Source: Cypionkella sp. | GTDB taxonomy: Bacteria > Pseudomonadota > Alphaproteobacteria > Rhodobacterales > Rhodobacteraceae | NCBI RefSeq assembly: GCF_034376685.1 | Contig: NZ_JAXMJJ010000012.1 | Span: 9,949-73,948, forward strand | Direction of reading: 5' to 3' | Length of the DNA: 64,000 nt | Part shown: in pieces, positions 1 through 64,000 of the stretch | Numbering within the stretch: the first letter of the stretch is position 1 | Layout of the letters: the number at the start of each line of letters is the position of its first letter | Notes under the pieces: model-generated | What the model was told of the DNA's origin: nothing | The model's input: the letters and a program-made list of their open reading frames with translations, nothing else | Databases searched by the model: none | Position numbers and translations under genes: made by a program

Positions 1-155
1 TCGGCTGTTCTCCAAGCCCTTTGAACATGGAGCCGTTTGCCGCCGCCTGCGATCTGCCGTTTGCCAGCGTGCCATTGGACCCCGAGGCGCTGCACGCGGC
101 GCTGATGCAGCCGCATTCCGGCCCAAGGATGATCGAGGTGCGGGTGGCAAGGTAG
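1..155 (+). CDS. C-terminal fragment of a thiamine-pyrophosphate-dependent enzyme (possibly 5-guanidino-2-oxopentanoate decarboxylase-like); 5'-truncated by window edge
   Basis: Hand translation of frame 3 gives GCSPSPLNMEPFAAACDLPF...SGPRMIEVRVAR*, stop TAG 153-155. This resembles the TPP-enzyme C-terminal tail (…D/N-x-x-F-A-x-A-x-G/D…GP-x-L/M-I-E-V). It lies upstream of amine catabolic genes. Confidence 0.55.
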   Translation, partial: GCSPSPLNMEPFAAACDLPFASVPLDPEALHAALMQPHSGPRMIEVRVAR

Positions 156-156
156 C

Positions 157-235
157 CGATTTTCGCGCGAAAATCGTAGACGGAATTCGCTACGAATTCC
201 GATTTCGGGGCGCGGCTGTCGCGCCCCTTTCTTTT
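157..235. repeat. Three tandem palindromes, the last a likely intrinsic terminator
   Basis: CGATTTTCGCGCGAAAATCG (157-176, perfect 20 bp); CGGAATTCG-cta-CGAATTCCG (181-201); GGGGCGCG-gctgt-CGCGCCCC followed by TTTCTTTT (207-235). Confidence 0.75.
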
Positions 236-281
236 GATCAAATTATTTGGCATAAGGTCGCAAGTCCTGAAAGGTGCCCTC

Positions 282-1646
282 ATGTCCGACTCTCTGATCG
301 CCGGAATTACCCCTGCCCGTTTGGAAAAACTGCGCGCGCGTGAAGCGAAGCGCTTTGCGCAAGGCCGCCCGAAGGCCCGTGCCGCTTTGGACAAAGCCGC
401 CGATGCCTTCCTTGACGGCGTGCCGTTGCATTGGATGAAAGACTGGCCGATGCCGCATCTGCCGTTGATCGCCTCCGCCAAGGGTGCGCGGATCACCGAT
501 ATTGATGGCTATGAGATCGACGATTTCTGTCTGGGCGATACCGGCAGCATGTTCGGCCACTCGCCTGCCCCGGTGGCAAAGGCCATCCGGCACCAAGCGA
601 CGCGCGGGCTGACCTATATGCTGCCCTCGGAAGACGCGTTGGACGCGGGCCGCCTGCTGACCCAGCGTTTCGGTGATTTCCGCTGGCAGATCGCCACCAC
701 TGCGACCGATGCGAACCGCTTCGCCATTCGCGTTGCCCGCGCCATCACTGGGCGGGCAAAAATCCTGGTGTTCAACGGCTGCTATCACGGCACCGTCGAT
801 GACGCGATGGTCGAGCTTTCCAATGGTGTGACGCAGAACCGCGCAGGGCTGATGGGACAAGTCGCCGACCTGACCCTCGGCGCTGTCGCTTGTGAATTCA
901 ATGACTTGTCCGGGGTGGAGGCGGCGCTCGCCAAGGGTGATGTCGCGGCAATTCTGACCGAACCTGTGATGACCAATTCCTGCATGGTGCTGCCCGACCC
1001 CGGCTTCCACGACGGCCTGCGCGCGCTGGCGCGCAAATACGGCGCGTTGTTGATGATCGACGAGACGCATACGATTTCCAGCGGGCTTGGCGGCTATACC
1101 GGGGTCCACAACCTGCAACCCGATATCTTCGTGGTCGGCAAATGCGTGGCGGGCGGAATGCCCACCGCCGTCTGGGGCCTCACCCCGGAAACTGCGGCGC
1201 GCTATGAGGCGGCCAATGCGGCCCGCGCGCCCGGTCATTCCGGTATGGGCACCACGCTTTCGGCCAATCCGATGCAGTTCGCCTGCCTGAAAGCCACGCT
1301 TGCCGAGGTGATGACAGCGAAAAACTATGCCCATATGGACAGCCTTGCCGACCGCCTTGCCTCTGGTCTTGCCAAAGTGATCACCCGCCACAAAGCGCCG
1401 TGGCATGTGGTGCGGGTTGGCGCGCGGGTGGAGTTCATCTGCGCCCCCGGCCCGTTGCACAACGGCACCGAAGCCGCTTTTGCGCATCAGCCGAGCGTCG
1501 AATCCGCGCTGCATGTCGCGCTGCTGAACCGGGGCTGCCTGATCGCACCCTTCCACAACATGATGCTGATCAGCCCCGCCACCAAGAAGCGTCAGGTTGA
1601 CCGTTTGATCGCTGCCTTCGACGAAACCCTTTCAGACCTGTTTTGA
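282..1646 (+). CDS. Class III PLP aminotransferase (glutamate-1-semialdehyde aminomutase-like family)
   Basis: DFCLGDTGSMFGH, FNGCYHG, LMIDETHT, VVGKCVAGG (PLP lysine), GTTLSANP. ATG 282 preferred over track start 234. Confidence 0.85.
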   Translation: MSDSLIAGITPARLEKLRAREAKRFAQGRPKARAALDKAADAFLDGVPLHWMKDWPMPHLPLIASAKGARITDIDGYEIDDFCLGDTGSMFGHSPAPVAKAIRHQATRGLTYMLPSEDALDAGRLLTQRFGDFRWQIATTATDANRFAIRVARAITGRAKILVFNGCYHGTVDDAMVELSNGVTQNRAGLMGQVADLTLGAVACEFNDLSGVEAALAKGDVAAILTEPVMTNSCMVLPDPGFHDGLRALARKYGALLMIDETHTISSGLGGYTGVHNLQPDIFVVGKCVAGGMPTAVWGLTPETAARYEAANAARAPGHSGMGTTLSANPMQFACLKATLAEVMTAKNYAHMDSLADRLASGLAKVITRHKAPWHVVRVGARVEFICAPGPLHNGTEAAFAHQPSVESALHVALLNRGCLIAPFHNMMLISPATKKRQVDRLIAAFDETLSDLF

Positions 1647-1653
1647 GATAGCC

Positions 1654-3060
1654 ATGCCCCATACCGCGACCGATACCCACAGCCCCTCTGGTTCCACCGT
1701 TGCCGAGGCCGAAGCTTTCCTTGAAGCCCATCCTGAGATTGAGGCGTTTGACATCGTTTTGCACGATGCCAACGGCATTGGCCGCGGCAAGATCATCCGG
1801 CGGCATGAGCTGTTGGGCATGTTCAAATCCGGGCGGCATTTGCCGATCTCGATCCTTGGCCTCGATATTTGCGGCGAGGATGTGCATGAGACCGGGCTGA
1901 TCTGGGATCAGGGCGATGGCGACCGTCGCGCTTGGCCGCTGCCCGGCACCTTGCGCCCGATCCACGCCAGCAAACCGCCACGCGGCGAGGTGCTGATGTG
2001 CGTCTATAATCTTGACGGCACGCCGATGTCGTCGGACCCCCGCCACGCCTTGCAGCGGCAGGTGGATGCTTTGGCCGCCGAAGGCCTGCACCCCGCGGGC
2101 GCGTTCGAGTTGGAATTCTTCCTGCTGGCCAACGAGCGCGGCCCGGATGGTAAAATGGTGCCCGCCCGTGATGTGCTGGACGGGCGGCGCAACAGTAAAA
2201 CCGATGTCTATTCGGTGGATCAGCTGCACGGCATGTTGCCACTGTTCAACGATATCTACGCCGATGCCGCGAAAGCCGGAATCAAGGCGGAGACGCTGAT
2301 TTCCGAATTCGCGCCGGGACAGTATGAGCTGACTTTGCATTACCGCGAAGACGTGATGCAGGCGGCGGATGATCTGATGCGGCTGAAGCGGATGGTGCGT
2401 TACCACGCGCGCCAGCATGGGGTGACCGCCTGTTTCATGGCGAAACCGAACGAGGATTACGCCGGATCGGGCATGCATTTCCACGTCTCGATGCTGAATG
2501 ATGCGGGCAAGAACGTGTTTATCGAGGCGGTTGAGGGCCAGTATAACGACACCATCCTGCACGCCTTGGGCGGCTTGCGCGCGACGATGGCCGAGTCGAT
2601 GCTGATCTTCGCGCCGCACGCGAATTCCTGGCGGCGGTTTGCCTCGAACTCCTATGCGCCGGTGTCGCCGACTTGGGGGGTGAACAACCGCTCGGTGGCT
2701 TTGCGCATTCCCGCAGGTGATATCCGCGCGCGGCGGATCGAACATCGCCCGGCAGGCGTCGATGCCAACGCCTATCTGGTGGCTGCTACGGTTCTGGCGG
2801 GCATCCGGCACGGCATGGCCCACCGGATGGATCCGGGGCCGGAAACCACCGGAAACGGCTATACCGATGTGTCCGATGCCCCGCCGATTCCGGTGGATTG
2901 GAGATCAGCGATCGAGGCGGCGAAGGCTTCGGCGTTTTTGAAGGACGCCTTGGGCGAGGATATGCACCGCACCTTCACAGCGATCAAAGCCGCGGAATAT
3001 GCGCGGGTGATGCGGACGGTGTCGGAAGTGGATTTCGATCTCTATCTGCATACGGTCTGA
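1654..3060 (+). CDS. Glutamine synthetase family protein (gamma-glutamyl-amine ligase, PuuA-like)
   Basis: FELEFFL, SEFAPGQYE, FMAKP..YAGSGMHFHVS, WGVNNRSVALRIP, IEHRPAGVDANAY. Confidence 0.9.
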   Translation: MPHTATDTHSPSGSTVAEAEAFLEAHPEIEAFDIVLHDANGIGRGKIIRRHELLGMFKSGRHLPISILGLDICGEDVHETGLIWDQGDGDRRAWPLPGTLRPIHASKPPRGEVLMCVYNLDGTPMSSDPRHALQRQVDALAAEGLHPAGAFELEFFLLANERGPDGKMVPARDVLDGRRNSKTDVYSVDQLHGMLPLFNDIYADAAKAGIKAETLISEFAPGQYELTLHYREDVMQAADDLMRLKRMVRYHARQHGVTACFMAKPNEDYAGSGMHFHVSMLNDAGKNVFIEAVEGQYNDTILHALGGLRATMAESMLIFAPHANSWRRFASNSYAPVSPTWGVNNRSVALRIPAGDIRARRIEHRPAGVDANAYLVAATVLAGIRHGMAHRMDPGPETTGNGYTDVSDAPPIPVDWRSAIEAAKASAFLKDALGEDMHRTFTAIKAAEYARVMRTVSEVDFDLYLHTV

Positions 3061-3077
3061 CGGCTGAGAGGTTGGCT

Positions 3078-3183
3078 GCCTCCGGCGGGGATATTTCCGC
3101 CAAGATGAAATGACGGGCGTTAGCGTCATCCCCAGTGCTCAAATATCCGGGCCGGAATGCGCGCATTCCGGTTCGCCGGAGGC
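3078..3183. repeat. REP-like inverted doublet between convergent genes
   Basis: GCCTCCGGCG (3078-3087) and CGCCGGAGGC (3174-3183) bracket inverted copies of the GATATTT..GCCAAGATGAAA motif, plus a perfect 20-bp palindrome CCGGAATGCGCGCATTCCGG (3152-3171). Confidence 0.75.
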
Positions 3184-3208
3184 TTTTTGATCGGCAAAGA
3201 GTGCGGCC

Positions 3209-3934
3209 CTAGCCGCGTTTATACCGACAGTCCTGCGTGCAGACCGGGCTTGCCGCGCGGATAGCTTCGGCGATCAGGGCGGGGATTTCGAGGCGCAAAC
3301 CGAGGGCGGCCAGCAGGGTGCCGCTGAACCCCGCGCTGGCCAAGGCTTCGGGGATGTCGGTGGTGACATGGCCGCCAGAGGCTGCGAAGAACGGCAGGCA
3401 GATGGCGTGATCCCCAATTGCGGGCAGGTCTTTCAGTTGCGGGGTTTGGTCGATGAAGGCGACATGAACCTCGCAGCCGAGTTCGGTGCGGATTTTGGCG
3501 GCGACATGGCCCGCGATGTCGGACGGGACCGACGATTTCGATGAGCCGTGGGCGGCGAGGATGATCGGGCCTGCGCGGGTTTGCAGAGCTTCGGCGGCGG
3601 TTTTGATGGTGAGGGCGTGCAGGCTGGCGAGGCAGCCCAGCGGCTCCAGCACCTGCCAGCCCTGCGCCCCTGCGGCGGTCAGGCGGGCGGGAAGGTGGGT
3701 GCGGGTGAACCAGCCTCCGGCCATGAACAGCGGAAACAGCAAGCCGCCCTGCCCCAGTTTGGCGATGGCTTTGGCAAGGGCATCGGGTTCAGCGAGGGTG
3801 GCAGAGGCGATGGTTTGGCTGGGCAGATGCGCCGCCACTTTTGCCGTCAGATTGGCCAGTTCTGCGGCGGCAGGTCCGGGGTCGGAGGGTTGGCCGTGCG
3901 CTACGATCAGGACAGGGGGCAGGACGGCGGGCAT
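3209..3934 (-). CDS. cbiX: CbiX/SirB family sirohydrochlorin chelatase-like protein
   Basis: Two repeated modules AHGQPS..PLFMAGGWF and AAHGSS..PFFAASGGHV. Confidence 0.8.
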   Translation of the reverse strand: MPAVLPPVLIVAHGQPSDPGPAAAELANLTAKVAAHLPSQTIASATLAEPDALAKAIAKLGQGGLLFPLFMAGGWFTRTHLPARLTAAGAQGWQVLEPLGCLASLHALTIKTAAEALQTRAGPIILAAHGSSKSSVPSDIAGHVAAKIRTELGCEVHVAFIDQTPQLKDLPAIGDHAICLPFFAASGGHVTTDIPEALASAGFSGTLLAALGLRLEIPALIAEAIRAASPVCTQDCRYKRG

Positions 3935-4007
3935 AAAGGCTCCTTGGTTGGGGCCTAAGGTAGAGCAAGCGGGGCGCAGAGCAAGGGATCTGCTGTGAAA
4001 AGAGCTG

Positions 4008-4090
4008 TGTCCGCGCGTGGACAGGCGGGCGGATTATATGATTTCAAGAGGTTATGCCGGGGTTCTTCATGCTCTGTTAAGGATTGCACC
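4008..4090 (-). repeat. Partial copy (tail module) of the composite intergenic element at 33248-33473
   Basis: Its reverse complement aligns ungapped to 33391-33473 at 57/83 by hand count, including identical TAACCTCTTGAAAT and CCTGTCCAC(A/G)CGCGGACA. Confidence 0.75.
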
Positions 4091-4178
4091 CCTGCCCTGC
4101 CCCCTCAAATCTGGGGGCAGGTGCTTGACACTCCGCCCGGCGAGAGGCCTGATGCGCGCAGTCAAAACCGGACCGAAC

Positions 4179-5183
4179 ATGAATGATGCACGCTTGGGCG
4201 AGGTATTGTCCTCTGCCCCGCCTTTATTGACCGATGCCGAAGCTTTGGGCCTTGCGCGCGCGCATTTTGGCGTGGACGGCGCGCTCAAACGGCTGACCTC
4301 GGAGCGCGATCTGAACATTCGGATCACCACGCCCGGTCAGACCTATGTGCTGAAACTCGCCAACCCTGCCGAGCCTGCCGAGGTGACCGATTTCCAGACC
4401 AAGGCGCTGCTGCATCTGGAGGCATCGCAGCTGCCGGTGCCAAAGGTGATCCGCACCACCACCGGCGCGACCGAAGTGATCACGCCGCATGGCACCCTGC
4501 GGCTGCTGACCTATCTGGAGGGCACGCCGCAGCATCTGACGCCGCGCACCCCGGCGCAGGCGCGTGCGATGGCAGCGATGGCGGCGCGGTTGACGCAGGG
4601 TTTGGCCGGGTTTGCGCATCCGGCGGCGGGCTATGTGCTGCAATGGGATATCAAGCAGGCCAGCGCTTTGCGACCAATGCTGGCAGCGGTGCCAGAGGAT
4701 ATGCAGGCGCTGGCGCGCAAGGCACTGGACCGCTTTGACGCGCTGGCGCCCGAGCTCGCGGGGCTGCGCTGGCAAGTGGTGCACAATGATCTGAACCCGC
4801 ATAACGTGCTGGTTTCGCCCGACAATCCTGATGAGATCGCAGGCGTTCTGGACTTTGGCGATATGGTGCGCACGCCGCTGATCTGCGATGCGGCGGTTGC
4901 TGCGTCTTATTGCGTGGAACCTGACCGCCCGCTGGAAAGCCTGCTGAATTTCGCCCGCGCTTATCATGCGGTCTTGCCGCTTTTGCCCGCAGAGGCACGC
5001 CTGTTCCCCGATCTGGTTGCGACGCGGATGCTGACGACGCTGACCATCGCCTCGGCGCGGGCGCAGGCTTACCCGGGCAACGCGCCTTATATCCTGCGCA
5101 ATGTCGCGACCGCCCGCGAAGGGCTAGCGGCACTGGCGGGCATCCCGCGCGGCGATTCGCTTAACGCCTTGGAGGCATTATGA
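4179..5183 (+). CDS. APH/choline-kinase-fold phosphotransferase (hydroxylysine kinase-like)
   Basis: LTSERDLN, YVLKLAN, VVHNDLNPHNVLV (Brenner motif), GVLDFGD. ATG 4179 preferred. Confidence 0.85.
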   Translation: MNDARLGEVLSSAPPLLTDAEALGLARAHFGVDGALKRLTSERDLNIRITTPGQTYVLKLANPAEPAEVTDFQTKALLHLEASQLPVPKVIRTTTGATEVITPHGTLRLLTYLEGTPQHLTPRTPAQARAMAAMAARLTQGLAGFAHPAAGYVLQWDIKQASALRPMLAAVPEDMQALARKALDRFDALAPELAGLRWQVVHNDLNPHNVLVSPDNPDEIAGVLDFGDMVRTPLICDAAVAASYCVEPDRPLESLLNFARAYHAVLPLLPAEARLFPDLVATRMLTTLTIASARAQAYPGNAPYILRNVATAREGLAALAGIPRGDSLNALEAL

Positions 5184-6499
5184 AAAACGACGGAACCATG
5201 GTGAATGCCTATGTGCCCGGCAAGGGCGATTTGTCGGCAGCGGATCAGGCGCTGGTGGCGCGCAGGGTTAAGGCCTTGGGGCCAGCTTACCGCCTGTTCT
5301 ATGAAACCCCGGTGCATCTTGTACGCGGCGAAGGCGTTTGGCTCTATGACGGCGCGGGCAACGCCTATCTGGATACCTATAACAATGTGGCGTCTGTGGG
5401 CCATTGCCATCCTGCCGTGGTGGCGGCAACCGCGAAGCAGGCGGCGATTCTTTCCAGCCACACGCGGTATTTGCACGACACCGTGCTGGATTATGCCGAG
5501 CGGTTGCTGGCGACGTTTCCGGTCGAGCTTTCGCATGTGATGTTCACCTGCACCGGGTCGGAAGCCAATGATCTGGCGTTTCGGATTGCCCGCGCGCATA
5601 CGGGTGGGACCGGGTTTATCGTCACGGAAAATGCTTATCATGGCGTGACTTACGCGATTGCGGGCATGTCGCCTTCCTTGGGCGAAGGCGTGGCTTTGGG
5701 CGAGCATGTGCGGACGGTGCGCGCCCCCGATCCCTTGCGGATGACGGGCGATCTGGGGGCGGCGTTTGCGGCAGAAGTGCAGGCTGCGATTGACGATATG
5801 CTGCGGCATGGCATCAAACCTGCGGGGCTGATCGTCGATACGATCTTCTCCTCGGACGGGGTGTTTGAGGGGCCCGCGGGGTTCCTAGCCCCGGCTGTGG
5901 CGGCCATTCGGGCTGCGGGTGGGGTGTTTATCGCCGACGAAGTGCAGCCCGGATTTGGCCGCTGTGGCGAGACGATGTGGGGCTTTCAGCGCCATGGGAT
6001 TCTGCCCGATCTGGTCAGTTTGGGCAAGCCGATGGGCAATGGCTATCCGGTGGCGGGGCTGGTGATGCGGCCCGAGGTGATCGCGGCCTTTGGCGCAAAA
6101 GCGCGCTATTTCAACACCTTCGGCGGCAATGCTGTGGCGGCAGCGACGGCAATGGCGGTGCTGGAGGTGATTGAGACCGAAGGCTTGCAAGAGAATGCGC
6201 GCGTGGTGGGCGGCTATTTTGCTGATGGCTTGCGGGAGATGGCTACGCGGTTTGACTGCCTGGGGCCGTTGCGCGCGGCAGGATTGTTCTTGGGGCAAGA
6301 GATTGTCTCGGGCGGGCCACTGGACGCGGATGCAGAGAAAACCGCGCGGATCGTCAATGGCTTGAGGGAGGCGCGGGTGTTGATTTCGGCCACAGGGCCA
6401 AGGTCGAACGTGCTGAAGATCCGCCCGCCCTTGGTGTTTTCCAAGGCGAATGTCGATCACTTCCTGACGGCGTTTGAGGGGGTTTTGGCGCGGGTGTAG
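5180..6499 (+). CDS. Class III PLP enzyme, phosphohydroxylysine/phosphoethanolamine phospho-lyase-like
   Basis: YLDTYNNVASVGHCHP, HTRYLH, TCTGSEANDLA, FIADEVQPGFGR, LGKPMGNGYP, FNTFGGN. Overlaps the kinase stop (ATGA). Confidence 0.85.
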   Translation: MKNDGTMVNAYVPGKGDLSAADQALVARRVKALGPAYRLFYETPVHLVRGEGVWLYDGAGNAYLDTYNNVASVGHCHPAVVAATAKQAAILSSHTRYLHDTVLDYAERLLATFPVELSHVMFTCTGSEANDLAFRIARAHTGGTGFIVTENAYHGVTYAIAGMSPSLGEGVALGEHVRTVRAPDPLRMTGDLGAAFAAEVQAAIDDMLRHGIKPAGLIVDTIFSSDGVFEGPAGFLAPAVAAIRAAGGVFIADEVQPGFGRCGETMWGFQRHGILPDLVSLGKPMGNGYPVAGLVMRPEVIAAFGAKARYFNTFGGNAVAAATAMAVLEVIETEGLQENARVVGGYFADGLREMATRFDCLGPLRAAGLFLGQEIVSGGPLDADAEKTARIVNGLREARVLISATGPRSNVLKIRPPLVFSKANVDHFLTAFEGVLARV

Positions 6500-6562
6500 G
6501 GTGTGTGCTTGCACGCACCTTAAGGGGGTCTTGCCCATGGTGCGTGCAAGCACGCACCCTAC
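6496..6562. repeat. GTAG-type REP doublet (REPIN)
   Basis: GTAG-GGTGTGTGC-TT-GCACGCACC ... GGTGCGTGC-AA-GCACGCACC-CTAC: two inverted hairpin units, each with a terminal GTAG. Confidence 0.85.
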
Positions 6563-7425
6563 ATTTCCACCCACAGCGGGTGATGGTCTGAGGCGACTTC
6601 GCTGTTGTCGGTCCACGCGCGGCGCAGATGCGGGGTCAGATCATTGGTCACAAAGCAATGGTCCAACTGGCGCAGGCGGGTCGCTCCGGCGATGATTTTC
6701 TCATGCGTGTGCAAGGTTTGGCCCAGATGCGCGATGGCGTTGGTCAGCCCACCCGCATAAAGCGCGCCGGGGTGGTAGGGGGTTTGGCCTGCGATGCGGG
6801 CGTGCTCGGCGCTGCCGGGTTCGCAGTTGAAATCGCCCATCCAGATTGCGGTTTGCGGACAGGGCGGCTCGGGTTGGTTCTCGGTCCAGTTGCGGGACGA
6901 CTCATCGTCGCGGCCAGACCACGGCCCGCCGGTGTGGGGGATTTGCGCATGCAAGTGCAGCAGGTGGTCGATCTGGGCGAGGCGTTCTTCGGTGCCGACA
7001 TGCGCGAGATGGATGGACAGCACGCGGATCGGGCCGAGCGGCGTGACGATCATGGCTTCCAGCGCGGGGTTTTGCGTGTTGAGCGGCGTGAGCATCCGGC
7101 GCATCGGCAAGAGGTGCAGGCGGGTCCACAGGATCGGCCAGCGCGACAGGATCATGGTGCCGAACTGACGGCGGCGGTTGATCACACGCGTGCCGTCGTG
7201 GGTCGAGGCATCCATATCAAAAGCGGGGCCGTAGGCGGTGTAATACTGCGGCAGCAGGCGTTCGAGGATCGCGGGTTGGTCGTCGTGGTTGGTGCGCGAC
7301 CAGTGGCGTTCGACCTCTTGCAGCGCGATGATATCCGCGCCGTCGATCACTCGGGCGGCACGGGTCAGGTCATACTGGCCGTCCGTGCCAAAGCCGTATT
7401 GGATGTTATAGCTGAGCAATTTCAT
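6559..7425 (-). CDS. Endonuclease/exonuclease/phosphatase (EEP) family protein
   Basis: LSYNIQYG, IALQEV, WMGDFN, LDHCFV, SDHHPL motifs. Confidence 0.9.
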   Translation of the reverse strand: MKLLSYNIQYGFGTDGQYDLTRAARVIDGADIIALQEVERHWSRTNHDDQPAILERLLPQYYTAYGPAFDMDASTHDGTRVINRRRQFGTMILSRWPILWTRLHLLPMRRMLTPLNTQNPALEAMIVTPLGPIRVLSIHLAHVGTEERLAQIDHLLHLHAQIPHTGGPWSGRDDESSRNWTENQPEPPCPQTAIWMGDFNCEPGSAEHARIAGQTPYHPGALYAGGLTNAIAHLGQTLHTHEKIIAGATRLRQLDHCFVTNDLTPHLRRAWTDNSEVASDHHPLWVEM

Positions 7426-7493
7426 GGCGGCAGGCTAGCGGTGCAGCGTTGGCTTGGCTAGGCTGCGGGCGACATGGGATGAGGAGAAAAGCG

Positions 7494-7931
7494 ATGATCG
7501 TGCGGGCAGTGGCGGCGGCGGACCTTGCGGCATGGGGGCGGCTTTATGCCGGATATGCGGCGTTTTATGGCGTGACGCAGACCGACGAGATGCGGGCGAC
7601 GGTGTGGGGTTGGCTGATGGATGCAGACCACGGCACCGAGGGTTTGGTGGCGGAAGTGGATGGTGCGGTGGTAGGACTGGCGCATTACCGGGTCTTCGCA
7701 CGGCCTTTGTCTGCGAGCGTCGGTGGGTTCCTCGATGATCTGTTTGTCGGACCGGAAGCGCGGGGCACCGGGGCGGCAGAGGCTTTGGTGCAGGGCGTGG
7801 CGGATGTCGGGCGCAAGCGCGGCTGGACTCTGATCCGCTGGATCACCGCCGAGGACAACTACCGCGCGCGCGGGCTGTATGACCGGGTGGCCGAGAAGGC
7901 GAAATGGGTGACCTATGATATCAAGCTGTAG
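7494..7931 (+). CDS. GNAT family N-acetyltransferase
   Basis: LDDLFVGPEARGTGAA acetyl-CoA motif; WITAEDNYRARGLYD. Confidence 0.9.
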   Translation: MIVRAVAAADLAAWGRLYAGYAAFYGVTQTDEMRATVWGWLMDADHGTEGLVAEVDGAVVGLAHYRVFARPLSASVGGFLDDLFVGPEARGTGAAEALVQGVADVGRKRGWTLIRWITAEDNYRARGLYDRVAEKAKWVTYDIKL

Positions 7932-7956
7932 GGTGACTTTTACCTCTGCTTAACGA

Positions 7957-8026
7957 CTGTGACGGTTTGTTAAACACTGTGACAGTGCGTTAAGCCTGAT
8001 TTGGGCCGATTGTGACAACGCGTTAA
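7957..8026. repeat. Three degenerate 17-bp direct repeats (YTGTGACRNYKYGTTAA)
   Basis: CTGTGACGGTTTGTTAA (7957), CTGTGACAGTGCGTTAA (7977), TTGTGACAACGCGTTAA (8010), between convergent genes. Confidence 0.65.
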
Positions 8027-8511
8027 CCGCGTTGCACCACCCAGGGCTGCGGGTAGCAGTATTCTTCTAGGTTCGCACTCGGCCCGATGCGGTCCACCAC
8101 GGCAAACAGGCCGGGGGGGTGCAGCGGGGTGAGGACGCCGTGCCAGATGCCGCGATGCAGGTTGATCGCCTGCGCGCCATTGGTCAGGAAGGCGCGGGGT
8201 TTGTCGTTGGGGCTGGTGGCCACGATGACAAGGAAGGGGTGTTGCGTCATCGGGATGAAGGCTTGAGAGCCTTCAGGGTGGCGCTCGATCAGATCGAATG
8301 TGTAGGGCAAATCCCGCGGGGTGGCGTTGAAAATCGACAGGCCGGGGCGGTTTTGCGGATCGGCTTCGGGCGCGAAATCGAGGCGGGCGCGGTCGTGGTG
8401 GCGCTGGCACATGCCTTCGTTGATCAGGCGGTGATCTCCGGTGGCGTCCAGCACGTCCCCGAACGGGGCAAAGGCGGCGGCGGTGAGGGGTTCGGGGTAG
8501 ATATTGGGCAT
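8023..8511 (-). CDS. allA: Ureidoglycolate lyase
   Basis: EPLTAAAFAPFGDVL, IERHPEGSQAFIP, NLHRGIWHGVL. Start MPNIY at 8511. Confidence 0.9.
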   Translation of the reverse strand: MPNIYPEPLTAAAFAPFGDVLDATGDHRLINEGMCQRHHDRARLDFAPEADPQNRPGLSIFNATPRDLPYTFDLIERHPEGSQAFIPMTQHPFLVIVATSPNDKPRAFLTNGAQAINLHRGIWHGVLTPLHPPGLFAVVDRIGPSANLEEYCYPQPWVVQRG

Positions 8512-8567
8512 GGTGCGCCTTGGGCTTGTGGCGAAGCGAGGAGTTTCACACCCCTCGCGCTCCCCGT

Positions 8568-8591
8568 GGGATATTTGAGCCAAGATGAAAC
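8568..8591 (+). repeat. REP-like motif GGGATATTTGAGCCAAGATGAAA
   Basis: Matches copies at 3087-3110, 3125-3148 (minus) and 15272-15293 (minus). Confidence 0.7.
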
Positions 8592-8616
8592 AATTTTAAG
8601 CACGTTTCAGGTAGAT

Positions 8617-9459
8617 TTAGCGGCTGGGGCGGTAGGCTCCAGGGCCGCGCAGGTTGGCGTGGCGGTTGACATCCTTGTAGAGCAGATAGCGGAAGCGGCC
8701 GGGGCCAGCGGCGTAGCAGGCTTGCGGGCAATAGGCGCGCAGCCACATGAAATCGCCAGCCTCGACCTCGACCCAATCCTGGTTGAGTTTGTAAACCGCT
8801 TTGCCTTCAAGCACATAGAGGCCGTGCTCCATGACATGGGTTTCTTCAAACGGGATCACGCCGCCGGGTTGGAAGGTGACGATGTTGACATGGGCATCGT
8901 AGCGCACATCGGTTGGATCGACGAAGCGGGTGGTGCCCCAGACGCCATTGGTGTCGGGCATCAGGCTGAGGCCAACGTCTTTTTCGTTGATCACGAAGGC
9001 GGGCGGGATCTCGACACCGGGGGCAGGCTCGTAAAGTTTGCGGATCCAGTGGAAGCGGGCGGGTGCATTGCCTTCGGCGAGCAAGCGCCATTTTGCCCCC
9101 GGTGGGATGAAGGCATAGCCGCCTGCGTCCAGCTCATATCCCACGCCGTCGATGGTGAGGGTGATCAACCCGCCTGTGACGAACAGGAAATGTTCGGCCC
9201 CGGCTTCGGCATCGGGGGCGTCAGAGCCGCCGCCGGGGGCAACCTCCATCACATATTGGCTGAAGGTTTCGGAGAAGCCCGACATAGGCCGCGCGATCAG
9301 CCAGAGTTTGGTGTGACGCCAGCCCGGTAGGCAACTGGTCAGGATGTCGGAAAAGCAGCCTTTCGGGATGAAAGCGTAAGCGTTGGTGAAGACCGCGCGG
9401 CCTGTCATCAGCGTGGTTTGGGCGGGCAGGCCGCCGGGGGGGGCGTAATAGGGGCTCAT
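8617..9459 (-). CDS. allE: (S)-ureidoglycine aminohydrolase (bicupin)
   Basis: ETFSQY, HVNIVTFQPGGVIPFEETHVMEHGLYVLEG, YLLYKDVNRH; located in the purine catabolic cluster. Confidence 0.9.
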   Translation of the reverse strand: MSPYYAPPGGLPAQTTLMTGRAVFTNAYAFIPKGCFSDILTSCLPGWRHTKLWLIARPMSGFSETFSQYVMEVAPGGGSDAPDAEAGAEHFLFVTGGLITLTIDGVGYELDAGGYAFIPPGAKWRLLAEGNAPARFHWIRKLYEPAPGVEIPPAFVINEKDVGLSLMPDTNGVWGTTRFVDPTDVRYDAHVNIVTFQPGGVIPFEETHVMEHGLYVLEGKAVYKLNQDWVEVEAGDFMWLRAYCPQACYAAGPGRFRYLLYKDVNRHANLRGPGAYRPSR

Positions 9460-10871
9460 GGCAATTGATCCTTCAGGCGCAGCTCCGCGATGCGTTCGAC
9501 TTGGGCGCAGGCGGTTTTGAATTCGGTGTCGGTGTCGTTTGCGATGCGGGTTTGGAAGGCCGCAAGGATTTGCGCTTTGCTATGGTCGCGCACGGCGATG
9601 ATGAAGGGGAAGCCGTGTTTGGCGGTGTATTGCGCGTTGAGCTGCTGGAATGCGGCGCGCTCGGCATCGGTGAGAGCGTCCAGCGCGGCGCTGGCTTGTT
9701 CGGCCGTGGACTCGGGCGTCAGCTGTTTCGCGGCGGCGAGTTTGCCCGCAAGGTCGGGGTGGGCTTGCAGCACGCCGAGGCGTTCGGCGGGGCTGGCAGA
9801 TCGGAACATCCGGGCGAGCGCATTGTGCAGGCCTGCGGCGCTGTCATGGGCGGGGCCAAGTTCCAGATCATAGGCGCGGTCAGCAATCCACGGCGAATGT
9901 TCGAAAATGGAACCATAGGCGGCGATGAAGCGATCTCGCGCCATCTGCGACGGCCGCTCGAAGCGCTTGTGCGGATGGGTTTTTGCCCAATGTTCGGCGA
10001 TTTCAATACGACGGGGAAACCACACGTCATTGTGGGATTTTGCATAGTCTAGGAAACGCTTCAGCCCTGCGATCTTGCCGGGGCGGCCAATCAGGCGGCA
10101 GTGCAAGCCGATGGAAAACATCTTCGCCCTGCCCTCTTGGCCTTCCGCATAGAGAATGTCGAAGCTGTCTTTCAGGTATTGAAAGAACTGCTGGCCTTCG
10201 ATGTAGCCGGGGGCTGTGGCGAAGCGCATGTCGTTGGCTTCCAGCGTGTAGGGGATCACCAGTTGATCGCGGTCGCCCACCTCGCGCCAATACGGCAGAT
10301 CGTCGTCATAGGTGTCAGATATCCAGTCAAACTGCCCGGTCTCGGCGGTGAGATCGACGGTGTTGAGCGAACAGCGGCCCGTATACCAGCCGCGGGGCGG
10401 TTCGCCCACGACTTCGGTGTGCAGGCGGATCGACTCGGCGATCTGGCGACGTTCTTCCTCAAGCGGCATATCGCGGTGATCGACCCATTTCAGGCCGTGG
10501 CTGGCAATCTCCCACCCGGCGGATTTCATCGCCGCCACTTGTTCCGGGTTGCGCGCCAAAGCCGTCGACACCCCGTAGATCGTCACTGGGATATCCATGC
10601 CGGTGAACAGGCGGTGCAGACGCCAGAAGCCCGCGCGCGCGCCATAATCGTAGATCGATTCCATGTTCCAATGCCGCTGACCGGGCCAAGGGGCAGCGCC
10701 TGCGATGTCGGACAGGAACGCCTCACATTGGCCATCACCGTGCAGGATGTTGTTCTCGCCGCCCTCTTCGTAGTTCAGCACCAGCGACACTGCGATTTTG
10801 GCACCGCCCGGCCAGGCAGCATCGGGGGTATCGGGGCCGTGGCCACGGAAATCGCGGGGGTAGCGGGACAT
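9456..10871 (-). CDS. puuE: Allantoinase PuuE fused to C-terminal OHCU decarboxylase (UraD)
   Basis: N-part VLNYEEGGE, ESIYDYGARAGFWRL, SIGLHCRLIGRPG. C-part FEHSPWIA, AHPDLAGK, KHGFPFIIAVR, QVERIAELRL. Confidence 0.93.
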   Translation of the reverse strand: MSRYPRDFRGHGPDTPDAAWPGGAKIAVSLVLNYEEGGENNILHGDGQCEAFLSDIAGAAPWPGQRHWNMESIYDYGARAGFWRLHRLFTGMDIPVTIYGVSTALARNPEQVAAMKSAGWEIASHGLKWVDHRDMPLEEERRQIAESIRLHTEVVGEPPRGWYTGRCSLNTVDLTAETGQFDWISDTYDDDLPYWREVGDRDQLVIPYTLEANDMRFATAPGYIEGQQFFQYLKDSFDILYAEGQEGRAKMFSIGLHCRLIGRPGKIAGLKRFLDYAKSHNDVWFPRRIEIAEHWAKTHPHKRFERPSQMARDRFIAAYGSIFEHSPWIADRAYDLELGPAHDSAAGLHNALARMFRSASPAERLGVLQAHPDLAGKLAAAKQLTPESTAEQASAALDALTDAERAAFQQLNAQYTAKHGFPFIIAVRDHSKAQILAAFQTRIANDTDTEFKTACAQVERIAELRLKDQLP

Positions 10872-11008
10872 GGGGGACTCCTGTTTGTTGCAGACTATAT
10901 CGAATATCGACGCGGGTTTATCAAATAATCCCGAAAGGAGTTTTGCGGCTTGGCAGGGGCTACGCAGGCGGGCAAGCTGGGATAGACTGGCGTAAAATGG
11001 GGGCTGAT

Positions 11009-11362
11009 ATGGGCAAGTTGACCACGCATGTGCTGGATACCGCCAAGGGCAAACCTGCGCATGGGGTGAAGATCATGCTCTACCGGATCAGCGGGATGAG
11101 CCACAAAAAGATTGCGGAAACCGTGACCAATGCCGATGGCCGGACGGAGGCACCGATGCTGGAGGGCAAGGCGCTGAAGGCCGGGGTGTATGAGCTGGTG
11201 TTTTGCGCCGGGGAATATCTGATGGCCTCGGGGCAGGCCACGGGCGATGTGCTGTTCCTAGATGAAATCCCGATCCGGTTTGGCGTCGCGGATGCGACCG
11301 GGCATTACCATGTGCCGCTGTTGATCTCGCCCTTCGCCTATTCGACCTATCGCGGCAGTTAG
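11009..11362 (+). CDS. uraH: 5-hydroxyisourate hydrolase
   Basis: LTTHVLDTAKGKPA, HYHVPLLISPFAYSTYRGS signature. Confidence 0.95.
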   Translation: MGKLTTHVLDTAKGKPAHGVKIMLYRISGMSHKKIAETVTNADGRTEAPMLEGKALKAGVYELVFCAGEYLMASGQATGDVLFLDEIPIRFGVADATGHYHVPLLISPFAYSTYRGS

Positions 11363-11466
11363 GCGCAGCAGGCGGTCAAGGCTTGCAAATCTGCCGTCGC
11401 AGCGCATCTGTTACAGACGGAACCCGCTTGGGCTGACGTATAAAGTCCAAAGCGGCAGGGGATCAG

Positions 11467-12708
11467 ATGCAAAGCAGCGATGACATTGCCAGAATGCTGG
11501 CCGGGGCTGGGCGTAAACGGCGGCGTTGGCCTTGGGTTGTCTTGGTGCTGCTCATTCTGGCGGGCGTAGCCGGGTGGTATTATACCAGCAACAAGGCCGG
11601 GGCGGCGGCGGTGCGGTATACAACCGAGACCGTCGCCAAGGGCGATCTGGTGGTGGTGGTGACGGCGACGGGGACGGTGCAACCGACCACGGAAGTTGAG
11701 GTGTCGTCAGAGCTGTCGGGCACTTTGGCCAGCGTTTCGGTGGATTACAACGATGAGGTAAAGGTCGGCCAGATCCTGGCGCATCTGGATACCACCAAGC
11801 TGGTGGCGCAGGTCGATAATGCCCGCGCGCAACTGGCCGCAGCGAAGGCGCGGGTGACACAGGCCGAAGCGACCGCGCGGGAAGCGGCGGCGGTGCTGAA
11901 AACCCAGCAAGAACTGGCCGCGCGCGGGGTGGCGACGCGCAAGGATATGGTGGGGTTTGAGGCCAGCGATCAGCGCGCGCAGGCGGCGGTCGAGATTGCG
12001 CGGGCGGATCTGACGCTGGCGCAGGCCAATCTTGATCTGGTCAGCGCCGATCTGGGCAAGGCGGAAATTCGCAGCCCGATCAATGGCGTGGTGCTGGATC
12101 GCACCGCCGAGGCAGGCCAGATTGTGGCGGCGAACTTTGAGGCTCCGGTCTTGTTCAAGCTGGCGGAAGATCTGGAGCGGATGCAGTTGCTGGTCGATAT
12201 TGATGAGGCCGATATCGGCAAGGTCAATGTCGGAGATCCGGCGGATTTCACGGTTGAGGCTTATCCGGGCCGCAGCTTTCCGGCGGTGATCACCCAAGTG
12301 CGGTTTGCGCCGGAAACCACCAATGAGGTGGTGACCTATAAGGCGGTGCTGTCGGTCGCGAACCCGGATGGGCTGCTGCGCCCCGGCATGACGGCGACGG
12401 CGGTGATCACGGTGGATAAGGTCGCGGATGCGCTGTTGGTGCCGAATGCCGCGCTGCGCTATGCGCCGCCAGCGCAAGAAGTTGCGGGTGGGCCTTCTGG
12501 TGGTCTGGTCGGGCTGATCCTGCCAACACGGGGCGGTCGCGGCTCCGCTGGGCTTGGCAGCGGCAAGTCGGTCTGGCTTTTGCGGGCGGGCGCTCCTGTA
12601 GAGGTCGCGGTCAGCTTGGGGGCGACGGACGGGCGCGAGACGGTGGTGACGGGCGATTTGGCCGAGGGCGATGCGGTGATCACCGACCAAACCGCCGGGG
12701 CGCGCTGA
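11467..12708 (+). CDS. MacA-like periplasmic adaptor subunit
   Basis: N-terminal TM, VTATGTVQP, lipoyl-like SPINGVVL, LRPGMTA. Confidence 0.9.
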   Translation: MQSSDDIARMLAGAGRKRRRWPWVVLVLLILAGVAGWYYTSNKAGAAAVRYTTETVAKGDLVVVVTATGTVQPTTEVEVSSELSGTLASVSVDYNDEVKVGQILAHLDTTKLVAQVDNARAQLAAAKARVTQAEATAREAAAVLKTQQELAARGVATRKDMVGFEASDQRAQAAVEIARADLTLAQANLDLVSADLGKAEIRSPINGVVLDRTAEAGQIVAANFEAPVLFKLAEDLERMQLLVDIDEADIGKVNVGDPADFTVEAYPGRSFPAVITQVRFAPETTNEVVTYKAVLSVANPDGLLRPGMTATAVITVDKVADALLVPNAALRYAPPAQEVAGGPSGGLVGLILPTRGGRGSAGLGSGKSVWLLRAGAPVEVAVSLGATDGRETVVTGDLAEGDAVITDQTAGAR

Positions 12709-13415
12709 TGGCACCGCTGATCCAGCTGATCGGCGTGCATCGCAGTTATGGCACGGGCGAGGCCGAAGTGCGCGCGCTGGACGGGGTGGATCTGAGCATC
12801 CAGCGCGGCGAATTTGTCGCGATCATGGGGCCGTCAGGCTCGGGCAAATCTACCGCGATGAATATCATCGGCTGTCTGGATCGCCCCTCGGCGGGGAAAT
12901 ATCTGTTTCAAGGCGTCGAGGTGCAGGATCTCGACCAAGACCGCCGCGCGCTGTTGCGCAGGCATTGTCTGGGCTTTGTGTTTCAAGGCTTTAACCTTCT
13001 GGCCCGGCAGTCGGCGCTGGAAAACGTCGAATTGCCGTTGATCTATAAAGGTTTGCCGAAGGCCCAGCGGGTCGCGCGGGCGAAGCTAGCGTTGCAGAAG
13101 GTGGGGCTGGAGGGCCGCGAAGGCCATGACCCCTCGCAGCTTTCCGGTGGCCAACAGCAGCGGGTGGCGATTGCCCGCGCCTTGGCCAGCGATCCCATGG
13201 TGATCCTCGCCGATGAACCGACAGGCAATCTCGACAGCCAGCGCAGCCATGAGATCATGCAGTTGCTGCAAGCGCTGAACCGCGACGGCATCACCATTGT
13301 GATGGTGACGCATGAGGTGGATATTGCCGCCTATGCCCAGCGTCTTCTGGTGTTCACCGATGGCAAGCTGACCCGCGACGAGGCCACCCCCGCCCCCATC
13401 GCACGGAGCGCCTGA
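12708..13415 (+). CDS. MacB/LolD-type ABC ATP-binding protein
   Basis: [35 protein letters not shown]. Confidence 0.95.
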
Positions 13416-13417
13416 TC

Positions 13418-14626
13418 ATGCTGTGGGAAACCGTCAGCCTCGCCTTCACCACCATCATCCGCAACAAGCTGCGCACGTTTCTGACCGTGCTGGGCGTGGT
13501 GATCGGGGTTGCTGCGGTGATCGCGATGGTGACGATCGGCCAAGGATCATCAGCGCAAGTCAGCGCCAGCGTGGCGGCTTTGGGCACCAATGTGCTGACC
13601 GTGCGCCCCGGCACGCGTGGCTTTGGCCCACCGACCGGAGGCGCGCAAGCGCCGCGTTTTTCGCTGAAGGATGCCGAGGCTTTGTCCACCCTGCCCGTCG
13701 TGGGCTATGCCGCCCCGGTGGTCAGTTCCGGCCAAACTGTGGTGTTCGGTAATGCCAATGCCGCGACGCAGGTCTATGGTACCACGGGCGATTACATGCA
13801 GATACAGAACTGGCCGCTGCGCACAGGGCGCAGTTTTGAGCCGCATGAAGAAAGCGCGGGTGCTGCGGTCTGTGTGCTGGGCCAGACCGTGGCGACCACC
13901 TTGTTCGGCAATTCTGATCCGGTGGGCCAAAGCATAAGGGTGAAAAACGTCGCCTGTCAGGTGCTGGGCGTGCTGTCTGCGCGCGGCGCGGGCAGTTTCG
14001 GGCAGGATCAGGATGATCTGGTCTTGATGCCCGCGAAATCCGTGCAGCGGCGTCTGGAAGGCAACTCCAATGTGGATTCCATCGCGGTGGCTCTGCGCAA
14101 ATCGGTCAGCGCCGAGGATGGCATCGCCGCGGTGCAGTCGCTTTTGCGCGAGCGTCGGCGGATCGGCCTGACGCAGCCGGATAACTTCAGCGTCTCGGAC
14201 AGCAAAGAGCTGTCGAATATGCTGGGCGGGATCAATTCGGTGCTGACCGGGCTGCTCTCGTCGGTGGCGGCGGTCAGCCTGCTGGTCGGCGGCATTGGCA
14301 TCATGAATATCATGCTGGTCTCGGTCACCGAACGCACCCGTGAGATCGGCATCAGGCTGGCGGTGGGTGCCAGTTCGGGGCAGGTGCTGCTGCAGTTTCT
14401 GGTCGAAGCGGTGGTTTTGTCGCTGCTGGGTGGGGCAATTGGCATCGCCGTGGGGCTGGCGATTGCCTATGGCGGCTCGGTGTTCATGGCGATCCCGTTT
14501 GCGCCCTCGGGGGCGGTGGTGGCGCTCGCGTTCGGGTTTTCAGCGCTGGTCGGCGTGGTGTTTGGCTATTTCCCGGCACGGCGCGCGGCACGGCTGGACC
14601 CGATCGAGGCTTTGCGGCATCAGTAG
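13418..14626 (+). CDS. MacB-type ABC permease
   Basis: RNKLRTFLTVLGVVIG, GGIGIMNIMLVSVTERTREIGIRLAVGA, PARRAARLDPIEALR. Confidence 0.93.
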   Translation: MLWETVSLAFTTIIRNKLRTFLTVLGVVIGVAAVIAMVTIGQGSSAQVSASVAALGTNVLTVRPGTRGFGPPTGGAQAPRFSLKDAEALSTLPVVGYAAPVVSSGQTVVFGNANAATQVYGTTGDYMQIQNWPLRTGRSFEPHEESAGAAVCVLGQTVATTLFGNSDPVGQSIRVKNVACQVLGVLSARGAGSFGQDQDDLVLMPAKSVQRRLEGNSNVDSIAVALRKSVSAEDGIAAVQSLLRERRRIGLTQPDNFSVSDSKELSNMLGGINSVLTGLLSSVAAVSLLVGGIGIMNIMLVSVTERTREIGIRLAVGASSGQVLLQFLVEAVVLSLLGGAIGIAVGLAIAYGGSVFMAIPFAPSGAVVALAFGFSALVGVVFGYFPARRAARLDPIEALRHQ

Positions 14627-14646
14627 CTGAGCAAAGCCAAGGCACC

Positions 14647-15264
14647 TTGATGATCCCCATTCCGCTGAAACCGCCCTACCGCTTCATCGCCTTCGATGTC
14701 GAAACCGCCAATCGCAACGCGCATAGCATCTGTCAGGTCGGCTTGGCTTGCGTCGATGACTGGGGCCAGATCGACACGTTCAGCCTGCTGGTTGACCCGG
14801 ATGAGGCGTTTTCGGCCTTCAACACCGAGTTACATGGCATTGATGCCGCAACGGTGCGCGGTCAGCCGCAGTTCCCCGCCGTGATCGCGGCGATTGCGCC
14901 GCTGATGGCGCAGCAACCGATTGTGCAGCATTCCAGCTTTGATCAGCGCGCAGTGGCGGCGGCTTGCGGTTGGCATGGGCTGGATGTACCTGCGCTGCAT
15001 TGGGTGGACAGCGTCACCATCGCGCGCCGCGCCTGGCCCGAGTTCAAGGGCAATGGTGGTCATGGTCTCGGCCATCTGAAAACCGCGCTCAGCTTGCAGT
15101 TTCAGCACCATGACGCCGGCGAAGATGCCCGCGCCGCGGCCCAAGTGGTGCTATGCGCCGAAGAAAAAACCGGGCGCAGCTTTGTCGAAATCCTTGCCAA
15201 ACAGGGCGCCAAATCCCCACGCGTCTTTCACTCCGCTGCCACCTATTACGAACCATTTGAATAA
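14647..15264 (+). CDS. DEDDh 3'-5' exonuclease (DNA Pol III epsilon-like)
   Basis: FIAFDVETAN, HSSFD, HHDAGEDA. Confidence 0.88.
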   Translation: MMIPIPLKPPYRFIAFDVETANRNAHSICQVGLACVDDWGQIDTFSLLVDPDEAFSAFNTELHGIDAATVRGQPQFPAVIAAIAPLMAQQPIVQHSSFDQRAVAAACGWHGLDVPALHWVDSVTIARRAWPEFKGNGGHGLGHLKTALSLQFQHHDAGEDARAAAQVVLCAEEKTGRSFVEILAKQGAKSPRVFHSAATYYEPFE

Positions 15265-15271
15265 AATTTGC

Positions 15272-15318
15272 TTTCACATTGGCTCAAATACTCTCGGGGT
15301 GCGGGGGTGAGCCCCCGC
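15272..15318 (-). repeat. REP-like motif plus hairpin between convergent genes
   Basis: TTTCACATTGGCTCAAATACTC (reverse complement matches the 8568 motif), then GCGGGGG-TGAG-CCCCCGC. Confidence 0.7.
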
Positions 15319-15335
15319 TCATAAATGCAGCAAGC

Positions 15336-16247
15336 TTACTTCTCAAACGGCTGCCCCAGCGAGGCAATCGTGTTCAGCCGCATCCGCCGACGGTTGGATG
15401 AAATCACCGCCAGCATCAGGATCGTCACAATGTAAGGCACGCAGGCCAGCAGTTGCGACGGGACGTTGACGCCCGCCGCTTGGGTGGTCAGCTCGCCCAA
15501 AGACAAGGCCCCGAACAGGAACGCGCCGAACACCACCCGCCCTGTCGCCCAAGTGCCGAACACCACCAGCGCCAGTGCAATCCAGCCGCGCCCCGCGATC
15601 ATGCCATCGGCCCAGAGCGGCGTGTAAACCGTTGAGGCATAGGCCCCGGCAATCCCCGCCAGCGCGCCACCAAAGGCAATCGCGGCACAGCGCACCCGCA
15701 AAACCCGAAAGCCAATCGCGCGAGCGGCATGCGGATTCTCGCCCACCGCGCGGATGATCAGCCCGAGTTTCGAGTGATTCATCGTGGCCCAGATCGCCAG
15801 TGCCAAGCCAAGCGTTGCCCAAACCACAATATCCTGCACGAACAGCGTGCCCACAACCGGCAGATCAGACAGCAGCGGCAGCGCCAGTTTCGGCAAGCCG
15901 CTGATCGTCAGGCTTTCAAAGCTTTTGCCAAACAGCGACGAAAGCCCGGTGCCCAAGATGCCAATCGCCAACCCCGCCGCCACCTGATTGGCAACAAACC
16001 CCAGCACGATCAGCGCGAACAGCAAGGACAATGCCGCGCCGCCCAAAGCCGCCACCAGAAACCCCAAAGCATGGCTTTGATAGGTGTAAGTGGTGATGAA
16101 CCCCAAGGCCGCGCCCAGCGCCATCATGCCTTCAAGGCCAAGGTTCAAAACACCCGACCGCTCCACCACCATCTCACCCAATGCCGCCAGCAGCATCGGC
16201 GTGGCCGCCGCCAGCATACCCGCAAGAATGAAATCAACGGCGTTCAT
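15336..16247 (-). CDS. Purine/nucleoside ABC permease (BMP-associated)
   Basis: LAALGEMVVERSGVLNLGLEG, RAVGENP, GRGWIALALV. Start MNAVDF at 16247. Confidence 0.9.
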   Translation of the reverse strand: MNAVDFILAGMLAAATPMLLAALGEMVVERSGVLNLGLEGMMALGAALGFITTYTYQSHALGFLVAALGGAALSLLFALIVLGFVANQVAAGLAIGILGTGLSSLFGKSFESLTISGLPKLALPLLSDLPVVGTLFVQDIVVWATLGLALAIWATMNHSKLGLIIRAVGENPHAARAIGFRVLRVRCAAIAFGGALAGIAGAYASTVYTPLWADGMIAGRGWIALALVVFGTWATGRVVFGAFLFGALSLGELTTQAAGVNVPSQLLACVPYIVTILMLAVISSNRRRMRLNTIASLGQPFEK

Positions 16248-17314
16248 GGCGCGACCCTGCGGATAAAGCTGACCTTGTGGCGGATGAAGGTCAGGCCTGC
16301 GAGGTAGAAGCACAAAAGCAGGCCCTGAAACACCCAGACGGCGGCAATCGGCAGGTCCGCCGACACCATCGCGTTGTCACCGCCGATATAGATCACCGAC
16401 ATCACGAAGGCGGAAATCACGATACCCAGCGGGTTCAGCCCGCCCAGATAGGCCACGATGATCGCCGAATATCCGTAGCCCAGCGAGACCGAGCGTTGCA
16501 ATTGACCCAAAGGCCCCGCGACCTCCGCAGCCCCCGCCAGACCCGCCGCAAGCCCGCCCAACAGCAGGCTGATCCAGATCGCGCGGCTTTCACTGAACCC
16601 GGCATAGCGCGCGGCACGGGGGGCTAGCCCACCGACCAGCAGTTGAAACCCCGCAAAGCGGTGGCGCATCAGGATATAGGCCAAACCGCTGGCGATAAGC
16701 GCCAGCAGCAAGGACACGTTCACCCGCGTGCCGGGCAGCAGGATCGGCAGCAAGGCGGCATCGGGGAACATCACGCTTTGTGGAAAGTTGAAGCCGTTCG
16801 GGTCTTTCCACGGCCCCAGCAGCAGATAGTTCAGCACCTGTGCTGCGATCAGCGACAGCATCAGCGTCACCAGAATTTCGTTAGCGTTAAAGCGGGTGCG
16901 AAACATCGCCGCAATCCCGGCCCAAGCCATCCCTGCCGCAGCCCCCATCACCAGCATCGCGGGCAGCATGAAAGCTGAGTCGCCCATCGGATACCACACG
17001 GGCAAGGCCGAGGCCGCGATCGCGCCGATGATCAATTGACCCTCCGCGCCGATGTTGAACACATTGGCGCGGAAACCAATGGCAAGGCCTTGCGCGATCA
17101 GCAGCAAGGGGGCCATTTTCAGCAGCACTTCGGAAAAGTTATACCACGTCAGAAACGGCTCCAGCAGCAGCGAATACAGCGCCTGACCGGGGGCTTTGCC
17201 CAGCAGGGTGAACAGGATCACGCTGGCCACAATCGCGCAGGCGAAGGCCGCGATGGGCGCGACCAGCATGGCCATGCGAGAGGCGCGTTCGCGACGGATG
17301 AAGCTGATCCTCAT
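16244..17314 (-). CDS. Purine/nucleoside ABC permease (BMP-associated)
   Basis: FNIGAEGQL, NANEILVTLML, GYGYSAIIVAYLG. Confidence 0.9.
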   Translation of the reverse strand: MRISFIRRERASRMAMLVAPIAAFACAIVASVILFTLLGKAPGQALYSLLLEPFLTWYNFSEVLLKMAPLLLIAQGLAIGFRANVFNIGAEGQLIIGAIAASALPVWYPMGDSAFMLPAMLVMGAAAGMAWAGIAAMFRTRFNANEILVTLMLSLIAAQVLNYLLLGPWKDPNGFNFPQSVMFPDAALLPILLPGTRVNVSLLLALIASGLAYILMRHRFAGFQLLVGGLAPRAARYAGFSESRAIWISLLLGGLAAGLAGAAEVAGPLGQLQRSVSLGYGYSAIIVAYLGGLNPLGIVISAFVMSVIYIGGDNAMVSADLPIAAVWVFQGLLLCFYLAGLTFIRHKVSFIRRVAP

Positions 17315-18819
17315 GCGGCCACCTCCGGCGATTTTCCCGCGCCGATCATATAGGTGCCGACCTCCTCGGCATTGGTCTGGGCGGTTGGCAAAGACGGCGA
17401 CAGATGCCCCTTGTGCAGCACATGCAGGCGGTCGCAGATCTGGAACAACTCCTCCAACTCCTCGGAAATCACCAGAATGGCCGCGCCCGCGTTGCGCATC
17501 GCCACCAAGCGTTGCCGGATATCGGTGGCAGCGCCAATATCAACGCCCCATGTCGGCTGCGACACCAGAAGCAGTTTCGGCTCCAGCATCATCTCGCGGC
17601 CCATGATGAATTTTTGCAGATTGCCGCCCGACAGCGCCCCCGCTTCGGCCTCTGGCCCCGGCGTGCGCACATCGTAACGGGCGATGCAGGCGGCGGTATA
17701 GGCGCGCTCGGGTCCGCGGCGGATGAAGCCGCGCTGCACAAGGCCCGCGCCATGTGCGGTCAATAAAGCGTTGTCCGCCAAAGACATATCCGGCACAGCC
17801 CCGCGCCCCAAGCGTTCTTCCGGCACAAAGGCAAAGCCCATCCGGCGGCGCGCAGCCACGCCCACAGCCCCGACGGCATGCCCCAACATGCGGATGCTAT
17901 CGCCCGGCTGCACCACCTCACCCGAGATCAGCGCCGCCAGCTCCTGCTGCCCATTGCCGGAAATCCCGGCGATGCCGACGATTTCACCGCTGTGCACCCG
18001 CAGGGAAATATCGGCCAATGACACCCCAAACGGATCGTCATTGACGTAATCGAGGCCGCTCAACTCAAGCCGCACCTCACCCACATCCTGCGCCGTTGCA
18101 GGCAAAGGCGGCGGCATTACGCGACCGATCATCAGCGTCGCCAGATCCTTGGCGGAATGCGCGCGCGGATCGACACGGCCCGTCACCTGACCGCCGCGCA
18201 GGATCGTCGCGGTGTCGCACAACTCTTTGATTTCTTCCAGTTTATGGCTGATGAACAAGATCGCCATGCCGCGCGCCTGCAAGGCCCGCAACGTTTCAAA
18301 CAACCGCGCCACGCTTTGCGGCGGCAGCACCGAGGTCGGCTCATCGAGGATCAGCAGCTCGGGGTTGAGCAGCAGGCAGCGGATGATTTCCACCCGTTGC
18401 CGCTCGCCCACCGACAGCGCATGCACCATCGCTTCGGGGTCGACGTTCAGGCCAAATTCAGCGCCCAAAGCCCGGATGCGCCGCGCCAGATCGGCCTTCC
18501 GCCCCGGCACGATCAGCGCGATATTCTGCACCACCGACAGGGTTTCAAACAAGGAGAAATGCTGGAACACCATGCCAATGCCCAAAGCCCGCGCCTCGGC
18601 GGGACTGCCAAGGTTCACCGGCTGCCCCTTCCACAACATCACGCCCGCATCGGGCGATTCCACGCCGTAAATCAGCTTCATCAGCGTGGATTTGCCCGCG
18701 CCATTCTCACCTAAGATGGCATGGATAGAACCGGGATCGACCACCAGATCAATCCCGGCATTGGCCTGCACCGCGCCGTAACGCTTTGAGATCGCTTGCA
18801 AAGACAACAGCGCGGTCAT
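17311..18819 (-). CDS. ABC ATP-binding protein with two NBDs (nucleoside type)
   Basis: GENGAGKST, LSVGERQRVEI, LSGGNLQK, QPTWGVD. Confidence 0.93.
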   Translation of the reverse strand: MTALLSLQAISKRYGAVQANAGIDLVVDPGSIHAILGENGAGKSTLMKLIYGVESPDAGVMLWKGQPVNLGSPAEARALGIGMVFQHFSLFETLSVVQNIALIVPGRKADLARRIRALGAEFGLNVDPEAMVHALSVGERQRVEIIRCLLLNPELLILDEPTSVLPPQSVARLFETLRALQARGMAILFISHKLEEIKELCDTATILRGGQVTGRVDPRAHSAKDLATLMIGRVMPPPLPATAQDVGEVRLELSGLDYVNDDPFGVSLADISLRVHSGEIVGIAGISGNGQQELAALISGEVVQPGDSIRMLGHAVGAVGVAARRRMGFAFVPEERLGRGAVPDMSLADNALLTAHGAGLVQRGFIRRGPERAYTAACIARYDVRTPGPEAEAGALSGGNLQKFIMGREMMLEPKLLLVSQPTWGVDIGAATDIRQRLVAMRNAGAAILVISEELEELFQICDRLHVLHKGHLSPSLPTAQTNAEEVGTYMIGAGKSPEVAA

Positions 18820-18823
18820 CGGC

Positions 18824-19915
18824 TTACTTCGGCAGCGGCGTGGTGACGCCTTTGACATGCCAATCCATCGACAGGATCATATCGTCGCCCAAAGTCACAC
18901 CAGCGGCCACAGCCTCGGCCCCGTCCTGATTGGTCAACGGCCCGGTGAAGGGGCTGAAACTGCCATCCAGCAGGGTGGCATGAACCGCCTCGATCTTCGC
19001 AGCCATCTCGGGCGCAATATCGGGGTTCCAATCGGCCACGAACACGCAGTTATCCGCCATCCCGAGCCACGCCGAAGCGCCCGCGAAGGTGCCAGCCAGA
19101 TGCGCCGCGACGGAAGCCTTGAAATACGGCGCCCAATCGGTGCCAACCACGCCGAGATACTTCTTCGGCGCATAGGTCTTCATCGACGAGTTCAGGTTGA
19201 ACACATAGGCCCCGGCCTCTTCACAGACCGCCACCACCGAAGGCGTGTCCTGCGCGTTCGAGAACACCACATCGCAGCCCTGCGCCAGCAGCGCCTTGGC
19301 GGCTTCTTGCTCGGATGCCGGATCGAACCACGAGTTCACCCAGACCACGGAAACCTCCATCGCCGGATCCACCGATTGCGCGCCCAAGGTGAAGGCGTTG
19401 ATTGAGGTGATCAGTTCTGGGATCGCAAAGGCCCCGACGCAGCCGAGTTTCTTCGACTTCGACAAGGACGCCGCCGCCATGCCCATCAGGTAAGTGCCCT
19501 GATAATACCGCGCGCCGAAGGGGGAGAAATTGGGCGCCACCTGATAGCCCGAGGCGTGCAGGATCGACACTTCCGGGCGCGCCTTGGCCAGCTTCAGCCC
19601 GCCGTTCATATAGCCAAACGAACCGAGGATCAGGAAGGTGTTCCCGTCCGCCACGGTCTTGTTCATGATGCGGTCGCCGTCCGGGCCTTCGGCGATATTC
19701 TCCAGCAAGGTGACTTTGATCTTGTCACCATATTCGGCCTCCAACGCCTTGGTGCCAAGCTCCAGCGTGTGCGACCAGCCGACATCGGCGGCGGGCGAGG
19801 GCACGATCAGGGCGACGTTCAGCACGCCGTCTTGTGCGAAGGCCGGGATCGGCAGCGCCATCGCAGTGCTGGCAGCAAGGGTGGTTTTCAGGAAAGAGCG
19901 GCGGGTTTGGGTCAT
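18824..19915 (-). CDS. BMP family purine-binding lipoprotein/periplasmic protein with Tat signal
   Basis: MTQTRRSFLK twin-arginine motif; DVGWS, GSFGYM, FGARYYQGTYLMG, INAFTLGA, WVNSWFDP. Confidence 0.9.
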   Translation of the reverse strand: MTQTRRSFLKTTLAASTAMALPIPAFAQDGVLNVALIVPSPAADVGWSHTLELGTKALEAEYGDKIKVTLLENIAEGPDGDRIMNKTVADGNTFLILGSFGYMNGGLKLAKARPEVSILHASGYQVAPNFSPFGARYYQGTYLMGMAAASLSKSKKLGCVGAFAIPELITSINAFTLGAQSVDPAMEVSVVWVNSWFDPASEQEAAKALLAQGCDVVFSNAQDTPSVVAVCEEAGAYVFNLNSSMKTYAPKKYLGVVGTDWAPYFKASVAAHLAGTFAGASAWLGMADNCVFVADWNPDIAPEMAAKIEAVHATLLDGSFSPFTGPLTNQDGAEAVAAGVTLGDDMILSMDWHVKGVTTPLPK

Positions 19916-19946
19916 CGGGTTTCCTTTGGGCTTTGGGATTTTGGGA

Positions 19947-21305
19947 TCAAGACAGGATGCGGTGGAAGGAAGCTTCGGCTTTTGTGAAAAGATCGCGCTC
20001 ATCGAGGCCGGGGAACTGACCATCACGCCAGACGATGCGACCATTGATCATGGTCATATCGACCGGGCGACTGACCCCGACTTTCGGGATCAGGCTGGCC
20101 GGATCATGGCGGGTGCCGACATATTCCAGACGGCGGGTGTCGATGGCGAACAGATCAGCGGCCATGCCGGGGGCAAGGCGGCCAAGGTCTGTCCGCCCCA
20201 GCAAATCGGCGCCGCCAGTGGTGGCATAGCCAAGGAAAGCGCTGGGGTCTGGCACCGGATGCTTACGGGTCGAAGCCACCAGACATTGCAGCATATAGGC
20301 CGAATGAATGCAGTGCATCAGGTTGGAATTGTCATTCGACGCCGCCCCATCGCAGCCCAATCCCACGCGCAGACCCAACGCCTGCATCGCCGGAATATCG
20401 GTGACTTCGGCCCCCACCAGATAGACCGGCTCGGGGCAATGCGACACGCCGGTTTGCGTAGCGGCCATCTGAGCGAGTTCGCCGTGGGTCAATTCCCAGC
20501 AATGCGCATACCAGGTATCGGGGCCGGAAAATCCCATTTCTTCAAGGTATTGCACTGTCCGACGCCCGGTGCGCGCCTCGATCACCGGGCTTTCGCCTTC
20601 GCCAACATGGGTGTGCAAAAGCACGCCTTTGTCGCGGGCAAGACGAATGGATTCCTCAAAGGTGTCTTTGTAGCAGTTGACGGGTTGGCAGGGAGCCACC
20701 GCGACTTGGCGCATGCTGAACGGGCTGGCGTCGTGGTAGGTATCAATCAACCGCTCACAATCGCCGATGAATTGCGCGGTGGTTTCCAGCATCTCATCCG
20801 GGATCGTGCTGCCTTCGGATTTCGGCAGGGTATTGCCGCCGCGCCCGGCATGAAAGCGGATGCCGAACAGATCAGCGGCCTCAAACTGGCGGTCCACAAT
20901 CCGCGACCCGGCATGGCGCGGAAAGTTGTATTGGTGGTCAAACGCCGTGGTGCAGCCGTGTTTGATCAGTTCGGCCAAGGCCACCACCGACGAATGGTAA
21001 AACTGATCCTCGGTCAGCCGCGAGAAGATCGGATAGATCAAATCCAGCCATTCGATCACCGACAGTTTCGTCCAATCCAGATCGGCGCGGTTGCGCACAA
21101 AGCATTGAAAGAAATGGTGATGCGTGTTGATCAGACCCGGATAAATGAACCAGCCCGAGGCGTCGATCACCTCTGCCCCCGGCGCGTGCAGGTTCGGGCC
21201 GATGGCGGCAATCTGTTTGCCTTCGATCAGCATATCCTGCCCCGCCAGCACCAGATCTCTGGCCGAAGGCACAATCGCGGCGCAGTTTTTCAGCAGGATG
21301 CTCAT
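19947..21305 (-). CDS. Amidohydrolase, 8-oxoguanine deaminase/AtzB-like clade
   Basis: PGLINTHHHFFQ, LHTHVGE, SHCP, GLGCDGAASN. Confidence 0.85.
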   Translation of the reverse strand: MSILLKNCAAIVPSARDLVLAGQDMLIEGKQIAAIGPNLHAPGAEVIDASGWFIYPGLINTHHHFFQCFVRNRADLDWTKLSVIEWLDLIYPIFSRLTEDQFYHSSVVALAELIKHGCTTAFDHQYNFPRHAGSRIVDRQFEAADLFGIRFHAGRGGNTLPKSEGSTIPDEMLETTAQFIGDCERLIDTYHDASPFSMRQVAVAPCQPVNCYKDTFEESIRLARDKGVLLHTHVGEGESPVIEARTGRRTVQYLEEMGFSGPDTWYAHCWELTHGELAQMAATQTGVSHCPEPVYLVGAEVTDIPAMQALGLRVGLGCDGAASNDNSNLMHCIHSAYMLQCLVASTRKHPVPDPSAFLGYATTGGADLLGRTDLGRLAPGMAADLFAIDTRRLEYVGTRHDPASLIPKVGVSRPVDMTMINGRIVWRDGQFPGLDERDLFTKAEASFHRILS

Positions 21306-21970
21306 GGCAGCGACTCCAGCGGCGGCACGGCTTCGGGCGCGGGTTTCAACTCGTGCAGGCGGTGAATCCCCGGCATCTCGATGAACCCCGGCAGCGCGCG
21401 GATCGCCCGCGACCACAGCCGGATTGAGGGGTAGTCATCCAAGGTCACACCGCCATCGGGGGCAAGCGCCACATTGGGAAAGCAGGCGATATCGGCGATG
21501 GTGGGCGCATCACCCGTAAGGTAAATCCGCCCCGCAAAGCGCGCCTCGGTCAGATGTGCCTCCAACTCGCGCAAGCACTCCACCCCTGCCCGGCGGAACC
21601 CGTCGATATCACCGGGATACAGCAGCATATCATGCAGCCGCGCCATGCCCAAACTGGCCCCCAGCCGCGCCGAAAACGCCAACCATTGCTGCACTTGCGC
21701 GGTTTGCACAGGCCCCGCACCCAGCCACGCCCCCGCCTTAGACACCTGCGCCAGATACACCAGCATCGCCGTGCTTTCGGTCAGGGTCAGATCGCCATCG
21801 ACCAGCACGGGCAGTGTCCCGGCGGGATTGAGCGCGCGAAACGCGGCGCTGCGGTGTTCCCGCCCCGGATGAAAGTCCACCGCCTTGAGATCCAGCTTGC
21901 GCCCCATCAGCGCCGCCATCAGCCGCACCTTGTAGCAACTGGCGGAAAGGACATAATCATACAGCTTCAT
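21302..21970 (-). CDS. Glutathione S-transferase family protein, NdmE-like
   Basis: LYDYVLSASCYKVRL, LNPAGTLPVL, ARLHD, PTIADIACFP, GFIEMPGI. ATGA overlaps with both neighbours. Confidence 0.85.
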   Translation of the reverse strand: MKLYDYVLSASCYKVRLMAALMGRKLDLKAVDFHPGREHRSAAFRALNPAGTLPVLVDGDLTLTESTAMLVYLAQVSKAGAWLGAGPVQTAQVQQWLAFSARLGASLGMARLHDMLLYPGDIDGFRRAGVECLRELEAHLTEARFAGRIYLTGDAPTIADIACFPNVALAPDGGVTLDDYPSIRLWSRAIRALPGFIEMPGIHRLHELKPAPEAVPPLESLP

Positions 21971-22812
21971 GCCGCCACCATCTGCGCGCCGTAGGTCAGC
22001 CCCTTGCGTTTCAGCCAACGGCGATAGGCGATCGAGGTCAGATCGGCCTGCGTCGGGATCTCTTTGCCGGGGTCCAATGGCAGCAACCGCGGGATCTGAT
22101 TTTCCAGAATCGAGCGGTCTTGCAGGAAGATCATCTGCTGAAACTGGATCAGATCGGCTTGCGGCGTCACATCATCAAACAATGCCATCCACGGCCAAAC
22201 CTCGCAGAGTTCCTCGGTCAGCGGCTGCACGAAAATCGCAATCACATCCCATTCATCCGGGCGGTTCGGGCAGGTCTTGTACAGCACCGAAGCTGTCGGT
22301 GCCGCCACCCGGTACATGTATTCCGTCACAATCCCGCCCGCCGCCGATTTCGCGGCTTGCGGCTGGTAAAAATGCACTTTGGTCGCCCAAACCTCGTCGC
22401 TATCCTCGCGGATTTGCACCTCATAGCGGCCAACTTCGGTATGCGGTTCCGCCCCCAGCACATCGGTATGCACAAAGGGGAAGTGTGCTATGTCGAGGAA
22501 ATTCTCCACCGCGCGCAAGGGCGAGCATTTCACCCGCACCACACCGCAATCCACCAAACGCCGCCCCGGCTGATCCGCCTCGGGGACCCCGAACAACGGA
22601 TGCGCCGGGGTGCCGGGACAGGCCCAAACATGGCCATAGGCCAAGCAAACGGCCAGTCGCTGACCTTCCGCGCCCTGCACCACGATCTCGCCCGCGTCCA
22701 GAAACACCGCGATATCGCTGCCCAACAGCATGGTCTGCCGCCCCGGCCACGCCCCCACCATGGCAATCATCGCCACCGGATACCATTCGTTCAACACCGC
22801 CTGCGGGATCAT
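21967..22812 (-). CDS. Rieske-less oxygenase catalytic subunit, NdmC (7-methylxanthine N-demethylase)-like
   Basis: Mononuclear Fe motif ENFLDIAHFPFVH, then YKTCP, FQQMIFLQD, AYRRWL. No CxH/CxxH Rieske ligands; 281 aa. Confidence 0.8.
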   Translation of the reverse strand: MIPQAVLNEWYPVAMIAMVGAWPGRQTMLLGSDIAVFLDAGEIVVQGAEGQRLAVCLAYGHVWACPGTPAHPLFGVPEADQPGRRLVDCGVVRVKCSPLRAVENFLDIAHFPFVHTDVLGAEPHTEVGRYEVQIREDSDEVWATKVHFYQPQAAKSAAGGIVTEYMYRVAAPTASVLYKTCPNRPDEWDVIAIFVQPLTEELCEVWPWMALFDDVTPQADLIQFQQMIFLQDRSILENQIPRLLPLDPGKEIPTQADLTSIAYRRWLKRKGLTYGAQMVAA

Positions 22813-23423
22813 GCCAAAGCCCCCTCTTCAACCAAGCGCCGCAACCCATCCAGCCAGCGCGAGACCGTAACCCGGTCGCCCACGCCCAATGCGTGCAGCG
22901 TGACGGCCGCACCGCGATCTTGCAGCACCAAGGCCACAGCCGCGCCGCCAATCTGCCCCCGCCAAACCGCGCCTTCGCAGACAAACCCCGGCAAGGTGCG
23001 GGCGATCTCGGCCACCCCGGCTTGCACGGTGATCGAGCGCACCGCTACAAGCCCGCTCAAATCCGGTAGCGCAAGCTCTGCCCCAACAGGCGCGACCCAG
23101 ATCACGCCACCCACCTCAACACATTGATAAACCTCGGCCTTTATCGCGGCAGGCGGCACCATCGCCGGATGCGCCGGGATCTTGCCACACGCGCCATCGC
23201 TGCCATAGGTCCAGCCGTGATAGATGCACGACAGCGTCTCACCGCGCACGAAACCATGCGACAGCCGCATGCCGCGATGCGGGCAGCGATCATTCCACGC
23301 CGACAGCCGCCCAGAGGCCGAGCGCCAAATCGCCAGCTCCGCCCCCTGCCACGCACCCGCCATCACAACGCCCAGCGGCAAATCTTGCGACAAGCCATTG
23401 GCCACCCACATCCCCGACATCAT
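22809..23423 (-). CDS. Stand-alone Rieske [2Fe-2S] domain protein
   Basis: DRCPHRG...LSCIYHGW Rieske ligands, followed by a short C-terminal domain without the catalytic Fe or flavin-reductase motifs. Confidence 0.85.
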   Translation of the reverse strand: MMSGMWVANGLSQDLPLGVVMAGAWQGAELAIWRSASGRLSAWNDRCPHRGMRLSHGFVRGETLSCIYHGWTYGSDGACGKIPAHPAMVPPAAIKAEVYQCVEVGGVIWVAPVGAELALPDLSGLVAVRSITVQAGVAEIARTLPGFVCEGAVWRGQIGGAAVALVLQDRGAAVTLHALGVGDRVTVSRWLDGLRRLVEEGALA

Positions 23424-23551
23424 AATCCCCGCAATCCCCAGCCAAACCTTGCCGCCCCGCCCGAAAACCGAAAGGCTGAAAGCCTCTCTTGCGCCAAGCT
23501 GCCGCAGCAGATGCCACAAATTTCAGCATCCTGCCTGCATATGATCATAAG

Positions 23552-23869
23552 TTAATCGGCTATCGAAGCAAATTCGTTCAGATTTTGCAGCGCCAGATCG
23601 GCGCGATCAATCCGCTCGACCCAAACCTCTTGCGGGCCAAGACTACAGCCCAAAGCCATCGCGTCCAAAAGGTCCGGCAGGCCAGTCACCACCATCTCAA
23701 CCCGTCCCGCATCATGGCGCAGAATCGCCCCGCGCAGACCCAGACGGCGGGCATGCCGCGCGATCCAAGTGGCGAAAATCGGCGCGCCGACATTGCCCAG
23801 CACCGCGAAACTTTGGCTCTGCTCCGGTGCAGGATCGGCGGTTGGATCGGGGGTGACAGGGTGATCCAT
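23552..23869 (-). CDS. Acylphosphatase-fold protein, degenerate active site
   Basis: ARHARRLGLRG...VEMVVTG...GCSLGP...VERI follows the acylphosphatase pattern, but the canonical GxVQGVxFR is replaced by GNVGAPIFA. Confidence 0.65.
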   Translation of the reverse strand: MDHPVTPDPTADPAPEQSQSFAVLGNVGAPIFATWIARHARRLGLRGAILRHDAGRVEMVVTGLPDLLDAMALGCSLGPQEVWVERIDRADLALQNLNEFASIAD

Positions 23870-24022
23870 CGCGGCCTCTGGCTTGGGGTTCGCGCCAAAC
23901 TGGCAGGCCAAGGCCAAGCTGTCCAGAGCGGTCAATCCAGCCGCAACGCCGATTGCCCTCCCCCGCCGCCCGCGTTAGGTAGGCGCATCGCTGCTTCCGA
24001 CCAATCGCTGAAAGACGCTCCG

Positions 24023-25090
24023 TTGTCGCAGACCCCGCCAGCCGTGAATCGCCGCCGCCAAGTGTTGCAATGGGCCGCCCTCGCGCTGCTGTCGGCGCTG
24101 ATCACCACCGGGTTTGAGCTGCTGCACCTGCCCGCCGCCCTGCTGCTGGGACCGATGATTGCGGCGATTATCCTTGCACTGCGCGGGTTTAGCATCACCT
24201 TGCCCGCCCCTGCGATGACGGCGGCGCAAGGTGTGGTCGGGCTGATGGTGGCGACGATCCTGCCGATTTCGATGATGGCAGAGGTTGCATCGCAATGGCC
24301 TATCGTGCTGACCGGGACGCTGTTCACCATTGCAGCCTCGTCGCTGCTTGGCTGGCTGGTGGCGCGCTCGGGCGCACTTCCGGGCACCACCGCGATCTGG
24401 GGATCCTCGCCGGGGGCGGCCTCGGCCATGGTGCTGTTATCAGGCGCATATGGCGCCGACATCCGGCTTGTCGCTTTCATGCAATACCTGCGCGTCGCCT
24501 GCGTGGCGGTGGTCGCCACCGTGGTGGCGCGGCTGTTTGGGGTGGCGGATGGCCCTGCAGCCAGTATCATTTGGTTTCCGGGCATGCCGCTGTTGGGCGT
24601 GGCACAGACGTTGGCGCTCGCCGTGGTGCTGGCCTTCGTCGGCCAAAGATTGTGCCTGCCCGGAGCAACCTTCCTGCTGCCGATCGGCACCGGCATGCTG
24701 CTGGTACAGACCGGATGGATGCAGATTTACCTGCCGCCGTGGCTGCTGGCGCTGACCTATGCCGCCATCGGCTGGTCCATCGGCCTTCGCTTTACCCCCG
24801 CCACTTTGGGCCACGCCTTGCGGGCCTTCCCACGGGTGTTCGCCTCGATCATGGCGCTGATCGCGGTCTGTGGCGGGGCGGCTTGGGTCTTGGTGCATTT
24901 CGCCGGGATTGATCCCCTGACCGCCTATCTTGCCACCAGCCCCGGCGGCATGGATTCCATCGCCATCATCGCGGCCTCCACCCCGGTCGATGTGGCGTTT
25001 GTGATGACGATGCACATGGCGCGGTTTTTGCTGGTGCTGCTGCTTGGCCCCATGCTGGCGCGCTGGTTGTCGCGCCCGAAGGGATTTTAG
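24023..25090 (+). CDS. AbrB family (putative ammonia-monooxygenase-like) membrane protein
   Basis: PAALLLGPMIAA, WGSSPGAAS, FMQYLRV, AYLATSPGGMD; ~10 TM segments. Start approximate. Confidence 0.85.
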   Translation: MSQTPPAVNRRRQVLQWAALALLSALITTGFELLHLPAALLLGPMIAAIILALRGFSITLPAPAMTAAQGVVGLMVATILPISMMAEVASQWPIVLTGTLFTIAASSLLGWLVARSGALPGTTAIWGSSPGAASAMVLLSGAYGADIRLVAFMQYLRVACVAVVATVVARLFGVADGPAASIIWFPGMPLLGVAQTLALAVVLAFVGQRLCLPGATFLLPIGTGMLLVQTGWMQIYLPPWLLALTYAAIGWSIGLRFTPATLGHALRAFPRVFASIMALIAVCGGAAWVLVHFAGIDPLTAYLATSPGGMDSIAIIAASTPVDVAFVMTMHMARFLLVLLLGPMLARWLSRPKGF

Positions 25091-26154
25091 GCCAGCACGA
25101 TCACATCCTGCCCCCGGAACCGCAAAGCCACCTCGGCCCCCAGTGGCGGCGGCGGCGCATCAGGCCGGTTGAACAAATCGAGCGAGATCGCCCCCGCCGC
25201 CGTATCCGCCTTGACTCGGATCACCGCGCCCAGAAACTGCACGGCGGCAATCTTTGCGGGCAGCGCAAAATCACCCCGGCTGATCTGCGCGGCATCGGCC
25301 TCCAGATGCACCACCTCGGGACGCAAGGCCAATCCCACCGTCGCCCCCCGCGCCGCCGCAATCGCTTGTGGCAGGCGCAGAGGTTGCCCCTGCACCGTCA
25401 CCTCACCCTGAGCAGCGTCCGTCACCACGGCATCGAGCGTATTCAACGTGCCGACAAACTGCGCCACAAACCGCGTCTTCGGATGGTTATATATCTCAAA
25501 CGGCGCGCCCACTTGTTCCGCCCGCCCGCCGTTCATCACCACAACCCGGTCTGACATCGACAGGGCTTCTTCCTGATCATGCGTCACAAAAATCGTGGTG
25601 ATGCCCAATTTCCGCTGAATATCCCGGATTTCCGCCCGCAAACTGACACGAATCTTCGCATCCAACGCCGACAACGGCTCATCCAACAACAAAACCCGTG
25701 GACGCGGTGCCAGTGCCCGCGCCAAAGCCACCCGCTGCTGCTGCCCGCCCGAAAGCTGGAACGGATAGCGCGCACCCATTTCCGGCAACCCGATCAGCGC
25801 CAGCATCTCAGCCACCCGCGCGGTGATTTCCTTGGCCGACACCCCGGCAATCTTCAACCCAAAGCCGACATTCTGCGCCACCGTCAGGTTCGGAAACAGC
25901 GCATAGGCCTGAAATACCATGCCGATATTGCGCTGGTTGGGCCGCAGATGCGTCACATCCTGCCCGTCAATCTTGATCGCGCCAAGGGTGGGGGTTTCGA
26001 ACCCCGCCACCATCCGCAGCACGGTGGTTTTCCCGCACCCCGACGGGCCCAAAAGCGAGACAAACTCGCCCTGCGCCACCCCCAGATCAAACGATTTCAC
26101 CACTTGGTTCGCGCCAAAAGATTTTTGCAGCGCACTAAGATCGAGATACGCCAT
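25087..26154 (-). CDS. PotA/FbpC-type ABC ATP-binding protein
   Basis: [39 protein letters not shown]-like tail. Confidence 0.93.
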   Translation of the reverse strand: MAYLDLSALQKSFGANQVVKSFDLGVAQGEFVSLLGPSGCGKTTVLRMVAGFETPTLGAIKIDGQDVTHLRPNQRNIGMVFQAYALFPNLTVAQNVGFGLKIAGVSAKEITARVAEMLALIGLPEMGARYPFQLSGGQQQRVALARALAPRPRVLLLDEPLSALDAKIRVSLRAEIRDIQRKLGITTIFVTHDQEEALSMSDRVVVMNGGRAEQVGAPFEIYNHPKTRFVAQFVGTLNTLDAVVTDAAQGEVTVQGQPLRLPQAIAAARGATVGLALRPEVVHLEADAAQISRGDFALPAKIAAVQFLGAVIRVKADTAAGAISLDLFNRPDAPPPPLGAEVALRFRGQDVIVLA

Positions 26155-26936
26155 CAGCGTGGCATCCTTGTATGTTTGGAAAATTTGGTCACCAACTGGA
26201 TCAGCGCCATGCAGGCCCAGGTCAGCGCGAAAGTCATCACGGCCAATGCCGCAGGCTCGTAGGCCTTATTGCCCCCCGCCCAGACCAGATACGGCCCAAA
26301 CGCCGGCCGATCCAGCAAGGCCGCAAAGACATATTCACCGATCACAATCGCAAACGTCAAAAACGCCCCCGACAGCACCGCGACCAGCACATTCGGCAAA
26401 ATCACGCGGGCCAGAACGGTGATCCACCCCGCCCCAAGGCTCTGCGCGGCTTCGGTCAAGGTGCGCAGATCAATCGCCGCCAAACCCGTATCCACCGCGC
26501 GATACATATAGGGCAGCGCCAGCACGGCATAGCCGCACATCAAGAGGAAATCGGTGCCCAAAGCACTGCCGGTCAGCGGCAACCAACTGGAAGTATTGAA
26601 CAAACGGATATAGCCGAACACGATCACAATCGGTGGGATCACCAGCGGCAGCAGGGTGATGAACTCCATGAACGGGCGCAGGCGCGGCAGTTTCAGGCGC
26701 ACCCAGAACACCGTCGGCACCACCACCAGCACGCCAAACACAATCGTCAGACAAGCCATCAGCACCGAATAACCAAAGGTCGCCTGAAACTGCGGATCGC
26801 CCATCACCGACCGATACGCGTCCAGCGAATACTCGCCCCGCCGCATCTTCAATGAGAATTCCAGCATCCCCACCAGCGGCAGGAAGAAATACACCACACC
26901 GACCGCAATCGCGGCCCAAGCCAAGATGCGCTTCAT
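26154..26936 (-). CDS. ABC permease (PotC-like)
   Basis: EAAQSLGA EAA motif. Start MKRILAW at 26936. Confidence 0.9.
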   Translation of the reverse strand: MKRILAWAAIAVGVVYFFLPLVGMLEFSLKMRRGEYSLDAYRSVMGDPQFQATFGYSVLMACLTIVFGVLVVVPTVFWVRLKLPRLRPFMEFITLLPLVIPPIVIVFGYIRLFNTSSWLPLTGSALGTDFLLMCGYAVLALPYMYRAVDTGLAAIDLRTLTEAAQSLGAGWITVLARVILPNVLVAVLSGAFLTFAIVIGEYVFAALLDRPAFGPYLVWAGGNKAYEPAALAVMTFALTWACMALIQLVTKFSKHTRMPR

Positions 26937-27799
26937 TTGATCCACCTCTCGGCGCGGGTCCGCATCACCACATAAACCGCGTTGGAAATCCCGGTGATCA
27001 CGATCATGGCGAAGGCCAAAGCATAGCCCAGATGCGGGTCTTGCAGCACATCGCCGCGGATCTGGTTGAACAGCAGGATCGGGGCAATCGAGAGCAGCGA
27101 CCCGGTCAAAGCAATCGCCGTCGCCACCGCACCAAACGCGTTGGCGAACAAGAGCGCCAGCGTCCCCAGCAGCGACGGCCCCAGCACCGGCAGCGCCACC
27201 ATCCGCCAATATTGGCCGCCCGTTGCGCCCAAAACCTCGGCCGCCTCGCGCCATTCCCGCTTCAGCCCATCAATCGCCGGGGTGATAATCAGCACCATCA
27301 GCGGGATCTGGAAGAACACATAGGCCGCCACCAGCCCCCAGAAGCTGATCATATTGAAGCCCAAAGCGTAGATATTCACCCCGAACCAATCGCGCAAAAG
27401 CAGCGTCACAAAGCCAACCCGCCCCAACGTCGCCACATAAGCAAACGCCAACGGCACCCCGGCGAAGTTCGATGTGACGCCAGAAAACGTCATCACGATG
27501 CCGCGCAGCCAAGCAGGCAATCCCCCCAGAACCACCGCCAAGGCAATCGCAAACCCCAAGGCGCAGCCGATCAAAGCCGAGGTGAAACTCAGCCGGATCG
27601 ACAGCCAGAAGGCGTTGATGATCTCAGGCGTGAACAGGTTGAAAATATTTTTCAGCGTAAAGCTGCCGGTGCCATCGACAAACGCCCCCGCCACGATATT
27701 CGCGGTGGGCAGCAGCAAAAACAGCAGCGCGAACAGCAAAAACGGCAGCACCCCCAGACCGTTCCACGGTAGGGCGCGCCAAAGGCGAGATGATCTCAT
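26933..27799 (-). CDS. ABC permease (PotB-like)
   Basis: EWREAAEVLGA EAA motif; FQIPLMVLII. Confidence 0.9.
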   Translation of the reverse strand: MRSSRLWRALPWNGLGVLPFLLFALLFLLLPTANIVAGAFVDGTGSFTLKNIFNLFTPEIINAFWLSIRLSFTSALIGCALGFAIALAVVLGGLPAWLRGIVMTFSGVTSNFAGVPLAFAYVATLGRVGFVTLLLRDWFGVNIYALGFNMISFWGLVAAYVFFQIPLMVLIITPAIDGLKREWREAAEVLGATGGQYWRMVALPVLGPSLLGTLALLFANAFGAVATAIALTGSLLSIAPILLFNQIRGDVLQDPHLGYALAFAMIVITGISNAVYVVMRTRAERWIK

Positions 27800-27818
27800 G
27801 TCTATGATCCTGAAAGGA

Positions 27819-27851
27819 AACCCGCCCTCACCGATGTGATGAGGGCGGGTT
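27819..27851 (-). terminator. Intercistronic hairpin after the substrate-binding gene
   Basis: AACCCGCCCTCA-9nt-TGAGGGCGGGTT, 12-bp perfect stem. Confidence 0.75.
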
Positions 27852-27857
27852 AAAAGA

Positions 27858-28961
27858 TTACTCGACCTGAACGCCGACGGTTGCATCCCAACCCGCGGTC
27901 ACCGCCTCTTTATGCGCAGCCTGTTCTTCCAAAGTCGGGAACACGGCTTTCTCATAGGCCGCAGCAGGCGGCAGTTTTGCCAGCATTTCCGCCGGGATCA
28001 CGTCGCGCTTGGCGAGGTCATTGAAGCGGATCGGGTGGCAATAACCGTTCAGCCAGCCAAGTTGGCCTTCATCCGAATAAAGGTATTCCATCCACAGTTT
28101 CGCGGCATTCGGGTGCGGCGCGTAAGCCGAAATCGCCTGCACATAAACCCCTGCCACGGTGCCGGAAGCAGGCACAATGACTTCGGCTTTCGGGTTACCC
28201 GCCAGCGTGTCGCGCCAAGCCAAAGCGTTGTAATCCCAAGCCGCAACAATCGGGGTAGCCCCCTGCGCGATAGTGCCGGTTTTGCCCGCGACCGGCACAA
28301 AATTGCCCGCCTTGTTCAGACCCGCGAAGAACTCCAGCCCCTTGGCTGCCGACTCGGCACCCGGTTTGCCGCCCATCGCCATGCCAGCACCCATCACCGA
28401 CATCAGCGGCTGGTTGCCCGAGCGCGGATCGCCCGACAAAGCAAACGCGCCCGCGTATTCCGGCTTCATCAGATCGGCCCAATCGGTGGGCACATTTTCC
28501 ACCATATCGGTGTTCACGATGAACGACATCACACCGTAGTAATCGCCATACCAGAAGCCATCGGCATCCTTGGCGGCATCCGGGATGCTGTCCCAGGTGC
28601 TGACTTTATACGGCTGGATCAGGCCCTCTTCCTTGGCAGCCGGGCCAAACGACAGGCCAATGTCCAGAACGTCCGGTGCTTGCGGGCCGGTGTTGCCCTT
28701 GTTGGCGCGAACGGCTTCCAGCTCATCCGCAGACGAGCCATCCGGGTTCAATTCGTTAACAGCAATCTCGGGGTATTTCTTCTTGAAGCCCTCGATCACG
28801 GCACCATAGCCGCACCAGTCATGCGGCAGCGCGATGGTGGTCAGGTTGCCTTCAGCCTTCGCAGCTGCGGTGATTTCCTCAAGGCTTTGCGCCGAGGCAG
28901 CACTCGCCACCAGCATCGCCAGCAGGCTGACGCCCGAGGTCAGGGTTTTGAAAACGGTCAT
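27858..28961 (-). CDS. ABC substrate-binding protein (SBP_bac_6/8, PotD/AfuA-like fold)
   Basis: Signal peptide; ALPHDWCGYG, GSSADEL, PDVLDIG, WYGDYYG, AISAYAPHPNAAKLW. Confidence 0.88.
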   Translation of the reverse strand: MTVFKTLTSGVSLLAMLVASAASAQSLEEITAAAKAEGNLTTIALPHDWCGYGAVIEGFKKKYPEIAVNELNPDGSSADELEAVRANKGNTGPQAPDVLDIGLSFGPAAKEEGLIQPYKVSTWDSIPDAAKDADGFWYGDYYGVMSFIVNTDMVENVPTDWADLMKPEYAGAFALSGDPRSGNQPLMSVMGAGMAMGGKPGAESAAKGLEFFAGLNKAGNFVPVAGKTGTIAQGATPIVAAWDYNALAWRDTLAGNPKAEVIVPASGTVAGVYVQAISAYAPHPNAAKLWMEYLYSDEGQLGWLNGYCHPIRFNDLAKRDVIPAEMLAKLPPAAAYEKAVFPTLEEQAAHKEAVTAGWDATVGVQVE

Positions 28962-29032
28962 GGAAGTCTCCTGTTAAGCCAGCCCGCCGGGCTTTGCCGG
29001 GCAGCTGATGAGCGGTGGCTTAGGCGGCCCCC

Positions 29033-29137
29033 ATGACGCTTGGGTAACGCAATCATGAAGTTTCTGTGTCAGATCAGTTAGTTGCGCCGCGCGGGTTTTG
29101 TTACCCAAGCGTTACCTCTGTGACAACCAACCGTCAC
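29033..29137. promoter_or_regulatory. Divergent promoter with putative Pho boxes on both strands
   Basis: Minus strand: CTGACAC, ACTTCAT, GCGTTAC, GCGTCAT at exact 11-bp period (29072 to 29033). Plus strand: TTGTTAC (29098), GCGTTAC (29109), CCGTCAC (29131) in 11-bp phase. Also a perfect 13-bp inverted repeat, 29036-29048 and 29100-29112. Confidence 0.55.
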
Positions 29138-29178
29138 GAATCCCGCGTATCAGCCGCCCTAACCAAAAGGGGGCCGCG

Positions 29179-29991
29179 ATGCTGAAGGTCGAAAACGTCA
29201 CACGCCTGTTCGGGCAGAAAGCCGCCGTGGACAGCGTCAGCTTCCAGATCGACCGTTCGGCCTTTGTCGGTGTGATCGGGCGTTCCGGGGCGGGCAAGTC
29301 CACCTTGCTGCGGATGATGAACCGTCTGACCGATGCCACGTCTGGCGAAATCAGCTTTGAAGGCCGCAATGTGTTAACCCTGCACGGCGCGGAAAAGCGC
29401 AGCTGGCAGGGCCAATGCGCGATGATTTTCCAGCAGTTCAATCTGGTGCCCCGGATGGATGTGGCCTCCAACGTGCTGCACGGGCTGTTGAACCACCGCT
29501 CCACTTTTGCGACGATGTTCAACCTGTGGTCCGACGCCGACATCACCCGCGCGATGCAGATCCTCGACCGACTTGGCATTGCCGAACAAGCCCCCAAACG
29601 CGCCGAAGCCCTGTCGGGTGGCCAGCAACAGCGCGTCGCCATCGCCCGCGCGCTGATGCAAGACCCCAAGGTCATCCTCGCCGATGAACCCATCGCCAGC
29701 CTTGATCCGATGAACGCGCAAGTGGTGATGGACGCCCTGCGCCGCATCCACGAGGAAGACGGCCGCATGGTGATCGCCAACCTGCACACCCTCGACACCG
29801 CGCGGCGCTACTGCGACCGGGTGATCGGCATGCGCGATGGCCGCGTGGTGTTCGACGGCACCCCCGATCAGCTGACCACAGGTGTGGCCCGCGACATCTA
29901 CGGCGCCGACGCCAGCTTCAACGAATCCGCCACATCCACCGCGATCACCGGCCCGAAAGACGCCGCCTACGCCGATGCGATGCTGGCCTGA
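29179..29991 (+). CDS. phnC: Phosphonate ABC ATP-binding protein
   Basis: [51 protein letters not shown]. Confidence 0.95.
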
Positions 29992-30040
29992 CCCCACCAA
30001 AGTTTACCAAGGCCCAACCGGGCCATAACCGGAGACGACC

Positions 30041-30931
30041 ATGAAAACGCTTCTCGCCATTCTGGCAGCCACCACCTGCATCAGCGCAGCCCACGCGCAA
30101 GAGATCAAAGAATTCAACATCGGCATTCTGGGCGGCGAGAACGCCCAAGACCGCATGACCTCGAACGAATGCTACCGCGCCGCGATTGAAAAAGAGCTAG
30201 GCGTTCCGGTCAAAGTCTTCACCCCTGCCGACTATGATGGCGTGATCCAAGGCCTGCTCGGCGGCACCATCGACATGGCATGGCTGGGCGCTTCGGCCTA
30301 TGCCAAGATCTACCTGACCGACCCGAACGCGGTCACGGTTGAGCTGACCAAGCAAAACCTTGACGACTCGACCGGCTACTATTCCATCGCCTTCGCCCGT
30401 GCAGACTCGGGCATCAAGACGGTCGAAGACGCCAAGGGCAAGAAGTTCGCCTTTGGTGAGCCGAACTCGACATCGGGCTACCTCGTGCCTGCGGCAGAGA
30501 TGATCGCCACCTACGGCCCGCTGGATAAATTCTTCAGCGAAGTGAAATTCTCGGGCGGCCACGAGCAAACCATCGTCGGCGTCGCCAACGGCGATTTCGA
30601 CGCAGGCGTGTCCTGGGCTGATGGCATCGGCAACTGGGAAGACGGCTATTCCTCGGGCGCGTTCCGCAAATCCGCCGATGCGGGCTTGGTTGACATGAAC
30701 AACCTGGTGGAAATCTGGCGCTCCAAGCTGATCCCCGAAGGCCCGATGGTGGTGCGCGCCGCCCTTCCCGATGATGTGAAAGCCAAAGTCACCAAACTGA
30801 CCGCTGACCTCTGGGAAGTCGACGCGAAATGCGCTTATGGCGTGGCCGCTGGCGACGCGAAAGACTTCGTCCCCGCCACCCACGACATGTATCTCGGCAT
30901 TGTCGACGCCCGCAAACTTTCTGGCGAGTAA
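30041..30931 (+). CDS. phnD: Phosphonate ABC substrate-binding protein
   Basis: DYDGVIQG, GYYS, EPNSTSGYLVP, SGGHEQ. Confidence 0.93.
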   Translation: MKTLLAILAATTCISAAHAQEIKEFNIGILGGENAQDRMTSNECYRAAIEKELGVPVKVFTPADYDGVIQGLLGGTIDMAWLGASAYAKIYLTDPNAVTVELTKQNLDDSTGYYSIAFARADSGIKTVEDAKGKKFAFGEPNSTSGYLVPAAEMIATYGPLDKFFSEVKFSGGHEQTIVGVANGDFDAGVSWADGIGNWEDGYSSGAFRKSADAGLVDMNNLVEIWRSKLIPEGPMVVRAALPDDVKAKVTKLTADLWEVDAKCAYGVAAGDAKDFVPATHDMYLGIVDARKLSGE

Positions 30932-30944
30932 TTTCAGCACCGAT

Positions 30945-30975
30945 ACCGGGCTTGCGCAAGCAGGCCCGGTTTTTC
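30945..30975 (+). terminator. Hairpin with GCAA loop and U-tract after phnD
   Basis: ACCGGGCTTGC-GCAA-GCAGGCCCGGT-TTTT. Confidence 0.75.
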
Positions 30976-30988
30976 CTTTGGAGGCCAC

Positions 30989-31870
30989 ATGGTTGACATC
31001 ACTTTTGGCCCCCCCAAAGGCCCTAGACCCGATCTGAACAACCCGACCGAAGCCTATATCCATCAGGCCCGCCGCAAGCGGCTTTACGGGTTCATCCTGC
31101 TGATGCTGTTCGTGGCGCTGATGGCCTCCGGCTTTCAGGTCGCCCAAGAGCGCAACGCCGGTGACTTTCTGGCAGGCCTGCACCAACTGCCCGCCTTCCC
31201 CGCCGAAGTGCTGTCCGAGGCCTGGACAAACCGCGCCAACCTGCCCGCCCTGCTCTGGCAATACCTGCCCTCACTGATTGAGACCATCAACATCGCCGCC
31301 GCCGCCACCCTGCTGGGCGGCGCATTCGGGGCCTTCCTCGCCCTCGGCTCCACCCGCCACCTGGCGCGCTTCCCCATCCTGACGCCACTGTTCCGTCGCT
31401 CTGCCGACATCATGCGCGCCATCCCCGAGATCGTCATCGCCCTCGTGCTGATCTTCGTGCTGGGCGGAGGACCGGTGCCCGCCGTGCTCGCCATCGCGTT
31501 TCACACCGCCGGGGCCTTGGGCAAGCTGTTCTCGGAATCCGCCGAGAACGCCGATCTGAAACCCGTCGAAGGCCTCGCCTCGACCGGAGCCTCCTGGGGC
31601 CAGCAGATCTGGCTCGGCATCATCCCGCAAGTAGCACCCAACTGGCTGTCCTATGCCCTGCTCAGGTTTGAGATCAACGTCCGCGCCAGCGCCATCCTTG
31701 GCTTCGTAGGCTCCGGCGGCATCGGCTATGATCTGAAACTGGCAATGCAATGGGGCGGTGGCAAATATGATCAGGTGGTGGCGATCTTCGCGCTCTTGTT
31801 CTGCGCCATCGTGCTGTTTGACCAACTCTCGGGCTATGCCCGCAACCGCTTGGTAAAGGGCAACCAATGA
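30989..31870 (+). CDS. phnE: Phosphonate ABC permease
   Basis: MRAIPEIV, HTAGALGKLFSE, RFEINVRASAILGFVGSGGIG. Confidence 0.95.
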   Translation: MVDITFGPPKGPRPDLNNPTEAYIHQARRKRLYGFILLMLFVALMASGFQVAQERNAGDFLAGLHQLPAFPAEVLSEAWTNRANLPALLWQYLPSLIETINIAAAATLLGGAFGAFLALGSTRHLARFPILTPLFRRSADIMRAIPEIVIALVLIFVLGGGPVPAVLAIAFHTAGALGKLFSESAENADLKPVEGLASTGASWGQQIWLGIIPQVAPNWLSYALLRFEINVRASAILGFVGSGGIGYDLKLAMQWGGGKYDQVVAIFALLFCAIVLFDQLSGYARNRLVKGNQ

Positions 31871-33186
31871 CCTCTGTTCCCTATGGCAGCGCGCCCTATA
31901 CCACCGTGCAGCGCCAATTCAAAACCCGCCGCCGGGCAGCCTTTGCAATCCCGGTGCTGCTGCTGATCTACCTCAGCTATCTGTTCGTCAGCTTTGACAT
32001 CCCCGGCCTTGCCGCCCGTGCCCGGCTGGACAATGCCAAGATCCTGCTCACCGATTTTGTCGCCTACAAGACCCATGTCACCCGCGACAACCGCGACAAC
32101 ACGCTGCGGGTGTCGATCGAGGGCGAGGCGAAATCAACCTTTGCCCCCAGCCAATACCCGGATTGGGTGAAGACCAGCGGCGATGTCACCACGATTGATC
32201 TCGGCAAAGGCAACATCGTCACCTATGACGCCATGGGCGCGCGCTACGTTGTGCCGGGTTATGGCGTGATCGACATTCAGCCCGAAGACGGCAAGCTGAA
32301 ACTGACAGCACCACAGCCGATCCCGGACTGGATCAACGTCAGCGACACCCGCATCTCGGTCACCACCCCGCAAGGCCGCTTTGCCTATTCACGCTCGAAG
32401 GTGGAAACCTTCAAATATCAGGCCGGCTGGGCACAGTTCTTCTTCACCCTCGACAGCCCGTTCTACGGCAAAAGCTATGGTCAGCTGACCGCAATGCTGA
32501 CCGGCCCCCGCATCGACCCGGCGCGCAGCAACCTCGGATATATGGTCTCCGAGTTCTGGAACAACAAACAATGGCACCACGGCGATGTGGCATGGGCCCT
32601 GTTTGAAACCGTGCTGATGGCGTTCCTTGGCACGATGGGCGCGGCGCTGATCGCCCTGCCCTTGGCCTTTCTTGCCGCCTCCAACTTCACCGCCCTGCGT
32701 TCTGTCCGCTTTGCCTTCCGCCGCCTGTTTGATTTCGTGCGCGGCGTCGATGGCCTGATCTGGACGATCATCCTGTCGCGCGCCTTCGGCCCCGGCCCGA
32801 TGACCGGCGCGCTGGCAATCCTGCTCACCGACAGCGGCACCTTCGGCAAAACCTTCTCGGAAGCCTTGGAAAACATCGACGAAAAACAAGTCGAAGGCAT
32901 CCGCTCCACCGGCGCAGGCCCATTGCAACGCGCCCGCTTCGGCGTGCTGCCGCAAATCGCGCCGATCCTGCTCAGTCAGGTGCTGTATTACCTCGAATCC
33001 AACACCCGCTCTGCCACCGTAATCGGTGCCATCGTCGGCGGCGGCATTGGCCTTCTGCTCACCCAAGCCATCATCACCCAGAAGGATTGGGAGGATGTCG
33101 GCTACTACATGATCCTGATCGTGCTGATGGTGATGGCAATGGACAGCCTGTCCGGCTGGCTGCGCCGCAAGCTGATTGGGCGGTAA
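31867..33186 (+). CDS. phnE: Phosphonate ABC permease (second, with extended periplasmic domain)
   Basis: RGVDGLIW, GTFGKTFSEALE, ESNTRSATVIGAIVGGGIG. Confidence 0.93.
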   Translation: MTSVPYGSAPYTTVQRQFKTRRRAAFAIPVLLLIYLSYLFVSFDIPGLAARARLDNAKILLTDFVAYKTHVTRDNRDNTLRVSIEGEAKSTFAPSQYPDWVKTSGDVTTIDLGKGNIVTYDAMGARYVVPGYGVIDIQPEDGKLKLTAPQPIPDWINVSDTRISVTTPQGRFAYSRSKVETFKYQAGWAQFFFTLDSPFYGKSYGQLTAMLTGPRIDPARSNLGYMVSEFWNNKQWHHGDVAWALFETVLMAFLGTMGAALIALPLAFLAASNFTALRSVRFAFRRLFDFVRGVDGLIWTIILSRAFGPGPMTGALAILLTDSGTFGKTFSEALENIDEKQVEGIRSTGAGPLQRARFGVLPQIAPILLSQVLYYLESNTRSATVIGAIVGGGIGLLLTQAIITQKDWEDVGYYMILIVLMVMAMDSLSGWLRRKLIGR

Positions 33187-33247
33187 GCCGAAAACTGCGC
33201 CAAATCGAGTTGCTCTTTTCAAAATACTCCCGCCGGAGGCTCCTAAC

Positions 33248-33473
33248 CTTAACCCAAGTGCCGCCCTCGGGGGCATCGAGCCCCCTCCTGCGGCGGCTGC
33301 CGCACGCAAGCCCGCAGCGGTCGCTTCACCGCATCCCCGGCAGCGCCGTCCAAAGCGGCTCGATGCCGCTGCGGACGGCAGCTGTGTTGCGGTCAAACTG
33401 TTAACAAGCCGTAAACGACACCTCCCTAACCTCTTGAAATATAACAATCGCAGCCCCTGTCCACACGCGGACA
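33248..33473 (+). repeat. Composite intergenic element copy A (inverted hairpin doublet + IHF-type site + terminal hairpin)
   Basis: Colinear with 34104-34343; shares an identical 23-mer ATCCCCGGCAGCGCCGTCCAAAG (33333-33355 and 34186-34208). Confidence 0.85.
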
Positions 33474-33484
33474 AGAAAGCCCAC

Positions 33485-34102
33485 ATGACCAAACTCTCCG
33501 CCGACACTCCGCTGATCCACCCCGATTGCCAGATCAAGAACGCCAGTTTCGGAGCCTTCTGCGAAGTCGGCCGCTTCAGCCGCATCCTGAACACGACCTT
33601 CGAGGACTATGCCTACTGCGACCAATTCTCCGACATCACCAACACCACAGTCGGCAAATTCGCCAACATCGCCGCGATGACCCGCATCGGCCCTACCGAC
33701 CACCCGATGCAAAACGCCAGCCTGCACCACTTCCTCTACCGCAGCAGCGCCTACTGGGACGATACAACAGATGACGACGCCTTCTTCACCGCCCGCCACG
33801 CCCGCCGCACCACCATCGGCCCCGACACTTGGATCGGCCACGGCGCGATCATCAAACCCGACGTCAGCATCGGCACCGGTGCCGTGATCGCTAGCGGCGC
33901 GGTGGTGACCAAAGACGTCGCCCCCTACATGATCATGGCCGGCCTCCCCGCCACGCCGCTGCGCGCCCGCTTCCCCACCCAGATCGCCGACCGCCTGCAA
34001 GCCCTCGCCTGGTGGGACTGGAGCCACGAAGTGCTGCGCACCGCCCTGCCCGATTTCCGCAGCCTGCCCGTCGAAGCGTTCTTGGAAAAATATCACGGCT
34101 GA
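33485..34102 (+). CDS. Hexapeptide-repeat (LbH) acetyltransferase, phn-cluster associated
   Basis: IGPDTWIGHGAIIKPDVSIGTGAVIASGAVVTKDVAPY, LAWWDW. Start MTKLS at 33485. Confidence 0.9.
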   Translation: MTKLSADTPLIHPDCQIKNASFGAFCEVGRFSRILNTTFEDYAYCDQFSDITNTTVGKFANIAAMTRIGPTDHPMQNASLHHFLYRSSAYWDDTTDDDAFFTARHARRTTIGPDTWIGHGAIIKPDVSIGTGAVIASGAVVTKDVAPYMIMAGLPATPLRARFPTQIADRLQALAWWDWSHEVLRTALPDFRSLPVEAFLEKYHG

Positions 34103-34103
34103 G

Positions 34104-34343
34104 CTTAAACCAAGTGCTGCCCTCGAAGGCATTGAGCCTCCTGCTGCGGCGCTACCGCGCCAGGTTCAAACCGCCCACCCAGCCTATCCCCGGCAGCGCC
34201 GTCCAAAGGGCCTCGATGGCCCTGCGGCCGGCACCTGCTTATCGGTTCGATAGGCAGAAACGCGCGAAAGTATTAAAACTTCGTTAAATCGACACCCCTA
34301 AGCATCTGATATCAAACAAACAAAAAAGGTCCCAAGTTGGGAC
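34104..34343 (+). repeat. Composite intergenic element copy B
   Basis: Same modules as copy A; hairpin AGGGCC-TCGAT-GGCCCT; TAAGCATCTGATA IHF-type site; terminal AGGTCCC-AAGTT-GGGACCT. Confidence 0.85.
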
Positions 34344-34344
34344 C

Positions 34345-35526
34345 TTACTCTGCCGCCAGCCGCAAAGCCTCAGGCTGGCTGACGAACCGTCGCGCCGCCT
34401 CGCCTGCCAGATAACTCAGCCGCCCCGCCGAAATCGTCGCCTCAATGCCGCGAGTCTCGGCGTTCACAATCACCATATCGGCGCGCAACCCCGGCTCCAG
34501 CCGACCGCGATCCAGCAGCCGCATGATCTCCGCCGGGCGTGACGAGACCAAGGCCCAAGCCTGCGCCAACCCCATCACACCGCGGTCCACCAGCCCCCAA
34601 ACCGCCAACGGCAGCGCAGGGATATGATAGTCCGACACCAGCGCATCACACAGCCCATCCGACACCAAAGCCAGCGCCGAGACATTCCCCGCCTGTGACC
34701 GCCCCCGCACCACATTCGGCGCCCCCATGATCACCGGACTCATCATCGCATGCGCCGCGAGAGCCGCGCGGCGGGTCAGCGGAAACTCGGCGATTTTCGC
34801 GCCGATCATCGAATAGAACTCCCGGGTCTCACCATCGGGATCGTCATGGCTGCCATACAGCACCCCCAAGGCATCAAAGGTCTCGGCCAAAGTACACAGG
34901 CTGCGCGGCACTTCCTTGGCGCGGGCGGCGGCGGATTCGATGGCTTCGGCCAGTTCCTCGGCGGTCTTGCCGACCTTGCGTGCCCAAGCGGCAAAATCGG
35001 TAGGGGCGATACGGGCCATGTGCAGGCCTTCGGAGAGGTGATCATTGAACACCACATAGCCGATCCGATGCCGCTTGACGGCAGCGATCAGGCGGGTGGT
35101 TTCAGACACCAGATGCGTCTCGGCGCGGATTTGCAGGCGCAGATCGGTCAGGGATTGCGCGCGGTAGCTGTCGAGGGCAACCATCAGGGCTTCGGCATGA
35201 TCGGGGCCACGGTGGCCGCCTTCCCAACTCCACCCCTGCGCAAGATAGGCGGTGGTGACGCCGTGGGCGGCGGCCTCGCGGTCAAACGAGGCAAGGCCAG
35301 CGGCCAGTGGAAACGGGGCCGAGGGACGCGGGGCCATGTGACGCTCGAAGCCGTCGCCATGCAGGTCGATGATGCCGGGCAGGATCAGGAAACCTGAGAG
35401 ATCGACCTCGGGCAAAGGCCCGCGGGTGATCTTGCCATCCGCCAGCCCGATGGAGCGTTGCTGCATCGCGCCTTCGCGCAAAATATGCGCGCCGGTCAGT
35501 CGCAGGGGGGGCAAGGGCAGCGGCAT
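34345..35526 (-). CDS. phnM: PhnM paralog (RPnTP diphosphatase family), divergent
   Basis: PGIIDLHGD, GSHDD, AEFP, MGAPNVVRGRS, LVSDY. Confidence 0.85.
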   Translation of the reverse strand: MPLPLPPLRLTGAHILREGAMQQRSIGLADGKITRGPLPEVDLSGFLILPGIIDLHGDGFERHMAPRPSAPFPLAAGLASFDREAAAHGVTTAYLAQGWSWEGGHRGPDHAEALMVALDSYRAQSLTDLRLQIRAETHLVSETTRLIAAVKRHRIGYVVFNDHLSEGLHMARIAPTDFAAWARKVGKTAEELAEAIESAAARAKEVPRSLCTLAETFDALGVLYGSHDDPDGETREFYSMIGAKIAEFPLTRRAALAAHAMMSPVIMGAPNVVRGRSQAGNVSALALVSDGLCDALVSDYHIPALPLAVWGLVDRGVMGLAQAWALVSSRPAEIMRLLDRGRLEPGLRADMVIVNAETRGIEATISAGRLSYLAGEAARRFVSQPEALRLAAE

Positions 35527-35590
35527 TTCGGGCTCCGGGAACAGGGCAACTGGGGGTTGTCGGCTGGAATAACAGGGCCACGCAACGGGC

Positions 35591-36340
35591 TTATGACAGT
35601 TTATCCACAGTTTCCCCTGCGTCAGCGCCTTCTGGTGAGACGGTCAAGGTCACGCGATCACCTGCGAACCATGTGGTGCCAAATTCGATGGGCTGGCCTG
35701 CGGCATCGACATTGACAGCGACCGAACGCAGCAGGGGCGCGCCTTGGGTCAGACGAAGATGCAGCGCCAGCAGGGCATCGGCGGCAATCGCGGTGATGCG
35801 GGTTTCCGCGCGGGTATAGTCGGTGAGGCCCGCCTCGGCCAAGGCGGCCGTCACCGAACTGTGACGGGTCATCGCCTCCAACAGGTTGGGGAAGCGGGCG
35901 GCGGGGAAGACAGAGCGGAACATCGCCAAGGGAGTGCCATCGGCGAGGGAGAGGCCGTCGACCACATGCACCAAAGCGCCTGTAGGGAGCTGTAGGGCTG
36001 CGGCTTCGCCGGAGTCAGCCGGGCGGGTTTCTTGGCGGAGCATTTGCCGGGATGGGGTGCGGCCAGACGCCAGAACATTCTGGTGAAACCGCACCCGGCG
36101 GCTGAGGGCGTAATCGGTGGGCGTTGCAGTGACGAAGACGCCCGCGCCACGACGAGCATGCACAGAGCCCGCCTCGGCCAAGACAGTCAGAGCATGGCGG
36201 ACGGTGTGGCGGTTGACGCCGAAACGGGCCGACAGAGCGGCCTCGGTCGGAAGTTTATCACCGGGGCGGTAGTGGCCTGCGGTGATCTCGCCCGTGAGGG
36301 TTTCGGCGATAGATCGCCAGATTGCGGGCTTTGTCACCAA
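35591..36340 (-). CDS. phnF: GntR/HutC-family phosphonate regulator
   Basis: LPTEAALSARFGVNRHTVRHAL wHTH, RRGAGVFV, UTRA domain; divergent from phnG. Confidence 0.95.
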   Translation of the reverse strand: MVTKPAIWRSIAETLTGEITAGHYRPGDKLPTEAALSARFGVNRHTVRHALTVLAEAGSVHARRGAGVFVTATPTDYALSRRVRFHQNVLASGRTPSRQMLRQETRPADSGEAAALQLPTGALVHVVDGLSLADGTPLAMFRSVFPAARFPNLLEAMTRHSSVTAALAEAGLTDYTRAETRITAIAADALLALHLRLTQGAPLLRSVAVNVDAAGQPIEFGTTWFAGDRVTLTVSPEGADAGETVDKLS

Positions 36341-36377
36341 AACTTCACATGCATTTCGCAGGCTCCTCGGCTATGAT

Positions 36378-36405
36378 TTGTCTAGTTGTATAGAAGTGTA
36401 GACAA
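36378..36405. promoter_or_regulatory. Putative PhnF operator
   Basis: TTGTCTAGTTGTATAGAAGTGTAGACAA: TTGTCTA/TAGACAA inverted repeat with GT.TA HutC-type cores, between phnF and phnG. Confidence 0.7.
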
Positions 36406-36428
36406 CTTTGCAAGATGTCGGGAAGAAG

Positions 36429-36902
36429 ATGACGCACACACCGCTTGAAGCTGCCCCCCACTGCGCTGAGGCTTTCGCGACACGCAAAGCCTGGATGGGC
36501 CTGCTGGCCCGCGCCAAGCCCACGCGGCTGGCCGATTTGTTCCCCGAGATCCCGGCGCATGACCTGCTGCGCGCGCCGGAGATAGGTGCTGTGATGGTGC
36601 GGGGCCGGATTGGCGGCACCGGGCAACCGTTCAATTTGGGCGAGATGACGGTGACGCGCTGTGCTTTGCGGTTGGGGTCCGGTGCAGTCGGCCATGCCCA
36701 TGTGCAGGGCCGCGACAAGGGCCATGCTTTGCGCGCGGCGGTGGTCGATGCGTTGATGCAGACCGATCAGGCCGAGGTTATGCGCGCGGCTGTGCTGGCA
36801 CCGTTGCAGGCCGAGGAGGTTGCGCGGCGGGCCAGTCGCGCGGCCAAGGCTGCCGCCACAAAGGTGGAGTTTTTCACTTTAGTGCGGGGGGAAGACCAAT
36901 GA
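36429..36902 (+). CDS. phnG: C-P lyase subunit PhnG
   Basis: PEIGAVMVRGRIGGTGQPFNLGEMTVTRC, KAAATKVEFFTLVRGE. Confidence 0.96.
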   Translation: MTHTPLEAAPHCAEAFATRKAWMGLLARAKPTRLADLFPEIPAHDLLRAPEIGAVMVRGRIGGTGQPFNLGEMTVTRCALRLGSGAVGHAHVQGRDKGHALRAAVVDALMQTDQAEVMRAAVLAPLQAEEVARRASRAAKAAATKVEFFTLVRGEDQ

Positions 36903-37465
36903 ACGACGCGTTGTTGGGCGGGTTTTCTGAGGCTCCGGTGCAGTCATCGCATGCGTTTCGCGCCGCGTTGACGGTGCTGTCGCAGCCGGGTGAGATCCGG
37001 GAATTGAGCGGGGCCATGCCGCCCGCGCCGCTGTCGGTGGCGGCGGGCGTGTTGCTGTTGACGTTGTGCGATGGCACGACGCCGCTGCATCTGGGCGGCA
37101 CTTATGACTGCGCCCCGGTGCGCGATTGGATCACCTTTCACTGCGGCGCGCCTTTGGTTTCGGCTGAGGCTGCGGTGTTCGCCTTGGGCGATTGGGCCGC
37201 GTTGCAGCCGTTGGGGCGGTTTGCGATTGGCTTGCCGGATTACCCTGATCGGGCGGCGACACTGATCGTTGAGATGCCTGCGCTGGAGGCGAAAGGCGTG
37301 GCCCTTCGCGGCCCGGGGATTGCCGATGTGGCTTATCTATCGCTGCCGGAAGTGGCGGCATTTCAGGCCAACCGGGCGCTGTTCCCCTTGGGCTTTGATT
37401 GTTTTTTCACCTGCGGCACACACGTCGCCGCCCTGCCCCGATCAACCCATGTGGAGGGCATCTGA
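36899..37465 (+). CDS. phnH: C-P lyase subunit PhnH
   Basis: HAFRAAL..LSQPG, FHCGA, GLPDYPDRAATL, LRGPGI, LFPLGFD, ALPRST. Confidence 0.95.
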   Translation: MNDALLGGFSEAPVQSSHAFRAALTVLSQPGEIRELSGAMPPAPLSVAAGVLLLTLCDGTTPLHLGGTYDCAPVRDWITFHCGAPLVSAEAAVFALGDWAALQPLGRFAIGLPDYPDRAATLIVEMPALEAKGVALRGPGIADVAYLSLPEVAAFQANRALFPLGFDCFFTCGTHVAALPRSTHVEGI

Positions 37466-38547
37466 TGTATGTGGCGGTAAAAGGCGGTGAGCGCGCGATT
37501 GACAATGCCCATGCCTGGCTGGCCGAGGAGCGCCGCGGCGATCCGGGCGTGGCGGAATTGTCGGTGGCACAGATACGGGCGCAGTTGTCGCTGGCGGTCA
37601 ACCGGGTGATGGCGGAGGGGTCTTTGTATGATCCTGACCTTGCCGCCTTGGCGATCAAGCAATCGCGCGGCGATCTGATCGAGGCGATTTTCCTGATCCG
37701 GGCCTATCGGACCACCCTGCCCCGGCTGGGCGCATCTTGCCCGGTCGATACCGCCAAGATGGCGGTGATCCGACGGATTTCGGCGACGTTCAAGGATTTG
37801 CCCGGCGGGCAGGTTCTGGGGCCGACCTTCGATTACACCCACCGCTTGCTGGATTTCAAACTGGCAGCGGAGGGCGAGACTGCTGTTGCCGCGACCGCTC
37901 CCGCCGCAATGGAAGCCGTGCCGCATGTGATGGCGATGCTCGACCGCGATGGCATGATTGAGGTCGAGCCTGTGGGCGATGATCTGCCCGCCGATTTGAC
38001 GCGCGAGCCGATGGAATTGCCCGCCAGCCGCGCGCTGCGTTTGCAGGCAATCACGCGGGGGGATGAAGGCTTTATCCTGTCGATGGCCTATTCAACCCAG
38101 CGCGGTTACGGGCGCACGCATGCCTTTGTCGGCGAGTTGCGGATCGGGATTGTGGCGGTGGAAATGGAGATCCCGGAGTTGGGGTTCGCCGTGGAGATTG
38201 GCGAGATCGAGTTGACCGAATGTGAGACGGTGAACCAATTCAAGGGCAGCAAAACCGAACCGCCGCAATTCACCCGCGGCTATGGTTTGGTGTTCGGACA
38301 GACCGAGCGCAAAGCGATTGCGATGTCTTTGGTGGACCGCTCATTGCGGTGGGCGGAACTGGGCGAGGATTACACCGGAGCCCCAGCACAGGACGAAGAA
38401 TTCGTGCTGATGCATGCCGATAACGTGCAGGCGACCGGATTTCTCGAACATATCAAACTGCCGCATTACGTCGATTTCCAGTCTGAATTGGAATTGGTGC
38501 GCCGTCTGCGCGCGGAAGTTTTCGCCACGCAGGAGGCCGCAGAATGA
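37465..38547 (+). CDS. phnI: C-P lyase subunit PhnI
   Basis: MYVAVKGGERAI, GDLIEAIFLIRAYRTTLPR, HIKLPHYVDFQSEL. Confidence 0.97.
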   Translation: MYVAVKGGERAIDNAHAWLAEERRGDPGVAELSVAQIRAQLSLAVNRVMAEGSLYDPDLAALAIKQSRGDLIEAIFLIRAYRTTLPRLGASCPVDTAKMAVIRRISATFKDLPGGQVLGPTFDYTHRLLDFKLAAEGETAVAATAPAAMEAVPHVMAMLDRDGMIEVEPVGDDLPADLTREPMELPASRALRLQAITRGDEGFILSMAYSTQRGYGRTHAFVGELRIGIVAVEMEIPELGFAVEIGEIELTECETVNQFKGSKTEPPQFTRGYGLVFGQTERKAIAMSLVDRSLRWAELGEDYTGAPAQDEEFVLMHADNVQATGFLEHIKLPHYVDFQSELELVRRLRAEVFATQEAAE

Positions 38548-39422
38548 ATGATCAAGCCTATAACTTCGCTTATCTCGATGAGCAGACCAAGCGGATGATC
38601 CGGCGGGCCATTCTGAAAGGTGTGGCTGTGCCGGGCTATCAGGTGCCATTTGCCAGCCGCGAAATGCCGATGCCTTACGGTTGGGGAACCGGTGGCGTTC
38701 AGGTGACGGCGGCTTGCCTGACGCCAGATGATACGCTGAAGGTGATCGACCAAGGCGCGGATGATACGACCAACGCGGTGTCGATCCGCAAATTCTTCCA
38801 GCGTACGGCGGGGGTGGCGGTGACCGAAGCCACAGCAGAAGCCACGCTGATCCAGACCCGCCACCGTATCCCCGAAGCGGCGCTGAACACTGGGCAAATT
38901 CTGGTCTATCAGGTGCCGATCCCCGAACCCTTGCGTTTTCTGGAACCACGCGAGACGGAAACGCGCAAGATGCACGAGTTGGAAGAATACGGCCTGATCC
39001 ACGTCAAGCTGTATGAGGATATCGCACGGCACGGCACCATTGCCACCTCTTACGCCTATCCGGTGAAGGTTGAGGGCCGCTATGTGATGGACCCCTCGCC
39101 GATCCCGAAATTCGACAACCCGAAACTGTCGGGCAGTCCTGCGCTGCAACTGTTTGGCGCGGGGCGCGAGCAGCGGATTTATGCGCTACCGCCGTTCACC
39201 GATGTTGTCAGCCTCGATTTTGACGACCACCCGTTTGAGGCCTCAAAGGCCCCGCATGACTGCGATCTGTGCGGCGCGGGCGAGAGCTATCTCGATGAGG
39301 TGATCACCAATGATCAGGGCGGGCGGATGTTTGTCTGCTCGGACACCGATTTTTGCCGCACCCGGCGTGAAGCGGGGCATTTGGGGGCCTTGGGTGTGCC
39401 GGTTCTGAAAGGGGACGCGTGA
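38544..39422 (+). CDS. phnJ: C-P lyase radical SAM subunit PhnJ
   Basis: YNFAYLDEQTKRMIRRAILK, GWGTGG, CDLCG..SYLDE..FVCSDTDFC cluster ligands. Confidence 0.97.
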   Translation: MNDQAYNFAYLDEQTKRMIRRAILKGVAVPGYQVPFASREMPMPYGWGTGGVQVTAACLTPDDTLKVIDQGADDTTNAVSIRKFFQRTAGVAVTEATAEATLIQTRHRIPEAALNTGQILVYQVPIPEPLRFLEPRETETRKMHELEEYGLIHVKLYEDIARHGTIATSYAYPVKVEGRYVMDPSPIPKFDNPKLSGSPALQLFGAGREQRIYALPPFTDVVSLDFDDHPFEASKAPHDCDLCGAGESYLDEVITNDQGGRMFVCSDTDFCRTRREAGHLGALGVPVLKGDA

Positions 39423-40231
39423 TGGGCGCGGTGGATTTGGATATGTGGGCATCGGTGAATTTGGATCAGCCGCTGCTGTCGGTGCAGGGGTTGAGCAAAT
39501 ACTACGGCAGCCGGATCGGCTGTGCGGATGTGTCGTTTGATCTGTTTCCCGGCGAAGTGCTTGGGATCGTGGGGGAAAGCGGCTCAGGCAAGTCGACGCT
39601 TTTGTCGTGTCTGGCAGGGCATCTGGCGCCAGATACCGGCCGGGTGATCTTTGAGACCGCCACTGGCCCCCGCGATACCGTGACGATGGCCGAGGCCGAA
39701 CGCCGCAAGATGGCGCGCACCGATTGGGCCTTTGTGCATCAGAATCCGCGCGACGGTCTGCGGATGGGCGTCAGTGCGGGCGGCAATGTCGGCGAGCGGC
39801 TGATGGCTGTCGGTGCGCGGCATTACGGCGATATTCGTGCCACGGCGGTGGATTGGCTGGGCCGGGTGGAGATCGCCGCTGACCGCATCGACGACCGCCC
39901 GCGTGCGTTTTCAGGGGGCATGCAGCAACGCCTGCAAATCGCCCGCAATCTGGTGACCGGGCCACGGCTGGTGTTCATGGATGAGCCGACCGGGGGGCTT
40001 GATGTCTCGGTTCAAGCGCGGTTGCTGGACCTTTTGCGCGGCCTCGTGCGCGAAATGGGGCTGTCGGCGATCAACGTCACCCACGATCTGGCGGTGGTGC
40101 GGCTGCTGGCGGATCGTTTGATGGTGATGAAGGGCGGGCATGTGGTGGAACAGGGCCTGACCGATCAGGTGTTGGACGACCCGCAGCATTCCTATACGCA
40201 GCTGTTGGTTTCCTCAGTCCTGCAGGTATAA
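39419..40231 (+). CDS. phnK: C-P lyase ABC-type ATPase PhnK
   Basis: GESGSGKST, WAFVHQNPRDGLRM, FSGGMQQRLQIARNL, DEPTGGLDVSVQARLLDL. Confidence 0.96.
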   Translation: MMGAVDLDMWASVNLDQPLLSVQGLSKYYGSRIGCADVSFDLFPGEVLGIVGESGSGKSTLLSCLAGHLAPDTGRVIFETATGPRDTVTMAEAERRKMARTDWAFVHQNPRDGLRMGVSAGGNVGERLMAVGARHYGDIRATAVDWLGRVEIAADRIDDRPRAFSGGMQQRLQIARNLVTGPRLVFMDEPTGGLDVSVQARLLDLLRGLVREMGLSAINVTHDLAVVRLLADRLMVMKGGHVVEQGLTDQVLDDPQHSYTQLLVSSVLQV

Positions 40232-40232
40232 A

Positions 40233-41195
40233 ATGCTCTTTGCTTATCGTCCCGAAGCTGGCGGGCTTATCCAGATAACCCCGCCCGTCGATCTTTCCGC
40301 GGCCTTGTGGATAGACCTCTATCGCCCCTTGTCGAACCAAGCCGCCGATGTGACGCGGCTTGGTCAGGCCGTGCCGACGCTGGCGGATATGGAGGAGATT
40401 GAAATCTCCAACCGCCTGTATCGCGAGGGCGGAGCCGATTTCATGACCGTGGTGCTGCCCGGTCTGTCGGAAAGCAAAGCGCCGATCTCGGGCCCGGTCT
40501 GCTTTATCCTGTCGCCCGAGCGGCTGATCACCGTGCGCCACCACGCGCCGCGCCCGTTTGAGACTTATCCGGCCCGCGCCGACAAGGTGGGCCCCGGTTG
40601 TGATCGGCCAGAGCGGCTGTTTTTGGGGTTGATCGAGGAAATCATTGGCCGGATGGCCGATATTCTGGAGGGCATCGGGCGCGGGTTGGATGACGTGGCC
40701 TCGGGGATTTACTCAGGTGGCGCGAACGGCTTGCAGGCAGATGCGCTGCAAAGCGCGTTGCAGAAAGTCGGGCGCGAGGGCGATCTCTTGGGCCGCGTGC
40801 GTCTGGGGCTTTTGACGGTGGAGCGCGCGGTCAGCTTCTTCGGCCAAACCCTTTCGGACCGGGTCGAGGGCGATGTGTTGCGCCCCTTGGTCAAGGGGCT
40901 GATGCGCGACTTGCAGGCGCTGGAGGTTCATGCCGATTTCCTGGGTTCGCGTCTGGCGCTGACCTCGGATGCCACTTTGGGCATGATCAACCTGTCGCAA
41001 AACGTCACGGTGCGGATCGTGTCGGTGGTGGCGGCGTTGTTCATGCCGCCAACGCTGATCGCCAGCCTGTATGGGATGAACTTTGCCTATATGCCCGAAC
41101 TGGCGTGGCAATACGGCTATCCCTTGGCGCTGATCCTGATGCTGGCATCAGCCAGCGGAACTTATCTTTTCTTCAAGTGGAAGCGCTGGCTATGA
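40233..41195 (+). CDS. corA: CorA family Mg2+/Co2+ transporter
   Basis: PTLADMEEIE.SNRLY, FMPPTLIASLYGMNF..MPEL; two C-terminal TMs. Confidence 0.92.
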   Translation: MLFAYRPEAGGLIQITPPVDLSAALWIDLYRPLSNQAADVTRLGQAVPTLADMEEIEISNRLYREGGADFMTVVLPGLSESKAPISGPVCFILSPERLITVRHHAPRPFETYPARADKVGPGCDRPERLFLGLIEEIIGRMADILEGIGRGLDDVASGIYSGGANGLQADALQSALQKVGREGDLLGRVRLGLLTVERAVSFFGQTLSDRVEGDVLRPLVKGLMRDLQALEVHADFLGSRLALTSDATLGMINLSQNVTVRIVSVVAALFMPPTLIASLYGMNFAYMPELAWQYGYPLALILMLASASGTYLFFKWKRWL

Positions 41196-41875
41196 TCGAA
41201 ATTCGGGATTTGGCGAAAAGCTTTACTCTGCACAATCAAGGCGCTGCGGTGATCCCGGTGATGGCGGGCGCGAACCTGCATGTGCGTGCGGGGGAATGCG
41301 TCGGGCTGATTGGCGCGTCAGGTGCGGGCAAATCGACGCTGATGCGGATGGTGTGGGGCAATTATCTGGCGGCCTCGGGCGTGATCATGGTGGGCGGCCT
41401 GGATGTCGCGCAGGCGCAGCCTCGGCAGATCATCGCCCTGCGGCGGCAGGTGCTGGGCTATGTCAGCCAGTTTCTACGGGTGGTGCCGAGGGTGCCAACG
41501 CTGGATGTGGTGGCAGAGCCGCTGCTGAACCTAGGCGTGCCGGGGGATGAGGCGCGGGCGCGCGCGGCGGAATTGTTGGCGCGGTTGAACATTCCGCAGC
41601 GGTTGTGGGGCTTATCACCCACCACGTTCTCGGGCGGTGAACAGCAGCGGGTGAATATCGCGCGCGGCTTTGCGCATCCCTATCCGGCGCTGTTGCTGGA
41701 TGAGCCGACCGCCAGTCTGGACGCGGTGAACCGTGAGGTGGTGCTGGGATTGATCGAGGAAGCCAAGGCGCGTGGTGCAGCGATGTTGGGGATTTTCCAT
41801 GATGAAGCCGCGCGGGATCGGGTCTGCAATCGGGTGGTCGATGTGCGGGCGTTCACGCCGAAGGCTGCGGCATAA
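41192..41875 (+). CDS. phnL: C-P lyase ATPase PhnL
   Basis: KSFTLHNQG, GASGAGKST, YVSQFLRVVPRVP, PTTFSGGEQQRVNIARG. Confidence 0.96.
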   Translation: MIEIRDLAKSFTLHNQGAAVIPVMAGANLHVRAGECVGLIGASGAGKSTLMRMVWGNYLAASGVIMVGGLDVAQAQPRQIIALRRQVLGYVSQFLRVVPRVPTLDVVAEPLLNLGVPGDEARARAAELLARLNIPQRLWGLSPTTFSGGEQQRVNIARGFAHPYPALLLDEPTASLDAVNREVVLGLIEEAKARGAAMLGIFHDEAARDRVCNRVVDVRAFTPKAAA

Positions 41876-42405
41876 TGGGGCGGGTGTTTCTGGTCGTCGG
41901 ACCTTCGGGCGCGGGCAAAGACACCCTGTTGGCCGGGGCTGCGGCGGCGGACCCTCGGCTGCACTGGGCGCGCCGCGTGATCACGCGCGACAGCGCTGCG
42001 GGCGGCGAACCGTTTGAAGGCGTGACTGAAAGCGTTTTTCAGGCACGTTTGCAGGCGGGGGAATTTGCGCTGCATTGGCAGGCGCACGAGCTTTGGTATG
42101 GCGTGCCCGTCGCGGAGCTGAAGCAGCTGGCCGCAGGGCGGGATGTGTTGATCAATGGGTCTCGGGCGGCATTGCCTGCGGCCCTCACGGCGTTTCCAAC
42201 GCTGCGGGTGATCCAGATTTCGGCGCCGTTGGAGGTGTTGGCGGACCGTTTGGCATCGCGGGGGCGTGAAAGCCACGCCGACATTGTTACCCGGTTGCAG
42301 CGGGCGAATTATGCCCTGCCCGAAGGGGTTCCCGCGATCGAGATCAGCAATGACGCGACGCCCGAGAAGGGCATCGCCCGGCTGCTTTACGCGCTGAGGG
42401 CGTAG
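41875..42405 (+). CDS. phnN: Ribose 1,5-bisphosphate phosphokinase
   Basis: VVGPSGAGKDTL, ARRVITR, FALHWQAHELWYG, NGSR, RGRES. Confidence 0.95.
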   Translation: MGRVFLVVGPSGAGKDTLLAGAAAADPRLHWARRVITRDSAAGGEPFEGVTESVFQARLQAGEFALHWQAHELWYGVPVAELKQLAAGRDVLINGSRAALPAALTAFPTLRVIQISAPLEVLADRLASRGRESHADIVTRLQRANYALPEGVPAIEISNDATPEKGIARLLYALRA

Positions 42406-43070
42406 CGGTGCAGCAGGTGAAAATGCCCCGCTGCATCTTCGCCGCACAGGCAAATGTCTCGGATGTGGAACGGCTGAGGGATCAGGCCTGCGAAGTGCTG
42501 GGCGGCGGCGGCGGTGACTGCGACTTCATCGTCACCAAGCGGGCCGGACAGGGTCAGGTGGAACTGAAACTGTTCCATTACATAGGGATAGCCGTAGGTC
42601 GCCAGCAGATCGCGCTGGCGAGGCGTCAGACGTTCCGGGCGGCGGCGGGCGATCTCGGCGGAGGTCAGGGCGGCGCGGTAGGGATCAAGGTTGCGGACCA
42701 CTTCGGCGGCAAGGTCTTGCAGCGCGGCGGTGTCGCCCATGGGGGTCAGCGCGAGGAAGCCTTCGAGGTTGACCATCTGAAGCCCCGGCAGCTTCAGTGG
42801 CGCAAGGCTCGCCGCCAAGCGCGCTGTGGCCTGCGCCAGAGCGGCGGCGGTGACGCCATCCGCCAGACGGAACGGCGGTTTCAGGGTGCCGTGGAAGCCG
42901 TATTTGCGCGGTTCGGCTGTCACTTCCGCCAAAGGGCGCGGCAGGTCGGGCGCAGGTTGCAACGTAGGTGCGCCCTGCGCCAGATCCCAACCCAGCCAAG
43001 CGGCTGCGGCATCGGTAAAAGGCCCCGGTTCGGGCGCATAGTAGATCGCGAAGCGTTTCATCTGGTCCAT
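42387..43070 (-). CDS. DUF1045 protein, 2H phosphoesterase fold
   Basis: RFAIYYAP, YGFHGTLKPPF and FHLTLSG (two HxT motifs), YGYPYV. Confidence 0.88.
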   Translation of the reverse strand: MDQMKRFAIYYAPEPGPFTDAAAAWLGWDLAQGAPTLQPAPDLPRPLAEVTAEPRKYGFHGTLKPPFRLADGVTAAALAQATARLAASLAPLKLPGLQMVNLEGFLALTPMGDTAALQDLAAEVVRNLDPYRAALTSAEIARRRPERLTPRQRDLLATYGYPYVMEQFQFHLTLSGPLGDDEVAVTAAAAQHFAGLIPQPFHIRDICLCGEDAAGHFHLLHRYALSA

Positions 43071-43092
43071 AGCCGCCGCCCATACCCGCCCA

Positions 43093-43123
43093 TCGTCACA
43101 CCGTTGTGACAGTTTTCTGCCAT
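43093..43123. promoter_or_regulatory. Putative Pho box in the DUF1045/phnM divergent promoter
   Basis: Minus strand CTGTCAC-aacg-GTGTGAC; plus strand TCGTCAC-accg-TTGTGAC; 11-bp period. Confidence 0.55.
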
Positions 43124-43152
43124 CTGTTTTACATAAGCACAATGAAGGCCTG

Positions 43153-44298
43153 ATGATGACTGAGACGATCCTTGCCAATGCCACGCTTGTTCTGCCGAAT
43201 GAAGTGATCCAAGGTTGCCTGCGTATTGAGAACGGAGCGATTACTGCAATAGATCAAGGGATTACTGTGCCCACTGGTGCGCTTGACTGCAACGGCGATC
43301 TGCTGATGCCCGGCCTGATCGAACTGCACACCGACAACCTTGAACGCCATATCGAGCCGCGTCCGAAAGTGAACTGGCCGCATGCCAGCGCGATCATCGC
43401 GCATGATGCAGAGCTTGCCAGCGTCGGCATCACCACGGTATTCGATGCGCTGCGGGTGGGGTCGATCACCTCCAGCAAGAAGATGAACTATGGCGAATAT
43501 GCCCGGCATTTGGCCGATGAAATTCTGGATTTGCGCAGCAAAGGTGCTTTGAAGATCAGTCATTTCCTGCATCTGCGGGCAGAGGTTTGCTCGGAAACCC
43601 TGATCTCGGAACTGGCAAAGTTCGGCCCTGCGGACCGCATCGGCATCGTCTCGCTGATGGATCACACGCCCGGTCAGCGGCAGTTTCGTGACATAACCCA
43701 GTTGCGCGCCTATGTCTGCGGCAAGCACGGGCTGTCTGAAGCCGAATTTGAGAGCCATATCGCGGAACAGGTGGCGATCTCCACCCGGCTGGGCGAGGCG
43801 CATGAGGCCGCCGCCGTGGCCGAGGCCCGGCGCTTTGGCGCGGTGCTGGCCAGCCATGACGACACCACCGCCGAACAGGTGGCCACTTCGGCCCAGCACG
43901 GTGCGCATTTTGCCGAGTTTCCAACCACGGTTGAGGCGGCGCAGGCCTGCCATGTGCAGGGCATCAAGGTGATGATGGGCGCGCCGAACCTGATCCGGGG
44001 CGGCTCACACTCCGGCAATGTCGCGGCAAGCAAGCTGGCTGAGGCGGATTTGCTGGACATTGTGTCGTCCGATTATGTGCCCTCGGCGCTGCTGTCAGCG
44101 GCGTTGCTGCTGGGCGATCTGTGGGGCGATGTGGCGCGCGGGGTGCGTTGTGTCACCCAAGCACCAGCGCAAGCGGCGGGGCTGGCGGATCGCGGCAGCC
44201 TGCGCCTTGGTGCGCGTGGCGATGTGATCCGGGTGGCGCGAGTCGCTGGCGCTGCGGCTCTGCGCGGCACTTGGGTGCAGGGGCAGCGGGTCGGGTAA
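43153..44298 (+). CDS. phnM: RPnTP diphosphatase PhnM (canonical)
   Basis: PGLIELHTDNLERH, HLRAE, SLMDHTPGQRQF, ASHDD, AEFPTT, GAPNLIRGGSHSGN, SSDYVP. Confidence 0.96.
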   Translation: MMTETILANATLVLPNEVIQGCLRIENGAITAIDQGITVPTGALDCNGDLLMPGLIELHTDNLERHIEPRPKVNWPHASAIIAHDAELASVGITTVFDALRVGSITSSKKMNYGEYARHLADEILDLRSKGALKISHFLHLRAEVCSETLISELAKFGPADRIGIVSLMDHTPGQRQFRDITQLRAYVCGKHGLSEAEFESHIAEQVAISTRLGEAHEAAAVAEARRFGAVLASHDDTTAEQVATSAQHGAHFAEFPTTVEAAQACHVQGIKVMMGAPNLIRGGSHSGNVAASKLAEADLLDIVSSDYVPSALLSAALLLGDLWGDVARGVRCVTQAPAQAAGLADRGSLRLGARGDVIRVARVAGAAALRGTWVQGQRVG

Positions 44299-44356
44299 AG
44301 ACCGCAGCCCGATCTGAATCGCCGCGCTTTAGAACGGGGCGATCCGTGAAAGACGC

Positions 44357-44383
44357 GTGCAGGGGCTAATCCCGGCCCTGCAC
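44357..44383. terminator. Hairpin between convergent genes
   Basis: GTGCAGGG..CCCTGCAC stem. Confidence 0.5.
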
Positions 44384-44400
44384 AGTCCCAAACAACGAAC

Positions 44401-45360
44401 CTAGCCCAGCACGACGACCTTGCTCAGATGGCGCGGGGCTTCCGAGTTGATGCCTTTGGACACTGCCACCATCTCTCCCAGCATCTGCAAGGCGGGCAGG
44501 CAGGCGAGCGCGCTCTCCGCGTCCGACAGGCCCAGATCAATCCGCACATCGCCCGGCCCGTTAAAGCCGATCACCGCCGCCGCTTTGGCTTGCAGCTCGG
44601 CCACCAAAGCGGCCTCTTCGGTGGCGGTTGCTGCCGAATACAGCATCACCACCAAGGATTTATCGTCCATCAAGGACACCGGGCCGTGGCGATATTCCAT
44701 CGGGTGAAAGGCCTGACTGTAGGAAAGGCTCATCTCTTGCAGCTTCAGACAGCCCTCGGTCGCCAAACCATAGTTCGGCCCGGCACCGAGATAGACGAAA
44801 TGGCTGCGCCCATTCAGCAGGCCCACGATCCCCGTCTCAAGGCTGGCCATAGCCGCTGCGGCGACAGCGGGGATCGTCTGGTTCAGCGACACCCCCGCCA
44901 TCCGCAGCCCTGCAAGCAGCATCAGGCTGGCCGAGACCGACATCACGATGCCCTCGGACGGATCGGTCGGCAGATACAGCGCCGTATCCGCCGCATGCAA
45001 CAGGGTGGACTCCGGCTCACACGATACCGCCAAGGTCCGCCACCCCCGCGCCCGGCTTTCACGGATCGCCTGCACGGTCTCGGATGTGGTGCCAGAGCGC
45101 GAAAGCCCGATCACCAGCACCCCCTCGGTCTGCGCCAGATAGCATTCCGGCCTGCGCGCCCATTCCGCCCCCGGCACCGCAATCGCCGCCTGACCATTTG
45201 CGTTGAAGGCGCAAGCGATCACCTGCGCTAGATAGTAAGACGTGCCGCATCCGGTCAGCACCACCGTGCTGGCCTGCACAAGCGGCAGCTCATGCAGCAG
45301 CGCTGCATCCCAATAGGGAAACTGGCGGCGGATGACGGTTTCAGTAAGGGTCGCAGGCAT
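44401..45360 (-). CDS. Double-SIS sugar-phosphate isomerase/deaminase (AgaS/GlmD/FrlB-like)
   Basis: GCGTSYY, SRSGTTSET, CLKLQEM, EYRHGP, PRHLSKVV. Confidence 0.85.
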   Translation of the reverse strand: MPATLTETVIRRQFPYWDAALLHELPLVQASTVVLTGCGTSYYLAQVIACAFNANGQAAIAVPGAEWARRPECYLAQTEGVLVIGLSRSGTTSETVQAIRESRARGWRTLAVSCEPESTLLHAADTALYLPTDPSEGIVMSVSASLMLLAGLRMAGVSLNQTIPAVAAAAMASLETGIVGLLNGRSHFVYLGAGPNYGLATEGCLKLQEMSLSYSQAFHPMEYRHGPVSLMDDKSLVVMLYSAATATEEAALVAELQAKAAAVIGFNGPGDVRIDLGLSDAESALACLPALQMLGEMVAVSKGINSEAPRHLSKVVVLG

Positions 45361-45449
45361 AAGGCTTTTCGCTTTCATTTCAGATCTATAAGGCCCGTAC
45401 TGCCGTCCGAGCATCTGTAGCAGGGGGTATTCTTGTCATCGCGCGCCGC

Positions 45450-46385
45450 TCAGAGCCGTTTGTGCTGATCCGCGCCGTTGTCCAGTTCTGTCTGAAGACC
45501 CGCTATAAACTCCGGCCCGGTGGCCCATCCCGCCGCCTGCGCCGCAGCCAGTGCCGCACCGCCGACAGGTGGCAGCAGCGGGGCTGTGGGCGGGCACCCC
45601 ATCGCGGCAGTCAGGCCCGCAATCACGCAGGCATCCTGCATTACACCGCCTGCAAAGCTCCAGCGCGGCGGCGCCGCTAACCCCGCCAAACGCCCCGCCG
45701 TCAGCCCCGCCTGCGCCAGATGCGTGGCGGCTTCGGCCAGCATTGCCGCAGCCTCTGGCGAGCCTGATTGCGCCAAACGTGACACCCATGCCGCCACCGA
45801 GGCCAGCCCCGCGCGCGGGTTTTGCGCAAAGGTCCAGCCCAGCAAATCCTCGGCGGCAATGCCCATCTCGCGCAGCAAACCATGCGCGAAACCCGAGGGC
45901 GGTTTGCGGCCATCCAGATGCTGGCTGACCAGCGCCAAAGCCGTGCGTCCGATCCAATGTGCCGAGCCTTCGTCGCCAAACAGATGCCCCCAGCCGCCAA
46001 CGCGGTGCGTGCCCCCCGGCCCGCGCGCCCAAGCCATCGAGCCGGTGCCTGCCAGCACCAAAACCCCCTCGGCCCCTGCCAAAGCGCCGTTGAACGCCAC
46101 CGCAACATCGTTCAACACCACGGCCTGCGCGCCGAACAGCTCTGCCACCACAGCGTCTTGCCCTGCACTGACGTCAGCAATCTCGCCATAGCACGGCAGG
46201 CCCAGAACCGCTGCCGACACCGGCCCCAGTTCTGCGGCCAATGCGGCCAGCCGCACCTGCCAGCCCAGATCATGCGGGTCCAACCCGTCAGAGCGCAGCC
46301 ACACCACCACCCCGCCCCTGCGGTTGATCACCACCGCCTCGGTCTTGCTGCCACCACCATCCAGCCCCAGCACAAGCTCCATCAC
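45450..46385 (-). CDS. BadF/N-acetylglucosamine-kinase family sugar kinase
   Basis: GLDGGGSKT, VLNDV..AF.GAL, LAGTGS, GGWGHLFGDEGS. Confidence 0.88.
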   Translation of the reverse strand: MMELVLGLDGGGSKTEAVVINRRGGVVVWLRSDGLDPHDLGWQVRLAALAAELGPVSAAVLGLPCYGEIADVSAGQDAVVAELFGAQAVVLNDVAVAFNGALAGAEGVLVLAGTGSMAWARGPGGTHRVGGWGHLFGDEGSAHWIGRTALALVSQHLDGRKPPSGFAHGLLREMGIAAEDLLGWTFAQNPRAGLASVAAWVSRLAQSGSPEAAAMLAEAATHLAQAGLTAGRLAGLAAPPRWSFAGGVMQDACVIAGLTAAMGCPPTAPLLPPVGGAALAAAQAAGWATGPEFIAGLQTELDNGADQHKRL

Positions 46386-47152
46386 GCGCCCTCAGCCAAG
46401 CTTACCGCGCAACCCAAACCCTCCAGCGTGCCCTGCCAGCCAGCGCCCAGCCGCGCATCGGTCAGCACGCGCATGCCAGCGCCCAGATGCGCCACGCCAT
46501 AGGTCAGCTGTGCGCCAAATTTGTCCGCATCCGCCACGATCACCGGCGCTTTCGTCCGCGCCAGCATCAGCGTATTCAGCCGCGCCTCGGCCTCGTCCCG
46601 GCTGGAAATCTCACCCAGAGCGGAAATTCCGCCCGCCCCCAGAAACAACTGATCAAACCACAGCCGCTCCAGCGCGGCTTCGGCCAATGGCCCGACCATC
46701 GAGGCGTTTTGCCGTCGCAGACTGCCGCCCAGCAGCGTCACGCCAATCTCGGCCACTGGCATCAAAACCTGCGCCACCGGCAGGCAATTGGTGAACACCC
46801 GCAGCGGCAGCGGGTTCAGCCGCAAGCGTCGCGCCAGTTGCAGCACCGTGGTTCCGGCATCCAGAAACACCGAAGTTTCTGGCCGCAGCATCTGATACGC
46901 CGCTTCGCCAATCGCGCGTTTGGCGGGCAGGTTGATCTGCTCACGCGACTCGAACGCCACTTCCACGCCCGACGTTCCGGCAATCTGCGCCCCGCCATGC
47001 GTGCGCAGAATTTGCCCCTCAGCCTCCAGCGTCAGCAAATCGCGCCGCACCGTGGGTTCCGACGCCCCCACCGCCGCCGCGATCTGAGCAATCGAGGAGT
47101 AGCCCTTGGCGAAAAGGTGCTGGCGGATGGCGGTGGCGCGATCAATCTTCAT
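46382..47152 (-). CDS. DeoR/GlpR family regulator
   Basis: SEPTVRRDL, RTHGGA, VFLDAGTT, LLGG, ADADKF. Confidence 0.92.
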   Translation of the reverse strand: MKIDRATAIRQHLFAKGYSSIAQIAAAVGASEPTVRRDLLTLEAEGQILRTHGGAQIAGTSGVEVAFESREQINLPAKRAIGEAAYQMLRPETSVFLDAGTTVLQLARRLRLNPLPLRVFTNCLPVAQVLMPVAEIGVTLLGGSLRRQNASMVGPLAEAALERLWFDQLFLGAGGISALGEISSRDEAEARLNTLMLARTKAPVIVADADKFGAQLTYGVAHLGAGMRVLTDARLGAGWQGTLEGLGCAVSLAEGA

Positions 47153-47278
47153 GGCAGGCCTGTTTGAATATGCGGTATTGGAGGCGCAAAAATAATCACT
47201 GTCAATCATCATGGTGATCATTTATGATTTTTTATAGCGACACATTCCGTTCATCTGATCAATGAGGATCAATTTCCA

Positions 47279-48544
47279 ATGTCCACCGCCGCCCTGCTGG
47301 CCTTCGCCCCCGCCCGGAAATCCGGTCAAGTGCTTGCAATCCCGTCGATTTGCTCTGCCCATCCGGTGGTGATCGCCGCCAGTTTTGCGATGGCGCGTGC
47401 GCGCGGCACCCCCGTGCTGATCGAGGCGACCTGCAATCAGGTCAACCACGAGGGCGGCTATACCGGCATGACCCCCGCCGATTTTCGCGGCTTTGTATTG
47501 GATATCGCGGCCGCTGAACGCTTTGATCCGGCGGGCTTGATCCTTGGCGGTGATCATCTGGGGCCGAACCCTTGGACGGCACTGCCAGCCGCACAAGCGA
47601 TGGCAAAGGCCTGCGACATGGTTGCCGCCTACGCGCTGGCCGGGTTTGGCAAGATCCATCTCGACGCCAGCATGTCTTGCGCGGATGATCCCACGCCGCT
47701 GCCCGACGCCACCATCGCCACCCGCAACGCCCAACTCGCCGCTGTCGCCGAAGCGCACAGCCCGACGCCTCCAGTCTATATCATCGGCACCGAAGTCCCC
47801 GTCCCCGGTGGCGCTTGGGAAGAGGTGGAGGGCCTGACACCAACCTCCCCACAGGCGGCCCTCGCCACCGTTGCGCTACAACGCGCGGCCTTCAAAGCCG
47901 CCGGCATCGAGGCCGCTTTCGCGCGCGTGGTGGGGTTGGTTGTGCAACCCGGTGTCGAGTTCGGCAATGAAAACGTCGTCGCCTACAACCGCCCCGCCGC
48001 CCGCGATCTGGTCGCCTGCCTGCCCGACTTACCGATGCTGTTTGAGGCGCATTCCACCGATTACCAGACCCCACAGGCGCTGGCTGATCTGGTGCAAGAC
48101 GGCTTTGGCATCCTGAAAGTCGGCCCCGGCCTGACCTTCGCGTTGCGCGAGGCGCTGTATGGTCTGGATCACATCGCCGATGTGCTGTTCCCCGACCACA
48201 CCCCTTTGCGCGGGGCGATGGAGGCTTTGATGCTGCAAAAGCCGCAGCATTGGGCGAAATACTATCCCGGCACGCCGCTGCACCAGCATTTGCAACGCCA
48301 TTACAGTTATTCCGACCGCATCCGCTATTATTGGACCGATCCGATCGCCAGCGCCGCCGTCGCTGATCTGATGGACCGTTTTGGCGATAAAAACATCCCC
48401 GAGCCGCTGATCTCGCAGCACCTTGGCGCGACCTATGGCGAGGTGATGACAGGCCAAACCGCCAAAACCGCCCCCGCCCTGCTGCGCGCAGCGGTGATGC
48501 GGGCGCTGACGCCTTATTTCGATGCCTGCTATCCTGCGCATTAA
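47279..48544 (+). CDS. GatZ/KbaZ family protein, probable D-tagatose-6-phosphate 4-epimerase
   Basis: SICSAHP, EATCNQVN..GGYTG, GGDHLGPN, KIHLDAS, GTEVPVPGG, QPGVEF, EAHSTDYQ, LKVGP, YSYSDRIRYYW. Confidence 0.9.
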   Translation: MSTAALLAFAPARKSGQVLAIPSICSAHPVVIAASFAMARARGTPVLIEATCNQVNHEGGYTGMTPADFRGFVLDIAAAERFDPAGLILGGDHLGPNPWTALPAAQAMAKACDMVAAYALAGFGKIHLDASMSCADDPTPLPDATIATRNAQLAAVAEAHSPTPPVYIIGTEVPVPGGAWEEVEGLTPTSPQAALATVALQRAAFKAAGIEAAFARVVGLVVQPGVEFGNENVVAYNRPAARDLVACLPDLPMLFEAHSTDYQTPQALADLVQDGFGILKVGPGLTFALREALYGLDHIADVLFPDHTPLRGAMEALMLQKPQHWAKYYPGTPLHQHLQRHYSYSDRIRYYWTDPIASAAVADLMDRFGDKNIPEPLISQHLGATYGEVMTGQTAKTAPALLRAAVMRALTPYFDACYPAH

Positions 48545-48559
48545 TCCGCCAAAGCGGCT

Positions 48560-48602
48560 GCCACCAGCAAATTGAAACCTGATCTCTGGATTTGCTGGTG
48601 GC
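48560..48602. terminator. 13-bp inverted repeat that includes the tRNA 3' end (native downstream hairpin of tRNA-Met)
   Basis: GCCACCAGCAAAT (48560-48572) and ATTTGCTGGTGGC (48590-48602). Confidence 0.6.
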
Positions 48603-48618
48603 GAGAGAGAGACTCGAA
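48596..48618. repeat. att site: duplicated tRNA-Met 3' fragment
   Basis: TGGTGGCGAGAGAGAGACTCGAA versus TGGTGGCGAGAGAGAGACTTGAA at 61832-61854. Confidence 0.95.
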
Positions 48619-48675
48619 ACGAAGCGGGCATACACGCCAATAATCGTTGACAATCTTATGCTTAGGCGGCATCTT

Positions 48676-48699
48676 TTGGTAGGAATGGTTGGTAGGAAT
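48676..48699 (+). promoter_or_regulatory. Integrase arm-type sites, left (TTGGTAGGAAT x2)
   Basis: Copies at 48676 and 48689, 13-bp period; identical pair at 61735 and 61748. Confidence 0.8.
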
Positions 48700-48710
48700 A
48701 GGTTCGCAAA

Positions 48711-50072
48711 TTGGCACGAAAGACAGCAAAGGCGCTGCCCCGCCTGCTCAGATTGAAGGGGCAGACGTTCTGGTTTGCGCGGGATTTGCCCGCCGATTGC
48801 CGACCGATCTTTGGCAAGAAAACATGGCTGACGAATCTAGGGACTGCAGACATCAAGATCGCCGTTCAACGGCGCGATACGCTTGAAGCCGAAACCACGC
48901 AGGCCTTTGCAGCAATGCGCGCGGGGACTTGGAACCCCTCTGAGGCCCTCTCTCCTGCCGCCCGTGGCGAACTCTACCGCGAGACGCTCTTGGCCCTTTC
49001 GAGCGGCTCAGAGGCGGACCCAGATGCGTTGGAGTTGGCAGTGTATGCGGCTGAGTCTGAGCGCGATGCCTACCGTGGGCCGCAAAAGGGGGCCTTCGGG
49101 GATGCCTTGAAGGGCAGCGTGGAGGTGGATCGCCATATCGACGCCTACCTCATCACAATCGCCAAGCTGGCGCCTGCAACCATCCGGGGCATGAAAGGGC
49201 ATATTCTGCAGTTCGCGCGCTGGGCTTCTGAAAAGAAGTTGCGCCTTGATGCTGTGAGCAGACGAATAGCGGGTCAGTATGTCACGGCGGTTATCGACCC
49301 CATGCACCCAAAGACTGCCGCAGCACATCTTGGCTCATTACGGGCGTATTGGGGGTTCCTGCATAGAAGGGGCCACATCGTTGGTGCTGATGCGAAGGGC
49401 GGGCCGTGGGCGGACCAACAGATTGAGGTGAAGGGCAAAAGGGTCGAGCGCGGCGACAAAGATGAAGCACGCCCCTTCACCGTGGATGAGGTGCGAACAC
49501 TCCTCTATTCTCCTTTTCCCCCTCGCATGGCAGCGGAATTTGCGCCTCAACTCATTGACGCTCTGACAATCTCTCTTCTTTCAGGTATGCGCCAAGAAGA
49601 GATTGCAACGCTTTGGGTCGAGGAAGTCCGTGATGGGGTCTTTGACATTCAGCAGGGGAAGACTACCGCCGCCGCGCGCCCGGTTCCCATCCACCCTTCC
49701 CTTCTCGAAATAGTCAAACGCAGGACCGAGGGAAAGGGGCCAAAGGATTGGCTGTTCCACGAACTCACCGAAGAACGTGACGCGGGCGATATTCTAGGAA
49801 AGAGGTTCCGCCGCTACCGTGTCGCTCTGGGCGTTGATGATATGAGAGAAGGCAAGCGGCGGAGTCTTGTGACGTTCCATTCCGCCCGTCACTGGTTTGC
49901 ATATAATGCCAGCATTTCGGGACAGCATGAGAACACCATTGGCAGCGTGATCGGGCATCGTCCTGACAAAAAGAAGATCACATTTGGGGTTTACATCAAG
50001 GGTATCTCCGAGGAGCAAAGGCAGGCTTGTGTGGAGGTCGTTCAACTGCCCGCGCGCATCAATGCGGCTTAA
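48711..50072 (+). CDS. Tyrosine recombinase/integrase with DUF6538-like N-terminal arm-binding domain
   Basis: Catalytic R (SGMRQEEI), K (GKT), HxxR (FHSARH), H (IGH), Y (FGVY); N-terminal FWFARDLP..LGT.D; TTG start. Confidence 0.93.
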   Translation: MARKTAKALPRLLRLKGQTFWFARDLPADCRPIFGKKTWLTNLGTADIKIAVQRRDTLEAETTQAFAAMRAGTWNPSEALSPAARGELYRETLLALSSGSEADPDALELAVYAAESERDAYRGPQKGAFGDALKGSVEVDRHIDAYLITIAKLAPATIRGMKGHILQFARWASEKKLRLDAVSRRIAGQYVTAVIDPMHPKTAAAHLGSLRAYWGFLHRRGHIVGADAKGGPWADQQIEVKGKRVERGDKDEARPFTVDEVRTLLYSPFPPRMAAEFAPQLIDALTISLLSGMRQEEIATLWVEEVRDGVFDIQQGKTTAAARPVPIHPSLLEIVKRRTEGKGPKDWLFHELTEERDAGDILGKRFRRYRVALGVDDMREGKRRSLVTFHSARHWFAYNASISGQHENTIGSVIGHRPDKKKITFGVYIKGISEEQRQACVEVVQLPARINAA

Positions 50073-50086
50073 CTAGAAGAACGCTC

Positions 50087-50629
50087 TCAGTCGATGAACC
50101 TATTGGCCTGTGCCTTTTCAGCTTCGGCCTTCGCAAGTCTATCAACTTCCCCGTTCATGGTATCTCCGGCATGGCCTTTGACCCATTCCCATGTGATGCT
50201 GCGCCCTTCGGAAAGCCGGATAAGTTCTTCCCATAGTTCTCGGTTCTCGACGGGCTTGCCCTTGGCTTTCTTCCAGCCCTTCGCAATCCAGCCGGGAAGC
50301 CATTCCGTCATGCCCCGCACAATTATTAGGTTGTCGCTGCGGATTGTGATGGGCGCTGTTTCATCGCTTCGCAGGAAGCCCAGCGCCTTGATGATGGCCA
50401 TCATTTCCATCCGCATGTTAGTCGTGGCCTTGTCGCCCCCGCTGATACTGCGGTGCGCAGTCTGGCCCTCGCTGCTGTATCGCCGCAGAGTTGCAGCCCA
50501 GCCACCGGGGCCGGGGTTCCCTAGGCAAGAGCCATCGGCGTAAATCAGTATGCTGGTCTGGCCCTTGGGCTGGTCACTGCATTGGGTTGCGGCTGCGCTG
50601 GGCTTGGTCATGGTCGTTAAAGTCGTCAT
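50087..50629 (-). CDS. rnhA: Ribonuclease HI
   Basis: YADGSCLGNPGPGGW, TTNMRMEM, IRSD, ENRELW, WVKGHAG, EVDRLA: all four acidic catalytic positions and the basic protrusion (GWKKAKGKPV) are present. Confidence 0.92.
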   Translation of the reverse strand: MTTLTTMTKPSAAATQCSDQPKGQTSILIYADGSCLGNPGPGGWAATLRRYSSEGQTAHRSISGGDKATTNMRMEMMAIIKALGFLRSDETAPITIRSDNLIIVRGMTEWLPGWIAKGWKKAKGKPVENRELWEELIRLSEGRSITWEWVKGHAGDTMNGEVDRLAKAEAEKAQANRFID

Positions 50630-50759
50630 GGTGTTGGTTCTTTCGGGTGTATGCAGACGATGCCTCTCAGTCCCCGTCAGCGGGTTGCTGGGGGTTGTTG
50701 CATCATGCTGGTGGGGGAGGTTGCGCCGAAGCGCGGGGGCCGTCAGAAACGACGTAGGG

Positions 50760-50774
50760 TGTCCGATTCGGACA
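50760..50774. promoter_or_regulatory. 15-bp palindrome, candidate protein-binding site
   Basis: TGTCCGA-T-TCGGACA, 25 bp downstream of the ParB-like gene. Confidence 0.4.
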
Positions 50775-50798
50775 TGTCAGGGTGAACAGGTAGGAAAC

Positions 50799-51641
50799 TC
50801 AAAAGTCCTCGTTGCCGCTCTCTTTCGGCTGCACCAGTGGGTGTTGTTCTGGGTTGTCGCTGAACTCATCTTCATCATAGAGGCAGCCGCCTGACATCGC
50901 AGCTTTGAACCGGGGTTGTCCAAGTCCTCCGCGCCACGATAAGCCAAACTCCTCCGGCGTGGGCCTTCGGTCGAACTCAGCTTTGAACGCCTTCTCCGTT
51001 TCCTTAAGCGACTTCAAAAGCCAAGCGATGCGCGCCTGTTTGGCCGCGTCACTGTCATCTTCGGGCTGGCCCTCCGGCTTGTTGCCGTTACGATCACGCC
51101 ACCAGTTGCCGCTGGGTGTTGTCCCTGCTTTGCTCAATTCAGCCCACCGCTTTCGCATTGCGCCGACCGTGCTTGTGCTGACAGTTGATGCCTGCACAAT
51201 CTGCCGTTTAGATGCCCCGGCTTCAATCACCAGACCCCAAGCATATTGGGTGCATTCGGCAGTGGTCCACGGAAAGGTTGTCTTAGCGTTGTCCTTCGCG
51301 GCCTCTAATCGGGCATCTTTACGCTCCCCCTGAAAGATGATCGCGGGAATGTCGAAAACCCGATTGAAGCGGTAAGCAGCAATGCGGTGGCGGCCATCAA
51401 GAATGATCAGCTTGCCCGTCCCCGGTTCGGCCCAGACTTTGATAGGGTCAAGATCACCGCAGTTGCGAAGCGCGCGGGCAAGGTCGTGAACATGGTTCTT
51501 GGCGGTTCCTGAGCGGGGCGTGAAGGCTGGGTCATATGTGAGGCTGTCCAGCGCAAGCCTAATCACGGCTGCTCTGGCAGGTAATAAGGGCGTCTCCGGC
51601 TGGTCGGTTGCCGGGGCGCTGGGCTTGACGGTATCATTCAT
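50799..51641 (-). CDS. ParB/Srx N-terminal domain protein with HTH
   Basis: LDPIKV, IILDGRHRIAA (GxxR motif), DN, HTH-like SKRQIVQASTVSTSTVGAMRK. Confidence 0.82.
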   Translation of the reverse strand: MNDTVKPSAPATDQPETPLLPARAAVIRLALDSLTYDPAFTPRSGTAKNHVHDLARALRNCGDLDPIKVWAEPGTGKLIILDGRHRIAAYRFNRVFDIPAIIFQGERKDARLEAAKDNAKTTFPWTTAECTQYAWGLVIEAGASKRQIVQASTVSTSTVGAMRKRWAELSKAGTTPSGNWWRDRNGNKPEGQPEDDSDAAKQARIAWLLKSLKETEKAFKAEFDRRPTPEEFGLSWRGGLGQPRFKAAMSGGCLYDEDEFSDNPEQHPLVQPKESGNEDF

Positions 51642-51663
51642 GGTGTAGCCTTTCGGGCATGAG

Positions 51664-51691
51664 AAAAAGCCCCGCCGGATTGGGTGGGGCT
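51664..51691 (-). terminator. Intrinsic terminator immediately upstream of the ParB-like gene
   Basis: Minus strand AGCCCCACC-caatc-CGGCGGGGCT-TTTTCT. Confidence 0.6.
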
Positions 51692-51824
51692 GTGGGATGG
51701 GGGCAAGCAGGATTTGTTATGGCTGGGGTGGGGGTGAATTGAATTGTGGCGCGACCCTGCCGTTTGCCCCAAGTTCGTGAGTGCGCTTGGTTGCGGCGCG
51801 CGACGTGCAGTCCTCTCGCCGTGA

Positions 51825-51919
51825 AGCGTTGAGCGTTGAGCGTTGAGCGTTGAGCGTTGAGCGTTGAGCGTTGAGCGTTGAGCGTTGAGCGTTGAGCGTT
51901 GAGCGTTGAGCGTTGAGCG
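51825..51919. repeat. Perfect heptamer tandem repeat (AGCGTTG) x13 plus partial
   Basis: 13 exact units at 51825-51915 plus AGCG, counted by hand. Confidence 0.97.
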
Positions 51920-52146
51920 GGTTTATCTGGGCTAGGGTGTGGGTGAAACGAAATTGCGGTGGGCGCAGCGCAGCATGTTAAAGCTAGGAGGTTTCCTAGG
52001 CCTCCATACTGCGACCTTCGCGGGCACGAGAGGCAAGATTTCGTTAATGCCGAAGGTATGTCGACCGGGACAGTCCCGCCCTATTACAGGCTTCTCTCGT
52101 TGGGTTTCTTTGTTTACGGTAGTCGGAACTACTGAAGGAGTGAGTT

Positions 52147-54111
52147 GTGGCGGAAACAGGCTGGCTATCAGACCCAATCGGCAGGATTAGTAATCTGTCC
52201 CTCGCTCCCTCTCCAAAGAATACGCTTCAGCCGATGTTTGAAGCGCTTATGAACTCCATACACGCCATTGAAGAAAGATTTGGAAGAGATCACCTTGCGT
52301 CAGGTATCATCGACATCGAGATAACCCAAAATGAAGCCGGGGGCTACACGGGTTTCATCGTCAGCGACAATGGGGCGGGTCTCAACACCGAAAATATGAC
52401 TTCGTTTAGGAAGTCCGATTCGATGAAAAAGGTAAAGTTCGGTGGTAAGGGTGTTGGCAGGCTGCTCTGGCTAAAGGTAGCGGACAGGATAGAGATCACC
52501 AGTACGTTTGGACATGTCGATGGCCTACAATCTATCAGTTTCGACTTCATAGCGGACGCGACAACACCCATTGCCAATTTGGTAGAAGCCACAGCTTCGG
52601 GTGATGTTGGCACCGTAGTTCGGCTCACTCCGTTAAAAACGGCTTATTCCAACCATATCCCCGTGAAGCTGGAAACAATAGCGGTGAGAACCGTCGCTCA
52701 CTTCATTAATTACTTTGTAAACATCGATTGCCCTAAAATTACTTTGTTCGATAACCAAAAGCGCATCGTGCTGTTCGACAAATTCGCTGAAGACGTCATT
52801 CGAGATGAAAAGTATCCGGTATTGACTATGGTAGACGGCGAGACGAGAGACCTATCGTTGAATTGTTTTTTGGTGCCAAGGAACTACTCTGATGATGAGA
52901 AGGGCACCAACGGTCTATTCTTCGGTGCCCACGGGCGCGCAGTCACGCGATATGATATGGATGGAGTCATTGGGCTTAAGGCTATTGAAGAAAAGTATGC
53001 CTTCTTTGGTTACTTGGAAGGACAGATACTCAATGACGCCGTGAACGATACTCGCACTGAGTTTTCCCTAAGTGAGGATACGATTGATGAACTTAAAAGG
53101 GAATGTATTAGCAAGATTCACGTTTTTCTAAAGGATGAGATTGCACGCGTCCGCGAACGTCAGCTTGAGACGATTATCGTCGTGCGAAACGAACACCTGA
53201 GATTCTACAATATTGCGAAGAACCCAGAGGAGATAGCCGAAAAACTTTCTCTCGGCACCCAAAAGGAAGAAGATATATTCGTTGAGATGTCACGACACTC
53301 TCTGAGGCAGTATAAGAAAGCACGTAGGGAGTTCAGCGAGGCCAAGAAAAAGGGACTTCCCGATATCGAGCAAAGGGCCAAGGAATATGTGGCGGAGCTT
53401 CAAGATGAATCCCTGTCGTCGTTGGCCGAATACGTCTACAAGAGGAAATTACTTCTAGATATATTTGAGGAGAAGATTGGTTTCGCCGATATCGAAACTG
53501 AGAAGGCTCACTACGAACGGGTAGTCCACGATTTAATATGTCCTCTGGGGTCCACCAAAAGCGATCTGAACTACGAAGACCACAATCTTTGGGTCATTGA
53601 TGATCGATTGGCTTTCTATTCATACTTTAACTCCGACAAGCAATTAAAGGCACAGTCTCCTAGTACGGATATTCGTCGTCCAGACGTGACATTGTTTGAT
53701 CTTGGCATGGGTTTTGACAAGGGCTCCTCGCAGGAACCAATAACAATTATTGAATTCAAGCGCCCGAAACGTAACGACTACACTATGGCGGACAACCCAT
53801 TTACGCAGGTCCAAGATTATGTGAAAGAACTTCGCAAGGCAGGTGAGGCGTGTCGTTTCGATGGAAAAACTATACGTGTAATCGATTCTGATGCACCGTT
53901 TATGTGTCAGATCATCGCGGATGATACTCCCAGTCTTCGTGATGTTATGGACAGGCTCAATGGTTTCTATAAAAAGGCAGGATCAAAATCCTACTATCGC
54001 TGGGATAGTCACTTCAAAATATTTATGGAAGTGACATCATATTCCGACCTCATTTCGGGTGCCAAAGCTCGCCATGCGGCTTTCTTTGAAAAGCTGGGAA
54101 TACAGTCTTAG
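52147..54111 (+). CDS. GHKL (MORC/MutL-like) ATPase fused to a C-terminal PD-(D/E)xK nuclease-like domain
   Basis: N-box EALMN, G1 DNGAG, G2 GGKGVG, G3 GTVV; helical middle region; then YERVVHDLI...RRPD...IIEFKRP...QVQDY. AT-richer than the host genes. Confidence 0.8.
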   Translation: MAETGWLSDPIGRISNLSLAPSPKNTLQPMFEALMNSIHAIEERFGRDHLASGIIDIEITQNEAGGYTGFIVSDNGAGLNTENMTSFRKSDSMKKVKFGGKGVGRLLWLKVADRIEITSTFGHVDGLQSISFDFIADATTPIANLVEATASGDVGTVVRLTPLKTAYSNHIPVKLETIAVRTVAHFINYFVNIDCPKITLFDNQKRIVLFDKFAEDVIRDEKYPVLTMVDGETRDLSLNCFLVPRNYSDDEKGTNGLFFGAHGRAVTRYDMDGVIGLKAIEEKYAFFGYLEGQILNDAVNDTRTEFSLSEDTIDELKRECISKIHVFLKDEIARVRERQLETIIVVRNEHLRFYNIAKNPEEIAEKLSLGTQKEEDIFVEMSRHSLRQYKKARREFSEAKKKGLPDIEQRAKEYVAELQDESLSSLAEYVYKRKLLLDIFEEKIGFADIETEKAHYERVVHDLICPLGSTKSDLNYEDHNLWVIDDRLAFYSYFNSDKQLKAQSPSTDIRRPDVTLFDLGMGFDKGSSQEPITIIEFKRPKRNDYTMADNPFTQVQDYVKELRKAGEACRFDGKTIRVIDSDAPFMCQIIADDTPSLRDVMDRLNGFYKKAGSKSYYRWDSHFKIFMEVTSYSDLISGAKARHAAFFEKLGIQS

Positions 54112-54170
54112 GCGGGCTGGCAAGGGTGGAGATTAAAGGCCTGCTTTAACCGATACGCCCACCCGCACTG

Positions 54171-54821
54171 TCACGCCTTGGAATTTTCCGTCCACTTCAC
54201 CAGTACGGCCTCCGCCCCCGGCAGATCATCCCGAAGCCGCTGCACGGTGGGCCGCGTCAAGCCTGTTGCCTTGGCGATAGCGGAAGCCCCGACACCCTGA
54301 GAAAGCATGTCTCGCATCATGTCGAGCTGTTCCCGTGAGTAGCTGGGCTTCCTGCCACGATACTTGCTGGGGTCTGCGGCTTTGTGATGGGCAATACCTG
54401 CCTTCTGTGCCTCTTTGGTGGCCTCAGCCTGAGCCTGTGCCGTTGCCGCCATGAAGCCTATCAGCGCGTCCCTCACTGCCATCTGCATTACGTCTTTCGT
54501 GGCCCCGTCAAAGGTTTGGTTGTTGATCACTGTTCGGATGATAACGCCGCGCTTCATAAGGGCCTTGATGGTATCGGTCACATCTTCATAGTTGCGGCCA
54601 AGGCGATCAACCCAACGCACGACAAGCGTGTCCCCGGCTCTGAGTAGATCAAACAACCGCTTGCCCTCGGTTCTCTCAGCAAGCCGGGTAGAAACCCCAG
54701 ATACGCCATGATCGGTGACAACTAGGTCAATCTTGAACCCCGCCGCCTCTGCCTGCGTCTTCTGGTGATCACTGCTATGTTATAACGAGCTAACGCGGGC
54801 ATAAAGGATGGTTTGGGACAT
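54171..54821 (-). pseudogene. Serine recombinase (resolvase/invertase) with in-frame nonsense codon
   Basis: ATG 54821 reads MSQTILYARVSSL, then TAA (54782-54780), then continues in frame HSSDHQ...DHGVSG...RPEG-like RTEG..LFDLLRAGDTLVVRWVDRLGR; C-terminal HTH. Confidence 0.88.
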
Positions 54822-55165
54822 TGGGCAATCTCCTGCCAGAAAGGGTTATGCCCACATAGATACATGCCAACAAAGCTATGTCAACCCTAGTGGGCACCCT
54901 TTCGGTCCCCTTTATGAATGCCCGCGAGGGCATACCCTGTGGGCGCTGTGCATGTCACAAGGACGCCCTGCCGAACAAAAGCTGTACGTGAGGGTATTGT
55001 GAAGGCCTCGCTGATTTGTCCCTCATGTCAGCACAGACGAAAGCGCGGGAAGATCGTTCACGGGCCGACGGGGGAGGTGGAGTTGCCTCATGTACTATCT
55101 GCGGGTCACGGAAATTTCCGACGAAATATTCCAGCGTCCATGGCCCTTGATGAATGGGAAGTCAG

Positions 55166-57508
55166 CTACTCAGCGTAGAGACCCGCCTGAATCAAATTGT
55201 AGGCGTCCCTAATCGTCTGCAATTCTCCAAGCTTGGCCCTGCCCTCGCTAACGCTGCCATATCTGGCTGTGAGAAATTGCCCTAGCTTCTTTCCGGCAAG
55301 TTCTGCCTCGCCTGCCGTCTCGTAGGCCTTAAGGATGCCCAGAAGGAGTTCCCTCATTTCCCCCACGAAATTACCCATGCCATCCTGCCTGACTGTCTCG
55401 GCGCGGTCGTGCCGGGTCTTGGGCGGGTTAGCGAAGAGAATGTAGTTTAGAACGTCGTAAAGGTCGCTCTTGGGGGCATCCACAAGCCTACGTATGTCGT
55501 CCAGCCTGTCGGGGTCGTAGCCATTATCGTCGAGCTGGGTGAGGAAGTGTTCGCGGTTGTCGGGGTTGCTCCAGATGGTGCGCAACTGGTCTTCGTCTGC
55601 GACCATGCCTGAAAGGTCACCGAACAGGCGCTGCAGGAAATCTGCGGCGGATATTGGTTTGCCGTCCGGTCCCCAATAGGTGGTCGTAGCGATGTACTGG
55701 ATGGAACGAGCTTTACCGTCAGCCAGCTTGATCATGATCTTGGTCGAGGGTTCGTCTTCGCCGCCCTCACCGTCTTCACCACCGGGCAGCGGTGGTTCTG
55801 GTTCTGGACCGGGCTTGGGTGGCTCACCTGTTGGCGGGCGGGGCCTTGGTGGTGTCACCTCTTCGGGCGGGCCGTCCCATTCGGGGTCGTTGAAGTTCTC
55901 ATGCGCCTTCACGAAATCCCATATGGTAAAGAAATCCTTGCCGTCATAGGTTCGGGTCCCCCGCCCGATGATCTGCTTGAACTCGATCATCGACCGCACG
56001 GGGCGCATCAGAACGATGTGACGCACGTTGCGGGCATCGACCCCGGTGGACAGCTTTTGCGATGTGGTCAGGATAGTCGGAACGGTCTTGTCGTTGTCCT
56101 GAAAGTCCCTCAGGTGTTGGTCTCCGATGGCCCCATCATTCGCCGTCACCCGATGGCAGTAGTTCGGGTCGGTGCTGACCTTGATCTGATTGATAATGTC
56201 GCGCACGCGTGCGGCGTGGTCTTGGGTGGCGCAGAAGATGATTGCTTTCTGCCGTTGGTCCACCTCTTCCATGAACTCCTGCACACGACTGCGTTCGCGT
56301 TCTTCGATGATCAGGCGAGTGTTAAAGTCAGACTCGGTGTATTTGCGATCTTCTTCAATCTCTCCGGCCAGAACAGTGTCGGTCGGGTCATAGACATATT
56401 CATCAATCGTGCTGGCCATCTGGCGCACCTTGAAAGGGGTCAGGAAGCCATCTTCGATCCCCTCTTTCAGAGCATAGGTGTACACCGGGTCGCCGAAATA
56501 GGCATAGGTGTCGGCGTTCACCGCGCGCTTGGGCGTAGCGGTCAGACCAAGTTGAACGGCAGGGGCGAACCAATTCAGCAATTCGCGCCATTGGCTTTCG
56601 TCATTCGCCCCGCCCCGGTGGCATTCGTCGATGATTATGAAATCGAAGAAGTCCGAGGGATAGGATTTGTAGATCGGCTCACCTTCCCCCGTCATGAAGG
56701 TCTGAAAGATCGTGAAAAACAGGCTGGCATTCTTCGGCACGCCGCCCTTCTTGCGCAACTCGCTAGGGTCGATGCGCGTGATGGCGTCCGAGGGGAAGGC
56801 GGAGAAAGCGTTGTAGGCTTGGTCAGCAAGAATATTGCGGTCAGCGAGGAACAGGATGCGGGGGCGACGGGTGGGTGTGCGGGTCAGGTTCCACTTCGCC
56901 TGAAACAACTTCCACGCGATCTGAAACGCAATAGAGGTTTTGCCCGTCCCGGTGGCCAACGTCAGCAGGATGCGGCTGCGTTCCATCGCCACGGCCTCCA
57001 GCGCCGCCGTGATGGCGTTGTGCTGGTAGTAGCGCAACTCCCACTTGCCGCCATCAGTTTCGAAGGGCACAACGCCGAACCGCAAGCGCCATTCATTGGG
57101 CAGCCCGAAGGTGCGCTGCCAAAGGTCTTCGGGGGTTGGGAAGGGAAGCGTGAACTGGCCCTCGGCCCCGGTGGCCATGTCGATCTGATACCAGCCAAGA
57201 CCGTTGGAGGCATAGGCGAACCGTGCCCCCAGACGGGCCGCATAGTCCTTGGCTTGGCCCACCCCTTCCGCGTGAGAAATCCCCGCCCGCTTCGCCTCTA
57301 GCACGGCAAGTTTATGGCCGCGAAACTCCAGCACGATGTCGCAGGACAGACCCTTGCCGCGCCTGCCGCCTGACTGGATGCGACCGGGGCAGATTTGTTC
57401 GCGCTTGATCGCGGCCCCACCCGTGCCCCAGCCAGCCGCCATCAGCACCGGATCGATGCGGTTGGCGCGGGTGTCGGCTTCGGTTTCGGTTTCGGAGTTA
57501 CTCACCAT
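55166..57508 (-). CDS. hsdR: Type I restriction enzyme R subunit (EcoAI/EcoEI-like)
   Basis: CDIVL..LEAKR nuclease, LATGTGKT, IIIDECHRG, LSTGVDA, QIIGRGTR. Confidence 0.95.
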   Translation of the reverse strand: MVSNSETETEADTRANRIDPVLMAAGWGTGGAAIKREQICPGRIQSGGRRGKGLSCDIVLEFRGHKLAVLEAKRAGISHAEGVGQAKDYAARLGARFAYASNGLGWYQIDMATGAEGQFTLPFPTPEDLWQRTFGLPNEWRLRFGVVPFETDGGKWELRYYQHNAITAALEAVAMERSRILLTLATGTGKTSIAFQIAWKLFQAKWNLTRTPTRRPRILFLADRNILADQAYNAFSAFPSDAITRIDPSELRKKGGVPKNASLFFTIFQTFMTGEGEPIYKSYPSDFFDFIIIDECHRGGANDESQWRELLNWFAPAVQLGLTATPKRAVNADTYAYFGDPVYTYALKEGIEDGFLTPFKVRQMASTIDEYVYDPTDTVLAGEIEEDRKYTESDFNTRLIIEERERSRVQEFMEEVDQRQKAIIFCATQDHAARVRDIINQIKVSTDPNYCHRVTANDGAIGDQHLRDFQDNDKTVPTILTTSQKLSTGVDARNVRHIVLMRPVRSMIEFKQIIGRGTRTYDGKDFFTIWDFVKAHENFNDPEWDGPPEEVTPPRPRPPTGEPPKPGPEPEPPLPGGEDGEGGEDEPSTKIMIKLADGKARSIQYIATTTYWGPDGKPISAADFLQRLFGDLSGMVADEDQLRTIWSNPDNREHFLTQLDDNGYDPDRLDDIRRLVDAPKSDLYDVLNYILFANPPKTRHDRAETVRQDGMGNFVGEMRELLLGILKAYETAGEAELAGKKLGQFLTARYGSVSEGRAKLGELQTIRDAYNLIQAGLYAE

Positions 57509-57528
57509 GACTGCCCCACCCGCTTATT

Positions 57529-58233
57529 TCACTTGTCCGAATAGCCCGCAGTGGTCCAGAACTCTCTGGCTTGGCTTACCTCTGGGCCATTCTTCCAACC
57601 GCTTCGCAGAAACTCCAGCGAATACCATTTACGGTCACACTCTTCATAAAACACCTGATTGAAGATGCTGCCTGTATGTGCGGCACGTTGGATTTCGTAC
57701 ACCTCGGAAAGAAGGGTCAGGAGGTGATTTAAGCTGAAAGGAACCTCAGCCAAAACGCCTTCGGGCAGCACGAATGGGCCTGTGGTGATCTTCACCTTGC
57801 GGCTGCTGTCTTCCGCGACGCTCAATCCACCTTCACTGTCCTTATGGCGTTTCTTGGGCTTAGGAGGAGGGGGGTCCGCAAGGGTGACCTCAAAGAATTG
57901 ACTGTCAATCCGCGTCCGCGAGGTCAAATCCCAAACGACCTTGCCGCGCATTTCAGGGGATGGAACAAGGTGCCCCGAAAGTTTCTCCGTGAGGTCGTCC
58001 GGTGCGCTGATACTTAGGGCAATGCGAAGGCGCGCCCCCACGGGCAGGAACTGTGCGTTAACGGGTACTGGCCGGGGTTTTCCCCATCCTAGTGTTTTGT
58101 GGCCACTCTGCGAGATTTCGAAGGTTGCCATCGTGCCGGGTTTTACGGTCAATGGCGTGCCGTCATCCGTCACCCAACGGCCATCATGGAACCACGCTGG
58201 AATTCGGGCGAACAGGTCAACTTCTTCAGCCAT
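57529..58233 (-). CDS. Hypothetical protein inside the type I RM locus
   Basis: ~234 aa co-oriented ORF filling the gap between the HEPN gene and hsdR; C-terminal SLNHLLTLLSEVYE.QRAAHTGSIF..VFY..WYSLEFLR block. No family recognised. Confidence 0.65.
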   Translation of the reverse strand: MAEEVDLFARIPAWFHDGRWVTDDGTPLTVKPGTMATFEISQSGHKTLGWGKPRPVPVNAQFLPVGARLRIALSISAPDDLTEKLSGHLVPSPEMRGKVVWDLTSRTRIDSQFFEVTLADPPPPKPKKRHKDSEGGLSVAEDSSRKVKITTGPFVLPEGVLAEVPFSLNHLLTLLSEVYEIQRAAHTGSIFNQVFYEECDRKWYSLEFLRSGWKNGPEVSQAREFWTTAGYSDK

Positions 58234-58304
58234 GGGTATACTCCACCGGGTTGATACGGTTGGCGCGGGGGTCCACTTCGGTTTCATCTTTACGAATCAA
58301 GGAT

Positions 58305-58952
58305 TTAATCCAATGCCTGATTGGGGAAATTCAACTTACGCCCCGCCTCAAGATTGCGAACCATGTTATCCACACCGATCTCGATAAATTCAGCCAAGTG
58401 GAATGAAAATCTTCCTCCTGAGAGCCCTCGTTCATGTGCTCCAACTATAGAAATCAGTGTATTTGTCACTCTTTCTACATCCTGCGCGGATAGAGGATAA
58501 TCTGAGTAAATTTGGTCCCCGTTATCAAGGTATCGTTTGTCTCTGTGAGCGAAGAACTTGTCGCGACGCCCCCTAATTGCCTTAATCACATGCTCGTGTT
58601 CAACCAGCGCGTCGGCCTGTTTCCGAAGTACGCTTTCATCTAGCGGCTTGCCCTCCGCCCAACTGATTTGCCGCCGGTTGGTAAGACAAAAGCGGATGAA
58701 CTTTCCAATACTGTAGCCGTCCTCTTCGAAGAATTTCGCCAAAGTTAAGTGCAAATCTTGTTCAAGTGACTTGATGAGAAGAATGAGCAGCGGCTCAATC
58801 TTCCAAAGCCTATCGCCTAGTTCGCTGTGCTTCCCTAAGAAACTTTGATACATTTGCAGCTTGCAAACCAAACCATCCTGATCGGTTCCGTGGAGAAGCT
58901 GCGCATATTTCGAAAGTCTGCGTTCGTAATTCTCTTGTGTGGTTTCATTCAT
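58305..58952 (-). CDS. HEPN (AbiU2-like) domain protein
   Basis: All-helical 215 aa with RRDKFFAHRD (Rx4-6H) in the C-terminal third; start overlaps the hsdS stop (ATGA/TGA); AT-richer. Confidence 0.7.
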   Translation of the reverse strand: MNETTQENYERRLSKYAQLLHGTDQDGLVCKLQMYQSFLGKHSELGDRLWKIEPLLILLIKSLEQDLHLTLAKFFEEDGYSIGKFIRFCLTNRRQISWAEGKPLDESVLRKQADALVEHEHVIKAIRGRRDKFFAHRDKRYLDNGDQIYSDYPLSAQDVERVTNTLISIVGAHERGLSGGRFSFHLAEFIEIGVDNMVRNLEAGRKLNFPNQALD

Positions 58953-60064
58953 GTCAGTTCCCCCGCGAAAGCTTTTTCGAGGAAGGATTGGCGGAGGGCG
59001 TCGATTTTTTCAAGCTTAGCTCTCGCCAACTTCTCAAGGTCCGCAGTCGCTAACTGGGCGGCATCAATTCGCGATGCACTTTCCTGCTGCGCCGCCATCG
59101 GTGGAAGCGCAAAGGCATACCTAAACATGTGGTCGCGATTTACCTTCGGCATCCCCGCACGGTCCGACCCGCTGATTGCGTACTCAGTAAAGTCATGCCC
59201 GAGCAACAAGTGAAAAAGATAGTCCCGGTCGAGACGACCTGCCTTGGGTGTCAGTGGATACACGTCCGCGCTGCATAAGCCACTGAAGTCTGGGCGGGCA
59301 GCTTTCCTCAGATAGGGACGAATCTTGCTGTATAGGACGGTGTTTTCGTCAAAGGTGTATTTGCCAGAGATAAGTTTTTCCTCTCGCGCAGTCTTGACGT
59401 CCACGAGTAAATCGGACCCCGTCACCATATTGCCAGCCCCAAGGTGCAACATGTCGGCGAAGGTTTCTTCTCTCGGATCAACCAAACTCGAAGCAATCAC
59501 CGTAACGTCGTCAAGGGTTACAGTGGCGCTGTCGCCCCCATCATAGCGCAGGGCGTCCGCTTTGATGCTCTCAAACAACTCCCGAGTATTGCGGAGGTTG
59601 GATTGGGCGTGGGCGCGGGCACGGGCCAGACCCTCAAAGGCCTCGTCCAGAACCGCAACGATCAGTTGTTGTTCTTCGAGGGGTGGGAGGGGGATTGTCA
59701 GCCCGTAAACGTCATTTCTGTTAATGCCCGGCTTAACACCTCTCGCCATGCTGGGAAGGTTTAAGGTCCTCATGGCATAGTGAAGGAAGTCGAAGTCAAG
59801 TTTCGTCTGATCATGTGTCGTGAAGTAGGTCACGTCGGAGGGCCAAAATGGGCCGTCCACGCGCGTAATCTCACCAGCAGAACCTTTTCGCCCAACGACC
59901 AGCGAAGGTCCAGTCGTCAAATGCCGATCTGACCAGTCCATGACGCCGTTCGCGCCGTACACAGGCACTGCTCCATCAGCGTTTCGCTCATTTTGCGCCA
60001 ATGACTTGCCGTAGTTCAATGTCACTACTTCACTGACACCAACCTCTTTCCACCCCGCCTTCAC
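58949..60064 (-). CDS. hsdS: Type I RM specificity subunit
   Basis: Two TRDs separated by IPLPPLEEQQLIVAVLD; second FALPPMAAQQ; C-terminal SFLEKAFAGEL. Confidence 0.95.
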   Translation of the reverse strand: MKAGWKEVGVSEVVTLNYGKSLAQNERNADGAVPVYGANGVMDWSDRHLTTGPSLVVGRKGSAGEITRVDGPFWPSDVTYFTTHDQTKLDFDFLHYAMRTLNLPSMARGVKPGINRNDVYGLTIPLPPLEEQQLIVAVLDEAFEGLARARAHAQSNLRNTRELFESIKADALRYDGGDSATVTLDDVTVIASSLVDPREETFADMLHLGAGNMVTGSDLLVDVKTAREEKLISGKYTFDENTVLYSKIRPYLRKAARPDFSGLCSADVYPLTPKAGRLDRDYLFHLLLGHDFTEYAISGSDRAGMPKVNRDHMFRYAFALPPMAAQQESASRIDAAQLATADLEKLARAKLEKIDALRQSFLEKAFAGELT

Positions 60065-61509
60065 AGCATTCCCCTGATGCTTTCCAGAATCTCCGCCGTC
60101 TCGGCATCGCGGGCCAGCATGTCGGCGATGATCACCTCGGGTGACCGCAAGGCAGCCGCTTCGGGGGCGTTCGGGTTCTTAACCGACAAATCCAAGGTGT
60201 CCGCGTCAAGGCTTCCCCTCGCGATGCGCCAGCTTTTCGGTCCCTCGGTAAAGCCCTTCTGCAGAGTCACGAACTCGGCCAGATCATCGTCGTTCAGCGG
60301 GTTGGTCTTGCCCATGTTGCGACCGGGGTCGAGTTGGTAAAACCAGATGTCCCGCGTCGGTGCGCCCTTTTCAAAGAACAGCACTACGGTTTTCACTCCG
60401 GCCCCCTGAAAGGTGCCCTGAGGGCAATCGAGGATGGTGTGCAGGGTGCAGGCCGTCAGCAACTCGCGCCGCAGCGCCACGCTGGCGTTGTCGGTGTTGG
60501 ATAGGAAGGTGTTCTTGATCACCACCGCCGCGCGGCCTCCCGCCCGCAGCTTGCGGATGAAGTGCTGCAGGAAGAGGTAAGCCGTCTCTCCGGTACGGAT
60601 GGGGAAGTTCTGCTGCACCTCGCGCCGTTCGCCGCCACCGAAGGGCGGGTTGGCGAGGATGATGTCGTGACGGTCTTTCTCCTGAATATCCATCACGTTT
60701 TCATTCAGTGAGTTGGTGTGCAGAATGTTTGGGGCCTCAATGCCGTGCAGCACCATGTTCATGATGCCGATGATGTAGGCGAGGGATTTCTTTTCCTGCC
60801 CGAAGAAGGTCTTGGTCTGCAGGGTTTGGAATTCCGAGGCGGTCAGATCATCGCGGCGCATGTAGTCGTAAGCCTCGCACAGGAAGCCTGCGGAGCCTAC
60901 CGCGCCGTCATAGATGGTTTCGCCAATCTTGGGGGCGGTAACTTTGATCATGGCGCGGATAAGCGGGCGTGGGGTGTAGTATTCGCCACCGTTGCGGCCT
61001 GCGTTGCCCATGCGGCGGATGCGGGTTTCGTAAAGCTGCGAAAGTTCGTGGCGCTCGGCTTGCGTGTTGAAGGACAGGCTGTCCACCACCTCCAGCACGT
61101 CGCGGAGAATGTAGCCGGAACGGAACTTGTTGCGCAGTTCGGTGAAAATCTCGCCGATCTTGTAGTGGATGGTCTTGGCGCTTGTAGCTGACTGACGGAA
61201 GGTGGCGAGGTAGGGGAACAGCTTCTGGTCCACGAACGTTATCAGGTCTTCGCCGATCATCGCCGCATTATGGTCAAACGCGCCGTTGACCTTAGGGGCA
61301 GCCCAACGGTCCCAGCGAAAGGGCCCGTCGATGATGGGCGTATAAGTTTCGCCATCCAGTTCTGCCCGGTCGCGGCGTTCCGTCTCTAGGTCATGCAGGT
61401 ACTTGAGGAACTGAACCCACGAAATCTGTTCGACGTAATCCAGTTCGTTCGCGATGCCGTCTTCGTTGCGGAGTTCGCGTTCGATGCTGTTGAAGGCGTT
61501 TTCGTACAT
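60061..61509 (-). CDS. hsdM: Type I RM m6A methyltransferase
   Basis: GEYYTPR, YDGAVGSAGFL, ILANPPF. Start MYENAF at 61509. Confidence 0.96.
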   Translation of the reverse strand: MYENAFNSIERELRNEDGIANELDYVEQISWVQFLKYLHDLETERRDRAELDGETYTPIIDGPFRWDRWAAPKVNGAFDHNAAMIGEDLITFVDQKLFPYLATFRQSATSAKTIHYKIGEIFTELRNKFRSGYILRDVLEVVDSLSFNTQAERHELSQLYETRIRRMGNAGRNGGEYYTPRPLIRAMIKVTAPKIGETIYDGAVGSAGFLCEAYDYMRRDDLTASEFQTLQTKTFFGQEKKSLAYIIGIMNMVLHGIEAPNILHTNSLNENVMDIQEKDRHDIILANPPFGGGERREVQQNFPIRTGETAYLFLQHFIRKLRAGGRAAVVIKNTFLSNTDNASVALRRELLTACTLHTILDCPQGTFQGAGVKTVVLFFEKGAPTRDIWFYQLDPGRNMGKTNPLNDDDLAEFVTLQKGFTEGPKSWRIARGSLDADTLDLSVKNPNAPEAAALRSPEVIIADMLARDAETAEILESIRGML

Positions 61510-61734
61510 AAAATCCAACCTGTTGCTCGGCTTGCAGTTATCCACCTTGTGCCCAGCAGAGCAAGCAGGATGGTGCGGCTGAAAGGGATTGCACTGTCAG
61601 AAATCAACAGCCTGAGGCATGGCTAAGAGGGCAATGAAGTCACGCTATCGTTCTGCCAGCTTGGGATAGGAGTAAGTGCGGCGCTATTGGGCGGGGACGC
61701 GCGGGCCTCGAACTTCCGTAGAGAGGCTGGGGGG

Positions 61735-61758
61735 TTGGTAGGAATAGTTGGTAGGAAT
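61735..61758 (+). promoter_or_regulatory. Integrase arm-type sites, right (TTGGTAGGAAT x2)
   Basis: Identical to the left pair, same orientation and 13-bp period. Confidence 0.8.
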
Positions 61759-61831
61759 GAATTGCCAACCACTCCCCAGAACCTCCGTAAGCACCTGAAT
61801 ATTCAGGAAAATTACGGCAACTGTAAAAGAG

Positions 61832-61908
61832 TGGTGGCGAGAGAGAGACTTGAACTCTCGACCCCACGATTATGAGTCGTGTGCTCTAACCAACTGAGCT
61901 ACCTCGCC
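61832..61908 (-). tRNA. tRNA-Met (CAT), elongator type
   Basis: GGCGAGGTAGCTCAGTTGGTTAGAGCACACGACT-CAT-AATCGTGGGGTCGAGAGTTCAAGTCTCTCTCTCGCCACCA: paired G1-C72, 77 nt, encoded CCA, layout like the E. coli elongator tRNA-Met. Confidence 0.95.
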
Positions 61909-62070
61909 ACTGGCGCGGTGAGTAGTTTGGGGGGCGGGGGGCGTCAAGGGGTATTCTGCACCATTGCGCTTGATTTCAACAGTGCAGCGGCGGATTGGGT
62001 CGCAAGACTTGGCGCGGGCCAAAACCGTCTTACCGAAAAGACGTCCCCGCCACGCCCCGCGAAATTCCGC

Positions 62071-64000
62071 TTAGATCGCAGCCTCTTCCGGCACCGCATG
62101 CGCCACCCGAGGCCGCCCCGAAGCGGTGACAGAAATCGTCGCCTCGACAAACATCGGCTGGCCTTCGACCGAAGCAGAGCGCAGATCGCGCGCGGTGGTG
62201 ATGCGCAAATCTTCCGCCCCCGCATGTTTGGCACGGCGCACCGCTTCCAGCGTCAGCGCCGCTTCGGTTGCCTGCATCGCGGTTTCCGGGTCGGCGAAGG
62301 TCTGCAAGCCTTCCGGCAAATGCGCGGTAAAGCGGCCCACGCCGGGGCTGGTCACAATCGCGGTGGCGCGCTGGCTGACCTGGCCGACCACAGCCCCGAT
62401 GGCATTGGCGACGCCTGCATGTTCCGGCAGGATCATCTCGCAGCCCAACCGCTTGCCCACCGCGCCGTAGTAATAGGGGGCTGAGGCACCAAGCCCGATC
62501 ACCGGGACGCCCAGCCGCGCGGTGAACTCGATCACCCCACGATGCCGCCCCAAAGCCGCGCGCGTCAAAGCGTGCCGCGCCAGCACTTCCGGGCTTTCGC
62601 CTGCAAAACCGGGGTCTTCATCAAACGCCGCTTCCAACAGGCATTCGACCGTCTGCGTGGTCAACTGATCCACAATGCCCTGCGCCAAGGCCGCTGCATC
62701 GGTCGAGAACCGCTCGCCCGAGCCATTGCGCCGCCGCCCCAGCAACTCCACCGCCTTCGCCGCCGCAAGGCCGTCCCAAGCCTCCAGCCCGCCCAGAACA
62801 TGGGATGCATCCGAGGGCGTCACCCCGGCCATCATCACGAGGCCCCGTGCCACCAACCGCTCCAGTGCTGCAATCTCCAGCCGGGTCGTCAGCACCTGCG
62901 CCATTGGCATCGGCTGCGTGATCCGCTCCAGCACCGTCAATTCGCGCGGGGAAAGCCCCCCGGTCTGCCCCGCCATCGGCACCACAAACCGCCCGTCCAT
63001 CTCGCCCGCCTTGTCCGACGACAATGCCTTGTCCAGCGCACCATGCACCATCGCGCCATGCTCGGAGGCCAGCAGCGACACCGGGATCAGCCGGCGTGGG
63101 CCAAGCCGCATCCCGCCCGTCAGGCCCTCGGTGATCAAATGCACTTCCGAGTCGCCGCCCAAACCGCTAGTCCGCATCGCCACAGCTTCAACCATGGTGC
63201 GGAAGCCCCCGACCCGCGCGCCTTGCGGATCAATCTCGGGCAAGCCATCGCGCAGCAGCGCCACATCGGTGGTGGTGCCGCCAATATCCGACACCAGCGC
63301 ATCCTTCGCCCCAGTCAGCCAGCGCGCGCCGACAATCGACGCCGCAGGCCCCGACAGGATCGTCTCAATCGGACGCTCGCGCACCATTGCGGCTGAGATC
63401 AGCGCACCATCGCCGCGCACCACCATCAACGGGGCGGTGATGCCAATTTCCGCCAGATGCCGCTCGCACGCCGCTACAAGCCGATCAATCATCCCGATCA
63501 GCCGGGCATTCAGCACCGCCGTCAACGCCCGCTTCGGCCCGTTCAGCTGCGCTGACAGCTCATGCGAGCAGGTCACGGGCCGCCCCGTCACCGCGCGGAT
63601 CAGATCGCGGATGGCAATTTCATGCGCCGGATTGCGGGTAGCAAAACGCGCGGCGACAGCAAATCCCATTACCTGCGGACCAAGATCGCGCAACTGCGCC
63701 TCAAGCGCCGCCAAATCCAACGCAGCCACCTGCACGCCGGCATGGCTGTGCCCGCCCGCGATCTTCACCACCGGATCGCCCTTCAACGCCTCGATCAGCC
63801 CGCCGCGTTCCAGATCGCCCTCGTCAAAGCCGACGAAGATCAGCGCCACCCGGCCACCTTGGCCTTCCACCAAAGCATTGGTTGCCAAGGTCGTCGAAAG
63901 CGACACCAAGGCCACATCCTGCGCCGCTACCCCCGATTGCGCCAAAGCCGCATCCACTGCGCGGCCAATCCCCAAGGCCAAATCCGCCCGCGTGGTCAGC
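62071..64000 (-). CDS. Hydantoinase A/oxoprolinase family protein, 5'-truncated by window edge
   Basis: STTLATNALVEG, TAVLNARL, ETILSGPAAS, SDIGGTTTD, GLGGDS; the frame stays open to base 64000. Confidence 0.9.
   Translation of the reverse strand, partial: LTTRADLALGIGRAVDAALAQSGVAAQDVALVSLSTTLATNALVEGQGGRVALIFVGFDEGDLERGGLIEALKGDPVVKIAGGHSHAGVQVAALDLAALEAQLRDLGPQVMGFAVAARFATRNPAHEIAIRDLIRAVTGRPVTCSHELSAQLNGPKRALTAVLNARLIGMIDRLVAACERHLAEIGITAPLMVVRGDGALISAAMVRERPIETILSGPAASIVGARWLTGAKDALVSDIGGTTTDVALLRDGLPEIDPQGARVGGFRTMVEAVAMRTSGLGGDSEVHLITEGLTGGMRLGPRRLIPVSLLASEHGAMVHGALDKALSSDKAGEMDGRFVVPMAGQTGGLSPRELTVLERITQPMPMAQVLTTRLEIAALERLVARGLVMMAGVTPSDASHVLGGLEAWDGLAAAKAVELLGRRRNGSGERFSTDAAALAQGIVDQLTTQTVECLLEAAFDEDPGFAGESPEVLARHALTRAALGRHRGVIEFTARLGVPVIGLGASAPYYYGAVGKRLGCEMILPEHAGVANAIGAVVGQVSQRATAIVTSPGVGRFTAHLPEGLQTFADPETAMQATEAALTLEAVRRAKHAGAEDLRITTARDLRSASVEGQPMFVEATISVTASGRPRVAHAVPEEAAI

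Follow-up and report, generated by a model that had tools for sequence, protein, structure and literature searches.

The closest described relative of the oxygenase studied here is NdmCDE of Pseudomonas putida CBB5, which PMC4408171 presents, after Summers et al. 2013, as a 7-methylxanthine N7-demethylase that depends on a glutathione S-transferase (GST). According to the same paper, homologous ndmCDE clusters without an assigned function had already been noted in 2013 in Sinorhizobium and Mesorhizobium. A second relevant enzyme, the N2,N2-dimethylguanine hydrolase NdmH (poNdmH, rbNdmH and hsNdmH), was described in 2026 by Drexler et al. in ACS Catal (PMC13054789): it converts N2,N2-dimethylguanine to xanthine and dimethylamine with a kcat/KM of 1e5-1e6 M-1 s-1 and does not turn over the nucleoside. 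That report comes without genomic context and describes the physiological context as under study. Our literature search found no paper that connects NdmH, an NdmCDE-type oxygenase and an importer, which are encoded together in the operon analysed here.

An operon conserved among alphaproteobacteria

The window, by which we mean the whole stretch of 64,000 nucleotides of Cypionkella sp. DNA that was analysed, carries nine co-oriented genes on the minus strand at 15336-23869, as read from the list of open reading frames and from Pfam and NCBIfam profiles. All the parts that an earlier note on this DNA had placed on one co-oriented run were recovered there, and the several ATGA overlaps it mentioned turned out to be five start/stop overlaps, read directly: Rieske/oxygenase, oxygenase/GST, GST/hydrolase, ATPase/permease and permease/permease. 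Among 80 related loci, drawn from Rhodobacterales and Rhizobiales, 71-78 have these genes in this order (about 70 for the order as a whole), and missing genes are mostly explained by contig ends; the arrangement is not due to chance. The operon is widespread, occurring in hundreds of environmental alphaproteobacteria, where it is chromosomal or megaplasmid-borne. Many of its hosts are soil and water alphaproteobacteria.

A paralogous sister cluster (L099, L100) contains the same parts in a different order and with other amidohydrolases, which indicates that the association of oxygenase, hydrolase and importer recurs independently. Paracoccus has the oxygenase and the importer in a genome without any NdmH, and gammaproteobacterial NdmH is found in purine clusters without the oxygenase; the oxygenase and NdmH modules are thus separable.

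The absence of a reductase from the cluster, also pointed out earlier, was confirmed within the operon and extends to the flanks of all 80 loci. Elsewhere in the genome no candidate could be assigned to the operon, and the NdmD-like reductase halves sit in other operons. The urate genes that had been described as close are indeed present at 8023-10871, 4.5 kb from the operon (allA, ureidoglycine aminohydrolase and puuE-OHCU decarboxylase); an exonuclease gene and an efflux operon nevertheless lie in between, and their proximity to the operon is limited to the closest relatives. The genome also carries a canonical guanine deaminase and XdhB (1205 bits), so that plain guanine or xanthine needs no such operon, as well as dmmDABC, for dimethylamine use.

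A split oxygenase with two putative partners

The catalytic subunit of the oxygenase is an NdmC-type protein of 281 aa (21967-22812, minus strand; Pfam VanA_C, 3.2e-20). Its iron site comprises the region ENFLDIAHFPFVH plus D232, and E103, N104, F105, L106, D107, H110, H115 and D232 are invariant in the orthologue alignment, in which the N-terminal 65 aa show no conserved Cys/His cluster ligands. Its N-terminal part is a vestigial beta domain that lacks cluster ligands, and E103/D107/H110/H115/D232 belong to the catalytic domain; the protein has thus kept the mononuclear iron site together with the bridging Asp and lost the Rieske ligands. Over its full length (277 aa aligned) it shares 42% identity and 59% similarity with authentic NdmC of P. 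putida CBB5, against 22-25% identity with NdmA/B, though as far as sequence can tell 42% is too little to fix substrate or regiochemistry. The earlier note had called the protein NdmC-like and had named a grouping with vanillate O-demethylases as the alternative outcome; in our tree it falls inside the Rieske-less NdmC-type clade (99% SH-aLRT), where the window orthogroup forms a distinct branch. No characterised member of this clade besides NdmC was found in the literature searched. At the two positions changed in the NdmA 'QL' specificity mutant the oxygenase has the residues of NdmC, Q225 and F229, which is weak evidence because the match is clade-wide.

The gene upstream encodes a free-standing Rieske [2Fe-2S] protein of 204 aa (22809-23423, minus strand; Pfam Rieske, 3.3e-19), made up of a Rieske domain and a truncated oxygenase-type C-terminal stub. 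Its cluster ligands, C48-P-H50 and C67-I-Y-H70, are invariant among 31 orthologues. The suggestion that this is a Rieske-only partner holds end to end: in hhalign the whole family matches residues 1-239 of NdmD (probability 99.9%, E 1.9e-35), identity to NdmD-like N-termini is 40-42%, and because the entire 204 aa is covered by this alignment the protein is the counterpart of the first 240 aa of NdmD and corresponds to NdmD minus its reductase. In the window and in 78 loci its reading frame stops at the start of the oxygenase gene, hence there is no reductase fusion. AlphaFold2 models of the Rieske protein (pLDDT 89) and the catalytic protein (pLDDT 84) are matched by Foldseek to GxtA/SxtT, the former to the full-length proteins at TMq 0.72-0.76 and the latter at TMq 0.82-0.85. 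On the strength of these predicted structures, each of the two proteins has a complete alpha-subunit fold, and their losses complement one another.

Two further proteins are encoded with this pair. The first is a GST-like subunit of NdmE type (222 aa, 21302-21970, minus strand; GST_N and GST_C domains), whose start codon overlaps the stop codon of the oxygenase gene. Its likeness to NdmE, proposed earlier, is borne out by 44.9% identity over the full length to NdmE of an Alx-type caffeine cluster and by 44-45% to homologues on Pseudomonas and Klebsiella plasmids; the second-best GST of this genome reaches 27% against NdmE. The second, a pseudo-acylphosphatase of about 105 aa, is encoded by the first gene of the operon (23552-23869, minus strand), its start being taken at M23 of a reading frame that runs to 23935. 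This ninth gene lies within the range of the earlier note, which does not mention it. The Pfam Acylphosphatase match (E 2.8e-7) is one at fold level, with 31 bits for PF00708 against a cut-off of 22.5 bits. Canonical acylphosphatases have a catalytic Arg in the phosphate loop and a catalytic Asn; both are absent from the window protein and from 17 aligned relatives, and judged by these residues the protein is catalytically dead. The gene precedes that of the Rieske protein in about 75 of 78 loci and is also found in the sister clusters. Searches at E<=1e-10 define a family of 220 representative clusters, the best 150 of which are all small stand-alone proteins, and no counterpart was found in NdmD.

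A hydrolase of the NdmH type and a probable purine importer

The hydrolase (452 aa, 19947-21305, minus strand) shares 76.5% identity with rbNdmH, 74% with poNdmH, 58% with AtzB and 55% with hsNdmH, the NdmH reference sequences being those in the supplement of PMC13054789. It keeps 13 of 13 named residues (Q74, W85, W93, Y98, Y133, N165, C213, Q214, N217, E243, H275, P300 and D326 in poNdmH numbering), which comprise the CQNN residues, the substrate-flanking W/W/Y/Y/P and the catalytic Q/E/H/D. By identity and conserved residues it is an NdmH orthologue, and activity on N2,N2-dimethylguanine is predicted from its orthologues. It had earlier been placed in the 8-oxoguanine deaminase clade, of which the purine-type assignment stands and that of a generic deaminase does not. 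The best NCBIfam model is 8-oxoguanine deaminase NF006055, at 378.5 bits below the equivalog cut-off of 532, and solved 8-oxoguanine deaminase structures are matched at E 2.5e-86 and 6e-85; the characterised NdmH enzymes themselves share about 35-40% identity with 8-oxoguanine deaminase from P. aeruginosa (identity table). An identity as 8-oxoguanine deaminase was rejected on that sub-threshold score. Since the established substrate of NdmH is N2,N2-dimethylguanine, a route that begins with deamination of 7-methylguanine by this enzyme is hypothetical, and the main text of either NdmH paper makes no mention of that base.

The last four genes, all on the minus strand, encode the importer: a BMP-family periplasmic binding protein with a TAT signal (18824-19915; Bmp, 6.8e-34), an ATPase with two ATP-binding domains (17311-18819; ABC_tran in two stretches, conserved in the operon), a permease whose gene overlaps that of the ATPase (16244-17314; BPD_transp_2, 2.2e-34) and a second permease, overlapping the first, from the last gene of the operon (15336-16247; BPD_transp_2, 2.7e-30). 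That this is a purine importer, as had been supposed, agrees with the best PDB matches of the binding protein, guanine-bound AtzT (6PI5, E 3e-80) and Brucella 3S99 (E 2e-76). Five of the eight guanine-contacting residues of AtzT are identical (Ser97, Phe98, Glu165, Trp194 and Asn218), and Trp takes the place of the stacking Tyr45; aromatic stacking is thereby retained, as are most of the hydrogen-bonding residues. Asn169 is replaced by Ser and Asn220 by Asp with one inserted residue; these positions face the exocyclic N2 of guanine, and the changes are invariant in 74 orthologues. From its sequence, the binding protein belongs to the purine-base-binding subgroup of the AtzT/3S99 type.

Proposed function and comparison with known systems

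Taking the activities of NdmH orthologues and NdmCDE from the literature, and the homology, conserved residues and conserved gene linkage from the observations above, we propose, with a probability of roughly 55%, that the operon serves the uptake and catabolism of methylated guanine bases released by RNA degradation, such as N2,N2-dimethylguanine, 7-methylguanine, N2,N2,7-trimethylguanine and similar compounds. In the order of steps that we infer, the BMP protein, exported by the TAT route, and the ABC transporter would take up the free base, NdmH would release the group at C2 by hydrolysis, as dimethylamine and probably also as methylamine or ammonia, and leave a xanthine ring, and a four-protein oxygenase would take off a ring N-methyl as formaldehyde. 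The most likely position of demethylation would be N7, as in the conversion of 7-methylxanthine to xanthine by NdmC. Points against this reading are the separability of the two modules, the lack of an assignable reductase and the fact that NdmH alone takes N2,N2-dimethylguanine to xanthine, so that the oxygenase would have to act on another substrate or on one with a further methyl group. The oxygenase may be a complex of two complementary degenerate alpha-type subunits with the NdmE-type GST and the pseudo-acylphosphatase as putative further components: the Rieske protein, with only a catalytic-domain stub, would contribute the [2Fe-2S] cluster, and the catalytic protein, with only a Rieske-domain stub, the 2-His-1-Asp iron site and the bridging Asp. 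Electrons would be supplied by a reductase encoded elsewhere, and xanthine would then enter the ordinary XDH/urate pathway present in the genome.

We consider it rather unlikely that the oxygenase acts on a modified purine other than an N7-methyl one (1- or 3-methylxanthine, 1-methylguanine, an exocyclic N-methyl or a bulkier natural purine), by a chemistry unlike that of NdmC, in which case the operon would still be a catabolic unit for modified purines. The separate branch of the window orthogroup, at 42% identity to NdmC proper, is consistent with this, the parallel branches Sm_C1, Sm_C2 and P0181/P0211 with their different partner amidohydrolases suggest diversified specificities, and regiospecificity shifts easily in the superfamily, as seen for NdmA/NdmB (PDB entries, 'QL mutant'). 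However, NdmC, the one protein of the Rieske-less, GST-dependent clade to have been characterised, is specific for N7, the oxygenase agrees with it at Q225 and F229, and m7G-type bases are the most abundant ring-methylated guanines.

It is less probable again that the oxygenase is an HpxD-like purine C-hydroxylase (xanthine to urate, or guanine to 8-oxoguanine), in which case the operon would lead from the base taken up to urate and bypass XDH, a molybdenum enzyme. In its favour, the tree has HpxD ('molybdenum cofactor-independent xanthine hydroxylase' by annotation, about 30% identical) as the next outgroup to the NdmC-type clade, xanthine is the product of NdmH, the hydrolase shares a sequence cluster with 8-oxoguanine deaminase, and in this genome urate-pathway genes are near; yet that proximity is lost beyond the closest relatives, and canonical XdhB is present. 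Moreover, HpxD is not split, comes with a PDR/VanB reductase of its own, lacks a GST and forms a separate clade, whereas the window oxygenase has neither a Rieske domain nor a neighbouring reductase and is much nearer to NdmC. Finally, breakdown of s-triazines or other xenobiotics with an incidental purine link is scarcely credible: the hydrolase is AtzB-like at 58% identity, its homologues are often annotated 'hydroxyatrazine ethylaminohydrolase' at source and AtzT is the best solved relative of the binding protein, but the hydrolase has CQ..N and N165 rather than the SS..I/I of AtzB, residues on which the choice between dimethylguanine and hydroxyatrazine has been shown to depend (PMC13054789), and the operon belongs to the chromosomes or megaplasmids of its many environmental hosts, whereas atzB lies between IS elements.

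Our preferred reading, catabolism of methylated guanines, can be set against the known systems as follows. With HpxDE, the molybdenum-independent xanthine/hypoxanthine hydroxylase of Enterobacterales, the window oxygenase shares the VanA_C superfamily and, as predicted here, action on purines. SxtT/GxtA (PDB 6WN3, 6WNC) are the best solved-structure match of both oxygenase proteins in sequence and fold; these saxitoxin-pathway Rieske hydroxylases are, however, single full-length alpha subunits with both cofactors, about 22% identical, and biosynthetic. The binding protein is of the same BMP subfamily with a TAT signal as AtzT and 3S99 and differs from AtzT on its N2-facing side (PMC6834077). 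The hydrolase, 74-76% identical to poNdmH/rbNdmH with all the residue groups conserved, differs from published NdmH in its genetic setting, namely translational coupling with an NdmCDE-type oxygenase and a purine importer. As in NdmCDE, a Rieske-less catalytic subunit of the same clade and with the same iron motif is combined with a Rieske cluster on a polypeptide of its own, which is homologous to residues 1-239 of NdmD, and with an adjacent NdmE-type GST gene (45% identity) in a purine-related context. Unlike NdmD, the Rieske protein is free and not fused to an FMN/NADH/plant-type-ferredoxin reductase; unlike NdmCDE, which is accompanied by permease and formaldehyde genes, the trio has no NdmA/B and no reductase nearby, includes an additional pseudo-acylphosphatase gene and is coupled to NdmH and an ABC importer. 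Overall, this Rieske oxygenase is related to NdmCDE, the caffeine enzyme, but unfused, and is coupled to a hydrolase of a type that was characterised only in 2026.

The nine-gene operon and its conservation

The minus-strand run at 15336-23869 consists of nine co-oriented genes, as judged by ORF calling together with Pfam and NCBIfam assignments. The first to be transcribed, at 23552-23869, encodes an acylphosphatase-like protein. It is followed by genes for a Rieske [2Fe-2S] protein (22809-23423), for an oxygenase of the VanA_C type that lacks a Rieske domain (21967-22812), for a GST (21302-21970) and for an amidohydrolase (19947-21305). The importer genes come last and specify a BMP binding protein with a TAT signal (18824-19915), an ABC ATPase with two ATP-binding domains (17311-18819) and two permeases (16244-17314 and 15336-16247). 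An ATGA start/stop overlap could be read directly in the sequence at five of the gene junctions. Given the nine co-oriented genes, their domain assignments and these five overlaps, an earlier note on this DNA described the run correctly; the acylphosphatase-like gene falls within its range and was absent from its description.

The urate-pathway genes (8023-10871) are separated from the operon by an exonuclease gene and by genes that, by inspection, resemble an efflux operon, while the opposite flank is a phosphonate C-P lyase cluster. The exonuclease gene, of the DEDDh (RNase T/DnaQ) type (14647-15264, plus strand), is convergent with the operon end and is kept there only in the closest relatives (Cypionkella/Pseudorhodobacter). 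Within the C-P lyase cluster, a CorA-type Mg2+ channel gene (40233-41195, plus strand) sits between two ABC-ATPase genes that are phnK/phnL-like by position. Between 14500 and 25500, Rfam recognised neither a riboswitch nor any other RNA family, and scans for promoters and terminators gave signals no higher than those of shuffled controls.

Thousands of relatives of the oxygenase, about 280 aa long and 70-93% identical, occur in Rhodobacterales and Rhizobiales, all under generic names. Among 80 loci fetched around the oxygenase, gene content and order were kept in 71-78, with most exceptions at contig ends. At looser thresholds, about 75 of 78 loci have the acylphosphatase-like gene immediately before the Rieske gene, and in Rhizobium leguminosarum it is annotated in that position. 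Clustering of all flank ORFs of the 80 loci revealed no further conserved neighbour beyond the nine genes, be it a reductase or a regulator. Two Paracoccus genomes carry the operon without its amidohydrolase, for which the best match elsewhere in the genome is only 40% identical, and gammaproteobacterial homologues of that enzyme (NdmH, discussed below) neighbour adenine deaminases, XDH and urate genes with the oxygenase absent; the two enzyme modules are thus separable. The gammaproteobacterial loci, L097 and L098, are purine-catabolic clusters in which hsNdmH and a relative 67% identical to it are accompanied by adenine deaminases, an amidase and a membrane protein of the HupE/UreJ_2 type. 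The second locus also encodes XDH, a urate oxidase of the PuuD type, HIU hydrolase and OHCU decarboxylase, and a Rieske oxygenase is absent from both.

An unfused relative of NdmCDE

Several comparisons tie the first part of the operon to NdmCDE, the GST-dependent 7-methylxanthine N7-demethylase of P. putida CBB5. A UniRef search seeded with the oxygenase of a plasmid-borne ndmC-ndmD-ndmE-like trio recovered M1EY73, the 'Methylxanthine N7-demethylase' of P. putida, that is, NdmC. Over 277 residues, NdmC shares 42% identity and 59% similarity with the window oxygenase, while NdmA and NdmB of a complete Alx-type caffeine cluster share only 22-25% identity with it. A maximum-likelihood tree unites all Rieske-less proteins in a single clade (99% SH-aLRT). 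Within it, the window orthogroup forms a separate branch with full support, next to NdmC proper and two others, and outside it come, in succession, a cyanobacterial oxygenase that is not split, HpxD and NdmA/B. Identity between the GST and NdmE of the caffeine cluster is 44.9% across the full length, against 27% for the next best GST of the genome. Finally, identity between the Rieske protein and the NdmD N-terminus is 33-42%, and in a profile comparison the Rieske protein family aligns along its whole length to NdmD residues 1-239 with 99.9% probability, so that the window protein corresponds to NdmD minus the reductase. The NdmC-type oxygenase, NdmE-type GST and separate Rieske-only partner proposed from the sequence alone are all borne out by these results.

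Related clusters take varied forms. The plasmid trio is carried by conjugative plasmids from P. putida and K. pneumoniae (L081:5551-18959 and L082:6731-13385), accompanied by a TIM-barrel protein, a full-length Rieske oxygenase, 2-oxoglutarate oxygenases, a GntR regulator and a purine permease. The full-length oxygenase clusters with HpxD in the case of P. putida, whose plasmid also has hpxO, and with NdmB in the case of Klebsiella, whose plasmid has no annotated hpxO. On S. meliloti pSymA (L083:4236-14234), two NdmC-like genes in tandem are grouped with a full-length gene of the NdmD type and a GST; the genes for a GntR regulator and a BMP ABC importer diverge from these, and the cluster has no NdmH. 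On Leptolyngbya boryana plasmid p2 (L089:1-4675), a BMP ABC importer is directly followed by an unsplit SxtT-like Rieske oxygenase, which the tree places as the nearest outgroup of the Rieske-less clade. Two rearranged clusters (L099:2283-11385 and L100:669-11657) hold a sister oxygenase branch, 53-55% identical to the window oxygenase, together with a small acylphosphatase-like protein, a free Rieske protein, an NdmE-type GST and a BMP ABC importer; their amidohydrolases differ, being only 25-39% identical to NdmH. Such sister clusters with other amidohydrolases point to a family of modified-purine clusters with differing specificities.

Structural models suggest how the two oxygenase parts may fit together. 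AlphaFold models the Rieske protein (pLDDT 89) as a Rieske domain that leads into a small sheet and then a long helix at the C-terminus, and Foldseek aligns it along full-length GxtA/SxtT alpha subunits (TMq 0.72-0.76). In the model of the catalytic protein (pLDDT 84), a 65-residue beta stub replaces the Rieske domain and precedes a complete catalytic domain, with TMq values of 0.82-0.85 against the same structures. The simplest reading of these models is that the oxygenase would be a hetero-oligomer assembled from two alpha-type subunits, each degenerate in the part that the other keeps. No variation occurs across the clade at the iron ligands H110, H115 and D232, or at D107, whose counterpart in other Rieske oxygenases bridges to the Rieske cluster of the adjacent subunit. 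Q225 and F229 occupy the positions of the NdmA specificity pair N282/F286 and are the same as in NdmC, which is weak evidence because the pair is common to most of the clade.

As the earlier note had remarked for this operon, no reductase module is visible, and the same is true of the operon and flanks at all 80 loci. Electrons must come from a reductase encoded away from the operon. Among the FNR/Fer2-type matches examined in the genome, no orphan NdmD-like reductase was found; all belong to other oxygenase operons, namely dmmDABC, a Rieske oxygenase and reductase pair, and a likely diiron monooxygenase cluster. One further FNR/ferredoxin-type match, on contig C103, is weak. The best match to the reductase half of NdmD is the reductase of dmmDABC, the dimethylamine monooxygenase operon, which lies outside the window on contig C72 (36202-40100) and encodes a GcvT-like protein, a DmmA-like protein, a DmmA_N/NAD/Fer2 reductase and a HODM-alpha-like subunit.

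The first gene product fits the acylphosphatase fold yet lacks the catalytic Arg and Asn, and we refer to it as the pseudo-acylphosphatase. It is not a detached piece of NdmD, where it has no counterpart (hhalign probability 0.2). Its family is a sizeable one of stand-alone proteins, mostly under 140 aa; the best 150 of 1325 matches are all small, and no informative domain fusions were seen, the longer ones containing the same domain only. Since the small protein is absent from four clusters in which NdmD is fused, it tracks the unfused form of the enzyme.

Hydrolase, importer and a candidate methylguanine route

The amidohydrolase had been assigned to the 8-oxoguanine deaminase clade. Its best solved relatives are indeed 8-oxoguanine deaminases, along with AtzB-type enzymes, but it scores under the curated 8-oxoguanine deaminase cut-off and is far closer to NdmH. 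AtzB homologues of Pleomorphomonas oryzae, a Rhodobacteraceae bacterium and Haliea convert N2,N2-dimethylguanine to xanthine and dimethylamine, with kcat/KM values of 1e5-1e6 M-1 s-1 that are 150-3600-fold above those for guanine, and are inactive on the nucleoside (PMC13054789). Compared with the reference sequences in the supplement of that paper, the window enzyme is 76.5% identical to rbNdmH and 74% to poNdmH, and it keeps all thirteen residues that the authors named as catalytic, substrate-flanking or specificity-determining. Judged by sequence, it is NdmH.

For the binding protein, the best solved relatives are AtzT, crystallised with guanine carried over from the expression host (Kd ~110 nM), and Brucella 3S99, modelled with adenine (PMC6834077). 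When the eight AtzT contact residues were mapped, five proved identical and the stacking Tyr was replaced by Trp; Asn169 is changed to Ser, and Asn220 to Asp with one inserted residue, both on the side facing the exocyclic amine and N-alkyl groups of hydroxyatrazine. This contact pattern is invariant in 74 orthologues. A pocket suited to guanine with a substituted N2 would fit such changes, although the residues are only suggestive here. A second BMP binding protein, 36% identical to that of S. meliloti, is encoded outside the window on contig C92 (13949-25551), about 8 kb from canonical xdhB.

Taken together, these parts probably form a route in which the importer would bring in free methylated guanine bases, NdmH would strip the C2 amine substituent and the oxygenase would release the methyl group of a ring nitrogen as formaldehyde, with N7 the likeliest position given the analogy to NdmC. 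The two steps could occur in either order, and the resulting xanthine would enter the XDH/urate pathway. N2,N2,7-trimethylguanine and 7-methylguanine would call for both activities, or for the oxygenase plus ordinary guanine deaminase, while for N2,N2-dimethylguanine NdmH alone would suffice. The dimethylamine by-product of NdmH could be consumed by the dimethylamine monooxygenase operon on contig C72.

It is quite possible that the oxygenase instead acts at another N-methyl position or on another modified purine. An HpxD-type C-hydroxylation is less likely: HpxD is among the outgroups in the tree, whereas the window oxygenase is nearer to NdmC, the NdmC-type clade is GST-dependent and the genome already has XDH. 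A xenobiotic triazine role, for all the resemblance to AtzB and AtzT, is unlikely given that the window hydrolase retains the dimethylguanine-type residues. The record of a pADP-1-like plasmid (L101:6941-10905) does not support the idea that atzB and atzT were recruited together from an NdmH-BMP operon: atzB does not adjoin atzT there and lies between IS1071 and ISPps1 copies, with a TetR regulator gene and one for an NCS2 purine permease as neighbours. Breakdown of unmodified guanine or xanthine is an unlikely purpose of the operon at 15336-23869, since the genome encodes canonical guanine deaminase (GuaD) and XdhB and would not need it for either.

Relation to known systems

The methylguanine route can be extended into a broader proposal, to which we would give a chance of roughly one in four. 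The free-standing four-part enzyme, made up of the pseudo-acylphosphatase, the Rieske and catalytic half-subunits and the GST, would be the predominant natural form of the NdmCDE family, built from two complementary degenerate copies of one alpha subunit; the pseudo-acylphosphatase would be an essential, unrecognised subunit, for example an adaptor to a housekeeping reductase; and, with NdmH and the importer, the whole would constitute the first complete bacterial route from RNA-derived methylguanines (m2,2G, m7G and the m2,2,7G cap base) to xanthine. Our literature searches found no paper linking a Rieske oxygenase with 8-oxoguanine deaminase, 7-methylguanine demethylation or dimethylguanine/NdmH, none that brings NdmCDE, NdmH and AtzT-type binding proteins together, and none on an unfused Rieske half-subunit or on the pseudo-acylphosphatase.

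RNA turnover yields methylated guanines continuously, and their reuse by bacteria is largely unknown. The physiological and genomic context of NdmH was described by its authors in 2026 as still under investigation (PMC13054789), and the operon offers such a context in hundreds of rhizobia and Rhodobacterales, giving NdmH an importer of its own and coupling it tightly to an oxygenase of the NdmCDE type. Homologues of ndmCDE without known function, mainly in Sinorhizobium and Mesorhizobium, had already been seen by Summers et al., according to a 2015 review (PMC4408171). Our analysis thus provides a concrete, testable candidate role both for NdmH and for these rhizobial homologues, noted in 2013, as well as new N-demethylase parts for methylxanthine biocatalysis.

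As the individual kinds of parts are already known, namely NdmCDE (2013), AtzT-type binding proteins (2019) and NdmH (2026), the operon represents an extension rather than a new principle: the split architecture of the caffeine enzyme also occurs without a fused reductase and, it appears, with an extra small subunit.

Follow-up and report, generated by a model that had tools for sequence, protein, structure and literature searches.

Analysis of the window, which is the whole stretch of 64,000 nt from Cypionkella sp., showed that an integrative island of 13.2 kb lies on a tRNA-Met gene at the window's end. The tRNA-Met (CAT), the integration site of the island, was located by ARAGORN at 61832..61908 on the minus strand. 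The 3' 23 nt of this gene (61832-61854) recur as a direct repeat at 48596-48618, with 96% identity and a spacing of 13,236 nt. Domain matches identified a tyrosine integrase (DUF6538 and Phage_integrase) at 48711-50072. The GC content of the island was 55%, compared with 63-66% in the flanks. Beside the integrase, the island carries an RNase H gene (50087-50629, minus strand; Pfam, 4e-35) and a weak ParB_N-like gene (50799-51641, minus strand).

The right half of the island is formed by a string of five minus-strand genes, namely hsdM, hsdS, a HEPN gene, a gene encoding a 234-aa protein, and hsdR. The minus-strand ORFs and the Pfam assignments confirmed this order, which the preliminary description of the locus had given as hsdM-hsdS-HEPN-unknown-hsdR. 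The hsdM gene (60061..61545, minus strand) encodes a type I N6-adenine methyltransferase of 494 aa (Pfam N6_Mtase, 6.7e-56, and HsdM_N; PADLOC MTase_I, 2.7e-151), and the NPPF motif is readable in its translation. Its stop overlaps the start of hsdS by 4 nt. The hsdS gene (58949..60064, minus strand) encodes a specificity subunit of 371 aa with two target-recognition halves (two stretches of Methylase_S in Pfam; PADLOC Specificity_I, 3.1e-94). The hsdR gene (55166..57508, minus strand) encodes a restriction subunit of 780 aa that was assigned to the EcoAI/EcoEI family (type IB) by NCBIfam and by the Pfam domains ResIII, Helicase_C and EcoEI_R_C (9.9e-20). Against the NCBIfam model restrict_EcoAI (EcoAI/FtnUII equivalog), HsdR scored 776.8 bits (cut-off 550; 2.5e-233), covering profile positions 2-767 of 768. 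Because the equivalog score of HsdR is full-length, the EcoEI_R_C domain is present, and HsdM and HsdS look complete, the host operon is apparently an intact type IB (EcoAI-family) restriction-modification (RM) system and not a type IC system. A promoter and terminator scan across the operon gave matches at chance level only and is uninformative on internal signals.

The HEPN gene (58305..58952, minus strand) encodes a protein of 215 aa. Pfam assigned it to the HEPN_AbiU2 family (PF18734, E=6.4e-19) with a score of 68.6 bits (cut-off 26.8), and residues 56-186 aligned to profile positions 41-181 of 193; no second Pfam family was found on the protein. The AbiU2-like identity had been proposed earlier and was borne out by this match. 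The sequence ACATGAATG is common to the hsdS stop and the HEPN start, and the two genes share a 4-nt ATGA overlap (HEPN ATG, hsdS TGA), as had also been described. The motif RDKFFAHRD, likewise noted before, occupies residues 130-138 (R130-D-K-F-F-A-H136-R-D138). Residues R129, R130, H136 and D138, together with the upstream E53 and E64, were kept in at least 95% of 71 aligned homologues belonging to both of the clades described below. The catalytic signature of HEPN proteins is Rx4-6H with a polar residue (N, D or H) right after the arginine (PMC3710099). In the family, the motif reads Rx5H and residue 131, next to R130, is D or N (R130-[D/N]131), and the protein thus carries the motif of the HEPN superfamily.

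No Walker A motif (GxxxxGK[ST]) was found in the 215-aa protein, and no ATPase family was matched in Pfam or NCBIfam, in agreement with the earlier statement that an ATPase domain is lacking. Pfam revealed no nucleotidyltransferase (MNT-type antitoxin) in either neighbour of the HEPN gene. Searches of PADLOC (PADLOC-DB v2, including the PDC and HEC candidates), NCBIfam and PHROGs returned nothing for the HEPN protein. The AF2 model built from the family alignment was all-alpha and confident, with a pLDDT of 82.8. In the model, the motif lies at the end of helix 120-137, and a loop follows; the HEPN motif is described as having the same location, where a helix gives way to a loop (PMC3710099). 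E53 and E64 lie within or just before model helix 54-75, and E64 is followed by H68, giving Ex3H and not Ex3[KR]. Foldseek comparison of the model with the PDB and BFVD gave nothing at E<0.001, and the best HEPN structure in the list was 3jrt (rank 27, E=2.5). A profile search of PDB sequences with the HEPN family gave chance-level matches only. The hhalign comparison of the family profile with P0080 and with the NTase_sub_bind protein of locus L084, which were single sequences set against a low-diversity profile, gave no signal. Since Foldseek gave no significant match, the predicted HEPN fold rests on sequence-profile evidence and motif anatomy and not on a structural match.

The homologue set comprised 77 proteins, all with PF18734, of which the 71 mentioned above entered the conservation alignment. 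Wherever a source name was present, the homologues were alphaproteobacterial. The maximum-likelihood tree separated clade A (21 members), to which the window's protein belongs, from clade B (52 members) with a support of 99/97. Clade B is a sister clade of about 50% identity, and its members are stand-alone genes on other mobile elements. The genomic context could be read for six of the 21 members of clade A, and all six lie in the arrangement hsdM-hsdS-HEPN-hsdR of the EcoAI-type RM family. Besides the window, these are locus L001 from a Paracoccaceae MAG, L002 from a Hyphomicrobiales MAG, L025 from Vannielia litorea, and the loci L032 and L087. Because the arrangement recurs in five other loci, the hsdS-HEPN-hsdR order of the window is not a chance juxtaposition. 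An overlap of the HEPN start with the hsdS stop is seen in five of these loci, and in the five loci other than the window hsdR starts 3-7 nt past the HEPN stop. The PrrC-like position between hsdS and hsdR and the translational coupling to hsdS, both proposed in the preliminary description, were thus supported. In the Vannielia litorea locus, the HEPN-bearing RM operon is followed by genes with the domains CTD6, MC2 and AAA_23, which are domains of ABC-3C-type conflict systems, and by an ArdC-like gene (11176-14611); the element is apparently conjugative and has a TraG-type coupling protein.

Comparison of nucleotide substitutions showed that the HEPN gene is under strong purifying selection. 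Across all pairs, pN was 0.08-0.32 against a pS of 0.64-0.94, and dN/dS was about 0.06 in the single unsaturated pair. With purifying selection this strong, the possibility that the gene is a decayed relic was rejected. The GC content of the HEPN gene was 46.6% in the window, compared with 59% in hsdM and hsdR, and in every locus it was 8-19 GC points lower than that of the flanking hsdM and hsdR.

The members of clade B were found in different surroundings: in an ICE-like region with SSB, DUF736 and PIN/MazE genes, beside a PLD-type gene, beside integrases, and near AbiE and patatin genes. No RM gene was found near the clade B members in these four mobile or defence-type contexts, and no EcoAI-type RM system was found within 10 kb of any of 22 clade B genome loci (0/22). 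The two clades differ at six distinguishing positions, which are mild and mostly hydrophobic; a search for clade-specific surface residues that could mark an RM-docking interface returned these six mild substitutions only. The link between the HEPN gene and RM has two sides. The solo relatives in clade B, a near-identical RM operon without the gene and an integron cassette outside any RM context (both described below) argue against a link that is obligatory. A real link is favoured by the monophyletic clade A, which has kept one slot of a single RM family in all six known contexts.

An EcoAI-family HsdR was found in 19 of the 401 genomes sampled from the class. Among eight operons with the window's M-S-R order, three carried passengers (the window, L083 and L084), four carried none, and one had a non-coding insert. 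A near-identical operon was found on the metagenome contig L036, which has the same tRNA-proximal flank as the window and a DNA identity to the window of 91.5% in hsdM and 87% in hsdR. The HEPN gene is absent from L036, where the counterparts between hsdM and hsdR were limited to short conserved segments of hsdS and the start of the second passenger, the 234-aa gene. Because solo relatives exist and the near-identical L036 operon lacks the gene, the HEPN gene is a modular passenger and its embedding is an add-on.

Other operons carried other genes in related positions. In L084, an EcoAI-type operon (10357-12947) has an NTase_sub_bind gene, of the HEPN superfamily, and a gene for a 122-aa protein between hsdM and a half-size hsdS, and a gene for a 334-aa protein without a known family lies between hsdS and hsdR. 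In L033, a 277-aa protein occupies the HEPN slot (725-1558); its gene overlaps the hsdS stop by 4 nt and is followed by a homologue of the second passenger. This protein has a weak CBS match and a C-terminal RDHIAH (Rx4H), and judged by this motif it may be a different HEPN-like effector.

The second passenger (57529..58233, minus strand) encodes a protein of 234 aa from an unannotated family and was characterised by alignment, clusters and genomic contexts. Its start was placed at 58233 (MAEEV..., as in all homologues) and not at 58287, the start of the ORF 57529-58287; the additional 5' codons of that ORF arise where a duplicated hsdR 5' end is read out of frame. The family comprised 138 clusters (50% identity) at E<1e-3 and has an invariant C-terminal SLNHxxTxLSExxExxRxSHTG. 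Its AF2 model had a pLDDT of 86.4. Searches of Pfam, NCBIfam, PADLOC, PHROGs and PDB sequences returned nothing for it, there was no Foldseek match, and a scan of viral contigs found no member. Among 401 genomes sampled from the phylum, it was present in the window's own genome only.

The second passenger is independent of the HEPN gene and is not its partner. It is absent from the five other HEPN loci, and it occurs without an AbiU2 gene in L035, L036, L039 and dozens of metagenome loci (L089-L159). Five of six early contexts had pointed to a family specific to type IB RM; this was overturned by an unbiased metagenome sample, in which 4 of 26 informative loci lay beside type IB genes. The second passenger adjoins the type IB hsdR in both gene orders. 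In many of the remaining informative loci, another restriction-type gene stands immediately upstream of it. Some of these genes encode type IIG fused enzymes, and the second passenger is then followed by the PADLOC candidate helicase PDC-S68. Others encode a type III Res subunit, a different type I HsdR, GmrSD, BrxL, DUF499, NERD, UvrD-type and AAA_13 proteins. The family is a promiscuous companion of restriction-type systems. Being unannotated, with a confident model without a fold match and with many restriction-type neighbours, it is possibly the more rewarding target of the two passengers.

The junction between the two passengers retains a remnant of the hsdR 5' end (58226..58300, minus strand), which reads ...DETEVDPRANRINPV... 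and was recognised by six-frame reading against the true hsdR start and against L025, L002 and L036. The remnant comes directly after the HEPN stop and forms a mini-ORF of 24 codons, which begins with TTG and ends with a TGA that overlaps the start of the second passenger (ATGGCTGA). A 42-nt direct repeat (58244-58285 and 57446-57487, 86% identity) brackets the second passenger, the copy at 58244-58285 lying in the remnant and that at 57446-57487 inside hsdR. L036 shows an equivalent scar (3258-3296 and 4045-4083, 95% identity), and in both the window and L036 the stop of the remnant mini-ORF (23-24 codons) overlaps the passenger ATG. The duplicated hsdR 5' end looks like a recombination scar that preserves translational coupling. 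From the decayed copy of the hsdR 5' end and the bracketing repeat, the second passenger appears to have been inserted at the first hsdR codons, so that the window operon looks like an hsdS-HEPN-hsdR operon into which the second passenger was recombined at this point. The 3' ends of hsdS are duplicated around other passengers of the slot, in L033 (725-1558 and about 1590-1615, KAFAGELT) and in L083 (7312-8004, ASKQIENYRALKSA...SEA). As read from these sequences, the duplicated hsdS 3' ends suggest an exchange of cassettes by recombination at conserved hsd gene ends. Such insertion scars show how these operons get rebuilt.

In architecture, the locus is like that of PrrC in EcoprrI (E. coli prr, type IC, hsdM-hsdS-prrC-hsdR), which, like the window, has a co-oriented, co-expressed HEPN-superfamily gene in the hsdS-hsdR slot. 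PrrC and the HEPN protein of the window have both been proposed to target RNA as a second line of defence (PMC3710099). In PrrC, an ABC-ATPase regulatory domain occupies the N-terminus and the HEPN family is another one, whereas the window's protein has 215 aa, no ATPase and an AbiU2 domain. Because the ABC-ATPase domain is missing and the HEPN family differs, the window's protein is not a member of the PrrC family. Experiments have shown that EcoprrI keeps PrrC latent and that T4 Stp activates it, whereas the window's gene is known from its sequence and has a type IB host. The name-giver of PF18734, AbiU2/AbiUii of Lactococcus lactis, shares the Pfam family and the Rx4-6H motif with the window's protein; unlike it, AbiUii is longer and is partnered with the nuclease-like AbiUi and not with RM. 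AbiUii showed no toxicity in E. coli (PMC3985639), and when added to AbiUi it lowered phage resistance (PMC13064643). No published RNase activity for any AbiU2-family member was found in the literature searched.

The association of AbiU2 HEPN genes with RM is itself already known. 'R-M operons' are given as a setting of AbiU2 HEPN genes in Table 1 of Anantharaman et al. 2013 (PMC3710099), so that the claim of novelty made for the locus in the preliminary description was overstated. Makarova et al. proposed immunity-suicide coupling for such loci, and a coupling of HEPN and RM was put forward in both PMC3710099 and PMC3632139. The association and the logic in Anantharaman 2013 and Makarova 2012/2013 are the same as in the window, and no specific locus was analysed there. 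Embedded defence genes were surveyed in 2024, when the preprint of Payne et al. ('guilt-by-embedding') catalogued embedded genes by the thousands in type I RM, BREX and DISARM; defence genes embedded in Hma systems are also among its subjects. One of these, the embedded HEPN protein HEC-08, defends alone and requires its motif histidine (Payne et al. 2024 preprint). The window's HEPN gene resembles such embedded passengers in being co-oriented and nested between system genes and in having homologues that are also non-embedded. HEC-08 is a DUF3644-HEPN protein with zinc ribbons, whereas the window's passengers match no PDC or HEC model of PADLOC-DB v2. The integron cassette HNPBCG_15845 (HEPN AbiU2) of V. 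mimicus MB461 was associated with T4/T7 resistance and has no RM context (10.64898/2026.03.17.712381). It could not be cloned alone (10.64898/2026.03.17.712381), and for this reason its autonomy is not clean. HNPBCG_15845 and the window's protein share the AbiU2 domain, are small, and are encoded by mobile promoterless cassettes; the context is an integron in the one case and RM in the other.

For more than 10 years, it has been predicted that RM-nested HEPN genes couple the restriction of DNA to suicide or dormancy at the RNA level. To our knowledge, almost no such gene outside PrrC has been tested. New in the present analysis are the type IB host family, the sister clades of embedded and solo genes, the near-isogenic operon without the HEPN gene, and the recombination scars with the anatomy of their junctions.

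The reading that we favour, which we consider somewhat probable, is that the HEPN gene encodes a latent endoribonuclease that is co-translated with HsdS, cuts RNA on phage infection and arrests translation, acting as an abortive layer behind restriction. To the observed family, motif, coupling anatomy, slot conservation, selection and modularity, this reading adds an RNase activity, latency, a trigger and a defence phenotype, which we infer. The AbiU2-family HEPN protein is a predicted metal-independent endoribonuclease, and its gene is probably best described as a promoterless passenger cassette in the hsdS-hsdR junction of a type IB operon on a tRNA-Met island. Translation of the protein from the operon mRNA would keep pace with that of HsdS, and the protein would stay latent as long as the cell is healthy. 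When a phage infects, it would cut tRNA, rRNA or mRNA, and translation would halt; an abortive-infection or dormancy layer would thereby be added behind DNA restriction. We think it more likely that the trigger is sensed by the HEPN protein itself than that it is relayed from the RM complex; if so, the nesting would serve co-expression and co-transfer and not an obligate physical partnership. The latent-RNase reading is favoured by the PF18734 match, the R/H motif, the slot, the selection, the solo clade B, the L036 operon, the T4/T7 cassette, HEC-08 and the published proposals of HEPN-RM coupling. Against it stand the negative literature search for RNase activity in the AbiU2 family, the lack of toxicity of AbiUii in E. 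coli and the lowered AbiUi resistance, the missing Foldseek match, the failure to clone the V. mimicus cassette alone and the missing PADLOC model.

In the preliminary description, the protein was taken for a guard of the RM complex that fires when RM is inhibited. On this account it would be an ATPase-less analogue of PrrC, held inactive by HsdM2S or HsdR and released when an Ocr/ArdA/Stp-type protein disables the type IB enzyme. The slot between hsdS and hsdR is indeed that of prrC, translational coupling to hsdS is found in five of six loci, clade A is monophyletic (99/97) and is found in one slot of a single RM family in all six known contexts, and the association is old enough for synonymous sites to be saturated. 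However, inheritance as a block on mobile islands would account for the clade pattern just as well. Relatives of about 50% identity in clade B are working, or are at least kept under selection, without RM nearby; the integron cassette was reportedly associated with phage defence outside any RM context; the near-identical operon of L036 does without the gene; the six mild positions that distinguish the clades form no clade-specific patch hinting at a docking interface; and the protein has no nucleotide-sensing ATPase domain such as that of PrrC. The guard proposal was thus not supported, and we regard it as unlikely. A broader version of the same idea, in which clade A is an ATPase-less PrrC analogue that reads the state of the type IB enzyme through contact with HsdS or HsdM and fires once phage anti-restriction proteins block that enzyme, and the 234-aa family, as a neighbour of motor or nuclease genes in type I, type IIG, type III, GmrSD and BREX systems, is a general 'restriction-status' sensor or adaptor, the two forming a two-component guard layer, would be more doubtful still.

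The protein might also be a regulator. By binding or trimming RNA it would adjust the RM operon itself, for instance by holding back or restricting HsdR synthesis once the operon has entered a new host, or it would dampen a partner as AbiUii does AbiUi. The position of the gene, with the modification genes on one side and hsdR on the other within a single mRNA, would suit this role, and so would the lowered resistance with AbiUi and the lack of toxicity in E. coli. Yet the R...H motif of catalytic type does not vary in either clade, even among solo members with no RM to regulate, and related RM operons function without the gene (L036, and four of the eight sampled M-S-R operons), which makes a regulator improbable. 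A toxin-antitoxin or addiction pair, with a HEPN toxin and the 234-aa protein as the antitoxin that together stabilise the island, could be read from the adjacency and common orientation of the two genes and from the remnant mini-ORF that links their translation. The distributions of the two genes are independent: the second gene is missing from five HEPN loci and occurs without the HEPN gene in L035, L036, L039 and dozens of metagenome loci. For this reason the pair was largely refuted and was rejected; the second gene is moreover bracketed by its own insertion scar, and no MNT-type antitoxin is present. We give it hardly any credence. Since clade A keeps to one slot of one RM family, clade B stands alone and a near-identical operon lacks the gene, a natural comparison is at hand, by which 'guard of the RM' and 'autonomous hitch-hiker' can be tested directly against each other.

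The island contains further genes. A 654-aa protein (52147-54111, plus strand) has a weak GHKL ATPase N-terminus and a weak HSDR_N-like nuclease C-terminus. It matched phrog_6203 (3e-10) and no PADLOC model, and its gene has the lowest GC content of the island (45%); it is a candidate single-gene defence protein. Between the ParB-like and GHKL genes lies a tandem heptamer, AGCGTTG, of about 13 units (51806-51938). A resolvase gene (54171-54656, minus strand) is N-terminally truncated, its Pfam match beginning at profile position 56 of 145, and lacks the catalytic serine region; its homologue in L036 is full-length, with 212 aa and 68% identity.
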